A stretch of 32,000 nucleotides of DNA, taken from positions 5,557-37,556 of the forward strand of contig CAYFXO010000001.1 in the NCBI GenBank assembly GCA_964347125.1, in the 5' to 3' direction. Shown here in pieces: positions 1 through 32,000 of the stretch. The notes under the pieces are model-generated. The model worked only from the letters and a program-made list of their open reading frames with translations. It made no database searches and was not told the origin of the DNA. The first letter of the stretch is position 1; each line of letters starts with the position of its first letter. The stretch is from an uncultured Methanomassiliicoccales archaeon. GTDB taxonomy: Archaea; Thermoplasmatota; Thermoplasmata; RBG-16-68-12; CAYFXO01. The position numbers were made by a program, and so were the translations under genes.

Positions 1-280
1 CCAACGACCGCTTCAGGTTGTCCATGGCCCCTTCGCGCGAGCGGCTGCGGGTCTTCGTCGCGATGAAGAACTCCCCCTGGTGCTTCTCCATCCAGGAACC
101 CATGAGCTGCTCCGCGCTGCCGTACATGGGGGCGGTGTCGATGTGGTTGATCCCGTGCTCCTTCAGGAGGGCCAACGCGCCGTCCGCCTCCTCGGGGGTC
201 GACCTGCTGAGGGCGTAGGATCCGAAGATGACGCGAGTGCTTCGGTGTCCCGTGCGTCCGAACTCCTGTTTCGGAATCAT
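1..280 (-). CDS. aldo/keto reductase family oxidoreductase, N-terminal part (gene runs off the window start)
   Basis: Not in the ORF track because it runs off the edge. My minus-strand translation from ATG 280: MIPKQEFGRTGHRSTRVIFGSYALSRSTPEEADGALALLKEHGINHIDTAPMYGSAEQLMGSWMEKHQGEFFIATKT... The HIDTAxxYG..E..G pattern is typical of AKR N-termini. GC3 is high. Confidence 0.7.
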   Translation of the reverse strand, partial: MIPKQEFGRTGHRSTRVIFGSYALSRSTPEEADGALALLKEHGINHIDTAPMYGSAEQLMGSWMEKHQGEFFIATKTRSRSREGAMDNLKRSL

Positions 281-445
281 CCTGGCGTCCCTCCACCCCT
301 CTGGCGCTTGGGCGATGTGGGTGTATCGCCGGGGGCCTCATAACGCATTCGTACCCACGGGGAAGACCGACACGGGTTCCTGGAAATCGTGCGGACGGCA
401 AGGAGGGTCATCGACGCCGTGGAGGCCCGAATCGGCGGGGGCCGC

Positions 446-1123
446 CTAGGTCAGCTCTTGGGCCTTGCGGACGAGCTTCTTCGCCTGGCGGTAGCTCAGT
501 TCGGACTCATCCGCCAAGTGTTTTGGGTCCGCCTCCGCGAGCTCCTCCACGGTCCGGATCCCCAGACCCCGCAGCTCCGCTTCCGTCGCGCTCCCGAGAC
601 CCGGGAGGTTTCGCAGGGGGGCGCCCTTCGCTCGACGGGGCATTGCGCGCAGGGCCACGAAGGCCACCCCGCCAATCAGGAGGGGGATGCCGACCCACAG
701 ACCGATGTCCAGGAGGAGGTTCGGGCACTCCGGGGTGAAGTCCGCTGCCACGACGAGATCCACCTGCTTTCGCCGCAGGGTCTCCGTGTCGAGGGGGTCG
801 AAGTCCATGGACGTCATCGCGGAGACGCCCGCGCCGGGGACGTAGACCGTCACGGGCAGGCCCACCTCGTCGCTGTGGACGTGGAGCTGGATCGAGTAGG
901 CGCCGCCACCGTCCGCCCGGGTGGAGCGGTTCTTGTCCGTCCCGGCGGGGTACTCCGCGACGTACGCAACGACGGGGGCGTTGCAGACCCCAGAGCCGTC
1001 GGGGTGGAGGACGCGGCCGTGGACCTGAAAGCGGTGGTCGGCCTCGTGTTCCGCCGTCGCGGGGGGCACCGCGAGGAGAAGAAGGGGAACGAGGGCCCCC
1101 AGCACCCACGCGACCCGCCTCAT
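446..1123 (-). CDS. secreted/membrane protein: signal peptide, beta-rich ectodomain, one TM helix, C-terminal helix-hairpin-helix-like tail
   Basis: In-frame part of track ORF 446..1447. I place the start at ATG 1123 (MRRVAWVLGALVPLLLLAVPPATA looks like a signal peptide). The upstream 108 codons are Arg-rich and overlap a better small ORF. TM helix IGLWVGIPLLIGGVAFVAL. Tail LPGLGSATEAELRGLGIRTVEELAEADPKHL is HhH-like. Confidence 0.7.
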   Translation of the reverse strand: MRRVAWVLGALVPLLLLAVPPATAEHEADHRFQVHGRVLHPDGSGVCNAPVVAYVAEYPAGTDKNRSTRADGGGAYSIQLHVHSDEVGLPVTVYVPGAGVSAMTSMDFDPLDTETLRRKQVDLVVAADFTPECPNLLLDIGLWVGIPLLIGGVAFVALRAMPRRAKGAPLRNLPGLGSATEAELRGLGIRTVEELAEADPKHLADESELSYRQAKKLVRKAQELT

Positions 1124-1263
1124 TCCTCGACCTCCCGCTCGATGATCAGCGCCCCGACGTAGTCGCAGTTCTTGCAGTGGTACTTGTAGCCGGTGATGAG
1201 CCCCGCCTCGTAGAACACGTCGGCGGAGCCGCAGTCGGGACACGTGAGGATCTTCTTGCCCAC
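1120..1263 (-). CDS. small zinc-ribbon protein (47 aa), GTG start
   Basis: Absent from the track (<60 aa). Minus strand GTG 1263 to TGA 1120: (M)GKKILTCPDCGSADVFYEAGLITGYKYHCKNCDYVGALIIEREVEE. It has two CxxC pairs and high GC3. Its stop overlaps the next gene's ATG (ATGA at 1120-1123). Confidence 0.5.
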   Translation of the reverse strand: MGKKILTCPDCGSADVFYEAGLITGYKYHCKNCDYVGALIIEREVEE

Positions 1264-1370
1264 GTGGGGTCGATTCGCGCCGCGCGTATTTGAGGTTCAC
1301 CACAAAGGGGGGGAGGAACCGCCTAACCGCAACCCTTAAGAGAAGGGGCCTGGCTCTGTGGCGGCGCGTC

Positions 1371-2282
1371 ATGTCACACCTGTCCTCTACCCGGAAAGGG
1401 GCCACCGATGTCTTCGGCATCCTGGTCGTGGTCTCCATCCTCCTCATCGCGAGCCTAGCCTACATCATCCTCACCCTCCCCGCGCCTTCGACCCGCGGGC
1501 GGGAGATCCTTTACCTACAGAACGGGGACATCGCCCGGGTGGACTTCGTCGCCACCCTCGACACCGGGGAGGTCTTCGCCACGAGCCTGGCCTCCGTGGG
1601 GGACAACGACAAGACCTACCCGAAGTCCCTCGCCTTCGACCCGCCCCTGACCTACGCACCCATCAACGTGACCATGGGGGCGCCCATGACGGGTCCCGGC
1701 TTCGAGGGCCTCGTGGACCAGGGGACGGGAATCCAACAGGCGCTCCGGGGGATGGCCATCGGCGAGACCCGCACGGTGACCCTGGAGCCCGCCGAGGCCT
1801 TCGGGGTCCACGACCCCGTCCTCGTGGAGACCCGGAACCTCGTGGAGTCGCAGCCCCTGAAGGAGACGGTCACCCTCCCCGAGTGGAACTCCCGGTTCCT
1901 CCAAGTCCCGACGGAGGACCAGACGGTCCTCGACCCGTTTTGGGGCTGGCCCGTCCGGGTCCTGGAGTTCGACGAGGGGACCCAGCTCATCACGTTCCGG
2001 GCGGAGCCCCAAGAAGGGGACCTCCTCACCCCGTTCAAGACCTTCCAGACCCGCGTGGAGAAGGTGGACGCCGCCGCCAACGGGGGCGAGGGCCTCGTCC
2101 AGGTCGGCCACCTCTTGACGTCGGAGGACGAGGGGAAGGTGTTCGCCGAGGGCCTCCAGGGCGGTTTCCTGGTGGTGGGGGTCGACGAGGCGGGCGGGAC
2201 GTTCCTCGCGGACCGGAACGATATCCGGCGGGACCATGCGGCCACTTACGAGATCACGCTGCTGAGCATCTCGCGGCCGTGA
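1371..2282 (+). CDS. membrane-anchored FKBP-type peptidyl-prolyl cis-trans isomerase
   Basis: Track ORF 1290..2282. ATG 1371 (MSHLSSTRKGATDVFGILVVVSILLIASLAYIILTL) gives an N-terminal TM anchor. FKBP signatures: GDIARVDFVATLDTGEVFATS and ALRGMAIGETRTVTLEPAEAFG. Confidence 0.8.
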   Translation: MSHLSSTRKGATDVFGILVVVSILLIASLAYIILTLPAPSTRGREILYLQNGDIARVDFVATLDTGEVFATSLASVGDNDKTYPKSLAFDPPLTYAPINVTMGAPMTGPGFEGLVDQGTGIQQALRGMAIGETRTVTLEPAEAFGVHDPVLVETRNLVESQPLKETVTLPEWNSRFLQVPTEDQTVLDPFWGWPVRVLEFDEGTQLITFRAEPQEGDLLTPFKTFQTRVEKVDAAANGGEGLVQVGHLLTSEDEGKVFAEGLQGGFLVVGVDEAGGTFLADRNDIRRDHAATYEITLLSISRP

Positions 2283-2285
2283 GCC

Positions 2286-2993
2286 TCAGTACCTCTGGCG
2301 GGCATAGGGGACGTCCTCGATCTCCCCGCCGAAGAGGACCTTCAGGTCCCCGCGGAGCCACGTGAGAAGGGTGTTCCCGTACCCGTTCTTCTCCATCCGG
2401 CGCGTCGAGAGGCGCACGAAGAGGCGGGGGTCGTACACGATGCGCCCCTCCCGCTTCAGGCGGAAGGCGATCTCCACGTCGTCAGAGTGGGGGAGGCTCC
2501 GGTAGCCGCCGATTCGTAGGAAGACATCGCGGCGGAAGGCGGAGTTCCCGCCCCCCGTGGTGTAGATGCCCAGGCGGGCGAAGATACGAATGAGGTTCCT
2601 CAGGAACAGGAACGTGAGCCGCGCCTTCCAGTCCTGCTCGATGGGGCCGTCGGGGCCGCACACCGCGACGACATCCGGGTGGTCGAAGTGGGCGAGGATG
2701 CGGGCAAGCCAATCGGAGGGCAGGAGAACGTCCGCGTCCGTCGTGGCGACGAGGGGGGCCTCGGCCACCCGCACGCCGTCGTTCCGGGCGCCGCCCACGC
2801 CCTTCGAGACCTGCCGGATCACCCGGTCGGCGCGGCGGGCGGCAATCTCCGGCGTCCCGTCCGTGCTGTCGCCGTCGACCACGATGACCTCGAACGCGTC
2901 CCGCGGGAGCGTCTGGGCATCGAACTGCGTCAGGAAGGCCTCGATCCCCGCGGCCTCGTTGTAGGTGGGCACGACGACGGAGAGGCGGGGCAT
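2286..2993 (-). CDS. family 2 glycosyltransferase
   Basis: MPRLSVVVPTYNEA..., VIVVDGDSTDGT and TTDADVLLP (DxD-type) are classic GT2 motifs. It lies directly downstream of the flavoprotein gene (that gene's stop codon ends at 2995). Confidence 0.9.
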   Translation of the reverse strand: MPRLSVVVPTYNEAAGIEAFLTQFDAQTLPRDAFEVIVVDGDSTDGTPEIAARRADRVIRQVSKGVGGARNDGVRVAEAPLVATTDADVLLPSDWLARILAHFDHPDVVAVCGPDGPIEQDWKARLTFLFLRNLIRIFARLGIYTTGGGNSAFRRDVFLRIGGYRSLPHSDDVEIAFRLKREGRIVYDPRLFVRLSTRRMEKNGYGNTLLTWLRGDLKVLFGGEIEDVPYARQRY

Positions 2994-2994
2994 C

Positions 2995-4296
2995 TCAACC
3001 GCCCATGGAACGGGCCAGGTCGAAGGCGGACCGCAGGCACATGTCCGTGTTGATGTACCGAAGCTCGCCCTGGCGCCCGCACAGCCGGATGCCCAGGCCC
3101 TCCACGTAGTCCTTCACGATCCGGGCGTTCCGTTCGAAGTCCAGGGAGAAGACGACGTAGGCGCGGGGGACCCGGGCCACCTTGGTGTAGATGACGTCCT
3201 GGCGGCGGAGGAGGCCGTGCTCGTGCAGCTTGTCCACGACGTGCTCCACCAGGGCCACATTGGGCATGCTCCAGACGTCGTCGCCGCGGTGGCAGGTGAT
3301 TTCCGCGAGGACCGACGAGGTCCCTTCGGGGGCGTTGCGGTCGCTGTAGTTCGAGGGGAAGGAGACCCGGTTGAAGAGGCCGTCCTCCCACCGGGGGAAG
3401 TAGAGCCAGGAGAGGTCGTTGAGCTCCGCCCGGTCCAGGCCGAGCATCACGGTGACGACGGAGTTGACCTGGAGCTTGGATGCGGCCTCCAGGACCTCCG
3501 GGGGGGTGCCATCCAGGAGGCGGACGAGGAGGGGGAGGGGAATCGTGGACACGAGGCGGTCGTAGGTCCGCTCCTCCGTATCGCTCCGGACGGTGTAGCG
3601 GCCGTTGTCGGCGCGGATCCCGGTGACCTCCCAGTCCGTCACCACCGAGGGGCACTGGGCGGCGATGGCCTTCGGGAGGGCCTCGATCCCCCCTTCCCGC
3701 GGGTAGACGAAGTTCAGCTGGTGGACGTAGCCCTCCGACTCCAGGCCGAGGGACGCCTTGACGATGTCCTCCAGGGGCGGCTCGGGGACCCGGCCGTCGA
3801 CCCAGTCCAGGGCCATGTCCCGAGGCTCCGCCTTCCAGATCTTCTGGTTGTACGGGATGAGGTATTTCGTGGCGATCCCCGGGCCGAAGCGGTAGTGCAT
3901 CCACTCCTCGAAGTTGCCGGGACGGGCGGCGGTCCCCGCCTGGCGGGCGATGTAGGCCTCCAGGAAGCCCTGCAGGCACTCGAAGTTCTCCTCGAGGGGG
4001 AGGTCCCGGAGGCCGTTCTCGAAGGGGTACTTCACGAGGCGGTCCCGGTAGAAGATCTTCGTGTTCCGGCGGCGGCGGGCCAGGTTGTCGCCCAGGGTCC
4101 GCTCGACGAAGGCGGAGATCTCCTCGTCCTTGGAGAACAGGATGTGGGAGCCGCAATAGTCGAAGGTGAACCCCTCTTCCGTGAGGCTCTTGCAGAGGCC
4201 CCCGGGGCGGTCCGTCTTCTCTAGAACCTCGGAGTCCGGCAGGGCGGAGGCGACCGCCAAACCTGTCAACCCGCCGCCGAGGACGCCTGTCGTCAT
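2995..4296 (-). CDS. FAD-dependent oxidoreductase, UDP-galactopyranose-mutase-like / amine-oxidase fold (tentative)
   Basis: C-terminal 433 codons of track ORF 2995..5028. Start at ATG 4296: MTTGVLGGGLTGLAVASAL...EKTDRPGGL (GxGxxG dinucleotide fold). YLIPYNQKIWK resembles the UGM Y..K.W motif. The upstream extension is Pro/Arg-rich and overlaps the DedA gene out of frame. Confidence 0.75.
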   Translation of the reverse strand: MTTGVLGGGLTGLAVASALPDSEVLEKTDRPGGLCKSLTEEGFTFDYCGSHILFSKDEEISAFVERTLGDNLARRRRNTKIFYRDRLVKYPFENGLRDLPLEENFECLQGFLEAYIARQAGTAARPGNFEEWMHYRFGPGIATKYLIPYNQKIWKAEPRDMALDWVDGRVPEPPLEDIVKASLGLESEGYVHQLNFVYPREGGIEALPKAIAAQCPSVVTDWEVTGIRADNGRYTVRSDTEERTYDRLVSTIPLPLLVRLLDGTPPEVLEAASKLQVNSVVTVMLGLDRAELNDLSWLYFPRWEDGLFNRVSFPSNYSDRNAPEGTSSVLAEITCHRGDDVWSMPNVALVEHVVDKLHEHGLLRRQDVIYTKVARVPRAYVVFSLDFERNARIVKDYVEGLGIRLCGRQGELRYINTDMCLRSAFDLARSMGG

Positions 4297-4324
4297 GCGC
4301 TCCCGCCCCGTAGAAGGGGCTTTG

Positions 4325-4337
4325 CCATATACCTTTC
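4325..4337 (-). promoter_or_regulatory. candidate TATA-like box for the flavoprotein-GT2 pair
   Basis: The minus strand reads GAAAGGTATATGG about 33 nt upstream of ATG 4296. It is nearly identical to the AAAAAGGTATATCC element upstream of the GNAT gene at 20224. Confidence 0.35.
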
Positions 4338-4928
4338 TCACTCGTTCTCGGCGGCGAGCATCCGTCGGCGGCGGAGGAGGGCGACGGCGGCGCTCACGGC
4401 GACGAACACGATGACGAAGATGAGGGTGAGGTTGGCGGCCAGGTCCTCGGGGTAGACCCACCGGAAGGCGCCCACGAGCAGGAGGAGGGCGGAGTACTTC
4501 GCGAGGCCGCCGACCACGATGAAGAGGACGGAGCGGCGGTAGTCCCACTCGCAGGCCGCCATGAAGGCGCCCACGAAGGGGACGGCGGGGGCGATGCGGT
4601 TGGTGAGGATGAGCATCTCCCGCTCCGCGAGGAGGATGTCCGTCCACTTGTTCATGGCCGCGCGGAGCCGCTTCGGCAGGCCGACCCGGCGGACGACGAG
4701 GTACAGGGTCGTGTTCCCCAGGACCTCCGCCACCTCCGCGAGGAACAGGACGGTGAGGCCCCACTCCAGGGTGGCGTCCCCCGCCTGGAAGATGAGGACG
4801 GCGAAGATCTCCGGGAGGAGGGGGATGATGATGGCGTCGACGTAGAAGATGAGGAAGAGGGAGAAGAGGAGGCCCGCGGTCCCCAGGCCCTCGAAGAGCT
4901 GGATGATCTCCGTGCCGAGTCCGCTCAC
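4338..4928 (-). CDS. DedA/VTT (SNARE-associated) family membrane protein
   Basis: 196 aa with several TM helices. The pattern LLPEIFAVLIF...GNTTLYLVVRRVG..., with a conserved Gly/Arg region, is typical of DedA. GTG start at 4928. Confidence 0.75.
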   Translation of the reverse strand: MSGLGTEIIQLFEGLGTAGLLFSLFLIFYVDAIIIPLLPEIFAVLIFQAGDATLEWGLTVLFLAEVAEVLGNTTLYLVVRRVGLPKRLRAAMNKWTDILLAEREMLILTNRIAPAVPFVGAFMAACEWDYRRSVLFIVVGGLAKYSALLLLVGAFRWVYPEDLAANLTLIFVIVFVAVSAAVALLRRRRMLAAENE

Positions 4929-4964
4929 GTGGGGTCCACCGAACCTCGTCCTCAGGAGGGGGCC

Positions 4965-5222
4965 TCAGGCTCCGGGGGTGGAGCCGTTGAGGAGCTTGCC
5001 GTACAGCCGGACCAGCTTGCTGGTGCACCGGTCGACGGAGAACTGCTCCGCCACCGCCCGGGCGCGCTCCTTGAGCGCCCCGTTGGCGTCCAGGGCCCGC
5101 ACGACGGCGTCCGCGCAGCCGGTCACGTCCCCGGATTCGAAGAGGAACCCGGTCCTCCCCTCTTTCACGAAGTCCGGAATCGCCCGGTAGTTCACCCCCG
5201 CGACGGGCTTCCCGGTCGCCAT
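4965..5222 (-). CDS. GT4 glycosyltransferase C-terminal fragment (85 aa), probable remnant or split piece
   Basis: MATGKPVAGVNYRAIPDFVKEGRTGFLFESGDV matches the EAMAxGxPVV..xxGGxPExV.dG.tGfL region of GT4/GT-B enzymes. It lies 25 nt downstream of the truncated GT4 ORF, in another frame. Confidence 0.6.
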   Translation of the reverse strand: MATGKPVAGVNYRAIPDFVKEGRTGFLFESGDVTGCADAVVRALDANGALKERARAVAEQFSVDRCTSKLVRLYGKLLNGSTPGA

Positions 5223-5247
5223 GGCCCTCGTTGGTTTCTACCTGGTA

Positions 5248-6201
5248 TTATGGGGCATGGACCGAAGTGGCTACCACCGGTGTGCCCAACGACATGGCCT
5301 CCAGGACCACGAGGCCCTGGGTCTCGAAGGTGGAGCAGATGGCGAAGGCGTCCGCCGCGGCGTAGTACTGGGGCAGCTCGTCCTCAGGGACGAACCCGGT
5401 GAAGGTGACGACGTCGTCCAGGCCCATGGCCTGGGACATCTCGCGGTACGAACCGAAGGCGGGGCCCTTCCCCACGACCATGAGGTGGGCGTCCGGGCGG
5501 GTCTTTCGGATCCGGTGGAGCGCCCCCAGGAGCTGCTCCAGGTGCTTCTCCGGGGACATGCGGCCCACGGTAAGGATGAGCTCCTCCCCGTCCAGGCCCC
5601 ACTTCTCCCGCACGCCGCTACCGTCGACGCCGGGGTGGAACCGGTCGCTGTCCACGCCCGTGGGGATGACCTCCAGGCGGCGGATCTTCGGGGCGAGGTC
5701 CCGGAGTTCCTCGGAGATGGAGGGCGTGGGGGCGACGACCCCGCCGCACTTGTGGAGGAAGATCCGGAGGTAGAACCGCATCGCGGACTCCAGGAACCCG
5801 ATGCGGAGCTGGAGGGGGGAGTAGTAGGCGAGGGCGTCCACGACCATCGTGTGGAACGTGAGGACCATGGGGATGCGGAGATCGAAGGCCGCCCAGAGGC
5901 CCTTCACCCCCACGGACCCGATGCCATGAGAATGGACGAGGTCCACGTCGTACTCGCGGAGGATCCTGGGCTCGCAGGTCGGGAGGATGGAGGCCATGCG
6001 GTAGCCGGGGTACGAGGGGAGCTCCCGCGCGCGGAGGTAGACCACCCCCGGCTCCTCCCCGTTCCCCTGCCGCCGGTCCTCGGGAGCGAAGACGATGATC
6101 TCGTGCCCGTCGGCCTCCAGGGCCTGCTTCGTGGTGAGGAGGGAGTTGACCACCCCGTCTACCGCCGGAAGGTACGAGTCCGTGAACAGCGCGATCCGCA
6201 A
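5248..6201 (-). CDS. GT4 (GT-B fold) glycosyltransferase, truncated within the C-terminal nucleotide-sugar-binding motif
   Basis: TTG start 6201. MRIALFTDSYLPAVDGVVNS... is a typical GT4 N-terminus. The ORF ends ...FETQGLVVLEAMSLGTPVVATSVHAP-stop, inside the conserved EAM..G.PVV motif. Confidence 0.75.
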   Translation of the reverse strand: MRIALFTDSYLPAVDGVVNSLLTTKQALEADGHEIIVFAPEDRRQGNGEEPGVVYLRARELPSYPGYRMASILPTCEPRILREYDVDLVHSHGIGSVGVKGLWAAFDLRIPMVLTFHTMVVDALAYYSPLQLRIGFLESAMRFYLRIFLHKCGGVVAPTPSISEELRDLAPKIRRLEVIPTGVDSDRFHPGVDGSGVREKWGLDGEELILTVGRMSPEKHLEQLLGALHRIRKTRPDAHLMVVGKGPAFGSYREMSQAMGLDDVVTFTGFVPEDELPQYYAAADAFAICSTFETQGLVVLEAMSLGTPVVATSVHAP

Positions 6202-6205
6202 TCGT

Positions 6206-7516
6206 TCACCCCTGCGCTATTCTCCTGACCTTGTCCACGATGTCTTGCGGGTCGGTCCCCAGGACACGGATCATGGCCTCCTTGCCGACGCCGCCACGGT
6301 CCCAGATGACGTCGGGGACGCCGCCGTGGGCCCGGATGGCCTCCGCGGTGCCCCATTCCATCGTCGAGACCTTCTCCGGCTCCTGGCTCCTGTCAAAGGT
6401 GGAGGCGCTCAGTCCGAGGGCCCGAATTCGGTCGAGACTTTGCTCCGTAAACTTAAGGTTTGCGGCGGCGCGGATTCGGGGGTCCTCCCGGGAGGCGGTG
6501 ACGATGATGCGGGCCACGTGGCGGGAGGCGCCGAAGTCCGGCGGGCCAGTGACGGTGGCGACGCCGCCGACGGGGACGATGCGGCCCTTCAGGGCGCACA
6601 CGTCCTCGAGGGATTCGGGGAATGGGAGGGCGTAGCCCAGGTTCGTCCCCACCTCGGGGACCATCTCCAAGGGGAGGACCCCCGCCAGGGCCTCGGCCCC
6701 CTCCAGGACGGCCCGCCAGACCGCGTGGCGGTCTTCCGGGACGTGGGGGTGGATGGCCTCCACGCCCTTGCCGTAGGCGTAGTGGGCCTCGTGCCCCAGT
6801 ATGACCTGGCGCTTCGCTTGGCCCACCGCCGCGGGGACGTCCTTCCCTTGGGCCAGGTAGGCGGCGAGGAAGGCGGACAGGACGCAGCCGCTCCCGTGGA
6901 GTTCCAGGTCCAACCGTGGGCCCTCGAACCGCTGGAACGTCTCCCCGTCGAAGAGGACGTCCACCGCGGGTCCCTTCAGGTGGCCCCCCTTACATAGCAC
7001 GTACTTGGGGCCGAGGGAGTGGATCCGGCGGCACGCCTCTTCCATGGACTCGGGGTCGGTGACGCTGAACCGGGCCAGGACCGCGGCCTCGTGGAGGTTG
7101 GGGGTGACCACCGTGGCCATCGGGAGGAACTTCGCCTCCAGGGCTTCGACGAAGTCGTCGCGGGCGAGGGAATCGCCCACGGTGGCGACCAGGACGGGGT
7201 CCACGACCAGGGGGAGGTTCCGCCCCTTGAGCGCCCGGGCCACCGCCTCCACGATCTCCGCGGAGTAGAGCATCCCCGTCTTCGCCGCCCCCACGTCCAG
7301 GTCCGTGAGGACGGCCTCCAGCTGGGCCGTCACCATGTCCGGGGGAATCGGGTGGATGGCCTCGACGCCCTGCGTGTTCTGGGCGGTGATGGCGGTGAGG
7401 ACGCTGGCGCCGTGGACGCCCGCGGCGGCGAAGGCCTTCAGGTCCGCCTGGATGCCCGCGCCTCCAGAGGAATCGCTCCCCGCGATGGTCAACGCGCTCT
7501 TCACGGCGGCGAGCAA
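6206..7516 (-). CDS. thiDN: bifunctional hydroxymethylpyrimidine/phosphomethylpyrimidine kinase (ThiD) and thiamine-phosphate synthase (ThiN)
   Basis: The N-terminus [22 protein letters not shown]... is ThiD. The C-terminal roughly 170 aa ([11 protein letters not shown]...KGRIV...[15 protein letters not shown]) is a ThiN domain, so this is the archaeal fusion. The start is TTG 7516 or GTG 7504. Confidence 0.9.
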
Positions 7517-7613
7517 CGGGGGGTCCCCGCTTAAACTTGACTTGCCCAGTCTCAGGGCGGTGCAACGAACCTCCGCGGGCCGTCTGGCTCCCCCGAAGCG
7601 CAGGGCGCCCCGT

Positions 7614-7630
7614 CCGAAAATGGTTTATAG
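7614..7630 (+). promoter_or_regulatory. BRE/TATA-like promoter for the 7652 gene
   Basis: CCGAAAATGGTTTATAG ends about 22 nt before ATG 7652, consistent with a leaderless or short-leader archaeal transcript. Confidence 0.45.
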
Positions 7631-7651
7631 CTTCCTCCGGATGAATCGGCC

Positions 7652-8032
7652 ATGCGGGCCCGGAGCGGCCACATCCGGTTGGGGAAGAGGATCCAGTACA
7701 AGAGGCTCCTGCCCGTGTACGAGGAGATCCTCACCCGGTTCCTGGAGGAGACGGGTCAGATGCCGGAGAACGACCCGGAGTACGTCTCCGTCATCCTGGA
7801 GGAGAACCTGCGGGACCTGCGCCTCAACCGCAAGCCCGAGGGGTACAACCGGGAGTTCGGGATGCGCCTCATCTTCCCCATCAGCGACCGGGTGGAGTTC
7901 TACGTCTACGGTCGGGGGCGGACCACGGAGGTGCCCCGGATCACGGAGGTGCTCAGCCGCCTCCTCCACGAGAAGAAGATCAAGCACGAGGTGGACTGGG
8001 ACCAGCTCGTGGTGTTCCAGGACCGGGACTAG
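7652..8032 (+). CDS. hypothetical protein (126 aa)
   Basis: High GC3, a non-repetitive balanced composition and its own TATA-like element. I recognise no family. Confidence 0.6.
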
Positions 8033-8592
8033 CCGAGGTGGGCCTCCCGCAGCGTCGTGTAGATCGGTCCCTTCGGGGTGAGGACGCTCTGCTTCAGGCG
8101 GACCGCGTCCAGGGTCTGGGCGCCGAACTCCGCCCCCTGGTAGTCCCGCAGGACCTGCTGAAGGCGCTCCTTGTGGCGGCCCCCCTTCACGCGGCCCACG
8201 GTCACGTGGGGCCGGAACGGGCGGCGCTCCCGCTTGAAGCCCAGGGGCTCCAGCCCCGCCTCGAGGTCTGTGGCGATGCCTTCCAGGGGGGCCCCGCCCT
8301 CCATGCCGACCCAGACGACCTTGATGTGGCTGAGGCTGGGGAAGGCCCCCGCCCCGCGGAGGGTGATGGGGATGGCCTCCACCCCGGCGCACGCCTCCTG
8401 CAGCACCTCGTCGACGGCATCCACCGCCCCCTCCTCCGTGTCGCCCAGGAACTTCAGGGTCACGTGGAGAATGTTCAGGTCCACCATCTTGACCGGGGCC
8501 CCGGTCTCGGCCACCGCGGTCGCGAACCCCCGCAACCGCGCCCCCACCTCCAGGTCCGCCGCGATGAAGCACCGGATGGCCGCCACCGTCAC
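8029..8592 (-). CDS. thpR: RNA 2',3'-cyclic phosphodiesterase (2H family, LigT/ThpR)
   Basis: Two HxT/S motifs (HVTLKF and HVTVGR) at the expected spacing. I place the start at GTG 8592, which overlaps the pyrH stop (GTGA). The rest of track ORF 8029..9306 is out-of-frame overlap with pyrH. Confidence 0.85.
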
Positions 8593-9269
8593 TCCACCCG
8601 CGTCCCCACGAAGGGCTGGTCCTCGACGGCGTTCCGGAGGTTCTCCAGGTCCCGCCCGTCCACGACGTAGAGGGGGATGCCCAGGCGGAGCATCACCTTC
8701 GCCCCCTGGGGATCGAAGATCCCCCGCGGGCCCGCCGCCGTGTGCTCGTCGCCCGTGATCTTCAGGAGGCTCTGGAACTTCATCCGGTCGATGCGCCGGG
8801 CGGTGGGCACCTCCCGCGGATCGTCCGTGAAGACCCCCGCGACGTTCGTGGCGTTCACGAGGCGGGAGGCCCCGCACTTCTCCGCCAGGATCGCCGCCAC
8901 GCCGTCCGTGGTGGTCCCGGGGCGCACGCCACCCATGACGACGATGGGGTAGGTCCGGCCGGCCTTCACCGCCTCGTCCTGGTTCCGGGGGACCCGCGGG
9001 TAGGCCCCCTTCCCGAGGGCGGTGAGGAGGAGGCGCGCGTTGAGGCGGGTGAGGACGATGCCGAAGGCGTCCAGGTCCCGCTCCTTCCCCCCAAGGCCCC
9101 GCCCCGTGTCGATGTAGTAGCGGGCGGGCTTCCCGCCCCCCACGACGACGTAGAGGCGGTACTTCTTGGATAGGCCGATGAGCAGGGAGGCCAGGGAGTC
9201 GATGAACCGCACGTCGTCCTCCCCCGGGACGAGGACGGAGCCGCCGATTGAGATGACGACCTTCTCCAC
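8589..9269 (-). CDS. pyrH: archaeal-type uridylate (UMP) kinase
   Basis: (M)EKVVISIGGSVL...YVVVGGG..AR...VMGG..PG.TTD..AA..A is the amino-acid-kinase fold. GTG 9269 is preceded by GGGAGGG. The predicted 226 aa is the usual archaeal PyrH size. The track's upstream extension is Arg/Pro-rich. Confidence 0.85.
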   Translation of the reverse strand: MEKVVISIGGSVLVPGEDDVRFIDSLASLLIGLSKKYRLYVVVGGGKPARYYIDTGRGLGGKERDLDAFGIVLTRLNARLLLTALGKGAYPRVPRNQDEAVKAGRTYPIVVMGGVRPGTTTDGVAAILAEKCGASRLVNATNVAGVFTDDPREVPTARRIDRMKFQSLLKITGDEHTAAGPRGIFDPQGAKVMLRLGIPLYVVDGRDLENLRNAVEDQPFVGTRVE

Positions 9270-9305
9270 GGTGCGCCCTCCCGCCGCGGGCGCATCCCCC
9301 CGCCA

Positions 9306-9315
9306 CCTATAAAGG
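9306..9315 (-). promoter_or_regulatory. candidate TATA box for pyrH-thpR
   Basis: The minus strand reads CCTTTATAGG about 40 nt upstream of GTG 9269, in an otherwise GC-rich spacer. Confidence 0.35.
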
Positions 9316-9412
9316 ATACCGCCTGCGGGCCGTTCTCCTCGGGGGCGCCGCCGTAAGGGAGGGGCGCCCGCCAAAGGTTATTACCCCGCCTCCCGCTATT
9401 GGGGTCCCACCC

Positions 9413-10636
9413 ATGCCCAGGCAATCCGACATGGACCTCTATCACTTCAAGCGGGAGCTGGAGGCGATCCAGAGGATCGAGGGACGCGGCACGGAACTGG
9501 TCAGTCTGTACGTCCCCCCGGGGAAGCAGATCAGCGACGTGGCGAACTACCTCCGGAACGAGCTCTCGGAGTCCTCGAACATCAAGTCCAAGAGCACCCG
9601 GAAGGCGGTCATGGGGGCCATCGAGTCCATCCTGTCCCGCCTGAAGCACTTCCGCCAGCCCCCGGAGAACGGCATGGTCTTCTTCGTGGGCCAGAAGCTC
9701 CTCGGCGGGGACAAGACGGAGCAGGTGGCGTACGTCATCGAGCCCCCCGAGCCCCTGGGCACGGACCTGTACCGGTGCGACTCCCGGTTCTACACGGAGC
9801 CGCTGGAGGAGATGCTGCAGGAGCGGGACCGCTACGGCCTCCTGGTCATGGACCGGGGCGAGGCGACCCTGGGCAGCCTCCGGGGGAAGCGCATCGAGCC
9901 CATCAAGAACATCCAGTCCCTCGTCCCCAGCAAGCACTCCAAAGGGGGGCAGTCCGCCCGACGCTTCGAGCGCCTCATCGAGATCGCCGCCCACGAGTTC
10001 TACAAGAAGGTGGGGGACCTGGCGAACGAGGCCTTCGCGGGGGAGGATCTGAAGGGCTTCCTCATCGGCGGGCCCGGGGCGACGAAGGACGCTTTCCTGA
10101 ACGGGAGCTACCTCCATCACGAGCTGAAGGGCCTGGTCCTGGGGCCGTTCGACACGGGCTACACGGACGAGTACGGGCTGCGGGAGCTCGTGGGGAAGGC
10201 CCAGGACACCCTCTCCGACCTCGCCCTGATGCGGGAGAAGGACCTCGTGCAGAAGCTCTTCGACGAGATCCGGAAGCCCCACGGCGGCCTGGCGGCGTAC
10301 GGGGAGGAGGAGGTGCTGCGGGCCCTCACCTCGGGGGCGGTGGACACCCTTCTCGTGTCGGAGACCCTGCGGAAGGACCGGGTGTCCTTGCGGTGCGCGT
10401 CCTGCGGTCACACGGAGGAGCGGACGGTGGAGGCGGGGAGCGACGCCATCGCGTGCCCCGAGTGCGGCGCGGCGGCGAGCGTCGGGGAGCGGGCGGACTT
10501 CGTCGACCACCTCCAGGGGCTCGCGGAGGCCTCGGGGAGCACCCTGGAGATTGTCTCAGGCGAGTCGGAGGAGGGGCAGCTGCTGATGAAGGCCTTCGGG
10601 GGCCTGGCGGCCCTCCTGCGGTTCCGGGTGAGCTGA
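9413..10636 (+). CDS. prf1: peptide chain release factor aRF1
   Basis: NIKS motif (SSNIKSKSTR) and GGQ motif (HSKGGQSARRFERL), with full-length eRF1/aRF1 architecture. Confidence 0.95.
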   Translation: MPRQSDMDLYHFKRELEAIQRIEGRGTELVSLYVPPGKQISDVANYLRNELSESSNIKSKSTRKAVMGAIESILSRLKHFRQPPENGMVFFVGQKLLGGDKTEQVAYVIEPPEPLGTDLYRCDSRFYTEPLEEMLQERDRYGLLVMDRGEATLGSLRGKRIEPIKNIQSLVPSKHSKGGQSARRFERLIEIAAHEFYKKVGDLANEAFAGEDLKGFLIGGPGATKDAFLNGSYLHHELKGLVLGPFDTGYTDEYGLRELVGKAQDTLSDLALMREKDLVQKLFDEIRKPHGGLAAYGEEEVLRALTSGAVDTLLVSETLRKDRVSLRCASCGHTEERTVEAGSDAIACPECGAAASVGERADFVDHLQGLAEASGSTLEIVSGESEEGQLLMKAFGGLAALLRFRVS

Positions 10637-12360
10637 TGACCCACGACCCCTGGGCGGCCGTCCTGGAGGAGGCGGAGGCGCTCCGGCAAAGCGCAGCGCG
10701 CGCCCTGGAGTACCCCGCCATCGACCTCCCCTTCCAGGAGCCGCCGGAGGGGCTGGGGGACTTGGGGTTCCCCGTGTTCCAGCTGGCGCCCGCCCTGCAG
10801 AGAAGCCCCGCGGAGATCGCGTCGGAGCTGGCGGGTGCCATGGAGGCGGGGGCCCTGCTGACGACCCACGCCGCCGAGGGCGGCTACGTGAACTCCCGCC
10901 TGGACCGGGAGGCCTTCGCCCGTCTCACGCTGACCTCCATCCTGGACCGGGAGGACGCCTACGGCACCCACCCGCCCAACAGCATCCGAGTCCTCGTGGA
11001 GCACACGAGCATCAATCCCACCGGCCCCGTCCACGTGGGGCGGGCGCGGAACGCCATCATCGGCGACACCCTGGCCCGCCTCCTGACGATGGCAGGGTAC
11101 GACGTTACCTCGGAGTACCTGGTGAACGACGCGGGCAAGCAGGCGGCCTCCCTGGCGTGGGGGGTCGCGAACGTCCCCGGGGACGACCTCCCGCCCCCCG
11201 CGCGGGAGAAGGAGGACCACGACCTCGTGCGCTACTACCAGAAGGCCAACGAGCTCATGGAGACGGACCGGAGCGTCTCCCTGGCGGTGGGGGACCTCGT
11301 GGTGGCCTTCGAGGGCGGGGACGAGGCCGTTGCGGCCCAAGTGAAGGACGCCGCGGGCCGGGTGATGGAGGGCATCCTGGAGAGCCTCCGGACCCTGGGC
11401 GTGGAGTACGACCGCCTGTTCTACGAGAGCGACGTCGTCCTGGGCGGACGGGTGGCCCGCGTGCTGGAGGACCTCCGCGAGCTCAAGGCCTACCACACGG
11501 AGGACGGGGCGGGGTTCCTGGACCTGGGGGCCTACGAGCTCCCCACCCGCGAGTCGAAGTATTTCCTCACCCGGGGAGACGGCTCCACCCTCTACACGAC
11601 CCGCGACATCGCCTACCACCTGGACAAGTTCACCCGGAGCGACGAGGCCATCAACGTCCTCGGGGAGGACCACAAGCTGGAGTGGCGGGCCCTCTGCGCG
11701 GCCCTGGACCTCATGGGCTCGACCCGCGCCCCGGAGGGGGTGTTCTACGCCTTCATCTCGCTGGAAGAGGGGAAGATGTCCACCCGGGCGGGGACCGTGG
11801 TGAACCTGGACGACCTGATGGACGAGGCCGTCGCCCGCGCCGCGGGGGAGGTGCGGAAGCGGCGGGAGGAGCTCGACGAGGAGGAGCGGGAGGCCATCGC
11901 CCGCATCGTGGGCCTCGGGGCGCTCCGGTACAACGTCATCCGGGTCCAGCCGGAGAAGCGCATAGTCTTCCGGTGGGAGGAGGCCCTGAACTTCGAGGGG
12001 GACAGCGCGCCTTTCATCCAGTACGCCCACGCGAGGACCTGCGGGATCCTCAGGAAGGCCGGGGAGGCGGGGGCCTGGGACGCCGCCGCGCTGAGCCACG
12101 AGCGGGAGGCGGACCTGGTGAGGGCCCTGGCGAAGCTCCCCCACACGATCCTCGAGGCCGCCCGCGCGCGTACGCCCCACACCCTCGCGACCTTCGCGAA
12201 CGCCGTCGCCGCCCTGTTCAACCAGTTCTACCGGGACTGCCCCGTCCTGCAGGCCCCCGACGACCTGCGGGACTCCCGGCTGGCCCTGGTGCGGGCGACC
12301 CGGGCCGTCCTCGCGAACTCCCTGGAGGGCCTGGGGATCCTGGCGCCCTCGGAGATGTAG
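10636..12360 (+). CDS. argS: arginine--tRNA ligase
   Basis: Start at ATG 10636, overlapping the aRF1 stop (TGATG). The class I HIGH-like motif is NPTGPVHVGRARNAIIGD and the KMSKS-like motif is GKMSTRAG. The C-terminal anticodon-binding DALR-type region ends ...GILAPSEM. The track ORF's N-terminal extension from 9775 is off-frame overlap with prf1. Confidence 0.95.
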   Translation: MTHDPWAAVLEEAEALRQSAARALEYPAIDLPFQEPPEGLGDLGFPVFQLAPALQRSPAEIASELAGAMEAGALLTTHAAEGGYVNSRLDREAFARLTLTSILDREDAYGTHPPNSIRVLVEHTSINPTGPVHVGRARNAIIGDTLARLLTMAGYDVTSEYLVNDAGKQAASLAWGVANVPGDDLPPPAREKEDHDLVRYYQKANELMETDRSVSLAVGDLVVAFEGGDEAVAAQVKDAAGRVMEGILESLRTLGVEYDRLFYESDVVLGGRVARVLEDLRELKAYHTEDGAGFLDLGAYELPTRESKYFLTRGDGSTLYTTRDIAYHLDKFTRSDEAINVLGEDHKLEWRALCAALDLMGSTRAPEGVFYAFISLEEGKMSTRAGTVVNLDDLMDEAVARAAGEVRKRREELDEEEREAIARIVGLGALRYNVIRVQPEKRIVFRWEEALNFEGDSAPFIQYAHARTCGILRKAGEAGAWDAAALSHEREADLVRALAKLPHTILEAARARTPHTLATFANAVAALFNQFYRDCPVLQAPDDLRDSRLALVRATRAVLANSLEGLGILAPSEM

Positions 12361-12402
12361 GGCTCGCGCTGTATCGACGATGTGTCCACGGGGTCGGCGC
12401 CC

Positions 12403-15400
12403 CTACTTCTTCACCTTCGGCTTCGCCCGCTTCTCGGGCTTCTCGCCCTTCTCCCGCCGACGGAAGCGGATCTCGCCGCGCTGGTACTTCTTGCGAAGCC
12501 ACAGGAGCACGGGGACCGCGATGATCAGCAGGATGATGGCCAGATAGATGAGGGGTCGGACGTAGCCGGGCTCGATGACCCGGACCCAGCCGGGGTTCGC
12601 GTCGTTCGTGTTGTCGCCCCACTCGCCGTCCCATTCGCCCTGGACGGAGGCATTGACGTAGATGGTGTAGTTCCCGATGACATCGCGGGAGAAGGTGATC
12701 TTCGCGGTCTTCGTCTCTCCCGCTGCGAGGCTGTTGTTGACCGGGAGGACCCCAGTCGCGTTGAACCACTGGACGTCCGCGGGGGTCTTCAGCGACACGC
12801 GGTTGCCCGTCTGCCCGCCGGAGAGGAACTCGAACTGCAGCTGGACGTTCGAGGCGTTCGCCCGGCCCTCCAGGTTCTCCACCTGGATGCTCAGGGTCGT
12901 CGTCTGTCCTTGCTCGATGGTGCGAGGCTTCGCGTCGAAGGAGGTGGAGAGCACCCGGACGTTCGGGCGGCTCTCGGGGTCGATGAGGACGACGAGGGTC
13001 ACGTTGACGCTCCCCACGTTCCCCGCCTGGTCCGTCACGTTCAGGGTGACGGTGTACCCCTCGAGGTTCACCTCGTCGTAGACGTGGCTCACGTTGATGA
13101 ACTCCCCGGGCTGGCCGGGGCCCATCCCTTCGCCGTCGTCGAAGGTCCAGTTGAAGGTGAGGTTCGTGATGTCGTCGAAGTTGTCCGTGGTGTCGCTGGC
13201 GTTGAAGTAGACCGTCTGGCCCTCGATGATCTGGACGACCTCCGCGAAGGTCTCGTTGAGGACGACGAACTCCGGCTGGGGCTCGGTGACGTCCTTCACC
13301 CGGACGGAGAGCGTGGCGTTCTGGCTCTCGTGGTCCACCACGTCCGTCACCTTGAGGGTCGCGTTGAACTCGCCGGGCTGGCTGTAGATCTGGGTGGCGG
13401 TCTCGCCGAAGCCGTCGACGGTCCCGTCGCCGTCCCAGTCCCACTCCCAGGTCCCGATGAGGCCGGGGACGGTGCCGAACATCGTGTCGGTGGAGTTGGC
13501 CCCGCTGAATTCCACGGAGGCGCCCTCCTCCACGACGAACGTGGTCCCGTCCATCTCGGCGCCCGAGGTGATGTCCGCGGCGGCCACCGGGTCCTCCACG
13601 TCCACGGAGACGGAGATGTCCCGATAGGTGACGTCCCCGCCCGCTTCCGTGACCGTGAGGTTCACGGTGAAGTTCCCGCCGACGGTGTAGTTGTGGGTGG
13701 CCTGGATGCCGTAGCCGATGAGGGAGGGGTTCGTGTTGTTCCGGAACCTCCAGGTGAAGTTCGCGAAGGGGGAGACGAGGCCGTCGGCGCTGTTCGGGTC
13801 CGTGGAGTCCTCGGCGGAGAACGTGATGTTCTCCATGCCCCGGACGATGACGGTGTAGTTCTCGAAGGACTCGTTGAGGGGGTGGAAGGTGCCGTTGACC
13901 ACCTTCGCCCGGGCCGTCCCGTTGGCGCGCCGCTGGATGTCCAGGGTGGCCGTGGGAACGTCGGGGGCGGAGGCGGGCTTCGTCTTCGGGTCCACGGTGA
14001 CCGTGGTGAAGCCCGTGACCGCGACGTTCGTCGGGTTCGTGGTGTTCCCCACGAGCTCGTACTGGGCGGGGAGTTCGAAGACATACTGGTAGTCCTTCGT
14101 GACCGCGCCGGTGCTGTCGTAGGTGCCGTTCACCACGAGGGTGTACTCCTCTAGGTCGAGTTCGGGGTCGGCCACTGCGTTGTAGATGGCCGTCATGTTG
14201 ACCCAGACCCGGCCGCCCGCGTCGATGGCGGAGTCCGCGTAGGGCGCGAAGGTGGCGGCGAAGGTCAGGGCGTCGCTGCGGTAGTACTCGTTGTCGACGG
14301 TGAGGACATCGCGGGTGACGACGAACCGCGGGCCGCGGTCGAAGAACCAGGTGAGGAAGTTGTCAATCTCCGCGGTCGTCAAGGTGCCGTCACCGTCGCC
14401 GAGGGCGGAGTCGATCTGCAGACGCAGGTTGCTGACCCCGGCGTTCTCCAGGCCGGGGACGGCGCTGTCCGCATTGAGGGACCAGGCCCGCTCGAGCTGG
14501 ATGACGTTCCAGTTCTCGGCGACAAAGCTCACGGTGTTCGTGAAGGTCTCCTTCTCCGCGAGGGAGAGGGTAATGTTGCCCAGGTTCACGGTGCTCCCGG
14601 CGACCGTCAGGCCGCTCAGGGTGTAGGCCGCGTATCCATCGGCGTCCACCACGAGGGTGAAGTTGCCGTTGTAGGTCCCGATCTCGAACTTCGGTCCCGC
14701 AGAGACGCGGGAGAGGGTGCGGTTGTTGTCCTCGTCGTAGAGGACGGCCTTGATGGTCTTCGTGATCCCGAGGCCGCTCGCCGCGTCGAAGACGCGGCCC
14801 CAGACGACTGTCTGAAAGAGGGTGACGTTGTATTCCGTGGGCCCGCCGAGGGGCACGGGCTCGTCCGCGACAGCGTACTCCCGGTCATAGTCGGCGGTGA
14901 GGACGTCGCCATTGAACAAGTCGACGAAGACCGTAATCTCACCGGTGACCAGGTCTGCGTTGTACTCCGAAGTGGGTGTTAGGGGAATCCCGTTCCTGTT
15001 TATCACCAGGGGTGGGATGGGTGGATAAGACAGTCGGCTCGTGTTTGTGAGGTACTCGTAGTCAATTTGGGCGGAGTGATTGTAGAAGCCGACGATGTCG
15101 TCGCCCGGGAATAAGGTCCACATCGAGAGGGACACAATCCCTGTGTTGCGATCAATGGTGTAGTTGGGCATGCCCATGCTAGCATTCTCCACGAGGGGGG
15201 TGTACTCGGTTCCATTCCAGTAGACGAGATCCTCGTTGAGGACGTAAGGGGACAGTCCCACCAGGGTCAGGGGGAACGCGGCCTCGCCGCCTATGGCGTC
15301 AAAGATATTCGTCGAGTTGTCCCAGAACACGGTATGGTTGTATGTCGCCGTTAGGTTGTATTGGGGCGGGAGAGGGGTGTTGTAGGTCACGATGCCCGCC

Positions 15401-16359
15401 GCGGCGTTCAGCACGTAGTCCGACCACACGCTCCCGTTGTTCCGGACCGTGATGTTGAGGATGTCCGCCTTGGCCAAGACCGCCTGGGCCTCGCCGCCGA
15501 GAGATTGCAGCACGAGGGTTTCAGAGAACTGCGCGGTGTAGTTGTAGGACGCGGTCACTTCCGCGTCCGGCCCAAGGGCGGGGGTGAAGCTGACCTCTCC
15601 CGTGGGATAATCTATCGTATAGTCCCCGGGAGACGTCAGGGTCACGGCGTCCGCCACGATCGTTTCTGAGCCGAGGACGACGTTTGGGTTCGCCAGGCGC
15701 CCCGTCTTGCCATGGGGCACAATGTCGATGGTCGCGAAGTGCGGCGAGAGGCCGGTGTGGGTGACGTGAATCTGGTAGGTCCCGCTGTAGAAGTCCAGCG
15801 CGTACGTGCCATCGGTCGCCGTGGTCGTGGCGTTGCTGTACCCCATGTCCGGGTCGATGAGCGTCACCGAGGCCCCCGCGAGGACCTTCCCCGCGGAGTC
15901 GCGGACGGTGCCGGACACCGTCGAGTCGATGACGCGCGTCTCGAGGGGGATGTCCCCGAGGGACTGGTTCTGCCCGAAGTCGAGACGAAGGACGCCGGTG
16001 GTGAAGGTGAAGTAGACCTTCCCGTCCTGGAAGGGGTTCGAGTCGGGTTGGATGATGACCTCGTAGTAGCTGGGCGCGGGAGCCTCCACCTGGAAGTAAC
16101 CGCCCTCGATCGAGAGGGTGTTGGCCACATCGGCGACGCCGTTGGAGATGTCGTCGAGGCGGACACGGATCCCGCTGAGGCCTTCCGCCGGGAGGTTGTA
16201 GGTGCCGGATGCGTCAGTGTCTTCGTAGACCCAGCCAAACAAAATGGGCTTGGCCTGGGTCGCGCTCGCATGCCAGCTCGGCAGTGCCGCCAAGGCGCCC
16301 ATCAGGACGAGGAGCGCCAGCAACACCGCTGCTACACCGTTGGCGTTTCCCGGTTTCAT
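12403..16359 (-). CDS. large cell-surface (S-layer/adhesin-like) glycoprotein: signal peptide, CarboxypepD_reg-like domains, repeated modules, 3 PKD domains, CARDB-like domain, C-terminal TM anchor
   Basis: Signal peptide MKPGNANGVAAVLLALLVLMGALAALPSWHASA. VSGTVRDSAGKVLAGASVTLID...TDGTYAL is carboxypeptidase-regulatory-like. It has three PKD-like units. The C-terminus has a TM helix (LIYLAIILLIIAVPVLLWL) followed by a Lys/Arg tail. There are very many N-x-S/T sequons. Confidence 0.9.
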   Translation of the reverse strand: MKPGNANGVAAVLLALLVLMGALAALPSWHASATQAKPILFGWVYEDTDASGTYNLPAEGLSGIRVRLDDISNGVADVANTLSIEGGYFQVEAPAPSYYEVIIQPDSNPFQDGKVYFTFTTGVLRLDFGQNQSLGDIPLETRVIDSTVSGTVRDSAGKVLAGASVTLIDPDMGYSNATTTATDGTYALDFYSGTYQIHVTHTGLSPHFATIDIVPHGKTGRLANPNVVLGSETIVADAVTLTSPGDYTIDYPTGEVSFTPALGPDAEVTASYNYTAQFSETLVLQSLGGEAQAVLAKADILNITVRNNGSVWSDYVLNAAAGIVTYNTPLPPQYNLTATYNHTVFWDNSTNIFDAIGGEAAFPLTLVGLSPYVLNEDLVYWNGTEYTPLVENASMGMPNYTIDRNTGIVSLSMWTLFPGDDIVGFYNHSAQIDYEYLTNTSRLSYPPIPPLVINRNGIPLTPTSEYNADLVTGEITVFVDLFNGDVLTADYDREYAVADEPVPLGGPTEYNVTLFQTVVWGRVFDAASGLGITKTIKAVLYDEDNNRTLSRVSAGPKFEIGTYNGNFTLVVDADGYAAYTLSGLTVAGSTVNLGNITLSLAEKETFTNTVSFVAENWNVIQLERAWSLNADSAVPGLENAGVSNLRLQIDSALGDGDGTLTTAEIDNFLTWFFDRGPRFVVTRDVLTVDNEYYRSDALTFAATFAPYADSAIDAGGRVWVNMTAIYNAVADPELDLEEYTLVVNGTYDSTGAVTKDYQYVFELPAQYELVGNTTNPTNVAVTGFTTVTVDPKTKPASAPDVPTATLDIQRRANGTARAKVVNGTFHPLNESFENYTVIVRGMENITFSAEDSTDPNSADGLVSPFANFTWRFRNNTNPSLIGYGIQATHNYTVGGNFTVNLTVTEAGGDVTYRDISVSVDVEDPVAAADITSGAEMDGTTFVVEEGASVEFSGANSTDTMFGTVPGLIGTWEWDWDGDGTVDGFGETATQIYSQPGEFNATLKVTDVVDHESQNATLSVRVKDVTEPQPEFVVLNETFAEVVQIIEGQTVYFNASDTTDNFDDITNLTFNWTFDDGEGMGPGQPGEFINVSHVYDEVNLEGYTVTLNVTDQAGNVGSVNVTLVVLIDPESRPNVRVLSTSFDAKPRTIEQGQTTTLSIQVENLEGRANASNVQLQFEFLSGGQTGNRVSLKTPADVQWFNATGVLPVNNSLAAGETKTAKITFSRDVIGNYTIYVNASVQGEWDGEWGDNTNDANPGWVRVIEPGYVRPLIYLAIILLIIAVPVLLWLRKKYQRGEIRFRRREKGEKPEKRAKPKVKK
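12988..13827 (-). repeat. three tandem PKD-like domains within the surface protein
   Basis: FSAEDSTDPN...FTWRF...HNYTVGGNFTVNLTVTEAGG; FSGANSTD...WEWDWDGDG...YSQPGEFNATLKVTD; FNASDTTD...FNWTFDDG...HVYDEVNLEGYTVTLNVTDQAGN. Confidence 0.8.
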
Positions 16360-16437
16360 CTCTGTGCCTCCAGCTCAATACTGGATTACCCCCTGTTGGG
16401 GGGCCCAAGGCCAAAGCGAAGGCCGCAGAAGAGATGG

Positions 16438-16452
16438 GGTTATTTAAGCTTT
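16438..16452 (-). promoter_or_regulatory. BRE/TATA-like promoter of the surface-protein gene (long leader)
   Basis: The minus strand reads CAAAGCTTAAATAACC about 85 nt upstream of ATG 16359. The leader contains a CCCCC-tgtt-GGGGG hairpin and GGAGG 8 nt before the ATG. Confidence 0.4.
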
Positions 16453-16540
16453 GAGCAGAGGCACACGGGAGCCCACAACACGACATGGCGTGGCCAAGCC
16501 GCGCAGAAGCGCGCCGAGACGGCACGTGGTCGTGGTGCCT

Positions 16541-16897
16541 TCAGCCCAGCTGCTCGGCCCGCCCCCAGACCTCCTCGGGGAGGCTGTCGTATGCGAACCC
16601 CTCGTCGGGACGGTCCTGCGGGGACTCCGCCTCGGACTCGTCGGGCAGCTCCCAGTAGAAGATCCGCCAGGACTTCCCGGAAGGCAGTAGCACGGTCTCC
16701 CAGGTGCTCCGCAGGAGCCCCAAGTCCTGCAGCCGGTAGAACAGCTTCCGGTCCTCACTGTCGATGGCGTTGTCGATGATTACGGTGCCGTAGCCGAAGT
16801 AGGAGAGGACCGTCTCCGCCATGCCCAAGGCTTCCGCTGACCCGATGCCCGCCTGCCTCTCGATGAGGCTGCCGAGGGTTTCCGGGGTCAGCACCAT
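16541..16897 (-). CDS. hypothetical protein (118 aa) with an acidic C-terminus
   Basis: High GC3, GAGGAGGAGG immediately upstream of ATG 16897, and a TATA-like element at 16934-16945. I recognise no family. Confidence 0.6.
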   Translation of the reverse strand: MVLTPETLGSLIERQAGIGSAEALGMAETVLSYFGYGTVIIDNAIDSEDRKLFYRLQDLGLLRSTWETVLLPSGKSWRIFYWELPDESEAESPQDRPDEGFAYDSLPEEVWGRAEQLG

Positions 16898-16933
16898 GGC
16901 CGCTCCTCCTCCTCACTTCTATTGTGTTTGTCC

Positions 16934-16945
16934 TTCTATATATGT
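16934..16945 (-). promoter_or_regulatory. candidate TATA box for the 16541..16897 gene
   Basis: The minus strand reads CATATATAGAA about 40 nt upstream of ATG 16897, within the most AT-rich spacer of the window. Confidence 0.4.
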
Positions 16946-17058
16946 CTTCCGTGGAACCTATCGGGCCTGGTCGCTCCACCTTATCAGAATTGATAGCAGG
17001 GTGAGGCCCTTCAAATAGCGTCGCCTCCGATGAGAACCCGAGCTCAGGCGGGAACCCC

Positions 17059-17235
17059 ATGAAGCGTCGGAGTCGGAAGAGCATGGTGGACATCCGCCGC
17101 GGGGTCACCGTGGTCCACCTGAACGTGGGCTCGGGCTACCTGACTTACCTGGCGACCCCCGGCGACGGGGTGCCGCGCCTCAAGACCATCCTTTTAAGGC
17201 GAAAGAAGCCTGAGGCATACGGCCAGGTTCCATGA
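17059..17235 (+). CDS. small basic hypothetical protein (58 aa)
   Basis: Absent from the track (<60 aa). MKRRSRKSMVDIRRGVTVVHLNVGSGYLTYLATPGDGVPRLKTILLRRKKPEAYGQVP. GC3 is high over most of its length. The stop overlaps the next ATG (ATGA at 17232-17235). Confidence 0.4.
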   Translation: MKRRSRKSMVDIRRGVTVVHLNVGSGYLTYLATPGDGVPRLKTILLRRKKPEAYGQVP

Positions 17236-17675
17236 AGGAAGAGGATCCCCGTTCCCGCCTCCGGACAGCCAAGCAGATCCGGGAGGAGTCCGAAGAGGAC
17301 GACTTCGACTTCGAGGCCGAGTACCCGCCGGAGGAGGGGTCGCCGGAGACCCCCGTGCGCATCCGGGAGTACTCGGATTGGGCACGGAGCGGCCGGTGCA
17401 TGGTGTGCGGGGAAGAGAAGGAGCCCTACGTCGAGGTGGAGGTGGGCGGCCAGTGGGAGTTCACCTGCCAGGCGTGCTACGAGCAGGAGACGGCCCCGAA
17501 GGAGCCGGCGGAGCCCGCGGGCGGGGTCGCATGCCCTTCCTGCGGCGCCCCCCTCCACCCGGGCGATCAGTTCTGCGGGAAGTGCGGTGCGGCGACGGAG
17601 GCCGCCTGCCCGGAGTGCGGCGCCGAGATGGAGCCCGGCGACAAGTTCTGCGGGAAGTGCGGCGCCTCACTTTGA
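17232..17675 (+). CDS. acidic N-terminus plus triple zinc-ribbon protein (double-zinc-ribbon type C-terminus)
   Basis: CMVCG...CQAC, CPSCGAPLHPGDQFCGKCG and CPECGAEMEPGDKFCGKCG. The last two are canonical DZR-style ribbons. Confidence 0.75.
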   Translation: MKEEDPRSRLRTAKQIREESEEDDFDFEAEYPPEEGSPETPVRIREYSDWARSGRCMVCGEEKEPYVEVEVGGQWEFTCQACYEQETAPKEPAEPAGGVACPSCGAPLHPGDQFCGKCGAATEAACPECGAEMEPGDKFCGKCGASL

Positions 17676-18665
17676 CCGCTTAACGGTGACCTTGCGGTCG
17701 GGGCCCGCGTAGGTCTTCGTGGGGAGGGGGTCCCCCTCCGTGACCTCGAACCGCCCGAGGTGCACCTCCACCCGTTCCACGTCGTCCTCCAGGGCAGGGA
17801 TCGTCCCCTCCGCCAGGGGCTGCCACAGGAGGTAGGTGATGTCGTCCACCACTTCGTCGACGAAGATGGCCTTCGCCGGCTCCGGCTCCACGGTGGCCGC
17901 GTAGATCATCGGCGAGAGGGAGACCTTCAGGTTGACGCTCAGCGTCCCGTCCTCGCGGCTGATCGTGAGGACATTCTCGCCCCCGGCGGAGCCCTCGAAG
18001 GGTCCCGCGCGGATTCGGTGCTCGTGACCGCGCCCCTCCTCCACGGAGACCGTCTCGGCCTTGAGGGACGCGACGACGTGCTCCGTGAGGGCCCGGGCCA
18101 GCTCCCCGATGGCGTCCGTACCCGACGCGGCCTCGACCTCCTTGGAGTACACGATACCCACGGAGGACTTGAAGGCGTGGAGGGTGGAGCGATAGGACAC
18201 CCGCTGCGTGACATCCACGGGGACCTCCTCCACCCCGTTCCCCTTCGCGTAGCAGCGGTAGTGGGTGCCGTTCGTGACGAGGGACACCCGGTTCCGGTCC
18301 TTCCCCGCCCGCGAGAGGAGGGTGCGGTCGTCGACACCGCTGTGGAAGACGTCCTCCGGGGAGTGGATGTGTCGGAAATCCCCGCCGTGGCCGCTCATGG
18401 ACGGGTGGGAGTGGTAGAGGCCCACGATCCCCACGTTCCGCGGGTACCGCCCTGCGACTTTCGCCTCCTCCAGGGGGTCCGCCTCCGCCCCGAAGCGGCT
18501 CTGGCGGCGGTAGACGGTGCACGGGATGGCCTCGCTGATCCGCACGGTGCCGCCTTCCTCGAAGCCCACGAGCCACCCGATGACCTCCCGCCCGCGGCGC
18601 TTCCACCCCCGCCGGGCGTGGTCTAGGAGGGCGTCCAAGGCGGACCGCTGCAGGACGACGCTCAC
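17667..18665 (-). CDS. JAB/MPN+ (JAMM) metalloprotease with an uncharacterised C-terminal domain of about 180 aa
   Basis: I place the start at GTG 18665, overlapping the E1 stop (GTGA). EVIGWLVG (Glu motif), GLYHSHP (HxH), then HSPED / HSGVD (SxxD candidates). The upstream track extension is Pro/Arg-rich and off-frame relative to the E1 gene. Confidence 0.85.
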   Translation of the reverse strand: MSVVLQRSALDALLDHARRGWKRRGREVIGWLVGFEEGGTVRISEAIPCTVYRRQSRFGAEADPLEEAKVAGRYPRNVGIVGLYHSHPSMSGHGGDFRHIHSPEDVFHSGVDDRTLLSRAGKDRNRVSLVTNGTHYRCYAKGNGVEEVPVDVTQRVSYRSTLHAFKSSVGIVYSKEVEAASGTDAIGELARALTEHVVASLKAETVSVEEGRGHEHRIRAGPFEGSAGGENVLTISREDGTLSVNLKVSLSPMIYAATVEPEPAKAIFVDEVVDDITYLLWQPLAEGTIPALEDDVERVEVHLGRFEVTEGDPLPTKTYAGPDRKVTVKRSK

Positions 18666-19420
18666 GGGCTCAGCCCCCCGCAGGTCGGGCATTTGGGGTC
18701 CCGCTCCCAGTCGTAGCGCTCCAGGGTGCCGTCCATCCCTTTGTACATGAGGTAGGCGGCCTGGTTCCCGAACTGGAGGAGGTACTTGAGGGCCTCCTGG
18801 CACTGGAGGCTCGCCACGATGGCCATGGTGGTGGGGAGGGAGGTGAAGTGGCAGAGGCCGGACTCATCGCGCCGGTGCTCGACCCGCCCCTCCTCCGTGG
18901 CGAGGGGCTTGTTGCAGCGGTAGCACGGGGTGCGGCCGGGGAGGATCACGTGGACGGAGCCGTTGATGCCGTCCTGGGAGGCCCCCGCGTCGATGAGGGC
19001 GCGCTTCGCGGGGACACACTTCGCGTTGAGGAACATCCGCACCTGGAAGGAGTCCACGCACCCCAGGATGAGGTCCGAGGCCTCGATCTCGCCCGCGAGG
19101 GCGTCGTACCCCTCCCCGTCCGTCACGTCGTGGGGGTGGGTCGTCACCTCCACGTCGGGGTTCGCGCGGTGGATGTAGGCCTTCATGGCGTCCACCTTCG
19201 GCATCCCGACCTGGGAGGGGTCGTAGATGAGGCGGTTGAGGTTCGCCTCCTCCAGGGTGTCGTAGTCCAGTAGGGCCAGATGGCCGACGCCGCACCGGGC
19301 GAGGATGTCCGCGGAGAGGGCGCCCAGGCCGCCGACGCCCACGATGGCGACCCGCTTGTCGACCAGGCCGGAGAAGTCGGCGAACTCGAAGAGCCGCAGG
19401 CGGGCGTAGCGCTCCGTCAT
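18662..19420 (-). CDS. UBA5-like E1 (ThiF/MoeB-fold Ubl-activating enzyme)
   Basis: [41 protein letters not shown] is the Rossmann/ATP site. CYRC and CPTC form the zinc pairs. [31 protein letters not shown] closely matches the remembered UBA5 catalytic-Cys region. ATG 19420 overlaps the E2 stop (ATGA); GTG 19426 is an alternative start. Confidence 0.9.
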   Translation of the reverse strand: [252 protein letters not shown]

Positions 19421-19884
19421 ATCCACCCCTTCGCCTTCATGTCATGGACCACGCTCCGGAGCCAGTAGGAGACCTCCCGCTTCAGGTAGAGGGCCATCCC
19501 CGCGTGGTCGTCCCACCAGTAGTCCTGCTCCATGTGCATGTCGCAAATCCGGAGGCCCAGGACGGGGTCGTCCAGCTTCCGGTCCGTGTAGTGCATCAGC
19601 TCGGGGATGCGGACCGCAGGGGGGGTGTGGGGGTAGGCGTCCTTGAGGACGAGCTCCAGGGTGAAGGCCTGGTCCGCCGCCCGGACCTCCCCCGTCCACC
19701 GGGTGGAATTGTGATCCCGGGCGTCCAGGGTGAACCACTCATTGCCCTCCAGGTAGCGCAGGTACTCGGAGAACTTCTGGAGGGCGTAGCGCTCCTCCTT
19801 CACCCGCGTGGGCCACGCGTCGTCCCGCGGGGAGGCGACCGTCGCGCATTGCAGGAAGTAGAAGAGGTCGTCCTCCCTAGCCAT
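19417..19884 (-). CDS. UFC1-like E2 (Ubl-conjugating enzyme)
   Basis: SPRDDAWPTRVKEERY, WFTLDARDHNSTRWTGEV, YPHTPPAVRIPEL and GLRICDMH (Cys114) parallel the remembered human UFC1 blocks GPRDRELWVQRLKEEY, WFRLESNKEGTRWFGKC, YPTTAPEIAVPEL and GGKICLTDH (Cys116). Confidence 0.85.
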   Translation of the reverse strand: MAREDDLFYFLQCATVASPRDDAWPTRVKEERYALQKFSEYLRYLEGNEWFTLDARDHNSTRWTGEVRAADQAFTLELVLKDAYPHTPPAVRIPELMHYTDRKLDDPVLGLRICDMHMEQDYWWDDHAGMALYLKREVSYWLRSVVHDMKAKGWI

Positions 19885-19888
19885 GGGC

Positions 19889-20134
19889 TCAACCGACGAT
19901 GCTCGGATCGATGACGTGGATGTTGGTGCCGCTCTGGGCCACCTCGTCCACGGTGCCGCCCTCGATGGGGGAGCCCCCGGGGAACGTGGCGGTGAGGATG
20001 GAGGGGTCGCGCCCCTGGCGCTTCGCCGCCATGACCAGGGCCTCCTGGAACAGCATGGCGTTCGGCACCTTCAGGGAAACGACGGGCTTCTCGGGGTCCG
20101 AGATGAAGACGAACCGGAGGGTCGTGTGGGTCAT
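19889..20134 (-). CDS. UFM1-like ubiquitin-fold modifier (81 aa), ends ...IVG-stop
   Basis: FISDPEKPVVSLKVPNAMLFQEALVMAAKRQ...NIHVIDPSIVG aligns without gaps to the remembered human UFM1 [31 protein letters not shown]...ELRIIPRDRVG(SC). AGGTG lies 5-6 nt before ATG 20134. Confidence 0.8.
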   Translation of the reverse strand: MTHTTLRFVFISDPEKPVVSLKVPNAMLFQEALVMAAKRQGRDPSILTATFPGGSPIEGGTVDEVAQSGTNIHVIDPSIVG

Positions 20135-20163
20135 GGGGGCACCTGAAGCGAAGTAAGCGGCGG

Positions 20164-20176
20164 GGTTTATTTAGGG
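20164..20176 (-). promoter_or_regulatory. TATA-like promoter of the Ubl-E2-E1-JAMM operon
   Basis: The minus strand reads CCCCTAAATAAACCCC about 35 nt upstream of ATG 20134. Confidence 0.4.
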
Positions 20177-20223
20177 GTTGTGGGGCCAGGACGCCGGGTG
20201 ATTTCCAGGGCTCCGGGCCGCCG

Positions 20224-20238
20224 GAAAAAGGTATATCC
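20224..20238 (+). promoter_or_regulatory. BRE/TATA-like promoter of the GNAT / C45-hydrolase pair
   Basis: GAAAAAGGTATATCC lies about 45 nt upstream of ATG 20278. Confidence 0.4.
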
Positions 20239-20277
20239 AGCGCCGGGCCTGTGGAGGCCGTTCCGAAGGGATCGAAG

Positions 20278-21258
20278 ATGGGGAAGGCCGCCGACGTCGA
20301 GATCCGGGACTTCCGGGACGCCGACTACCCGGGCCTGCAGGAGGTCTACAACGCCACCTACCCGGAGCACCGGGAGAGCCTGGAAGAGATGAAGCACTGG
20401 GACGAGACGTGGGACCACACGCGCTACGAGCGGCGGCGGTACGTCGCGGAGACCGCCGACGGGGAGATCGTGGCCTTCGGGGAGTGGGGGCACTCGCCGG
20501 CCGTCTTCCACCCGCGGAAGTTCTGGATCGAGGTGGACGTCCACCCCTCCCAGCGGCGTCGGGGGATCGGCACCCGCCTATGGAACCACGCGGTGCGCGC
20601 CCTCGATGAGTTCGACCCGCTGCAGCTCCGGGCGAACGCGCGGGAGACGAGTCCGGAGAGCATTCGATTCCTCGAGCGTCGGGGCTTCGTGGAGGTCATG
20701 CGAACCTGGGAGTCGGTGCTAGACCTCACGGCCTTCGACCCGTCGCCGTTCGGCCGGTACTTCGAGGGGCTGGAGGACATCGAGTTCACGACCCTCGCGG
20801 CGGAGGAGGGCAGCCGCCCGGACCTCCACGAGGCCCTCTACGAGCAGGAGACCTCCTTGATGAGCGACGTCCCCCTTCCCGGACCGTACACCCCCATCTC
20901 GTTCGAGATGTTCGAAGGATGGTTCGACGACCCAGGCTCCCTGCCGGACGGCTACTTCCTCGCGAAGGAGGGGGGCGACTACGTGGGGAAGTGCGTCCTC
21001 GTCGCCCAGATGGAGTCCGAGGGCGAGCTCACCCACGGCCTCACCGGCGTCGCCAAGACCCACCGGGGACGCGGCCTCGCCATGGCCCTGAAGGTGACCG
21101 CCCTCCAGTGGGCCAAGGAGCAGGGGTACACGCGGGTGCGGACCTGGAACGACTCCATGAACGTGGGCATCCTGGCCATCAACGAGAAACTGGGGTTTCA
21201 GCGCGAGCCTGCGTGGATCACCTACGTGAAGGAGCTGGGGGGCTCGGATGACGCATAG
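20278..21258 (+). CDS. tandem-GNAT N-acetyltransferase (two acetyltransferase domains)
   Basis: Two acetyl-CoA motif-A-like segments: QRRRGIGTRLWNHAV and HRGRGLAMALKVTALQWA. I prefer ATG 20278 (MGKAADVEIRDF...) to the track's GTG 20251 because of the TATA position. Confidence 0.8.
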   Translation: MGKAADVEIRDFRDADYPGLQEVYNATYPEHRESLEEMKHWDETWDHTRYERRRYVAETADGEIVAFGEWGHSPAVFHPRKFWIEVDVHPSQRRRGIGTRLWNHAVRALDEFDPLQLRANARETSPESIRFLERRGFVEVMRTWESVLDLTAFDPSPFGRYFEGLEDIEFTTLAAEEGSRPDLHEALYEQETSLMSDVPLPGPYTPISFEMFEGWFDDPGSLPDGYFLAKEGGDYVGKCVLVAQMESEGELTHGLTGVAKTHRGRGLAMALKVTALQWAKEQGYTRVRTWNDSMNVGILAINEKLGFQREPAWITYVKELGGSDDA

Positions 21259-22384
21259 GCCCCTGCACGTGTATGCGGCGGGCACGCCGCGGGAGGTGGG
21301 CCTGGCCCACGGCCAGGCGGCCCGGGACCTCATCGAGGCGAACCTGCAGCTGTACTTCCACCGGTTCCAGAAGGAATGGGGGCTGCCCCGAGAGGAAATC
21401 CTCCGGCGGGCACGGATGTATGAAGCGGTGATCTGGGACCAAGAACCGGACTACGGCGACGCCCTGGAAGGGGTGGCGGAGGGCTCCGGCCTCCCCCTCG
21501 AAGACCTCATCGCCCTGAATGTCCGCTACGAGATCGTCTACAGCGAGCACACGAAGCTGGGGAAGGCCCAGCGGGGGGCCCCGCCGCCTGGCGAGTGCAC
21601 GTCCTTCGCGGTCCTGCCCGAGCGCGCGGGCGGGCGCCTCGTCCTCGCCCAGAACTGGGACTGGATTCCCGGGATTCGCGGGCTCGTCCTGCAGACTCGC
21701 GTTCGCGACGGCCCGGAGGTTTTGGCCTTCACCGAGGCGGGCATCGTCGGCGGAAAGATCGGTCTGAACGAGCACCGCCTGGGCCTCCTCATCAACGGCC
21801 TCCTCTCGAACGAGGACGACTGGGAGCGGCTGGGGACGCCGTTCCACGTGCGGTGCTGGCGGGTGCTCCAATCGGAGACCGTGGACGAGGCCCGGGAACG
21901 CCTCGAAGGGTCCGCGGGGTCCTGCTCCGCGAACTTCCTCCTGGCCCAGTGGGGCGGGGGGGAGGCGGTCGCGGTGGACGTGGAGTCCTCCCCCGTGGGG
22001 ACGGCGGAGCTGCGCCCGGAGGAGGGCGTGCTGACCCACACGAACCACTTCCACTGCGAGGCGGAGCTGGGCATCTGGCAGCCCCTCATCCTCGAGAAGA
22101 CCTCCACCTTCGACCGCCACGACCGCATCGGGGCCCTCATGGCGGAGCGGTTGGGGAGCGGGACCTTCGACGCCGAGGCCGCCATCCAGCTTCTGAGCGA
22201 CCACCACGGGCGGCCGAAGTCCCTCTGCCGCCACCAGGAGGACCTGGTGGACTGGCCGGAGGAGCAGCGGTACGAGACGGTGGCCTCCGTCGTCCTGGAC
22301 CTGGACGCCCGGTCGATGCTCCTGGCCCCCGGTCCCCCCTGCGAGACGGAGTACCACCGGTATGCCCTGGAGAACGGAGGGTAG
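21248..22384 (+). CDS. peptidase C45 / acyl-CoA:6-aminopenicillanic-acid acyltransferase-like Ntn hydrolase
   Basis: GECTSFAV is a candidate nucleophile Cys, followed by LAQNWDW. The overall length and pattern fit the AAT/C45 family. It overlaps the GNAT gene by 11 nt. Confidence 0.8.
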   Translation: MTHRPLHVYAAGTPREVGLAHGQAARDLIEANLQLYFHRFQKEWGLPREEILRRARMYEAVIWDQEPDYGDALEGVAEGSGLPLEDLIALNVRYEIVYSEHTKLGKAQRGAPPPGECTSFAVLPERAGGRLVLAQNWDWIPGIRGLVLQTRVRDGPEVLAFTEAGIVGGKIGLNEHRLGLLINGLLSNEDDWERLGTPFHVRCWRVLQSETVDEARERLEGSAGSCSANFLLAQWGGGEAVAVDVESSPVGTAELRPEEGVLTHTNHFHCEAELGIWQPLILEKTSTFDRHDRIGALMAERLGSGTFDAEAAIQLLSDHHGRPKSLCRHQEDLVDWPEEQRYETVASVVLDLDARSMLLAPGPPCETEYHRYALENGG

Positions 22385-22468
22385 GTCGCCGCGGTGAGAA
22401 CGGGAGAGGAAACCTTATCCCCGCCCCGCCGGGATGGGCCCCTCACGGGACGCCCGAGGTGATATCCC

Positions 22469-23173
22469 ATGAGCTTCTGCCCGAATTGCGGGACCGGCCT
22501 GACCTACGTGGAGCAGCACAACGCCTGGTATTGCCAGCAGTGTCAGCAGTACGCCCCGCCGCCCGCGCAGCCCGCGGCGCCGGCGGCCCCCGCGGGGGGG
22601 AACGGCCTGTGGCACCAGAACCACTACCGGATTCGGAAGAAGGTCCTGACGGTGGGGAACAAGTACTGGATCGAGGACGGCGGGGGGACGGTCCTGGGCT
22701 TCAGCAAGCAGAAGCTCTTCCGGCTCAAGGAGGACATCCGCATCTTCACGGACGAAGGGATGAGCCAGGAGCTCTTCCGGGTGCACCAGCAACAGCTCGT
22801 GGACACCTGGGGCACCTTCGCGGTCTTCGACAGCGCGACGAACGCCTACCTGGGGGCGATCCGCCGGAAGATGATGGCCTCCATCATCCGGGACGAGTGG
22901 GAGGTGTACGACGCCCAGAACCAGCTCGTCGCGGGGATCTACGAGAAGGCCGGGAGGGGGTTGGCGCGGCGGTTGCTGCCGGGCGGGGCCCTCATCCCGG
23001 AGAAGCTGACGCTCACGTTCCAGGGGGCGCCCGTCGCGGAGATCGACCAGCAGTTCAAGGTCATCGGGGACATCTGGGACCTGAAGTGCATGAACCTCCC
23101 GCCCTACCTGGACCGCCGGGTGGTGCTGGGAGGGCTCCTGCTCATGGGGATGGTGGAGCGGGACAAGAAGTAG
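22469..23173 (+). CDS. N-terminal zinc ribbon fused to a LURP-one-related (LOR/tubby-like, scramblase-fold) domain
   Basis: MSFCPNCG...YCQQC is followed by a Pro/Ala linker. YRIRKKVLTVGNKYWIEDGGGTVLGFSKQKLFRLKEDIRIFTDEG then fits the LOR repeat pattern. GAGGTGAT lies 6 nt upstream of the ATG. Confidence 0.7.
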   Translation: MSFCPNCGTGLTYVEQHNAWYCQQCQQYAPPPAQPAAPAAPAGGNGLWHQNHYRIRKKVLTVGNKYWIEDGGGTVLGFSKQKLFRLKEDIRIFTDEGMSQELFRVHQQQLVDTWGTFAVFDSATNAYLGAIRRKMMASIIRDEWEVYDAQNQLVAGIYEKAGRGLARRLLPGGALIPEKLTLTFQGAPVAEIDQQFKVIGDIWDLKCMNLPPYLDRRVVLGGLLLMGMVERDKK

Positions 23174-23195
23174 GCGGGACCCGCCGTGGTTAGAG

Positions 23196-23269
23196 TGGAC
23201 CCAGCGGGATTTGAACCCGCGGCCTCCAGCTTGCGAAGCTGGCGATCTTCCAGGCTGATCTATGGGCCC
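23196..23269 (-). tRNA. tRNA-Ala (anticodon CGC), no encoded CCA
   Basis: Reverse complement: GGGCCCATAGATCAGCCTGGAAGATCGCCAGCTTCGCAAGCTGGAGGCCGCGGGTTCAAATCCCGCTGGGTCCA. It forms a clean cloverleaf. The anticodon loop TTCGCAA gives CGC. It has the G3:U70 Ala identity pair, the TTCAAAT T-loop and discriminator A73. Confidence 0.95.
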
Positions 23270-23294
23270 GCACCCGCGGTGAGACCCGGCGGCG

Positions 23295-23303
23295 GTAAAT
23301 AGG
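23295..23303 (-). promoter_or_regulatory. TATA-like box for tRNA-Ala
   Basis: The minus strand reads CCTATTTAC, centred about 30 nt upstream of the tRNA 5' end and preceded by CGAAA (BRE-like). Confidence 0.4.
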
Positions 23304-23332
23304 TTTCGCGATGGAGGTGGCCCCTTCCAGCC

Positions 23333-23352
23333 CCGAAAAAGCCCTTAAATAG
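23333..23352 (+). promoter_or_regulatory. BRE/TATA promoter of the giant protease gene
   Basis: CCGAAAAAGCCCTTAAATAG lies about 45-70 nt upstream of the candidate start codons. Confidence 0.45.
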
Positions 23353-23394
23353 ACTGCGCCTATCTACACGTCCCCGCGGGCGTCCAGTCCGTGG

Positions 23395-26300
23395 TTGGTG
23401 GGGAATGGAGGAGTCGATTTGAGCCCGCGCATCCACTCGCGCCTACTGAGCGTATTGGTCGTTGTCACGCTGTCCTCCTCCGCGTTCGCGTTCTTCCCCG
23501 CGGCGACGGGCGACGTCACAGACGGCGTGGACGTGGCCCCCGCGGACGATTCCCTCGGTCCCGCGGCCCCCACCACGGAGGACCCGCAGACGATCGCGGG
23601 CCTCTATAAACTCGAGGCGGGCCTCCGAAGCCACCTCGACTCCAAGGAGACCGTCCGCGTCCTCATCGCGACCTACGACGTGGGCGCCCTCGGCGTGGCC
23701 CTGGGGGCGGGGGCGGTGGACGCCGCCGACCTCGGTGCCAAGGCCCCCGGCCTCGCGGTCCCCATGGTGGACCTCCAGGGCGTCCGCCTCAAGGAGATCG
23801 CCGCCCTGGACTCCACCGTCGCCATCATGGAGTGGCGGCCCCCGGAGCGGCAGGTCGTTGAGACCGTGGACACCTTCTCGAAGAAGGGCGTGCGCCCCAG
23901 CAACCTCAACTCCACCCTGAACCACCTGGCCCCCCAGGCGTGGGCCGCGGGGTGGACGGGCGACGGGGTGCGCATCTCCGTCATGGACGACGGGGTGGAC
24001 TTCGCCCACCCGGACCTCATGGGGACCATGGCCCGGTTCAACTGGACGAACCTCCCCGCGAACATCCAGGCCGCGAAGCCCCACCTCCGGCACTACGACA
24101 ACTGGCCCATGGCCTTCGACCCCTTCTCCATGTCCAGCTTCATGATGAACAACGGCGAGGCGGAGGGGACGTGGTACGGGAACACCACCTCCACGGACCG
24201 CAACGTCACCCACACCATCCGGATCGACGGCCGGAACGACTTCTGGGACGACGGGAGCGAGCTCGTCGCCACCGACCTCCGGGGGGACATCAACGTCGGC
24301 CAGCCGTCCCACCTGGGGAACGACTTCGACCTCGTCTCCCTGTACGCCACCCAGGACGCGGACTGGTGGTATTTCGGCTTCGACACCTTCACGAACCAGT
24401 CGGACGTGGCCTTCGGCCTCTACATCGACACGGACAACGTCACGGGGTCGGGCGGGGACGTGGACCCGCGAGCGGGGAGCCTCATCACCGCCGTGCCCGA
24501 GCACCGCCCGGAGTTCGTCGTCTACATCGACCACCTGGGCGGGCAGCCCCCGGGGCAGTACGACCGGAACGACACCGTGGAGAACGGGACGGTCTACACC
24601 TGGCTGGGCTCCGCCTGGGACGCCGGGGTGAACATCACGGAGTTCCCCATCAACGGGCAGATCAGCTACAGCGCCTGGGACTTCGAGGATGAGGAGGCGT
24701 TCCTGGAGTTCTCCCTGCCCAAGGCGTTCCTAGGGGACCCCCAGCAGCTCGCGGTGGAGCTGTTCACCGCGGGGGTGAACGCGTCCCACGCCCTGGACAC
24801 CGCCTACTCCGACCCGAACGTGAACTTCCCAGCCCCCGACTGGACGCCGACGCCCACCCAGCTCTCCGCGTTCACCTACGTGGGGCGGGGCTTCTGGATC
24901 CACACCTACGTCCGCTCCGACGACACCGTCGCGGGGAAGCCGAACGTCCAGATGTCGTGGCCCCTGGAGTACCAGGTCACGGGGACCAGCAAGAGCGGCG
25001 GCTACTACTTCGGCGACCACCCGGACGACAACTACCCCCTCACCCGGATTCTCGTGGTGGACGAGGCGGTGGCGGGGGTGTACGACACCGTCTACGTGGA
25101 CCTGGACCACAACCGGGACTTCACGAACGACAAGCCCCTGAAGAAGTACGGGAAGTACTGCGCGGACAAGCAGTGGCGGCCCGCGGACGACCCCGTGGCC
25201 TGCCCGGTCTACGACGAGACCTCGTGGCTGGACTTCTTCGACCCCGCCTCGGGGGTGACGTCCATCGACTACGCCCCGAACGGGACGTGGATTGCCACCG
25301 GGTCCAACGACCACCGGATCCTCCTGTGGGACGCCGCCTCCGGCGCCCAGGTCAACGAGTTCCACGCCCACCGCGGGCGGGTGACGTCCGTGGCCTGGGA
25401 CCTTGCGGGGCTACGCCTCGCCGCGGGCTATGCCGACGCCTCCGGCCGCGGGCAGCACGCCGTGGTCGTGTGGAACTGGGACGGCACGGTGGCCGCCACG
25501 TTCACCGAGAGCGACGGCGGGCACACCGCGGGGGTCACCGCCGTGGCGTGGGACCCCGTCGGGGCGAACAACCGCCTCGTCTCCGCGTCGATGGACGGCA
25601 CCGCGAAGGTCTGGAACGTCGGAACGGGCCTCGTGGCCACCCTCACCGGACACACGGCCGCCGTCGGGACCGCGGACTGGGGCGCCAACGGCATCGCCAC
25701 CGGCTCTGACGACGGGACCGTGCGCCTCTGGGACGCCTCGTGGACCGAGGCGGACTCGGTGGCCCACGGCACGCCCCTCAACGCCATCGCGTTCAGCCCG
25801 AACGGGACGTGGCTCGCCTACGGCGACCGGGCGGGGCTCCTGAGCGTGTGGGACGTGGTCCTGGACGCCTGGAGCACCTGGTCCATCCCCGAGCACCAGA
25901 CCCTCCCGATCACCTCCGTATCCTGGTCCCCCGTGGCCTCCCAGCTCCTCACCACCTCCACGTGGGACGAGGAGACGAACAACTTCGTCCTCGCCCGGTG
26001 GACGGTCAACAACTACAACGACTTCTTCGTCACCGGCTCCAAGACGGGGCAGGCGGCCCACGAGGCCAGCGTGTTCTCCGGGACCTGGTCCACCGACGGC
26101 CTCTCCGTCGTCTCCGGCGGGGAGGAGGCCCGGGCGCGGCGGTGGACGAGCGCCACCCTCTCCCTGGAGGGAGACTACAAGGGCCACGCCCTGGGGTCCA
26201 CCGACTACACGTGGTACCTCACGGGCGACGGCGTCCCGGACGTCTCCGGCGGGATCATCTACTTCATCGCGCAGAACGAGTGGGACTTCGGCAGCGGGAC

Positions 26301-29300
26301 CCTGGAGCAGGTGCCCATCCCCTACTCGGACGTGTGGATCGCCCGCCAGCCGGCCGTGCTGGACCTGCAGAACATCATCCCCGCCAACGGGACCGTCGTC
26401 GCCTTCATGGGCGCCCTGGACCTGGACCAGGGCCACGGCACCCTCGTCGCGTCGAGCCTCGTGGGGCGCGGCCAGTCCACCTACTTCGACGAGGGGACCA
26501 TGGACGTCCCCACGGTGGGCCACGTCATCGGGTTCGCCCCTGACGCCCTCCTCGTGCCCGTGGCGAACGTCTACGCCACGAACTTCTACGACGGCTGGTA
26601 CTTCTCGGTGGAGGGCTACGACGGCACCCCGAACACGGGGGACGAGGCCCACATCATCTCGAACTCCTTCGGCTTCTCCGGGACCTACCACGACGGGTGG
26701 GACTTCAACGCCCGGTTCCTGGACTACCTGGTGAACGACCACGCGGACGGGAACGTGACGATCACGGTGTCCTCGGGGAACTCCGGGTGGGGGTACGGGA
26801 CGGTGTCCACCCCCGCGGCGTCCCCCGCGGTCATCACCGTCGGCGCGGCCACGGACTTCTTCTACCGCCACCTCTCGGGGCTGGAACGGGGCCTCAACCC
26901 GACGTTCGGGGAGGTCACCCCGGAGTCCTCCCGCGGGCCCACGGCCCAGGGGATGCCGGACCCGGACGTGGTGGCGAACGGCCGCATGGCCTTCGGGTCT
27001 GTCGCCCTGAACCAGGTGGACTACCGCCCCTACAACGGCTACGAGGCCACGAACCTCTGGGCGGGGACGTCCCTGGCCTCGCCGGGGGCTGCGGGGATGC
27101 TCGCCCTGGCCTTCCAGGCGTACAAGGAGGCCAACGGGGCGTTCCCCAACGCGAGCGTCGCCAGGAGCCTCCTCATGAGCGGGGCGGACAATCTGAAGTA
27201 CGACCCGCTGGTCCAGGGGGCGGGGCGGGTGAACGCCCTCCGCACCGCGCAGTTGGCGGCCGGGCAGGACGGCTTCCTCGTGGCGCCGAACCTGTGGAAC
27301 CCCGGGGACTACCAGGGCACCCGGTACGAGTCGTTCGCCCACCTCATGGACCCGGGGGACAGCGCCCAGGAGACCTTCACCGTCACGAACGTCGCCCCGG
27401 CGCCGGACACCCTCACCCTCACGGACGCGGTCTTCCAGAAGACCTCCGAGGTGAACTTCACCTTCCAGACCCAGACGGACCTCCCCAACGACCCCGCCCA
27501 CTGGTTCCTCATCCTCCACGGCCTCCCCCTGGCCCTGACGGGGACGGGGGTGTACGACAAGAATTACCAGAAGGTCGCGGCCATCGACGAGGGTGAGTGG
27601 CTGAACGCGGACCTCCTGCGGATCAGCTACCGGGTTCCCATCGGCGACCTGGATCCCGACGGCGACGGGAACACGAACTACTCCTACTTCCTCGAGGTCA
27701 TGGACTGGTCCGAGGACGACTGGACGATGTTCCCGCCGGAGCCGAACACGGGGGCCTTCAGCGACCTGAACCGCCGCCTCATCGTGTTCCCCGACGCGAA
27801 CGTGTGGGAGGGGCGCATCCACGACCCCGCGGGGCGGACCCACGACGGGTTGGCGATGGGCGTCCGGGCGGGCATCCAGCCGGGGAAGCCCGGGGCCGCG
27901 GGGATCAACTTCCTGGTGACCCTGGAGTTCTACCAGAAGGCGGACTGGAACTGGCTGAGCCTCAGCACGGGCTCTCTGTCCCTGGCGGGCGGGGAGACGC
28001 AGACCTTCACCTCGACGGTGGACGTCCCCGCGGGGACCCCCATCGGCGGCTACGAGGGGGCCATCTACATCCAGGGCGACCCCGCCACCGCCTCCGCCAC
28101 TCGGTCGATCCAGGTGCCCTTCTTCGCCAGCTGGGTGTCCGCGGACCACCAGGACATCTCCGCCCTCACGGTCCTCAGGAACGGCGTCCCCCAGACGGCG
28201 GGGGTGGACTACCTGGAGTACCTGGCCGCCGGGATGGTCAACTTCACCGCCCCGCTGAACCCCGGCGACGTGGTGCAGATGGACTACACCTACGCGAACA
28301 CCACGACGATTCCCGTGGTGATCAACGTCCCCTCGAACCAAGTGGAGTTCGGCTTCGGGCAGGACGCGCCGGGGCAGGACGACCTGTTCCGGAACCGCGT
28401 CGTGGGGGGCTTCGGGCAGGGCACCCAATCCGGGGACTGGCGGTTCTACTTCGTGGACGTCCCCGACCAAGGGCAGTTCTCCATCGAGAGCGGCTCGAAG
28501 TTCTTCCTGGACCTCCAGTGGGACCTGGACATGACGGACATCAACGGGTACGCGTTCGGGCCGGGGGCGGTGCCCATCGCCGCGGGCCTCACCGCGGGGG
28601 CGTTCCCCCAGAGCCGGTACGGGCCCTACCTGCTGTACACGACCAACGGCGGCTCCGAGGAGACGGCCACGTTCTTCACGACCACGGGCGGGCCGGAGGA
28701 GATCGTGGCCCCGGGCCTCGTGGGGGGCCTGAACGTCCTGGCGATCCAGAACGTCCTGATGAACGGGACCTACGCGTCGGAGGCCGTCTCCGGGCAGGTG
28801 GGGAGCATGCGCGTGAACCCGCCGGAGATCAAGGTGGTGACGAACGAGCTCTCCGGGTCCCGGGATGTCCTCCTGTACTCCAGCGTGCCGTGGCCCGGCA
28901 TCGGGAGCGTCTCCGCGGGGCCGTCCGCCCCGGAGGAGTTCCTCGACGTCCCCATCCAGCAGGACGTCATCGAGGGCGGCACCTTCATCGACCTCCTCGT
29001 GGGCGGCTCCTACACGAAGGTCGTCAACGTGGAGCCCAGCGCCCTCATCTTCGACGTCCACATCACCTCGAACCCCGGGGACCCGCCGGAGGGGACGGCG
29101 GAGCCCTGCGACGACCTGGACCTGGCCCTGTTCCTCGACGGGAAAGGGCCGGACAACGTGCCGGACGGCGCGGCCCAGGTGGAGGAGTTCGTCGTCTACG
29201 ACGCGGACGCCGACGCGGACGAGCACATCCGCCTCATCAAGCCGACGGTGCAGGACGACCCGGACACGCCCGAGGTCAACGAGGGCGTCGTCGGGGCGCC

Positions 29301-31755
29301 GTACATCATCAAGGTCCTCGGGTTCACGTGCCCCAAGGGCTTCGGGACCTTCAACATGGACCTCACCCTGGTGCAGGGGGAGGGCTTCACGGTGGCGGGG
29401 ACGACCGCCGCCCTCATCCCCGCGTGGAACGTGAGCACCGTCACCCTGCAGTGGAACCTGGACGGGAGCACCCCCGACGGGGAGCTCCTGGGGGCGCTCT
29501 ACGTGGGCCCGGAGAAGGCCCCCCTCACCCTCCTGATCCCCGTGGAGCTGGCCGTCGACCGGGTCGCGCCGGTGATCGAGGGCTTCAGCCTGAACACCGC
29601 CCCGGGCCTCCAGATCGAGAACGCGACGCAGCTGCGGACGAACGATCCCATGCCCCGGGTGGCCATCTCGTTCAGCGACGCGGAGCGCGGCGAGCTTTCG
29701 TACGACTCCGTCCGGCTGTGGCTGGACGGCCAGGACATGACCCCCCAGGCGGAGGTCGTCATCCCGTTCGGCCTGAACGCGGAGGAGAAGCTCGGGTACT
29801 GGCAGGGGGCGGTGACCTTCGGCGTGCCCGCGCCCCTCCCGGACGGCCCCCACTTCCTCACGGTCGCCGTGGGGGACGAGGGGGGGAACGTCGCGTCCCA
29901 GAGCTTCGTCGTCGTCATCGACACCCAGTCCCCGCCCCTGACCCTGGACGACCCGGACGTGAGCTTCACGAACCAGGGGACCCACGCCATCACGGGTGCG
30001 TCGCGGCCCGGAAGCACCGTGGAGATCCCCGGCGGGACCGTGGAGATGGAGGCGGACGGGACCTTCCGGGCGACGGTCACCCTGGCGGAGGGCGCGAACG
30101 TGTTCGAGGTGCGGTCCGTCCCGTGGTACTCCGTGGACGGGTCGGGGAACCCCGTGCCTGCCAACGTGGCCACGGTGGAGAAGACCATCGTCTACGACGC
30201 CCTCGCGCCGGCCTTCGACCAGGCCCTCATCCAGGGGCCGAACCCCACCCGCACGGCGACCGCCCCGGTGACGGGGCGGGTGTCGGACCTCATCGCGGCG
30301 GGGACGCCGTGGGACCCGACGACGCTGGCGGTGACGGTGGCCGGTCGCGCGGTGGCCGTGAACGCGGACGGCTCATTCGAGACCCTCGTGCCGCTGGTGG
30401 AAGGACCGAACGTCATCCCGTTGACGGCGACGGACCTCGCGGGGAACACCGCGTCGGTGAACCGGACCGTGATCCTGGACACCTTGGCGCCGAGCCTTTC
30501 GCTGGAGGCTGTGCCGGAGACGACGAATCGGAGGACCCTCACGATCGAAGGGCAGACGGAGCTGTCGGCGGTCCTCACCCTGAACGGCGGGCTCGTGGTG
30601 ACGGCGGCGGGCGCCTTCACCGTGGACGTGGAGCTCAGCCGGGGGGCGAACGTCCTGGTGGTCGCGGCGGAGGACGTGGCGGGGAACCGGGTGGAGCGCC
30701 GCCTCGTCGTGGAGTACCGCCCGGAGGCGGGGCCGGACCTCCTGCTGTGGGTGCTCGCGCCGCTGCTCCTTGTGGTCGGGCTGCTCCTGGGATTCTTCGT
30801 GGGGCCGCGGGTCCTCGGGCCGCGGGGCCCTGAGGAGGAGGAACCGGAGGAGGCGGAGCCCGAGGAACTCCCGGAGGAGGACGAGCGGATCGCGCGGCTG
30901 CGGGAGGCCTACGAGTCCGGGAGGATCACCGAGGAGGTGTACGAGGAGAACCTGGCCCGCCTCGCGGGGGAAGCCCCGGAGGAAGAAGCTCCGGCGGAAG
31001 AGGAGGAGATCCCGCCCGAAGAGGAGGAGGAGGAACCTCCGGAAGAGGACCAGCGCCCGCCCGAAGAGGAAGAGGCGATCGCGCCGGAGGAAGAGGAGAT
31101 TCCCGAAGAGGCGGTCCCGGCCGAGGAGGACCCCTTGGCCCGGCTGGAGGCCGCCTTCGCCGCCGGCAGGATTTCGCGGGAGGTCTACGAGCAGAACCGG
31201 GCACGGCTGACGGGGGCCCCTCCCGCGGAGGAGGAAGCGGCCGAGGAGGAACTCGAGGAGCCTCCCGAGGAAGTGGAGGAGCCCCTCGCAACGGAGGACC
31301 AAGTCACCCGGCTCCAAAGGGCCTTCGAGGCGGGGAGGATCTCCGAGGCGGTGTACCGCGAGAACCTCGCCCGCATCGGCGTCGAGGCCCCGGAGGAGCC
31401 CGAGGAAGAGGCCGTGGAACCCGAAGAGGAGGTCCCGGAAGAGGACGAGCGAGTGCTCCGGGTTCAGCGGGCCTACGAGGCGGGCAAGATCTCCCGGGAC
31501 GTGTACGAGAAGAACCTGGCCTTGATGGGCTTCGAGGTCCCCGAGGAGGCGGTCGACCTGGGGCCGCTGACGCGGCTTGCCGAGGCGTTCGCGGCGGGTC
31601 GGGTCTCGGGGGACCTGTTCACCCAGAACCTGGGCCGCCTGGAGCTCCCTGACGCGGAGTTGCCCAACAAAGTCGAGAGGCTCTCCGCGGCGTACGAGGC
31701 GGGGAAGATCTCCGAGACGGTGTTCCGCGAGAACGTGAAGCGGCTCCTCAAGTAG
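23395..31755 (+). CDS. giant (about 2780 aa) type-I membrane-anchored S8 subtilisin-like serine protease with an inserted WD40 propeller, Ig-like stalk domains and a cytoplasmic SHOCT-repeat tail
   Basis: There is no ATG start. Candidates are TTG 23395, GTG 23398 and TTG 23419, the last preceded by GGAGGAG plus a 5-nt spacer and giving signal peptide (M)[26 protein letters not shown]8 motifs: [17 protein letters not shown] (Asp, 23986), [11 protein letters not shown] (His, 26434), IISNSFG (Asn, 26662) and [12 protein letters not shown] (Ser, 27070). TM helix at 30739-30804. Confidence 0.9.
25261..26148 (+). repeat. seven WD40-like blades inside the protease
   Basis: Blade ends ...[11 protein letters not shown], ...HAVVVWN, ...[10 protein letters not shown], ...[11 protein letters not shown], ...[10 protein letters not shown], ...NNFVLARWT and ...[10 protein letters not shown], each preceded by an H/GH..V.(S/A)(V/I)(A/S)W-type strand. 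Confidence 0.8.
30880..31749 (+). repeat. six SHOCT-like repeats of about 28 aa separated by Glu/Pro-rich linkers (cytoplasmic tail)
   Basis: Repeat cores: 30880-30963 [28 protein letters not shown]; 31129-31209 [27 protein letters not shown]; 31294-31377 [28 protein letters not shown]; 31441-31527 [29 protein letters not shown]; 31558-31641 [28 protein letters not shown]; 31666-31749 [28 protein letters not shown]. Confidence 0.8.
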
Positions 31756-31817
31756 CCTCGCTCGCCAGGGCATCGAAGCCCCTCGGCCCTGGCCGACCCT
31801 CCAGGGCGGCACCGAAG

Positions 31818-31829
31818 CGTTATATAACG
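31818..31829 (+). promoter_or_regulatory. palindromic TATA box for cysS
   Basis: CGTTATATAACG is a perfect 12-nt palindrome about 40 nt upstream of ATG 31868. Confidence 0.45.
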
Positions 31830-31867
31830 GCCCCCGCGTAGTTCGCCCACCCTCCCGGAGACCCTCC

Positions 31868-32000
31868 ATGGCGCTGCGCCTGTACAACACGAAATCACGG
31901 GAGCTCGAGGCTTTCGAACCGCTGGACCCGCCGGAGGTGCGGATGTATGTTTGCGGGCCCACGGTCTACGACTACGCCCACGTGGGCCACGCCCGGTCCT
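31868..32000 (+). CDS. cysS: cysteine--tRNA ligase, N-terminal part (runs off the window end)
   Basis: My translation: [44 protein letters not shown]. This is the canonical CysRS N-terminus with the HIGH motif (HVGH). Confidence 0.9.

Follow-up and report, generated by a model that had tools for sequence, protein, structure and literature searches.

A probable UFM1-type protein-conjugation operon in Thermoplasmatota archaea

A chromosomal operon of a Thermoplasmatota archaeon, contained in the 32,000-nucleotide stretch of DNA analysed here (the window), most probably encodes a complete and minimal UFM1-type protein-conjugation system. By homology and anatomy it comprises a UFM1-fold modifier (Ubl), a UBA5-type E1, a UFC1-family E2 and an intact JAMM metalloprotease; the tag, E1 and E2 are the closest prokaryotic look-alikes of human UFM1, UBA5 and UFC1, and they occur in a non-Asgard archaeon. 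A cassette of the UFMylation type had been proposed from the sequence alone (hereafter the sequence-only reading); this proposal stands with corrections, and nothing that it had named as evidence against itself was found where tested. In published surveys the UFM1 pathway is a eukaryotic one, and its tag alone is extended to prokaryotes, namely to Asgard archaea only: Kostlbacher et al. (2026, PMC12962969) report Ufm1 alone in Asgard archaea and state that it is absent from other prokaryotes, UBA5 and UFC1 not being mentioned. A literature search found no paper on a Thermoplasmatota UFM1-type operon.

Organisation and composition of the operon

The four genes, as read from the sequence, lie on the minus strand in the order Ubl-E2-E1-JAMM and span 17667-20134 (Table 1). 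Their tight coupling is as the sequence-only reading had described it, with a 4-nt gap between Ubl and E2 (TGA-GCCC-ATG) and 4-nt overlaps at both the E2/E1 (ATGA) and E1/JAMM (GTGA) junctions. For the E1 the ATG was chosen as the start; an alternative GTG is found two codons earlier, and the orthologues begin MTERY. The single TATA-like element that had been claimed was recovered, and an AT-rich box (TTTATA, TAAATA or ATATATAA) was seen by eye at approximately equal distance upstream of Ubl at most orthologous loci with a Ubl start (27 such loci in all). A scan for sigma-70 promoters detected nothing, as expected for an archaeal host. The native composition also proved correct; GC3 values of the four frames lie at 0.88-0.97, resembling the adjacent housekeeping genes, and GC along the window is uniform (0.62-0.73).

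Table 1. Features of the operon and its conserved neighbours in the window.
Feature	Position	Strand	Length	Remarks
DUF6015 protein	16541..16897	-	118 aa	Pfam DUF6015 56.2 bits; on the strand of the operon
Double-zinc-ribbon protein	17232..17675	+	147 aa	Pfam DZR 55.8 bits; convergent, 3' end overlaps JAMM 3' end by 9 nt
Two-domain JAMM/MPN+ metalloprotease	17667..18665	-	332 aa	From GTG; motif E27, H85, H87, S109, D112
UBA5-like E1, adenylation domain only	18662..19420	-	252 aa	Putative catalytic Cys190; Zn-site CxxC at residues 166 and 244
UFC1-like E2	19417..19884	-	155 aa	Putative catalytic Cys114 in RICDMHME; no HPN motif
UFM1-like ubiquitin-fold modifier	19889..20134	-	81 aa	Ends …IDPSIVG*, single Gly after Val
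Shine-Dalgarno-like AGGTG	20144-20140	-		3' of the TATA-like box, before the Ubl ATG
TATA-like promoter box TAAATAAA	20166..20173	-		Sequence reading; 39 nt 5' of the Ubl ATG

Relationships of the four proteins

The E2 carries the clearest family signature. Its score against Pfam UFC1 (PF08694; gathering score 25 bits) is 49.4 bits, with profile positions 11-151 of 155 matched, and it stays under the cut-offs of the generic families Prok-E2_B (19.4 bits) and UQ_con (15.2 bits, cut-off 27), thus agreeing with the earlier claim that it is UFC1-like rather than a generic prokaryotic E2. In a phmmer search of the PDB, UFC1 accounted for 26 of 27 matches, the remaining one being a weak canonical E2 (E=0.087), and Cys114 aligned with the UFC1 active-site cysteine. 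The E2 family numbers 104 members, all named ones coming from Thermoplasmatota MAGs, across which almost no variation is seen at Cys114 or in the ICDMHME motif. Beyond this family, a profile run against 1.84 billion representatives reached, among the members examined, true eukaryotic UFC1s and Asgard-type E2s, three of the latter bearing Asgard names and the rest being metagenomic proteins.

The E1 gives 179.5 bits on Pfam ThiF, and its PDB matches are led by UBA5 (169.8 bits), 56 bits ahead of MoeB (113.4) with ThiF at 86.2. Cys190 lies in an insert which is common to human UBA5 and the Asgard E1s and missing from E. coli MoeB and ThiF. Both this residue and Cys114 of the E2 are placed as had been claimed, as is the lack of an HPN motif, and the block-by-block motif matches to the UFM1-pathway proteins were reproduced in tool alignments. 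The description of the E1 as UBA5-like holds for the adenylation domain, the score and the cysteine insert, but not for the C-terminal region, since the UFM1-interacting and UFC1-binding sequences of UBA5 are missing from the window protein. The E1 and E2 trees were built by neighbour joining with few outgroups; the E1 tree sets MoeB and ThiF apart from all other sequences with 100% replicate support, and groups human UBA5 with the Asgard E1s in 78% and with Thermoplasmatota in 21%.

For the modifier, the proposed kinship with UFM1 is probable and mainly structural, resting on the fold predicted for it together with a profile which requires Asgard sequences. The AF2 model (pLDDT 90.1) retrieved UFM1 as 10 of its 10 best Foldseek matches in the PDB (TM 0.81-0.87, rmsd 1.2-1.5 A), against TM of only about 0.65-0.70 for SUMO and ubiquitin; no SAMP, MoaD or ThiS structure was among the top 50. 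The window Ubl alone gave no significant sequence match to UFM1, nor any match to Pfam Ufm1, whereas a joint Thermoplasmatota and Asgard Ubl profile matched UFM1 over its whole length (E = 1.9e-5), including the VG at the C-terminus. Orthologues from the 27 loci holding the gene share 68-75% identity where they align. Some carry residues beyond the terminal glycine (VGSC, VGFR, VGT, VGSLPPSIL), and pro-UFM1 of eukaryotes likewise extends past Val-Gly.

The protease is an Rpn11-like JAMM enzyme and not a UFSP. It matches Pfam Prok-JAB (26.7 bits) and JAB (25 bits), and the JAMM E, HxH and SxxD residues are kept in all 23 complete orthologues aligned, which have an insert of variable length between HSHP and FHS. 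In the AF2 model (pLDDT 82) the N-terminal domain finds Rpn11 and Caldiarchaeum Rpn11 as its best Foldseek matches, and the sole match over the full length is C. elegans UfSP (5xda, TMq 0.46-0.49). The C-terminal domain (~175 aa) had no match in Pfam.

Distribution and alternative explanations

The four-gene operon is found in 28 Thermoplasmatota species or MAGs, including closed chromosomes, and the order Ubl-E2-E1-JAMM recurs in all 28 independent genomes wherever the contig allows; E2 and E1 overlap in nearly all loci, and E1 and JAMM overlap or lie within 1 nt in most, one sub-clade having gaps of 17-47 nt. Such recurrence of order and coupling is far beyond chance. In 19 of 28 loci (20 at a looser threshold) JAMM is directly followed by the zinc-ribbon gene, which lies on the opposite strand, though it was not detected in the most divergent ones (L027-L029), and the DUF6015 gene lies downstream of the operon in 13 of 28; both are conserved neighbours, and candidate members of the system at most. 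Together with genes for a PKD surface protein and a giant surface protein, they are kept across species whose E2s are just 55-75% identical. The cassette is read as vertically inherited within a clade of Thermoplasmatota.

The system also occurs beyond this clade, as Asgard archaea carry homologous four-gene cassettes. These were found in a Heimdallarchaeota MAG and a Promethearchaeota MAG (L030, L033), with identities to the window proteins of 39% for the E1, 34% for the JAB domain and 24% for the E2. On the simplest reading, the UFM1, UBA5 and UFC1 of eukaryotes derive as a trio from such an archaeal cassette. In one Lokiarchaeota protein, SIR2 and TPR domains are joined to a region with a weak likeness to UFC1 (20.9 bits, under the gathering score of 25).

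The sequence-only reading had left room for antiviral defence of the bacterial Ubl-E1-E2-JAB kind (Bil, CBASS Cap2/Cap3-like), in which the Ubl would be put on viral or host proteins during infection and the resemblance to UFM1 would be superficial. The composition of the cassette equals that of Bil operons, the E1 domain reaches as much as 90 bits on CBASS 'E1-E2' models in PADLOC (the E2 a weak 22 bits), and the Lokiarchaeota fusion hints that conflict systems may include some relatives. However, these PADLOC matches reflect the generic adenylation fold only, with JAB at 13.6 bits and none for the Ubl, and the best matches of the proteins are UFM1, UFC1 and UBA5 rather than BilA-D. Stable chromosomal neighbours at such E2 divergence speak for vertical inheritance and not for the turnover of a defence island; the neighbourhood is a housekeeping one (aRF1, ArgRS, ThiDN), and no copy was found on viral contigs. 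A defence role is thus disfavoured and very improbable. Alternatively, the main product of the E1 could be a Ubl thiocarboxylate with which cofactors or tRNA are thiolated, as in SAMP/UbaA and Urm1/Uba4, conjugation being incidental. The E1 is a ThiF-family adenylation domain that shares ~37% identity with MoeB of E. coli in the multiple alignment and gains 120-130 bits on the MoeB, ThiF and UbaA models of NCBIfam, whilst the JAMM protein weakly matches the haloarchaeal desampylase model; all of these scores nevertheless fall far under the curated cut-offs (132 vs 266, 123 vs 275 and 123 vs 450 for the E1, 38.5 vs 130 for the protease). Sulfur-carrier systems have no E2, whereas an E2 with a conserved active-site cysteine is always present here, and the Ubl has the fold of UFM1 and ends in Val-Gly rather than Gly-Gly. 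The E1 also carries no rhodanese domain, ending 5 residues after its second CxxC, and we consider this sulfur-carrier function very improbable.

A eukaryotic source, through contamination of the assembly or recent horizontal transfer of UFM1-pathway genes into the archaeal lineage, would agree with the mean distance to eukaryotic UFC1, which is smaller for the Thermoplasmatota E2 (1.86) than for the Asgard E2s (2.33), and with the Pfam UFC1 score of 49 bits against 22-32 for Asgard-type E2s. It is difficult to reconcile with the native GC and GC3, prokaryotic gene overlaps and archaeal promoter box, with identities to eukaryotic proteins of only ~20-37%, with a JAMM protease in place of UFSP, and with an E1 tree in which human UBA5 sides with the Asgard proteins. 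A chimeric assembly had already been judged unlikely, and eukaryotic contamination is excluded by the occurrence of the operon in 28 Thermoplasmatota MAGs, closed chromosomes included; eukaryotic origin as a whole is exceedingly improbable.

Proposed mechanism and comparison with known systems

What is known of UBA5, UFC1 and JAMM chemistry allows a UFM1-type cycle to be proposed, in which an E1 dimer would adenylate Gly81 of the modifier with ATP, hold it as a thioester on Cys190 and hand it to Cys114 of the E2, which would then place it on target lysines without a dedicated E3. The JAMM enzyme may trim the C-terminal extensions of some orthologues, exposing the glycine, and may also reverse conjugates, the role held by the cysteine proteases UFSP1/2 in eukaryotes. 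Eukaryotic UFC1 depends on the UFL1/DDRGK1/CDK5RAP3 E3; in agreement with the earlier observation, no homologue of these three proteins, nor of UFSP, was found among the window genes scanned. As the window E1 is without the C-terminal binding sequences of UBA5, trans-binding as it works in eukaryotes is not open to it in that form.

Sampylation (SAMP/UbaA/HvJAMM1) is also archaeal and, like this operon, combines a beta-grasp modifier with an E1 of the ThiF family and a JAMM deconjugase, but works without an E2; the window E1 and JAMM are far under the UbaA and desampylase cut-offs, and the modifier is unlike MoaD or SAMP. BilABCD and CBASS Cap2/Cap3 offer the same set of Ubl, E2, E1 and JAB deconjugase in a tight operon, yet draw on other E1, E2 and Ubl families, for which PADLOC gives generic adenylation-domain matches only, and the archaeal operon differs in its stable, housekeeping-like context, no copies having been found on viral contigs. 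The ubiquitin operon of Caldiarchaeum subterraneum (Ub, E1, E2, RING E3, Rpn11) likewise encodes a Ubl cascade resembling those of eukaryotes in a single archaeal operon, and its Rpn11-like JAMM is the best match in sequence and structure for the N-terminal domain of the window protease; however, the window operon has a UFM1-like modifier instead of ubiquitin, an E2 of the UFC1 type (UQ_con 15 bits, cut-off 27) and no RING E3.

In the Asgard cassettes, too, a Ubl with VG and an extension, a UFC1-like E2, a UBA5-like E1 and a JAB protein with a long C-terminal region are clustered. Their E2s have the ICxxHM and REV..W motifs in common with the window E2, and the Ubl profiles can be aligned over their whole length (HHalign E = 2e-4), although the gene order is different, the E2s are larger (165-203 aa) with lower Pfam UFC1 scores, and the JAB C-terminal regions cannot be aligned. 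Eukaryotic UFMylation differs in that the archaeal genes form one operon in a host without an ER, the archaeal E1 is without the UFM1-interacting and UFC1-binding sequences, no E3 complex was found among the window genes scanned, and a JAMM metalloenzyme stands where eukaryotes have the C78 cysteine proteases UFSP1/2. What the two have in common is the core of the pathway: a UFM1 fold with C-terminal Val-Gly and, in some archaeal orthologues, precursor extensions; a UBA5-type adenylation domain with a cysteine in the equivalent insert and two CxxC motifs; and an E2 belonging to Pfam UFC1, its cysteine aligned and HPN absent.

A conserved operon and its chromosomal setting

The four genes, which encode a UFM1-like modifier (Ubl), a UFC1-like E2, a UBA5-like E1 and a JAMM metalloprotease, follow one another head to tail along the minus strand of the window. 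The open reading frames and junctions read from the sequence confirmed the four-gene arrangement described in the sequence-only reading, and the junctions claimed there, TGA-GCCC-ATG, ATGA and GTGA, were all found exactly so. The GC3 of the four frames lies between 0.88 and 0.97, equal to that of the neighbouring genes, and base composition is uniform along the window. A single archaeal promoter for the operon fits the TAAATAAA box found upstream of it, together with an AT-rich box which was recognised by eye at about equal distance upstream in most orthologous operons; scans of the operon region for bacterial-type promoters and terminators were uninformative.

Location of the features discussed; positions are those of the window unless a locus in another genome is named
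Feature	Position	Strand	Remarks
aRF1	9413-10636	+	arginyl-tRNA synthetase-like gene directly after (region 9413-12360)
Envelope protein	12403-16359	-	1318 aa; PKD and carboxypeptidase-regulatory-like domains, C-terminal membrane anchor
DUF6015 protein	16541-16897	-	118 aa; downstream of the operon, kept in 13/28 loci
Double-zinc-ribbon protein	17232-17675	+	147 aa; acidic N-terminal region, Pfam DZR 55.8 bits
JAMM gene	17667-18665	-	332 aa; GTG start
JAMM insert	18350-18400	-	residues 89-105
E1 gene	18662-19420	-	252 aa, from ATG; start agrees with MTERY of orthologues
E2 gene	19417-19884	-	155 aa
E2 Cys13	19846-19848		motif FLQCAT
Ubl gene	19889-20134	-	81 aa; C-terminus ...IDPSIVG, then stop
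TAAATAAA box	20173-20166		39 nt 5' of the operon's first ATG
Giant predicted surface protein	23395-31755	+	2786 aa; WD40 beta-propellers, subtilase S8, Ig-like and glucodextranase-B-like repeats
Heimdallarchaeota E1 with tail	L030 10204-11139		
Promethearchaeota E1 with tail	L033 21-857		

Homologues of the E2 number 104 in a collection of 5.8 billion proteins; all are annotated as hypothetical, and every named one comes from a MAG assigned to Thermoplasmata, Methanomassiliicoccales or 'Methanobacteriota'. When one genome was scanned for each GTDB species, 28 loci were obtained, all of them in Thermoplasmatota MAGs, some of which are closed chromosomes. The order Ubl-E2-E1-JAMM is kept on one strand wherever the contig allows, the stop and start codons usually overlap, and the E2 is present in every such locus; the synteny which the sequence-only reading had proposed to look for among archaeal MAGs was found, accordingly, in 28 Thermoplasmatota species. 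One apparent loss of the JAMM gene (locus L019) proved to be a masked stretch of N.

Conservation extends to the flanks of the operon, where a convergent gene for a double-zinc-ribbon protein, a DUF6015 gene, and genes for a PKD and a giant surface protein are located. The zinc-ribbon gene converges on the JAMM gene, the two 3' ends overlapping by 9 nt, and is so placed in 19 of the 28 loci (20 at a looser threshold). Its product and that of the DUF6015 gene could be partners or substrates of the system, or the zinc-ribbon gene could simply be a neighbour. Several orthologous loci have relatives of the giant surface protein upstream of the operon, and the 1318-aa envelope protein, which is rich in N-x-S/T sequons, is conserved downstream in several. 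Also in the window are a ThiD-ThiN fusion and the arginyl-tRNA synthetase-like gene, whose HVGR and KMSTR motifs allowed it to be identified by eye; in ORF calling the latter becomes part of an ORF of 861 aa whose start lies within aRF1 in a different frame. No copies of the operon were found in a scan of viral contigs. It is a vertically inherited chromosomal archaeal operon, neither contamination nor a mobile island.

The modifier and its E1 and E2

The likeness of the E2 to UFC1 was borne out by the Pfam profile PF08694, which matches it with 49.4 bits (gathering score 25) over profile positions 11-151 of 155, whereas its scores to Prok-E2_B (19.4 bits) and to the canonical UQ_con family (15.2 bits) fall below the Pfam thresholds. 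UFC1 accounts for 26 of its 27 matches among all PDB sequences, the remaining one being a weak canonical E2, and nearly all of the 104 homologues carry a precomputed PF08694 match. Alignment with UFC1 likewise upheld the proposed active site and the absence of an HPN motif: Cys114, nearly invariant among the homologues, falls on the active-site cysteine of human UFC1 (KICL). The Thermoplasmatota family has a second, nearly invariant cysteine close to the N-terminus, Cys13, and no UFC1 counterpart was noted for it. Eukaryotic UFC1 relies on a UFL1-DDRGK1 scaffold. Pfam and NCBIfam revealed no UFL1, DDRGK1 or CDK5RAP3 in the window genes that were scanned, the same outcome as in the sequence-only reading.

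The E1 contains a ThiF-fold adenylation domain (179.5 bits in Pfam), and its best PDB matches by phmmer are five UBA5 entries with 167-170 bits; the top score of 169.8 compares with 113.4 bits for MoeB and 86.2 bits for ThiF. Its NCBIfam scores fall well short of the cut-offs for MoeB (132 against 266), ThiF (123 against 275) and UbaA, the archaeal SAMP-activating E1, whose cut-off of 450 is far above the score of 123. In the multiple alignment overall identity is 37% both to human UBA5 and to E. coli MoeB, that to UBA5 being no higher. A five-residue insert carrying the catalytic cysteine (GLC190HFTSLPTT) is common to this E1 and UBA5 and is missing in E. coli MoeB and ThiF. In human UBA5 the catalytic residue is Cys250, inside the adenylation domain. 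The insert column holds a cysteine in 29 of 32 aligned sequences, human UBA5 included; the exceptions are MoeB and ThiF, which are gapped, and the Heimdallarchaeota E1, in which the cysteine lies one column over. With these scores and the shared insert the proposed likeness to UBA5 stands.

Two CxxC zinc motifs are found in the E1, at residues 166 and 244. As the protein ends five residues past the second of these, it lacks the UFM1-interacting and UFC1-binding C-terminal sequences of UBA5; the adenylation domain, the cysteine insert and the CxxC pair thus agree with the UBA5 counterpart that had been claimed, but the UBA5 tail is missing, and the E1 is a minimal form of the enzyme. Seven of the orthologues (L020-L022, L025 and L027-L029) and both Asgard E1s have acidic tails at the C-terminus, 20-45 aa long and probably helical, one of them ending in ELENIDELFEKLM; the window E1 has no such tail. 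An identification of these tails with the UFC1-binding sequence of UBA5 was dropped, as the tail profile matched only PPR repeats in PDB and not UBA5. A rough neighbour-joining bootstrap, built by a simple method with few outgroups and thin sampling of other prokaryotic E1 families and so to be taken as indicative, split E. coli MoeB and ThiF from all other E1s in 100% of replicates, and placed human UBA5 with the Asgard E1s in 78% and with the Thermoplasmatota E1s in 21%.

For the modifier the evidence lies in the predicted fold and in profiles. The window Ubl alone gave no significant sequence match in Pfam or PDB, and none to the Pfam Ufm1 family (PF03671) at E <= 10; among 14 orthologues four matched that family, at E >= 0.026. 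A profile of the Thermoplasmatota sequences found UFM1 as its sole PDB match, at E = 0.97, and one of the Asgard sequences did not find UFM1. With these two as controls, only the joint profile built from both sets was significant: UFM1 supplied its top 14 PDB matches (best E = 1.9e-5), aligned from end to end with Val-Gly on Val-Gly. An AlphaFold2 model built from 24 homologues (pLDDT 90.1) had UFM1 as each of its ten best PDB matches in Foldseek, with a TM of 0.81-0.87, an rmsd of 1.2-1.5 A and 19-23% identity, compared with a TM of about 0.65-0.70 and an rmsd of about 3 A for SUMO and ubiquitin; no MoaD, ThiS or SAMP structure appeared in the top 50. The UFM1 likeness asserted in the sequence-only reading consequently holds for the predicted fold and the joint profile, but not for the Pfam family or for the window sequence taken alone. 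In the window Ubl Lys38 is the lysine nearest the C-terminus. Most orthologues stop, like the window Ubl (...SIVG), at the glycine; several run past it, ending in VGSC, VGFR, VGFQ, VGT, VGSR, VGSLPPSIL or VGGLPALDSGALTV. Such extensions would imply proteolytic maturation, as in pro-UFM1.

The JAMM protease and the Asgard cassettes

A JAB/MPN domain is recognised in the fourth protein by Pfam with 25-27 bits, the predicted structure has an Rpn11-like fold, and the metal-binding residues E27, H85, H87, S109 and D112 are conserved in 23 of 23 complete orthologues aligned. The HSHP and FHSxxD halves of the motif are separated in the orthologues by an insert whose length varies from 0 to about 15 aa. 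Confidence of the model is low there (pLDDT < 50 for residues 91-95 and 108-124), and the insert may form a regulatory or substrate-gating loop. The conserved C-terminal domain of about 175 aa belongs to no Pfam family and has no sequence match to UfSP or ODR4 in PDB, and in HHalign comparisons with the Asgard JAB proteins the MPN domain alone was aligned. No peptidase C78 domain was matched in the four operon proteins, their orthologues or the neighbours scanned.

Foldseek aligned the whole JAMM protein, and not the MPN domain only, with a single PDB entry, the UfSP/ODR-8 of C. elegans (5xda; 367-373 columns, TMq 0.46-0.49, E = 2e-5 to 8e-5, 7% identity); matches confined to the MPN domain reached a TMq of at most 0.35. 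The C. elegans protein, a UFM1 protease, has an MPN and a 'new' domain ahead of its cysteine-protease domain, and human ODR4, the ER anchor and partner of UFSP2, combines a pseudo-MPN with the same 'new' domain (PMC10952357, PMC13137144). This domain make-up, taken with the full-length match, suggests that the archaeal JAMM protein may be an active counterpart of the ODR4/ODR-8 module. This reading and the wider proposal, that all four genes have descendants in the eukaryotic UFM1 pathway and that the JAMM protein is a still-active, ancestor-like form of the now dead ODR4/ODR-8 MPN module, draw on structure prediction, and we consider both conceivable but rather unlikely. If the wider proposal were true, UFMylation would have arisen as a four-gene archaeal cassette, shared by Asgard archaea and Thermoplasmatota, to which eukaryotes later added the cysteine protease and the E3; such a history would take the place of the published 'mosaic' origin, in which UBA5 is of bacterial descent and UFC1 and UFM1 belong to eukaryotes alone.

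The E2-family profile retrieved 43 proteins at E <= 1e-3 from 1.84 billion cluster representatives. Outside the window E2's own family, the full-length members examined were of two kinds: true UFC1s of eukaryotes, which carry the motif RGGKICL..HF.PL, and a set marked by ICH[DEQ]H[MIL], which has three Asgard-named members (Promethearchaeota, Heimdallarchaeota and Lokiarchaeota) and otherwise unnamed metagenomic proteins. On the Heimdallarchaeota contig three genes cluster with that of the E2: one for a protein of 91 aa whose last residues are VG-LL, one for a JAB protein of 377 aa, and one for a UBA5-like E1, which scores 154 bits to UBA5 and 97 to MoeB. The cassette is partly duplicated there (WJIK01000029.1, L030 3990-14566), a second pair of UFC1-like E2 and JAB genes lying nearby; of the two JAB proteins, one has a membrane segment at its N-terminus. 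The cassette adjoins two EAP30 (ESCRT-II Vps22/36-like) genes and a gene for a 383-aa protein whose zinc ribbon is C-terminal. The Promethearchaeota contig carries E1-JAB-Ubl-E2 on one strand. Heimdallarchaeota and window proteins share 39% identity in the E1, 34% in the JAB domain and 24% in the E2, and the Thermoplasmatota and Asgard Ubl profiles align over their full length in HHalign (E = 2e-4, probability 45%). Rough neighbour-joining, indicative only in view of the few outgroups, recovered each of the three E2 groups as monophyletic at 100%; the smallest mean distance to eukaryotic UFC1, equally indicative, was that of the Thermoplasmatota group. The cassette is borne out for this archaeal lineage, with the correction that its host belongs to the Thermoplasmatota and that Asgard archaea have homologous cassettes too. 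A Lokiarchaeota protein (MBN1800750.1, 866 aa) joins TPR repeats and a SIR2-like domain to a region at the C-terminus with a weak match to UFC1 (20.9 bits, below the Pfam gathering score of 25); in domain layout it recalls conflict or defence proteins.

Function, alternatives and known systems

The sequence shows that the operon encodes homologues of the three core proteins of the UFM1 pathway, with the catalytic residues all in place, and an intact JAMM protease. By analogy with the established chemistry of UBA5, UFC1 and the JAMM/Rpn11 enzymes, the E1 would adenylate Gly81 of the Ubl and form a thioester with it at Cys190, the Ubl would be handed to Cys114 of the E2 and placed by it on target lysines, and the JAMM enzyme would both mature the extended Ubl precursors and take the tag off.

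Other explanations for such a cassette may be considered. The sequence-only reading had left room for a defence function of the Bil or CBASS kind, and PADLOC did return matches to the E1 adenylation domain of up to 90 bits. These are generic, however, none of the matches being specific (E2 22 bits, JAB 13.6, Ubl none), and the stable gene context with its conserved neighbours, the housekeeping neighbourhood and the lack of copies on the viral contigs scanned make such a role unlikely. A role as SAMP or sulfur carrier is also disfavoured: the E2 is always present, the Ubl has a predicted UFM1 fold and a Val-Gly C-terminus, and the scores to the NCBIfam models of UbaA, MoeB and desampylase (38.5 bits for the JAMM protein, cut-off 130) all lie below their cut-offs. 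Contamination by eukaryotic DNA, or recent transfer from a eukaryote, is opposed by the native composition, the overlaps between operon genes, the presence of the operon in 28 archaeal genomes, the low identity to eukaryotic proteins and a protease that is not of the eukaryotic type; the former can be set aside, and the latter is disfavoured. The overall reading of a UFM1-type operon is supported, with corrections as to host lineage, the Asgard cassettes, the E1 tail, the evidence for the Ubl and the defence role.

These findings contradict what has been published on where UFC1 and UFM1 occur, and it is for this reason that the operon is of high interest. Ufm1 was reported absent from Archaea and Bacteria (Grau-Bove et al., 2015; PMC4327156), and UFM1, UFC1, UFSP2 and C53 were described as exclusively eukaryotic by Picchianti et al. 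(2023; PMC10183829), who traced UFL1 and DDRGK1 to Asgard archaea; they detected homologues of UBA5 in a variety of prokaryotes and regarded bacteria as its probable source. Ufm1 homologues have since been reported in Asgard archaea and no other prokaryote (Kostlbacher et al., 2026; PMC12962969). A search of the full-text literature, incomplete in coverage, for UFC1 in any taxon beginning with Thermoplasmat and for UFM1-type archaeal operons found no description of the cassette. As Pfam already labels these E2s UFC1, the novelty lies in recognition of the system. A complete operon of UFM1-like, UFC1-like and UBA5-like genes with a protease in 28 Thermoplasmatota species extends the core of the pathway beyond Asgard archaea, and shows that linkage of the three core components existed already in archaea; the origin and ancestral function of UFMylation thereby become tractable by phylogeny and biochemistry. 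The system, small, E3-less and equipped with a minimal E1, is well suited to mechanistic work on UBA5-to-UFC1 transfer, and opens a search for the role of UFM1-type tagging in a cell without an endoplasmic reticulum.

The evidence supports a prokaryotic, operonic and E3-less UFM1-type system with a JAMM protease. It differs from the SAMP/UbaA/desampylase system, which is E2-less, in that an E2 is always present. From eukaryotic UFMylation it differs in its E1, which is without the C-terminal UFM1-interacting and UFC1-binding sequences of UBA5, and in its protease, a JAMM enzyme where the eukaryotic UFSP1/2 are C78 cysteine proteases; the archaeal Ubl has a single C-terminal glycine after valine, with some orthologues extended beyond it, as is pro-UFM1.

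Follow-up and report, generated by a model that had tools for sequence, protein, structure and literature searches.

A putative UFM1-type modifier ending at Val-Gly, encoded with UFC1-like E2, UBA5-like E1 and JAMM protease genes in Thermoplasmata archaea

Introduction

Eukaryotic UFMylation makes use of an E3 complex of UFL1 and DDRGK1 (with CDK5RAP3), and its main target is the ribosomal protein uL24. The pathway is held to be a eukaryotic invention. One survey described UFM1, UFC1 and UfSP2 as eukaryote-only and recorded prokaryotic relatives for UBA5 alone (PMC10183829), and prokaryotic Ufm1 has been reported solely from Asgard archaea (PMC12962969). The text of the Asgard paper has no occurrence of UFC1 or UBA5, and some of the Asgard Ufm1 matches are partial or multi-domain. 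In the open-access papers searched, no UFM1-type system was described from Thermoplasmata.

An operon of Thermoplasmata that encodes a UFM1-like modifier (Ubl), a UFC1-family E2 and a UBA5-like E1 alters this picture. The operon, which also includes a JAMM protease gene (JAB), lies in a window of 32,000 nucleotides, the whole stretch of DNA that was analyzed, from an uncultured Methanomassiliicoccales archaeon (contig CAYFXO010000001.1, positions 5,557 to 37,556); coordinates below are those of the window. We consider it probable that the first gene of this tightly packed operon encodes a UFM1-family beta-grasp modifier that is translated ready for conjugation, with Gly81 as its free C-terminal residue.

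Results and Discussion

The modifier gene and its operon

The Ubl gene occupies positions 19889..20134 of the minus strand, as defined by its open reading frame and codon-position signal, and encodes a protein of 81 residues, MTHTTLRFVFISDPEKPVVSLKVPNAMLFQEALVMAAKRQGRDPSILTATFPGGSPIEGGTVDEVAQSGTNIHVIDPSIVG, that begins at ATG and closes with GTC GGT TGA. The G+C content by codon position is 61/45/95%, and comparison with nine orthologous loci revealed 189/108/438 differences at codon positions 1/2/3. The value of 95% at third positions and the concentration of substitutions at these same positions indicate that the gene is real. Two plus-strand reading frames of 87 and 85 residues that overlap the gene were rejected as artefacts of a G+C content of 68%. 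The original prediction had the reading frame ending in ...HVIDPSIVG-TGA with the strand unnamed, and this ending is borne out on the minus strand, where the codons GTC GGT TGA (19889..19897) specify Val80, Gly81 and the stop. The protein has neither Arg nor Lys past R42; tryptic digestion would therefore leave a remnant of 39 residues, and Asp-N is expected to leave DPSIVG. Since TGA is the stop codon of all four operon genes, there is no sign of its recoding here; read-through of the Ubl stop, which we also rejected, would add at most four residues before an in-frame TAG.

Upstream of the gene, reading of the sequence alone suggests an archaeal promoter and ribosome-binding region for the operon (20140..20173, minus strand). 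This region includes a putative promoter motif, TAAATAAA, at 20166-20173, located 32-39 nt upstream of the Ubl ATG, and a putative ribosome-binding AGGTG at 20140-20144, located 6-10 nt upstream of it. The order of genes in the operon is Ubl, UFC1-like E2, UBA5-like E1 and JAMM protease, with successive gaps or overlaps of +4 nt (the spacer between the Ubl stop and the E2 start codon), -10 nt and -31 nt. This four-gene cassette recurs in the genomes of 29 Thermoplasmata-type species and is intact in all loci where the contig permits; CP070767.1, CP070751.1 and CP070739.1 are complete genomes that contain it. The apparent absence of JAB in one locus (L030) is uninformative, the stretch after E1 being masked by runs of N.

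The region around the cassette is chromosomal and of housekeeping character (aRF1, ThiD/ThiN and LigT), with long-range synteny. Two neighbors are conserved, and their membership in the system is uncertain. The first, a zinc-ribbon protein (17232..17675, plus strand; DZR, 4.9e-15), is convergent with the JAB gene and is matched by a homologue, placed and oriented alike, in about 20 of the 29 species loci. The second, a DUF6015 protein downstream of the cassette (16541..16897, minus strand; DUF6015, 6.4e-15), is syntenic in about 14 loci and gave a non-significant match, and nothing more, when compared by sequence with the PDB. Homologues of UFL1, DDRGK1 and UfSP were absent among the genes of the window, and PADLOC and NCBIfam searches of the cassette returned generic or sub-threshold matches only.

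A cassette of Ubl, E1, E2 and JAB has the identical gene content of bacterial anti-virus modules (Bil, type II CBASS Cap2/Cap3 and the 6E/Bub-like type), and it is conceivable that the archaeal genes serve defence and are not housekeeping genes. PADLOC did match E1 (90 bits) and E2 (22 bits) to CBASS 'E1-E2' models and JAB weakly, and rank 23 of the JAB fold matches is the structure of a bacterial Ubl-deubiquitinase complex. However, the PADLOC similarity is of a generic kind, E1 reaching 90 bits where UBA5 gives 170, and E2 only 22. Furthermore, Ubl is strongly conserved (68-100% identity), the genes for E1 and E2 are unfused, unlike Cap2, and of UBA5 and UFC1 type, and the chromosomal synteny of the cassette is conserved in 29 species, with housekeeping genes beside it and outside any variable island. 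We therefore judge a defence role to be highly improbable.

Predicted fold of the modifier

The AlphaFold (AF2) model of Ubl is a beta-grasp with a pLDDT of 90. The best 12 Foldseek matches to this model in the PDB were all UFM1 (TM 0.81-0.87, rmsd 1.1-1.7 A, 22-23% identity), and the group that followed consisted of SUMO and ubiquitin (TM 0.65-0.71). As modeled, the fold is nearer to UFM1 than to ubiquitin, SUMO, Urm1 or MoaD. The original prediction stood or fell with the beta-grasp fold, and the fold now predicted is of high confidence and is specifically UFM1-like.

Sequence comparisons were less telling. Pfam Ufm1 (PF03671) did not match Ubl at E<=0.1, and a phmmer search of the PDB with the single sequence recovered no UFM1; its top matches, to OMP decarboxylase, were set aside as chance similarities. 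The Ubl family profile compared with the whole PDB matched UFM1 alone, weakly (E 0.26 and 0.9), and hhalign of the family with metazoan UFM1 gave a probability of 78.7% and an E of 1.7e-5 over the N-terminal 45 columns only. When the same profile was run against 1.84 billion representatives (E<=0.001), neither eukaryotic nor Asgard UFM1 was reached. This search produced 15 matches, nine or ten of which are the narrow family itself or its fragments. The large proteins P0097 and P0099-P0102 were judged to be spurious matches; the four that were scanned with Pfam (P0097, P0099, P0101 and P0102) comprise three Ig/PKD-repeat surface proteins and one protein with no Pfam match. Since the matches at sequence level are weak or partial, kinship with UFM1 rests mainly on the predicted structure and on the cognate enzymes. 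As judged from these comparisons, Ubl is a remote relative of UFM1 that lies below the threshold for curated Pfam membership.

The UFC1-like E2 and UBA5-like E1

The second gene (19417..19884, minus strand) encodes a UFC1-family E2 of 155 residues, as established by Pfam and PDB matches. The protein matched Pfam UFC1 with 5.3e-13 and 49.4 bits (cut-off 25) over profile positions 11-151 of 155, and each of its best 26 PDB matches was UFC1. Its putative catalytic residue, Cys114 in LGLRICDMHME, aligns with the Cys of the GGKIC motif of UFC1, which we take to be Cys116. Cys114 and the YTDRK...CDMHME motifs are invariant in 30 sequences, and the E2 is present in every cassette locus.

The third gene (18662..19426, minus strand) encodes a UBA5-like E1 of 254 residues that consists of the adenylation domain only, recognized by its matches to Pfam ThiF (7.9e-53) and the PDB. 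UBA5 was the best PDB match (7.6e-49, 170 bits), compared with 1.2e-31 and 113 bits for MoeB. The putative catalytic Cys192 (GLCHFTSLPTTM) is invariant and aligns with the Cys of the GVCAASLPTTM motif of UBA5, presumably the catalytic Cys250. Four cysteines of a Zn site (C168, C171, C246 and C249) are conserved. The protein terminates five residues past the last of them and lacks a C-terminal UIS/UBS tail of UBA5 type. Eukaryotic UBA5 needs its C-terminal UFM1- and UFC1-binding sequences (PMC5428781), and the recruitment of Ubl and E2 must consequently differ in the archaeal system.

These enzymes bear on two other readings of the modifier. According to the first, Ubl would be a thiocarboxylate carrier of MoaD, ThiS or SAMP type served by a MoeB/ThiF-like E1, and not a protein tag, and JAB would free a small-molecule adduct in the manner of Mec+ with CysO. 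The E1 does belong to the ThiF/MoeB superfamily, thiamine genes are found in the wider neighborhood of the cassette (ThiD/ThiN at 6206-7516) or, in one locus (L001), directly beside it (ThiC), and the best NCBIfam match of JAB is a desampylase. Sulfur-carrier pathways, however, have no E2, and here an E2 with an invariant Cys accompanies every locus. The E1 falls far short of the scores that NCBIfam requires for MoeB, ThiF and the SAMP E1 UbaA (123 bits against a cut-off of 450 for UbaA) and has no rhodanese or other domain after the adenylation domain. In addition, Ubl ends in VG and not in the GG of MoaD, ThiS and SAMPs, and its fold fits UFM1 above other beta-grasp proteins. A system of sulfur carriage in place of tagging is on this evidence quite unlikely; a dual role as protein tag and sulfur carrier is possible.

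According to the second, Ubl would be a convergent look-alike, an unrelated beta-grasp protein of a generic prokaryotic Ubl operon in which both the VG end and the fold model resemble UFM1 by coincidence. The unmatched Pfam Ufm1 family, the non-significant PDB profile matches and the confinement of the hhalign match to the N-terminal half are what this reading would lead one to see. Yet three independent components, the Ubl fold, the UFC1-family E2 and the UBA5-like E1, indicate one and the same eukaryotic pathway, UFM1 sequences were the sole ones in the PDB that the profile reached, and the VG residues fall in matching columns. We regard coincidence as very unlikely. The label 'UFM1-like' given in the original prediction holds for the fold and for the company of a UFC1-family E2 and a UBA5-like E1; it does not extend to the Pfam Ufm1 threshold, and homology to UFM1 at sequence level is moderately supported.

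The Val-Gly end and the tails of orthologues

Val80 and Gly81 are invariant in an alignment of 33 sequences, and in a joint MAFFT alignment (29% identity) they share columns with the Val-Gly of metazoan UFM1. A VG end in a single reading frame would be unremarkable by chance; its invariance and its placement in the columns of UFM1 make it meaningful. The earlier view of a Val followed by a single Gly as the hallmark of UFM1 agrees with this result. The claim that eukaryotic UFM1 precursors extend past VG is borne out by the 120 listed metazoan UFM1 sequences, all of which carry such a tail.

The Ubl gene was found in 29 species-level genomes, and the proteins form 54 clusters with identities of 68-100%. 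The stop falls exactly at VG in 43 of the 53 full-length clusters, with tails in about ten, and it does so in 22 loci of the 31 that were read. These loci represent 30 distinct ones (L001 and L016 are the same place in CP070767.1, and L001 was left out of the tail count), eight of which have tails of 1-12 residues. The stop at VG is consequently not strain-specific: extensions are not general among the homologues, and about three quarters of them stop at VG. Note however that about one quarter of the orthologues are tailed, which implies that processing is required in sister lineages. The original idea that no processing is needed was put forward for the window gene, which stops at VG; it does not carry over to the tailed orthologues of sister lineages.

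The residues that follow VG (T, FQ, SR, SC, SPRPRP, SLPPSIL and GLPALDSGALTV) are mutually unrelated, and one of these tails, SC, is the same as that of human UFM1. Tails are structured by clade, with about three or more transitions. One entire clade of five species has tails of 1-2 residues; the deepest branches and most clades have a tail-less Ubl.

The JAMM protease

The last gene of the operon (17667..18692, minus strand, with its called start ATG at 18692) encodes a JAMM/MPN+ metalloprotease of 341 residues with an Rpn11-like N-terminal domain, identified by Pfam, conservation and AF2 fold. Pfam Prok-JAB and JAB both matched above cut-off, and the best NCBIfam model, the desampylase, remained below its own. 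The AF2 model (pLDDT 82.5) has its best fold matches in Rpn11, the Caldiarchaeum Rpn11-homologue (ranks 2-4) and PfJAMM1. A C-terminal domain of about 190 residues had no match in Pfam or the PDB. The catalytic residues E36, H94-S-H96, S118 and D121 are invariant across 25 homologues. The spacing of the HxH...SxxD motif is non-canonical, with a long insert between HSHP and SxxD, from which P0086 and P0087 lack 10 residues. Comparison of this shorter variant with the Ubl tails revealed no consistent link; only L003/P0086 fits, and the clade with short tails retains the insert.

JAB is kept, with invariant catalytic residues, in both tail-less and tailed lineages, and this retention favors a deconjugase with a second role in removing tails from those Ubls that have them. 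A protease that is chiefly a maturase would make tailed precursors the norm and tail-less genes derived, with JAB dispensable or unrelated in the latter. Such a role would accord with the presence of tails at eight of 30 distinct loci and in some ten of 53 clusters, including one clade of five species that is tailed throughout, and with the related JAMM enzymes that process precursors, as the Caldiarchaeum Rpn11-homologue and HvJAMM1 reportedly do. It is nevertheless unlikely, given that tails are missing from the deepest branches and from most clades and that JAB has all its catalytic residues in tail-less lineages, which is unexpected if maturation is its sole job. Moreover, the unrelated tail sequences suggest that tails are neutral additions, which an existing VG-specific hydrolase made tolerable. 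The operon protease is best read, from the sequences, as a predicted deconjugase that would also be able to mature precursors. The original prediction of a deconjugase rather than a maturase is supported by the conservation of JAB in tail-less lineages and needs amendment for the sister lineages, where tails must still be processed.

Proposed pathway and its significance

We infer the following thioester chemistry, protein conjugation, targets and protease substrate specificity from the sequences of the four proteins. The UBA5-like E1, as a homodimer, would adenylate Gly81 and load Ubl on Cys192 as a thioester. The UFC1-like E2 would then receive Ubl on its Cys114 and pass it on to target lysines. 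The JAMM protease would cut the bond after Val-Gly. In the genome of the window its task would be deconjugation only, for recycling or editing, and in lineages with Ubl tails of 1-12 residues it would most likely include maturation of the precursor.

A more far-reaching proposal is that the cassette is a complete functional UFM1-type system, with the triad of UFM1, UFC1 and UBA5, beyond eukaryotes and Asgard archaea, and that a tail-less VG end and a JAMM deconjugase are the primitive state. We advance this proposal tentatively, as a possibility that has the odds somewhat against it. If true, the triad predates eukaryotes, or is independent of them, as a compact archaeal operon, and the propeptide, the UfSP proteases, the C-terminal adaptor tail of UBA5 and the UFL1 E3 complex are later eukaryotic additions. 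The cassette would represent the pathway reduced to four proteins, a minimal version that dispenses with precursor processing, E1 adaptor tail and known E3. Its recombinant reconstitution could reveal the simplest form of UFM1-type activation and transfer, and the cassette could also disclose the targets of the tag in a cell that has no endoplasmic reticulum. The co-existence of tail-less and tailed orthologues with one conserved protease offers a natural experiment on the purpose of Ubl propeptides.

Comparison with known systems

The bacterial defence operons (Bil and type II CBASS Cap2/Cap3) share with the cassette the same four kinds of components, including a JAB that reverses conjugation. 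They differ in that PADLOC similarity is generic only and in that the archaeal E1 and E2 are separate genes, with both Ubl and chromosomal synteny conserved. The SAMP system (SAMP1-3, the E1 UbaA and the desampylase HvJAMM1) similarly joins a small beta-grasp modifier and a MoeB-like E1 with a JAMM protease for removal of the modifier, and PfJAMM1 (PfJAMM1-SAMP2, PDB 5LDA) is among the top structural matches of the archaeal JAB. However, SAMPs have a Gly-Gly terminus and work without an E2, whereas the present modifier ends in VG and an E2 is always there.

The ubiquitin operon of Caldiarchaeum subterraneum (PMC3082918; PDB 6FNN) is likewise an archaeal operon, in which an Ubl of eukaryote type is encoded together with E1, E2 and JAMM/Rpn11-like protease. 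The system there is of ubiquitin type, with Gly-Gly, ubiquitin E1 and E2 and a RING E3, while the operon described here is of UFM1 type, with Val-Gly, a UBA5-like E1, a UFC1-like E2 and no recognizable E3. The Asgard Ufm1 homologues (Koestlbacher et al., Nat Microbiol 2026, PMC12962969) resemble the present family in being prokaryotic proteins with UFM1-like structure, found by structure-based search. The present family differs in coming from Thermoplasmata-type archaea, and its Ubl is a stand-alone protein of 81 residues in an operon with its own E2, E1 and protease. The two sets were compared by profile search and description only, and at E<=0.001 none of the Asgard proteins was recovered with the profile of the Thermoplasmata family.

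Eukaryotic UFMylation differs from the archaeal cassette in several respects. The Ubl of the window has no propeptide, which is present in 120 of the 120 listed metazoan UFM1 sequences, and its identity to eukaryotic UFM1 is about 23-29%, with no match that reaches the Pfam Ufm1 threshold. The archaeal protease is a JAMM metalloprotease and the eukaryotic UfSP a cysteine protease; the archaeal E1 has no counterpart of the C-terminal sequences by which UBA5 binds UFM1 and UFC1 (PMC5428781); UFL1, DDRGK1 and CDK5RAP3 were not seen near the archaeal cassette; and the archaeal genes are arranged as an operon. The likeness lies in the core of the pathway. The predicted fold of Ubl is closest to that of UFM1, with Val-Gly in the same columns; the archaeal E2 belongs to Pfam UFC1, and its Cys lines up with that of GGKIC; and the archaeal E1 is nearest to the adenylation domain of UBA5, with the putative catalytic Cys inside the domain and the four Zn cysteines kept.

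Results

The gene of the ubiquitin-like modifier (Ubl) reads ATG...GTC GGT TGA at 19889-20134 and encodes 81 residues ending in HVIDPSIVG; the originally noted ORF with Val-Gly before the stop was thus confirmed, on the minus strand. The window has a G+C content of 68% and contains many spurious overlapping ORFs. That this ORF is a real gene follows from its GC content at codon positions 1, 2 and 3 (61, 45 and 95%), from nucleotide differences to nine orthologues that fall 189, 108 and 438 times on these positions, and from its recurrence in 54 protein clusters (68-100% identity to the window Ubl) and 29 species-level genomes. Read by sequence, a TATA-like element, TAAATAAA, lies 32-39 nt upstream of the ATG and AGGTG 6-10 nt upstream, both on the minus strand. 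A subgroup of homologous clusters (P0004-P0012 and similar) is annotated with 7 extra N-terminal residues (MASETPIKTQ...), and other representatives carry much longer extensions that look like miscalled starts.

The Val-Gly end is invariant in the alignment of the Ubl family. The stop follows Gly directly in 43 of the 53 full-length protein clusters and at 22 of the 31 loci read, 30 of which are distinct places. Tails at the remaining loci are T, FQ, SR, FR, SC, SPRPRP, SLPPSIL and GLPALDSGALTV, and additional ones were seen among protein clusters and representatives. The SPRPRP tail is real and not an assembly error, since two contigs, each from a different sample, carry it. In a neighbour-joining tree built on E2 and E1, the tails group by clade: one clade of five species (loci L018, L019, L024, L025 and L030) has tails of 1-2 residues only, long tails appear at two or three other places beside tail-less relatives, and the deepest branches are tail-less. 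Consequently, the ready-made Val-Gly form is the rule in the family, is probably ancestral and is not strain-specific, with about three or more gains or losses of tails. A tail, most commonly SC, is present in all 120 of the metazoan UFM1 sequences retrieved, which bears out the original statement that eukaryotic UFM1 precursors continue past the VG. The Ubl at L030 (6001-6237, CP070739.1) ends in ...VVGSC, a tail identical to the human UFM1 propeptide.

As a single sequence, the Ubl has no Pfam match, falling short of the Pfam threshold for UFM1 membership, and no meaningful PDB match. An AlphaFold model built on an alignment of 33 homologues is a confident beta-grasp (pLDDT 90, pTM 0.79), in line with the modifier fold first proposed. 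In a Foldseek comparison of this model with the PDB, places 1-12 are all UFM1 (TM 0.81-0.87, rmsd 1.1-1.7 A, identity 22-23%), with SUMO and ubiquitin forming a clearly separate group (TM 0.65-0.71, rmsd 2.5-3 A). Across the entire PDB the family profile touched only two sequences, each a UFM1 and each non-significant (E 0.26 and 0.9). Profile-profile comparison with metazoan UFM1 gave 78.7% probability over the N-terminal 45 columns, and a joint alignment (29% identity) placed the terminal Val-Gly in the same columns. The sequence-level support is weaker than the structural support, pointing in the same direction. Given the predicted fold and this weaker support, we regard the Ubl as a remote relative of UFM1, UFM1-like by predicted structure and partners.

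A compact operon on the minus strand begins with the Ubl gene. The start of a UFC1-family E2 (19417-19884, minus strand) lies 4 nt past the Ubl stop; the protein scores 49.4 bits against Pfam UFC1 (cut-off 25) over nearly the full profile, and its best 26 PDB matches are all UFC1. Its Cys114 is aligned with the Cys of the UFC1 GGKIC motif. Residues 96-116 hold an invariant motif, PELMHYTDRK...LGLRICDMHME. In a by-eye reading of the phmmer alignment, T-D-R can be aligned to the T-A-K motif of UFC1, three residues past PEL in both, which would put a 4-residue insert before the putative catalytic Cys. A UBA5-like E1 (18662-19426, minus strand) follows, its gene sharing 10 nt with that of the E2. 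The protein matches the UBA5 adenylation domain (E 7.6e-49) better than MoeB (E 1.2e-31), retains both CxxC zinc pairs, and has GLC(192)HFTSLPTTM aligned with GVCAASLPTTM of UBA5. The E2 and E1 catalytic motifs are invariant in 30 sequences. Eukaryotic UBA5 has C-terminal sequences that bind UFM1 and UFC1 (PMC5428781); the archaeal E1 lacks them, as it ends 5 residues past the last zinc cysteine. At L030 the E1 has an additional acidic stretch of roughly 20 residues before the catalytic Cys, and E1 matches are also longer in its clade-mates.

A role of the system in sulfur transfer is unlikely, given an E2 at every locus, the VG end of the Ubl, and an E1 far under the NCBIfam cut-offs for MoeB, ThiF and the SAMP-activating UbaA; a Ubl serving as both sulfur carrier and modifier is conceivable. 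It is also improbable that the Ubl is a convergent look-alike of UFM1, because three components, each taken alone, indicate one and the same eukaryotic pathway.

The JAMM protease (17667-18692, minus strand; 341 residues) has E36, H94, H96, S118 and D121 invariant in 25 homologues. Its N-terminal domain has a predicted fold like those of Rpn11, the Caldiarchaeum Rpn11-homologue and PfJAMM1. With the whole model as query, all Foldseek matches listed, 6FNN and 5LDA among them, are MPN/JAB-domain proteins and span no more than some 160-260 columns. Pfam yields nothing for the C-terminal ~190 residues (within 17667-18240, minus strand), modelled with good confidence as a mixed alpha/beta domain. 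In the zinc-site motif, HSHP and SxxD are separated by a long insert, which is shortened by 10 residues in P0086 and P0087, both divergent homologues. Compared in the same genomes, the Ubl (about 73% identity) is far more conserved than the protease (about 39%).

Lineages with a tail-less Ubl keep the protease, catalytic residues included. Maturation is therefore not its conserved job, which contradicts a pure maturase and favours the deconjugase originally proposed. Lineages with a tailed Ubl possess this protease as well. The recurrence of unrelated tails there suggests an ever-present hydrolase that cuts after Val-Gly and so renders tails harmless. Related archaeal JAMM enzymes have reported dual deconjugase and maturase activity. 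Taken together, retention and recurrent tails indicate that the protease probably acts as a deconjugase and, where needed, as a maturase.

Every homologue derives from a Thermoplasmata-type MAG, under the label Thermoplasmata, Methanomassiliicoccales or Methanobacteriota archaeon; three of the genomes are closed chromosomes. The order Ubl-E2-E1-JAB is kept at every locus with a long enough contig; at L030, the single apparent exception, N-runs mask the stretch right after the E1. Genes for aRF1, ThiD/ThiN, LigT and a glycosyltransferase mark the window as an ordinary stretch of chromosome, and long-range synteny reaches a zinc-ribbon protein, DUF6015 and two giant surface proteins. This setting and synteny, with only generic PADLOC matches, argue for vertically inherited housekeeping over a defence island and contradict a role of the cassette as a defence system.

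The zinc-ribbon gene (Pfam DZR; 17232-17675, plus strand; three zinc ribbons and an acidic N-terminus) is convergent with the JAB gene, with a 9-nt overlap of the two 3' ends, and a DUF6015 gene (16541-16897, minus strand) lies just beyond. Kept at about 20 and 14 of 29 species loci, respectively, they could encode accessory factors (adaptor, E3 or target) or simply reflect conserved synteny. A giant 2786-aa protein (23395-31755, plus strand) combines a WD40 propeller with subtilase S8 and Ig-like domains. Inspection by eye adds a membrane anchor and, in an acidic tail, six repeats of ~22 residues (AxxxG[RK]I[ST]xxVYxxNLxRL). In the sister clade (L001/L016, L012-L015) its orthologue lies directly upstream of the Ubl on the same strand. 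A 1318-aa surface protein (12403-16359, minus strand; PKD and CarboxypepD_reg domains) has numerous N-x-S/T sequons and ends in a membrane anchor and then a lysine-rich tail; relatives lie downstream of the cassette at several loci. The aRF1 gene (9413-10636, plus strand) encodes eRF1 domains 1-3; residues 327-354 of domain 3 weakly match a zinc-ribbon family, under its threshold.

Discussion

The interpretation first offered is supported, qualified by the remote kinship to UFM1 and the probable dual role of the protease. In the proposed pathway, the E1 would adenylate Gly81 of the Ubl and hold it as a thioester on Cys192, the Ubl would pass to Cys114 of the E2 and then to target lysines, and the JAMM protease would reverse the modification.

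The pre-matured terminus alone is a modest point. A compact UFM1/UFC1/UBA5 cassette in a non-Asgard archaeon would be surprising for specialists in Ubl evolution and is directly testable in vitro. UFM1, UFC1, UfSP2 and C53 were considered exclusively eukaryotic by Picchianti et al. 2023 (PMC10183829). Koestlbacher et al. (PMC12962969) report prokaryotic Ufm1 homologues from Asgard archaea only. A search of open-access papers and bioRxiv found no description of a UFC1- or UFM1-type system in Thermoplasmata.

In function and parts, the nearest known system is the eukaryotic UFM1-UBA5-UFC1 core. The cassette departs from that core in five respects: a Ubl without propeptide, a JAMM protease instead of UfSP, a truncated E1, no visible E3, and genes that form an operon. 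The ubiquitin operon of Caldiarchaeum has a similar layout, with ubiquitin-type parts where those of the present cassette are UFM1-type.

What the first reader, a model, noticed from the sequence alone, without database searches (positions are those of the whole stretch)
23986..27072. Subtilase with its catalytic Asp and His separated by about 816 residues, including a seven-blade WD40 propeller
The motifs are unambiguous: [12 protein letters not shown] (Asp, aa about 198), HGTLVASS (His, aa about 1014), SNSFG (Asn, about 1090) and [11 protein letters not shown] (Ser, about 1226), numbered from 23395. In ordinary S8 enzymes Asp and His are a few dozen residues apart. Tripeptidyl-peptidase II is the known exception, with an insert of about 200 aa.

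Here the insert is four times larger. It contains a beta-sandwich-like region ([16 protein letters not shown]...FGLYIDTD) and then seven WD-like blades (25261-26148).

Given the signal peptide and the single distal TM helix, all of this is predicted to be extracellular. A WD40 platform embedded inside a protease domain suggests substrate-gating or a large self-assembling envelope protease complex. I am not aware of this architecture being described.
Basis: partly seen in the sequence, partly recalled or inferred. Interest (0 to 1): 0.75.

Follow-up and report, generated by a model that had tools for sequence, protein, structure and literature searches.

The report
Surface protease split by nested propeller
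A 2786-residue membrane-anchored subtilisin-type protease of an uncultured Thermoplasmata archaeon has about 790 extra residues, including a seven-bladed WD40 propeller, inserted in one loop between its catalytic Asp and His; the layout is real and shared by at least 16 species, but its function is untested.

Summary
In the single ORF 23395-31755 (+, 2786 aa), D198, H1014, N1090 and S1226 sit in textbook S8 motifs, so Asp and His are 816 residues apart.

It is not a chimera or a degenerate duplicate. The N-terminal piece matches S8 profile positions 1-27 and the distal piece positions 53-276. Sixteen GTDB species genomes of uncultured archaea, mostly labelled Thermoplasmata or Thermoplasmatota, carry the same order in one ORF, with all four catalytic residues kept in the six full-length homologues checked.

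Simpler relatives have only about 190-240 residues between Asp and His. The window protein is that core plus two nested additions: a 247-aa beta-rich domain with no Pfam match, and a seven-bladed WD40 propeller. Other relatives carry FN3 arrays or a Kelch propeller inside a WD40 in the same linker, with spacings above 1000 residues.

A specific kinship with tripeptidyl-peptidase II was tested and not found; only the insertion site is shared.

Most likely this is an active, membrane-anchored extracellular protease whose Asp-His loop serves as a port for binding domains. Whether the propeller gates or docks substrates is inference. I class it as a new variant of a known kind, of moderate interest.

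The parts
23395..31755 (+). Whole gene: 2786-aa pre-pro S8 peptidase with a large ectodomain, one TM helix and an acidic cytoplasmic tail
   Evidence: Single ORF. Domain hits. Full-length co-linear homologues P0196-P0199.
23346..23352 (+). TTAAATA, a TATA-box-like element about 45 nt upstream of the TTG start
   Evidence: Read directly from the sequence. Calling it a promoter is inference from archaeal promoter knowledge; it was not tested.
23395..23508 (+). N-terminal signal peptide or signal anchor (aa 1-38; hydrophobic core aa 15-38)
   Evidence: Hydropathy scan. Homologues also begin with a hydrophobic N-terminus.
23572..23901 (+). Probable propeptide-like region (aa 60-169)
   Evidence: Inference. 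It is poorly conserved, 15-30% identity. In the simple relative P0043, the equivalent region plus the catalytic domain superposes on unprocessed pro-Tk-subtilisin.
23902..24219 (+). S8 catalytic domain, piece 1 (aa 170-275), holding catalytic Asp D198 (nt 23986-23988)
   Evidence: Pfam S8 profile positions 1-27. Aligns to furin 28-60 and subtilisin BPN' 13-43. pLDDT about 95 in the model. D is conserved in orthologues.
24220..24960 (+). Nested insert 1 (aa 276-522): beta-rich domain with no Pfam match, absent from the simple family members
   Evidence: Alignment with simple relatives. Segment mapping. No Pfam hit. Strands predicted in the model. 36-60% identity among orthologues.
24961..25179 (+). 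Core linker, first half (aa 523-595; includes [15 protein letters not shown]), shared by the whole family
   Evidence: Present in nearly all relatives. It is the most conserved segment, 57-76% identity.
25207..26184 (+). Nested insert 2: seven-bladed WD40 beta-propeller (aa about 605-930)
   Evidence: Pfam WD40 E = 1.4e-31. PDB WD40 sequence hits. About 28 strands in the model. Foldseek TM 0.87 to the seven-bladed 7bie_A. 20-37% identity among orthologues.
26215..26424 (+). Core linker, second half (aa 941-1010; includes [16 protein letters not shown]), ending in the strand that leads back into the S8 fold
   Evidence: Shared with simple relatives. A strand at aa 1001-1005 precedes the His helix in the model.
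26425..27264 (+). S8 catalytic domain, piece 2 (aa 1011-1290), holding H1014 (26434-26436), N1090 (26662-26664) and S1226 (27070-27072)
   Evidence: Pfam S8 profile positions 53-276, E = 1.8e-28. Residues are conserved in orthologues.
27265..29694 (+). Post-catalytic ectodomain (aa 1291-2100) with no confident Pfam match; includes a small domain at aa 1592-1631 that recurs elsewhere in homologues
   Evidence: No Pfam hit better than E = 0.1. 37-52% identity to orthologues. Weak match to the inserted mini-domain of P0004 and P0009.
29695..30714 (+). Ig-like stalk (aa 2101-2440): Big_13, Glucodextran_B x3 and Big_6 domains
   Evidence: Pfam.
30736..30804 (+). Single transmembrane helix (aa 2448-2470)
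   Evidence: Hydropathy peak 2.73. The equivalent TM is present in P0197, P0198, P0199 and P0202.
30817..31752 (+). Acidic cytoplasmic tail (aa 2475-2786) with six SHOCT/DUF1707-like repeats separated by Glu/Pro-rich linkers
   Evidence: Pfam DUF1707 E = 4.5e-9 and a weak SHOCT hit. Sequence and composition. Similar tails in P0197-P0199.

Best explanation
Gene 23395-31755 encodes a giant, membrane-anchored, extracellular subtilase (MEROPS family S8) of an uncultured Thermoplasmata-type archaeon.

Shown:
- Its single catalytic domain is built from two distant sequence pieces, aa 170-275 with Asp198 and aa 1011-1290 with His1014, Asn1090 and Ser1226.
- Everything between them leaves and re-enters the fold at one surface loop, between positions equivalent to subtilisin BPN' 43 and the strand before His64.
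- That loop carries a family-wide core linker of about 200 residues. Two further domains have been nested into the linker in this lineage: a 247-aa beta-rich domain of unknown fold family and a seven-bladed WD40 propeller.
- The whole arrangement is inherited, conserved and catalytically intact in at least 16 species.

Inferred:
- The protein is exported and matures like other pro-subtilases.
- It is held on the cell surface by a C-terminal TM helix and an Ig-like stalk.
- It cleaves extracellular proteins or peptides.
- The nested propeller and beta domain sit beside the catalytic domain as binding modules that select, dock or restrict substrates or partners.
- The Asp-His loop of this family acts as an evolutionary port, into which different binding domains (WD40, Kelch, FN3 arrays) have been plugged in different lineages.
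For: - Motifs and spacing.
- The two pieces match complementary halves of one Pfam S8 profile, positions 1-27 and 53-276. Piece 1 aligns to subtilisin BPN' 13-43 and furin 28-60 at the catalytic Asp.
- Simple relatives such as P0043 and P0012 pass from the same Asp motif to the same His motif in 188-240 residues.
- The AlphaFold2 model of P0043 (pTM 0.74) superposes on whole subtilisins across the insert: 269-residue targets, 511 alignment columns, TM 0.79.
- In the window model (pLDDT 77, pTM 0.70) the Asp piece has pLDDT about 95 and the propeller is well formed.
- The co-linear order A-B-C-WD40-E-F is found in full-length representatives P0196-P0202 and in 16 GTDB species genomes, each in one ORF.
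- D, H, N and S are conserved in all six full-length homologues checked. Segment identity is 44-65% for the S8 pieces and 20-37% for WD40.
- Other domains occupy the same linker in relatives: Kelch and WD40 in P0214, FN3 in P0326 and P0234.
- Topology. Ig-like stalk and SHOCT-like tail.
- Archaeal context: aRF1 and ThiDN genes; homologues named Thermoplasmata.
- Positions 42/43 of subtilisins are a reported insertion site (PMC9549277).
Against: - No coordinates or PAE of the models were available. Triad geometry in the window protein and the position of the propeller relative to the active-site cleft were therefore not measured.
- Closure of the S8 fold was shown directly only for the simple relative P0043. 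For the window protein it is indirect, resting on homology and pLDDT.
- WD40 is the least conserved segment (20-37% identity), so its role could be loose or structural.
- Activity, export, processing and substrates are all untested.
- The signal peptide was judged by hydropathy only.
- The literature warns that extracellular peptidase genes in such archaea do not by themselves show protein catabolism (PMC9123169).
Confidence: 0.72

Rival explanations
1. The propeller is a gating lid. As in prolyl oligopeptidase (S9), where a seven-bladed propeller is inserted between the two sequence pieces of the catalytic domain and covers the active site, the WD40 domain would here restrict access to short peptides. 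That would turn an endoprotease fold into a surface oligopeptidase.
For: The sequence logic is the same: a propeller nested inside a serine-peptidase catalytic domain. pTM 0.70 suggests a defined inter-domain arrangement. The S9 precedent comes from established knowledge (Fulop et al. 1998) and was not tested here.
Against: The insertion leaves the S8 fold at the BPN' 43/44 loop. From my knowledge of subtilisin structure, that loop is not part of the substrate cleft. Relatives carry FN3 arrays instead of a propeller at this port, which fits docking better than lidding. The position of the propeller could not be measured.
Confidence: 0.2
2. It is a pseudo-protease or mainly structural envelope protein. 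The S8 fold would serve only as a scaffold for a large surface array, and catalysis would be irrelevant.
For: The protein is huge, with an Ig-like stalk, a TM anchor and 23 N-glycosylation sequons, like archaeal surface proteins. Another large PKD surface protein lies nearby.
Against: D, H, N and S are all conserved, within intact motifs, across homologues that share only about 39-54% identity overall. The S8 pieces are among the best-conserved segments.
Confidence: 0.08
3. It is an archaeal member of the tripeptidyl-peptidase II lineage, and would therefore assemble into a giant self-compartmentalising exopeptidase.
For: The extra sequence is at the same place, between Asp and His, and the core linker is of similar size (188-240 aa). 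TPPII is among the PDB sequence hits for the His-Ser part (3lxu, E = 5.8e-21).
Against: - A profile of the core linker finds nothing in TPPII, even at E <= 10.
- Foldseek ranks 3lxu only 43rd, behind ordinary subtilisins.
- No TPPII-specific Pfam domains were found.
- The predicted location is extracellular, not cytosolic.
Confidence: 0.05
4. Artefact: an assembly chimera or frameshift fusion, or the N-terminal Asp motif is a remnant of a second, degenerate S8 domain while another Asp near the His completes the triad.
For: None beyond the unusual spacing.
Against: - The ORF is uninterrupted and composition across it is even.
- The same order occurs in 16 independently assembled species genomes and in several full-length cluster representatives.
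- Both junctions are also seen in separate fragments: P0003 and P0005 for Asp side into WD40, and P0039, P0040 and P0042 for WD40 into the His side.
- The two pieces match complementary, non-overlapping parts of the S8 profile.
- The Pfam match to the distal piece starts only at profile position 53, so no second Asp-bearing N-terminal S8 segment lies near the His.
Confidence: 0.02

Closest known systems
Tripeptidyl-peptidase II (MEROPS S08.090; PDB 3LXU)
   Same: An S8 enzyme with a large insertion, about 200 aa from established knowledge, between the catalytic Asp and His. The His-Ser part is detectably related.
   Different: No detectable homology in the insert. No TPPII C-terminal domains. 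Here the protein is predicted to be extracellular and membrane-anchored, and the linker is about four times longer, with two nested domains.
[quoted passage not shown]
   Same: A whole folded domain is nested in a surface loop of the S8 catalytic domain and is thought to influence substrate binding (PMC5177683 abstract).
   Different: From knowledge, the PA domain is a single insert of about 120 aa lying between His and Ser. Here the insert lies between Asp and His, is about 790 aa long, has several tiers, and contains a WD40 propeller. No PA domain was found.
Tk-SP and Tk-subtilisin of Thermococcus kodakarensis, and the KP-43 subfamily (PDB 3AFG, 2Z2Z, 1WMD)
   Same: These are the closest solved relatives of the catalytic domain by profile and by fold. 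They are made as pro-enzymes with an N-terminal propeptide.
   Different: They have an ordinary Asp-His spacing. The PDB alignments show a gap across the whole linker.
Prolyl oligopeptidase family S9 (clan SC)
   Same: A seven-bladed beta-propeller is nested between the N- and C-terminal sequence pieces of a serine-peptidase catalytic domain. This is the best-known example of a propeller controlling protease access (established knowledge).
   Different: The catalytic fold is unrelated (alpha/beta hydrolase, not subtilisin) and the propeller is not of the WD40 type. Whether the propeller covers the active site here is unknown.
NLR-like S8-NACHT-WD40/TPR proteases next to bacterial and fungal gasdermins
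   Same: They combine a subtilase domain with WD40 repeats in one polypeptide (papers found).
   Different: The domains there are in tandem, with an NTPase between them, and the proteins are cytosolic. Here WD40 is nested inside the catalytic domain, no NACHT or NB-ARC domain is present, and the protein is predicted to be extracellular.

Membership tests
Peptidase family S8 (subtilases, clan SB) | Catalytic residues in the order Asp, His, Ser within the conserved motifs, plus the oxyanion-hole Asn | tested here: met
   D198, H1014, N1090 and S1226. Pfam PF00082 E = 1.8e-28 plus the N-terminal piece at profile positions 1-27. Alignment to subtilisin D32. Conserved in six homologues.
Peptidase family S8 (subtilases, clan SB) | A single subtilisin alpha/beta fold formed by both sequence pieces | tested here: inconclusive
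   Met for the simple relative P0043, whose Foldseek alignments span the insert with TM up to 0.79 to whole subtilisins. For the window protein the evidence is only indirect: pLDDT about 95 for the Asp piece and pTM 0.70. No coordinates were available.
Peptidase family S8 (subtilases, clan SB) | Serine-dependent peptidase activity | not testable with these tools
   Needs expression of the ectodomain with an S1226A control.
Tripeptidyl-peptidase II | Large insertion located between the catalytic Asp and His | tested here: met
   The position is shared. The family core spacing of 188-240 aa is similar to the spacing recalled for TPPII (Asp44 to His264, from memory; not checked here).
Tripeptidyl-peptidase II | Homology of the insert itself to the TPPII insert | tested here: not met
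   The core-linker profile A3 against the PDB gave no TPPII hit at E <= 10. Foldseek ranks 3lxu 43rd. hhalign against a TPP2 sequence recalled from memory aligns only from about 20 residues before the His.
Tripeptidyl-peptidase II | TPPII-specific central and C-terminal domains; cytosolic giant homo-oligomer | tested here: not met
   No such Pfam domains. The signal sequence and TM helix point to a surface location. Oligomeric state is not testable here.
WD40 beta-propeller | WD40 repeats forming a closed seven-bladed propeller | tested here: met
   Pfam WD40 E = 1.4e-31. PDB sequence hits to WD40 proteins. About 28 strands in the model. TM 0.87 to the seven-bladed 7bie_A.
Prolyl-oligopeptidase-like propeller-gated peptidase (a 'works like' comparison, not membership) | The propeller covers the active site and limits substrate size | not testable with these tools
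NLR-like S8-NTPase-WD40 proteases | A central NACHT/NB-ARC NTPase between the protease and the repeats | tested here: not met
   No NTPase domain among the Pfam hits. WD40 lies inside the S8 domain.

The most novel reading that the evidence does not exclude
The Asp-His loop of this S8 family is a modular docking port. Lineages have independently plugged different binding domains into one surface loop of a working protease: WD40 at two different sites, Kelch within WD40, and FN3 arrays. In the window protein the seven-bladed propeller would be positioned to gate or feed the active site. This would be a subtilase counterpart of the propeller-gated S9 and tricorn peptidases, but displayed on the archaeal cell surface.
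Probability: 0.25. Interest if true: 0.75.

Novelty: new variant of a known kind. Interest (0 to 1): 0.55.

Why it matters
It shows how far a classic enzyme fold can be interrupted. About 790 residues, holding at least two further folded domains nested inside a shared core linker, hang from one loop between two catalytic residues, yet the triad is conserved across many species.

That makes the family a natural test case for domain-insertion tolerance, for co-translational folding of discontinuous domains, and for engineering subtilases with built-in binding modules.

Biologically, these giant surface proteases are widespread in uncultured Thermoplasmatota. The role of that group's extracellular peptidases in sediment protein turnover is debated (PMC9123169). 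A propeller-bearing form alongside a simple paralogue in the same genome suggests specialised substrates.

Tried and rejected
1. TPPII kinship was rejected as a membership claim. The core-linker profile against the PDB found nothing in TPPII. Foldseek of the P0043 model ranked 3lxu 43rd. hhalign against a TPP2 sequence I recalled from memory aligned only the His-Ser part.
2. Foldseek of the window model against the PDB returned only WD40 proteins, so it said nothing about the S8 part. I therefore modelled the simple relative P0043 instead.
4. An exact-sequence look-up of the window protein found no record, so the source organism is not identified beyond 'Thermoplasmata-like archaeon'. The best homologue is 54% identical.
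5. Literature searches for a nested WD40 or propeller in a subtilase found nothing relevant. A search for TPPII Asp44/His264 found no usable paper.
6. NCBIfam gave no specific family, only sub-threshold hits.
7. Chimera and second-Asp explanations were rejected (see rival explanations).
8. A neighbour-joining tree of the core segments groups the WD40-bearing proteins apart from those with WD40 inside insert 1. The tree has no support values, so I use it only as a hint of independent insertions.

Full report
**1. The observation**

The window holds one uninterrupted ORF, 23395-31755 on the + strand, 2786 aa, starting with TTG.
- [12 protein letters not shown] at aa 197, with D198 at nt 23986-23988.
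- HGTLVASS at aa 1014.
- SNSFG at aa 1089, with N1090.
- [11 protein letters not shown] at aa 1224, with S1226 at nt 27070-27072.

The Asp-His spacing is 816 residues. Base composition is even across the gene, GC 0.67-0.73.

The scores exclude chance:
- Pfam Peptidase_S8 has E = 1.8e-28 on aa 1011-1267, but covers only profile positions 53-276 of 288.
- Scanned alone, the N-terminal 620 aa match profile positions 1-27 at aa 189-236 (E = 0.008, below the family cut-off on its own).
- The same stretch aligns to furin 28-60 and subtilisin BPN' 13-43, which places D198 on BPN' Asp32.

The two pieces are therefore complementary, non-overlapping parts of one S8 domain.

WD40 is strongly detected (Pfam E = 1.4e-31; PDB WD40 proteins).

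**2. The organism and neighbourhood**

Neighbouring genes include an archaeal-type release factor aRF1, arginyl-tRNA synthetase, a ThiD-ThiN fusion, GNAT and JAB proteins, and a 1318-aa PKD surface protein. A tRNA-Ala(CGC) lies at 23195-23269 on the minus strand. A TTAAATA box lies about 45 nt upstream of the start codon.

All close homologues that carry a name come from Thermoplasmata, Thermoplasmatota, 'Methanomassiliicoccales' or 'Methanobacteriota' MAGs. The exact protein is not on record, and the best homologue is 54% identical. The source is an undescribed relative of those MAGs.

**3. Anatomy, from comparison with relatives**

Searches with the N-terminal half, the C-terminal half and the middle of the region and an exhaustive representative search recovered a large family. 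I cut the window protein into six segments and mapped them on all fetched proteins and on 79 GTDB loci:

| Segment | Residues | Content |
|---|---|---|
| A | 170-275 | S8 piece with Asp |
| B | 276-522 | Insert 1 |
| C | 523-595 | Core linker, first half |
| W | about 605-930 | WD40 propeller |
| E | 941-1010 | Core linker, second half |
| F | 1011-1290 | S8 piece with His, Asn, Ser |

Three things follow.

(a) Most relatives are A-C-E-F only, with an Asp-His spacing of 188-240 residues. Examples are P0043, P0012 and P0225. They occur in Thermoplasmatota and Poseidoniales, and in MAGs labelled Thermococcus and Aciduliprofundum. They also occur in bacterial Chloroflexota, Armatimonadota, Coriobacteriia and Actinomycetes MAGs.

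(b) The window protein is that core with two additions (alignment). B is nested between A and C. The propeller is nested between C and E, that is, between '...[10 protein letters not shown]' and '[16 protein letters not shown]...'.

(c) The same order, A-B-C-W-E-F, occurs in one ORF in full-length representatives P0196-P0200 and P0202 (2324-2687 aa when complete). It also occurs in 16 GTDB species-representative genomes assembled by many different groups (L001-L014, L016, L017; L015 is a partial copy). Separate short fragments independently cover each junction: P0003 and P0005 run from the Asp side into WD40, and P0039, P0040 and P0042 run from WD40 into the His side.

An assembly chimera is excluded.

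**4. Is the enzyme intact?**

In an alignment with six full-length homologues, D, H, N and S are all conserved within their motifs. Identity to the window protein, by segment:

| Segment | Identity |
|---|---|
| A | 44-55% |
| B | 36-60% |
| C | 57-76% |
| WD40 | 20-37% |
| E | 38-64% |
| F | 44-65% |
| Propeptide-like region | 15-30% |

The propeller evolves fastest but is retained. The N-terminal hydrophobic segment, the C-terminal TM helix and the acidic tail with SHOCT-like repeats recur in P0197-P0199. P0202 keeps the hydrophobic N-terminus, the TM helix and an acidic tail.

**5. Structure predictions**

AlphaFold2 on aa 150-1300, with a 72-sequence alignment, gave mean pLDDT 77 and pTM 0.70.
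- The Asp piece (protein aa 170-259) has pLDDT about 95.
- Strand e1 ends at D198.
- A strand at aa 1001-1005 leads into a helix starting at H1014, as in subtilisin.
- About 28 strands between aa 605 and 929 make seven blades.

Foldseek against the PDB returned only WD40 proteins. The seven-bladed designer propeller 7bie_A scored TM 0.87 normalised to the target.

Because the propeller swamped that search, I modelled the simple relative P0043 (pLDDT 74, pTM 0.74; the linker has pLDDT about 86-98). Its best matches are unprocessed pro-Tk-subtilisin (E = 5e-13). Ordinary 269-275-residue subtilisins align over about 511 columns with TM 0.77-0.79. The subtilisin fold is therefore matched on both sides of a gap of about 240 columns, which is direct support that the fold closes around the linker in this family.

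For the window protein itself, closure is inferred from homology and confidence values.

**6. Where the insertion sits**

Homology to BPN' runs to residue 43 (window aa 209). It resumes at the strand preceding His64. The whole stretch of about 790 residues therefore replaces a junction of a residue or two.

Positions 42/43 are reported as an insertion site among phylogenetically intermediate subtilisins (PMC9549277).

**7. Relation to TPPII**

TPPII is the textbook S8 enzyme with about 200 extra residues between Asp and His (established knowledge). The review PMC9549277 places it in the pyrolysin group.

I tested whether this family is TPPII-like beyond the shared site. It is not demonstrably so:
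- A profile of nine core domains hits 3lxu only over the His-Ser part (E = 5.8e-21), behind Tk-SP, KP-43 and SubHal.
- A profile of the core linker alone finds no TPPII, even at E <= 10.
- Foldseek ranks 3lxu 43rd.
- No TPPII-specific domains are found.

**8. The linker as an insertion hot spot**

Asp-His spacings in the family fall into three groups: 188-240, 435-600 and 763-1090 residues. Segment maps show still larger cases, such as P0214, where the His-Ser piece starts at residue 1495, and P0326, where it starts at 1348.
- P0214 has a Kelch propeller inside a WD40 propeller inside insert 1.
- P0326 and P0234 have FN3 arrays in the linker.
- A small domain of about 40-65 aa, DUF2460-like, recurs at several sites, including right after the Asp motif and after the Ser. 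It also appears at window aa 1592-1631.

In a neighbour-joining tree of core segments (no support values), the proteins with WD40 between C and E cluster together. Those with WD40 inside insert 1 fall in another clade. This hints at independent acquisitions at two sites.

Six MAGs carry both the nested form and a simple paralogue.

**9. Topology and the rest of the protein**

Hydropathy shows an N-terminal hydrophobic core (aa 15-38) and one strong TM segment (aa 2448-2470). The ectodomain is acidic (pI 4.2) and has 23 N-glycosylation sequons.

After the catalytic domain come about 800 residues with no confident Pfam match, then the Ig-like domains Big_13, Glucodextran_B x3 and Big_6. The tail of about 310 residues carries six SHOCT/DUF1707-like repeats separated by Glu/Pro linkers.

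No dedicated signal-peptide predictor was available.

**10. Most likely mechanism**

Shown: this is a discontinuous but intact S8 catalytic domain with a conserved three-tier insertion at one loop, and it belongs to a family in which that loop repeatedly accepts binding-type domains.

Inferred:
- Export, propeptide-assisted folding and autoprocessing as in Tk-subtilisin.
- Display on the cell surface on an Ig-like stalk.
- Proteolysis of extracellular proteins or peptides.
- WD40 and insert 1 acting as substrate- or partner-binding modules beside the catalytic domain.

The variant in which the propeller lids the active site, as in prolyl oligopeptidase, cannot be excluded. I rate it lower because FN3 arrays occupy the same port in relatives, and because the BPN' 43/44 loop is not part of the cleft (the latter from my own knowledge).

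Extracellular peptidases are common in Thermoplasmatota MAGs, but their presence does not by itself show protein catabolism (PMC9123169).

**11. Novelty and verdict**

Domain insertion into subtilases is known (TPPII; the PA domain, PMC5177683). Propeller-controlled serine peptidases are also known (S9, tricorn). I found no description of a WD40 propeller, or of multi-tier nesting, inside an S8 catalytic domain. Databases label these proteins only 'S8 family serine peptidase' or 'hypothetical protein'.

I class it as a new variant of a known kind. The architecture is real, conserved and striking for protein-fold evolution. Its function is untested and, in outline, it is an ordinary surface protease. 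Interest: 0.55.

Noticed in passing
window 23195-23269 (-) and 23346-23352: A tRNA-Ala(CGC) gene lies immediately upstream of the giant gene. A TTAAATA TATA-like box lies about 45 nt before the TTG start codon, and a GTG follows at 23398.
   Followed up: partly
window 30817-31752 (aa 2475-2786): The cytoplasmic tail has six SHOCT/DUF1707-like repeats (consensus roughly RLxxAYxxGRIS..VY..NL.RL) separated by long Glu/Pro-rich linkers. Similar tails occur in homologues P0197-P0199. Its role is unknown; signalling or cytoskeletal anchoring are possibilities.
   Followed up: partly
window 28168-28287 (aa 1592-1631); P0004, P0007, P0009, P0042, P0197, P0200: A small beta domain (motif 'Y..D...G.vtFt.pL..GD.v.a.Y.Y', DUF2460-like in Pfam for relatives) recurs at different positions in family members. 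It is found right after the catalytic Asp motif, after the catalytic Ser, and in the post-catalytic region of the window protein. It behaves like a mobile mini-domain.
   Followed up: partly
P0214 (aa 169-1500), P0326, P0234; loci L025, L029: Relatives carry other cargo in the same Asp-His linker. P0214 has a Kelch propeller inside a WD40 propeller inside insert 1, and its His-Ser piece starts only at residue 1495. P0326 and P0234 have arrays of FN3 domains. L025 and L029 have comparably long A-to-C gaps whose content I did not identify.
   Followed up: partly
loci L007+L019, L002+L021, L003+L023, L004+L022, L014+L030, L011+L031: Six Thermoplasmata-type MAGs encode both the nested WD40 form and a simple A-C-E-F paralogue of the same protease family.
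   Followed up: partly
window 12403-16359 (-): A second large predicted surface protein (1318 aa) with PKD and CarboxypepD_reg domains and a sub-threshold DUF2460-like hit, the Pfam family that also matches the mini-domain in P0214 and P0326.
   Followed up: no
window 22469-23173 (+): A 234-aa ORF lies upstream of the tRNA-Ala gene that precedes the giant gene. It has an N-terminal zinc-ribbon-like CxxC...CxxC motif and a weak LURP-one-related (tubby/scramblase-like) Pfam hit.
   Followed up: no
window 25411-29985 (-): A 1524-aa antisense ORF overlaps the protease gene. It is presumably a shadow ORF of the kind produced by very high GC content. This was not tested.
   Followed up: no
window aa 589 and 603 (nt 25159-25161 and 25201-25203): Two of the protein's only four cysteines lie 14 residues apart just upstream of the WD40 insertion. 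The pair is absent from the P0001 sequence I inspected; other homologues were not checked. A local disulfide is possible.
   Followed up: no

Follow-up and report, generated by a model that had tools for sequence, protein, structure and literature searches.

In AlphaFold2 models, the C-terminal tail of a giant surface protease is an intrinsically disordered, Glu/Pro-rich cytoplasmic tether that carries six separately folded predicted hairpins, the last two of which pack into a conserved predicted four-helix end-cap. We found the tail to be an expanded form of a C-terminal cassette (Ig-like stalk, transmembrane (TM) helix, disordered linker, and hairpin) that recurs on many giant surface proteins in this order of Thermoplasmata. 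The hairpins may be protein–protein docking units, with the array holding, positioning, or clustering the protease from inside, a reading to which we give roughly an even chance.

The gene lies on the plus strand at positions 23395–31755 of the 32,000-nt stretch of DNA that we analyzed (the window), and the ORF list and translation give a giant type-I surface protein of 2786 aa. Its ectodomain comprises, in order, a signal-peptide-like N terminus, an S8 subtilase interrupted by a WD40 propeller, and an Ig-like stalk; the Pfam matches in the protein are WD40, Peptidase_S8, Big_13, and Glucodextran_B. The best Big_13 and Glucodextran_B stretches (aa 2137–2362) form the membrane-proximal stalk at 29803–30480 (plus strand). 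Both families also stand directly before the TM helix in the giant relatives P0113, P0141, and P0069, and they are common to giant proteins that have the SHOCT-like tail unit but other ectodomains.

The sole C-terminal TM helix occupies 30739–30804 on the plus strand (aa 2449–2470; AlphaFold2 helix aa 2448–2473, model residues 9–34). Position 30739 begins its first codon, and 31752 is the last sense base of the gene. A cytoplasmic location of the tail is supported because the protein has a signal-peptide-like N terminus, a sequon-rich ectodomain of ~2400 aa (23 N-glycosylation sequons, N-x-S/T), and one TM helix, and because zinc ribbons and an AAA+ ATPase co-occur with the hairpin unit on the same membrane side in relatives. 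An earlier note on this DNA had described a single TM helix followed by a cytoplasmic tail, and these features agree with it. The segment PRVLGPRGP directly follows the helix in the protease, at least two Lys or Arg residues lie just past it in 72 of 96 relatives, and SHOCT-like domains are predicted to be intracellular (PMC11237479). Antisense ORFs over the tail (e.g., 30373–31962, minus strand, 529 aa) were rejected as products of the 70% G+C content, because the plus-frame product has conserved homologues.

Predicted architecture of the tail

Past the TM helix, the tail runs for 316 aa, with 31% Asp plus Glu, 10% Pro, and a net charge of −65. It holds six helix-loop-helix units of ~28 aa with Glu/Pro-rich spacers in between, much as the earlier note had it (a ~315-aa tail with six helical units of ~28 aa), and the consensus of our alignment agrees with the one claimed there. 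The core A[FY]xxG[RK][IV]S lies at aa 2505, 2587, 2643, 2693, 2731, and 2766, which gives start-to-start spacings of 82, 56, 50, 38, and 35 aa (246, 168, 150, 114, and 105 nt); the shrinking series reported before (249, 168, 147, 117, and 111 nt) lies within 6 nt of these remeasured values. The linkers are highly acidic, as had been noted, with successive net charges of −9, −27, −12, −12, −4, and −3, and the hairpin units are near neutral (net −3 to +2 each).

All features of the tail lie on the plus strand. Linker 0 (30805–30879; 25 aa, net −9) is Glu/Pro-rich and of low pLDDT; unit 1 (30880–30963; aa 2496–2523) follows, with AlphaFold2 helices at aa 2495–2507 and 2513–2525 and a pLDDT of ~94. 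Linker 1 (30964–31125; 54 aa, net −27, pLDDT ~45–50) carries tandem DNA repeats: Tandem Repeats Finder reported imperfect repeats with periods of 15, 21, and 45 nt concentrated at 30970–31111, and the length of this spacer between units 1 and 2 was therefore probably expanded recently. Unit 2 (31126–31209; aa 2578–2605) and unit 3 (31294–31377; aa 2634–2661) were identified by Pfam, alignment, and AlphaFold2, and unit 4 (31444–31527; aa 2684–2711) was identified by alignment and AlphaFold2; units 3 and 4 are, respectively, 70% and 67% identical to the corresponding units of a paralogue. The terminal double unit (31558–31752) consists of units 5 and 6 (aa 2722–2749 and 2757–2784), whose starts are 35 aa apart. 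Pairs of units share only 47–70% nucleotide identity, so the units are not products of recent slippage. The earlier note was right on this point; the linkers differ in that they contain tandem DNA repeats.

AlphaFold2 modeling of aa 2440–2786 yielded the TM helix and six confident hairpins (unit pLDDT ~90), each consisting of a helix, a 5-residue loop, and a second helix, on low-confidence linkers (below 50–58). The whole-tail model had a pTM of 0.29, and units 1–4 showed no confident mutual packing. Modeled separately, the terminal pair was compact, with four helices, a pLDDT of 86, and a pTM of 0.66, and the conserved hydrophobic residues fit the hairpin core and the four-helix packing of this end-cap model. 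A Foldseek search of the PDB with the end-cap model returned nothing at E ≤ 0.001; the best TM-score, 0.71, was to a generic four-helix immunity protein. The ESM Atlas offered no usable features for the protease tail.

The units have the signature L-x-x-A-[YF]-x-x-G-[RK]-I-[ST]-x-x-x-Y-x-x-N-L-x-x-L. By column counts over an alignment of 54 units, Gly18 in the turn is invariant (54/54), followed by Y/F25 (53/54), I20 (46/54), S/T21 (44/54), and E/D23 (42/54); the polar columns N28 and R/K19 are each kept in 50 of the 54. Seven hydrophobic positions are conserved per hairpin, and L11, A14, Y15, I20, Y25, L29, and L32 make up a conserved face. The helices have modest hydrophobic moments (0.2–0.57) and low mean hydrophobicity. 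Basic residues recur at unit positions 7, 10, 19, and 31 (R/K in 42–50 of 54 units), a pattern that would suit direct membrane binding, with each hairpin on the inner leaflet and six copies strengthening and spreading the anchoring of an ectodomain of 2400 aa that a single TM helix secures. Occurrence of the unit always on membrane proteins is also consistent with such a role, and Ravi et al. (2024, PMC11237479) predicted that SHOCT-like domains tether their neighboring domains to the inner face of the membrane. However, the modest moments, low hydrophobicity, and near-neutral charge of the units argue otherwise, the net charge of −65 should repel anionic lipids, linkers of 12–244 aa would be needless if the unit returned to the same membrane, and the conserved hydrophobic residues are accounted for by the hairpin core and four-helix packing. 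We consider membrane binding unlikely.

Relationship to SHOCT and DUF1707

The sequence comparisons support a SHOCT-like identity for the hairpin unit at the superfamily level only; the evidence for membership consists of HMM scores that are sub-threshold or summed and a single profile–profile comparison, and we do not claim membership in PF09851. The earlier note had the repeats matching SHOCT, which stands at the superfamily level (DUF1707 summed score and hhalign) but not for single units, none of which passes a Pfam cut-off. Searched with per-repeat scores, PF09851 gave 15.2 bits for the tail and 13.8 bits for the best unit, both below the cut-off of 27, and thus did not bear out an assignment to that family. 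No unit exceeded the PF09851 cut-off in a genome-wide scan, and SHOCT_2 (PF20612) was not matched anywhere in the genome (84% complete).

The top Pfam family of the tail is DUF1707 (PF08044), which scored 45.8 bits (E = 6.4e-12) over the whole tail and passed its cut-off of 27.6, with the caveat that repeat arrays inflate summed HMM scores. Units 1, 2, 3, and 6 gave 21.0, 16.8, 16.5, and 14.6 bits, and units 4 and 5 gave no match; none reached the cut-off, and the single-unit matches spanned only profile positions 10–39 of 53. Unit 1 was the top single-unit Pfam match (DUF1707 21.0 bits, E = 3.4e-4; SHOCT 13.8 bits), and no individual tail unit reached the cut-off of any Pfam domain. DUF1707 was matched at E < 0.01 by 13 of the 54 aligned units, it was the top Pfam match in most relatives tested (23.8–55.1 bits, with P0009 at 27.0 and P0018 at 23.8 below the cut-off), and the precomputed Pfam list for the public gene call includes it; P0014 had no DUF1707 match at E ≤ 0.01. 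As an instance of the inflation of summed scores, FlgM also exceeded its cut-off in P0007, P0008, and P0012. GvpG (PF05120) stayed below its cut-off of 30.6: the tail scored 20.6 bits and no unit more than 18.4, and the match covered positions 31–63 of 67 only.

For the profile–profile comparison, the 54-unit alignment (A2) was aligned by hhalign with 30 over-cut-off archaeal SHOCT domains. The two matched in register with a probability of 87.4%, an E-value of 3.7e-6, and a score of 24.1 (z ~8), against 7.6 ± 2.0 for column shuffles (maximum 18.4). The reversed SHOCT profile scored 15.1, so part of the similarity is a generic “amphipathic helix, Gly, helix” pattern. Against an HMM built from the same 30 domains, the tail scored −4.3 bits, a value within the range of the shuffles, and this lack of signal is probably due in part to composition correction. 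The units have the two-helix hairpin of ~28 aa with a Gly turn and [IL]-[ST]-x-x-E-[FY] that characterizes SHOCT. They also share its extreme C-terminal position on otherwise unrelated proteins, ending no more than 12 aa from the C terminus in 123 of the best 150 of 196 representatives. At the single-unit level, current Pfam cut-offs miss this lineage-specific SHOCT-like subfamily, which matters for annotation.

The same searches bear on whether the hairpins are degenerate helix-hairpin-helix motifs that tether DNA or RNA to the membrane. Topo-V_HhH_2_2nd scored 10.8 bits for the tail, 5 of the 54 units matched the Topoisomerase V (HhH)2 model at E < 0.01, and the authors who defined SHOCT noted its likeness to helix-hairpin-helix motifs (PMC3581485). 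When PDB sequences were searched with the 54-unit profile, no match fell below E = 0.46 (best 0.46–1 over 13–16 residues); Topoisomerase V is among the best matches (E ~0.8–1), but these matches are nonsignificant and span only 13 residues. The units lack the G-h-G hairpin signature, and with a net charge of −65 this tail is unlikely to bind nucleic acids; we regard such binding as very improbable.

Distribution and copy number

Judged by sequence, the unit is a SHOCT-like variant restricted to one order. We detected it in 23 of the order’s 79 genomes and in none of 150 sampled Thermoplasmatota outside the order, and an exhaustive HMM search found 196 matches among 1.84 billion protein representatives. 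(A word-indexed homologue search with the tail recovered only four giant proteins; Glu/Pro words saturate the candidate list.) Among the best 150 of the 196 representatives, a single copy is present in 95 and 2–12 copies in 55. The earlier statement that SHOCT usually occurs once, at a protein’s end, is correct in general but overlooks a multicopy precedent, a Naegleria protein with eight copies (Eberhardt et al. 2013, PMC3581485).

In the relatives examined, the unit always occurs on membrane proteins, the first unit being separated from the TM helix by a linker of 12–244 aa (median ~70). It ends the tails of unrelated ectodomains (S8/WD40, fn3/Big_5, and CarboxypepD_reg/TSP3), and stand-alone relatives consist of a TM helix and 7–12 units without another domain. 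The unit is a marker of a common C-terminal anchoring cassette, which comprises stalk, TM helix, linker, and hairpin.

The six-unit array is far beyond chance, because the unit recurs six times in a paralogue from the same genome and 1–12 times in relatives. Units 3–6 each match their positional counterparts in that paralogue best (identity 0.70, 0.67, 0.64, and 0.58), which shows the array to be old and under selection. The paralogue’s units are spaced 59, 53, 54, 49, and 35 aa apart, and the terminal pair is kept at a spacing of 32–35 aa in most multicopy relatives (~30 representative clusters; alignment A3, 30 pairs). Decreasing spacers are thus found in this protein, but the paralogue and relatives show no such trend and conserve only the tight last pair; a designed gradient of spacer length was rejected on these grounds. 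Linker composition also drifts, being E/P-rich here and P/A-rich in G029–G031.

The variation in copy number from 1 to 12 among relatives, the slippage-prone linker DNA, and the unconserved linker composition would be expected if the tail worked without specific binding, as an entropic charged “bristle” or spacer whose helices are by-products of repeat expansion and selectively neutral in number. Yet the unit sequences are conserved and the linkers are not, the terminal pair persists across ~30 clusters, and positional conservation between paralogues together with 47–70% within-gene unit DNA identity argues against neutral recent expansion. This explanation appears quite improbable to us.

No soluble carrier of the unit was found in the genome (84% complete), and the neighbors of the carrier genes, which are housekeeping genes (CysRS, eIF2-gamma, and S6e), include no conserved candidate for a partner. 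The latter result speaks against the hairpins being equivalent sites, for signaling or turnover, that bind one unrelated cytoplasmic partner (cytoskeletal, division, or quality-control) without hairpin pairing. Restriction to one order would be expected if the unit coevolved with a lineage-specific partner, and the well-conserved N28, R/K19, and S/T21 suggest a defined recognition surface; G18 and S/T21, however, are explained by helix capping, and stand-alone arrays without another domain fit a scaffold better than a substrate. We find a single unrelated partner rather unlikely.

Proposed multivalent docking and comparison with known systems

SHOCT and SHOCT-like domains are widespread, yet we know of none whose function has been demonstrated experimentally. 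A clustering or anchoring role for the protease tail is a reasonable inference, and docking between proteins would provide it as follows. A single hairpin would not be large enough to bury, by itself, the seven hydrophobic positions conserved in it and therefore probably docks to protein. Its partner could be a second hairpin of this kind, located in its own tail, in a different tail, or in a stand-alone TM-plus-array protein; alternatively, the hairpins could all dock onto a single common partner under the membrane. Multiple units joined by long, flexible linkers would provide avidity and reach, so that the giant protease would be held, positioned, or clustered by the array from the cell interior.

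The compact, conserved terminal pair, the conservation of units while linkers drift, and the modular spread over unrelated ectodomains weigh for docking. Weighing against it are the lack of confident packing among units 1–4, the lack of a soluble carrier in this genome, the lack of an informative structural relative of the end-cap in the Foldseek search, the sub-threshold or summed scores behind the family assignment, and a negative test of SHOCT oligomerization (PMC3581485). That paper, which defined SHOCT, examined a bacterial SHOCT domain in the only published test and did not confirm oligomerization, so the earlier note’s remark that SHOCT is thought to mediate it was overstated.

A more specific version of docking, to which we assign a low probability, would make the hairpins self-complementary “zippers” that pair in cis in the end-cap and in trans through stand-alone hubs, forming a lattice beneath the membrane. 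Single-hairpin tails of different giant proteins would pair with TM-plus-array hubs of 7–12 units, and the lattice would organize and immobilize the cell-surface coat of these Thermoplasmata. If true, it would constitute an undescribed archaeal link from the surface layer to the cell interior. The protease and its relatives provide a natural series in which the binding target of the hairpin and the importance of valency could be addressed, spanning 1–12 copies, a conserved double end-cap, stand-alone arrays, and variable linkers.

Three families invite comparison. GvpG (PF05120) is the second-best Pfam match of the tail and reaches 51.4 bits, summed, in the tail of P0004; however, it is a small gas-vesicle accessory protein rather than a surface protease tail, and its match here is partial and below cut-off. 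With DUF1707 (PF08044), the tail shares the bi-helical core (profile positions 10–36), although its units span just half of that model’s 53 positions. DUF1707-type domains are likewise predicted to be intracellular and membrane-proximal (PMC11237479). The SHOCT-like domains described in that paper, in contrast, sit next to globular cytoplasmic domains as single copies or pairs, and arrays of 6–12 units on the tails of giant surface proteins are not among them. With SHOCT itself (PF09851), the units have in common a two-helix hairpin of ~28 aa whose turn has a conserved Gly and leads into [IL]-[ST]-x-x-E-[FY], and a position, usually as one copy, at the extreme C terminus of many unrelated proteins, multicopy proteins existing as well. 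They differ in that the conserved Lys of SHOCT helix 2 is a nearly invariant Asn, in having an invariant Ala-[YF] before the turn, and in being a variant that is confined to one archaeal order and invariably preceded by a TM helix and a long disordered linker.

The protease gene and its tail

The tail array forms the 3′ end of a single plus-strand ORF (23395..31755; 2786 aa) in a window of 68-71% G+C. A signal-peptide-like N-terminus makes up the first part of the protein, followed by an S8 subtilase into which a WD40 propeller is inserted; Pfam matches to Big_13 and Glucodextran_B Ig-like domains lie near the membrane, and a single C-terminal TM helix (aa 2449-2470, starting at 30739) leads into a 316-aa tail ending at 31752. 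The public gene call of the protease, P0003 (2449 aa), takes as its start a GTG within this ORF, at residue 338 (region 23395-24408). With that start, the N-terminus that resembles a signal peptide would be lost together with the beginning of the subtilase, so the true start merits checking. Antisense ORFs overlap the gene, including one at 30373..31962 on the minus strand (529 aa), another of 1524 aa, and others. We rejected such long antisense ORFs as genes, since they are expected at ∼70% G+C and are without homologue support.

The earlier note had read six SHOCT-like repeats in the tail, and we found a shared core, A[FY]xxG[RK][IV]S, at six positions (aa 2505, 2587, 2643, 2693, 2731, and 2766). 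The units align without gaps over ∼33 residues, with R9, A13, G17, and N27 invariant. AlphaFold2 modeling of aa 2440-2786 (16-row alignment) likewise gave six helix-loop-helix hairpins behind the TM helix, with pLDDT of ∼90 in the units and below 50-58 in the linkers; the tail model (pTM 0.29) has no fixed overall arrangement. The tail, probably cytoplasmic, is a disordered tether with six conserved hairpins, the last two of which are predicted to form an end-cap. That hairpins of this kind serve in HhH-like nucleic-acid binding we regard as highly improbable.

Successive unit starts are 82, 56, 50, 38, and 35 aa apart, and the spacing figures first read from the DNA were correct within 6 nt. 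Decreasing spacer length did not survive as a feature, however: the corresponding spacings in a paralogous protease are 59, 53, 54, 49, and 35 aa, and other arrays likewise show no trend. The units share 47-70% nucleotide identity with each other and are therefore old, in agreement with the note's view that they are not products of recent slippage. In the linkers, however, there are imperfect tandem repeats (15, 21, and 45 nt), most of them in the long spacer that separates units 1 and 2; they probably explain why this spacer is the longest. Net charges of the successive linkers are −9, −27, −12, −12, −4, and −3; the whole tail carries −65, nearly all of it in the linkers, and the units are near neutral. 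It is very unlikely that the tail is a charged spacer without function.

Carriers of the unit and the end-cap

Four proteins of the source genome carry the unit: the protease; a paralogous S8/WD40 giant encoded on a different contig, which likewise has six units and whose assembled reading frame is interrupted at two points; a Big_5 surface protein, which has a single unit; and a CarboxypepD_reg/TSP3 protein whose tail runs from TM helix through acidic linker and zinc ribbon to the unit. Between the two proteases, units 3, 4, 5, and 6 are each most similar to the unit at the same position (identity 0.70, 0.67, 0.64, and 0.58), so the six-unit array predates the gene duplication.

The paralogue (locus L041, G000:C11:14000-24000) spans three successive frames (ORFs 749..4987, 4305..8366, and 7505..8563), with apparent frameshifts near 4300 and 7650, the latter within the first acidic linker. 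The paralogue could be a genuine pseudogene, or its repetitive GAG-rich DNA could have been misassembled. Near identity between its units 1 and 2, and between the linkers that follow each, suggests a recent duplication. The CarboxypepD_reg/TSP3 protein (P0159; L043, G000:C41:1-3000) has RRRGR between TM helix and acidic linker, then a four-Cys zinc ribbon and one C-terminal unit; zinc ribbons also occur together with the unit in several other architectures (P0014, P0018, P0102, and P0146).

We detected the unit in 23 of 79 genomes of the order (E ≤ 1e-4) and in none of 150 sampled Thermoplasmatota genomes outside it (E ≤ 1e-6). Copies per tail within the order range from 1 up to ∼10 (genome G029), with 8 in G031 and 6 in G030. 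Linkers in these three relatives are Pro/Ala-rich rather than acidic, so acidity is not the conserved property. A search of 1.84 billion protein representatives returned 196 matches (E ≤ 0.001), one named carrier coming from “Euryarchaeota archaeon RBG_16_68_12.” Among the best 150 of these 196, copy number was one in 95, two in 24, three in 14, and 4-12 in 17; the unit or units finish ≤12 aa from the C-terminus in 123, and Glu makes up 25% and Pro 17% of the gap between TM helix and first unit (median ∼70 aa, range 12-244). Giants with a single unit, for example P0113 and P0141, carry fn3 and Big_5 domains and are not proteases, but they have the Big_13 and Glucodextran_B stalk in common with the protease. 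The conserved element is a C-terminal cassette in which stalk, TM helix, linker, and hairpin follow one another, and many surface proteins use the unit as a module. Further architectures comprise small proteins with little beyond an N-terminal TM helix and 7-12 units, and a zinc ribbon followed by five units, two TM helices, and a second zinc ribbon.

Immediately downstream of the protease are the genes for CysRS and eIF2-gamma (L082, G000:C1:37000-45000; 425..1633 and 2095..3327; compare L074 and L077). Stand-alone arrays of a TM helix plus 7-11 units in metagenomic relatives (P0009 and P0011) adjoin CysRS, ribosomal protein S6e, and eIF2-gamma, a recurrent neighborhood whose orientation differs; in one instance, a gene for an 894-aa PKD-domain protein lies just upstream. 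A surface protein of 3725 aa (P0141, P0157, and P0158), which has six Big_5 domains and a tail unit, bears the source name “ribosomal protein S6E (S10),” probably carried over from the neighboring S6e gene.

The tight last pair is the only spacing feature conserved between the protease, its paralogue, and other arrays. The last two units start 32-35 aa apart in nearly all multi-copy tails, and the terminal pair has its own conserved sequence (alignment of 30 proteins). AlphaFold2 modeled the protease pair as four helices (pLDDT 86, pTM 0.66), a prediction that indicates a compact unit. A Foldseek comparison of this model with the PDB gave no informative relative.

Orientation and possible role of the hairpins

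The N-terminus resembles a signal peptide, the 2400-aa part ahead of the single TM helix contains domains of typically extracellular kinds, and N-x-S/T sequons number 23 in that part and 0 in the tail. In relatives, zinc ribbons and an AAA+ ATPase lie on the unit's side of the membrane, and at least two K/R directly follow the TM helix in 72 of the 96 with a detectable TM helix. SHOCT-like domains have also been predicted to be intracellular (PMC11237479). From these observations, rather than from experiment, we infer that the protease tail is cytoplasmic, as the first reading proposed. The protease has two Arg in the 10 residues after its TM helix and one in the 10 before, and the positive-inside rule informs only weakly on its orientation. 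Direct binding of the units to the inner leaflet is a doubtful possibility.

A 28-aa hairpin would be too small to bury its seven conserved hydrophobic positions unaided, and the end-cap is predicted to be two hairpins packed together; for these reasons, the hairpins are most likely protein-protein docking units. They might dock onto like hairpins or one shared partner, with copy number providing avidity and linkers providing reach, and the protease would be anchored or clustered from the cell interior. We give docking units with this anchoring or clustering role about an even chance; a single specific, unrelated cytoplasmic partner is unlikely.

Relation to SHOCT domains

The top Pfam match of the whole tail was DUF1707, “SHOCT-like domain” (45.8 bits; cut-off 27.6), ahead of GvpG (20.6 bits) and with SHOCT PF09851 at 15.2 bits, both below cut-off. 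Relatives show the same pattern, and their summed scores also lift the unrelated FlgM above its cut-off, so the DUF1707 pass, which depends on adding up the units, is weaker than it appears. Scored singly, none of the six units reached any Pfam cut-off: DUF1707 gave 21.0, 16.8, 16.5, none, none, and 14.6 bits for units 1-6, and PF09851 gave 13.8 bits for unit 1 only. We then compared a profile of 54 units from 20 loci with 30 archaeal SHOCT domains scoring above the PF09851 cut-off. Using hhalign, the two aligned end to end and in register (probability 87.4%, E = 3.7e-6), with a score of 24.1; the reversed profile scored 15.1, and 200 column shuffles scored 7.6 ± 2.0 (maximum 18.4). Searching the protease tail with a plain HMM built from these 30 domains gave no signal. 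The SHOCT match of the earlier note therefore stands at superfamily level but not in the strict PF09851 sense; by sequence comparison, the unit appears to be a divergent SHOCT-like superfamily member closest to DUF1707. The only other SHOCT-type match in the source genome is a minus-strand ORF (L083, G000:C99:1-1500; 2..247, open at the contig end) with a near-canonical motif at its N-terminus, scoring 25.8 bits with PF09851, slightly under cut-off.

In literature mentioning “SHOCT domain” or “SHOCT-like,” we did not find the order-specific variant, the conserved double end-cap, or arrays on archaeal giant surface protein tails described. Tandem SHOCT is known from a Naegleria protein with eight copies, reported in 2013 (PMC3581485), and membrane-proximal SHOCT-like domains have already been discussed (PMC11237479). 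The note's remark that oligomerisation is what SHOCT is thought to mediate should be qualified: the paper defining SHOCT put this to the test without confirming it (PMC3581485). Compared with SHOCT, the tail units have a nearly invariant Asn in place of the usual Lys of helix 2 and an invariant Ala-[YF] ahead of the Gly turn.
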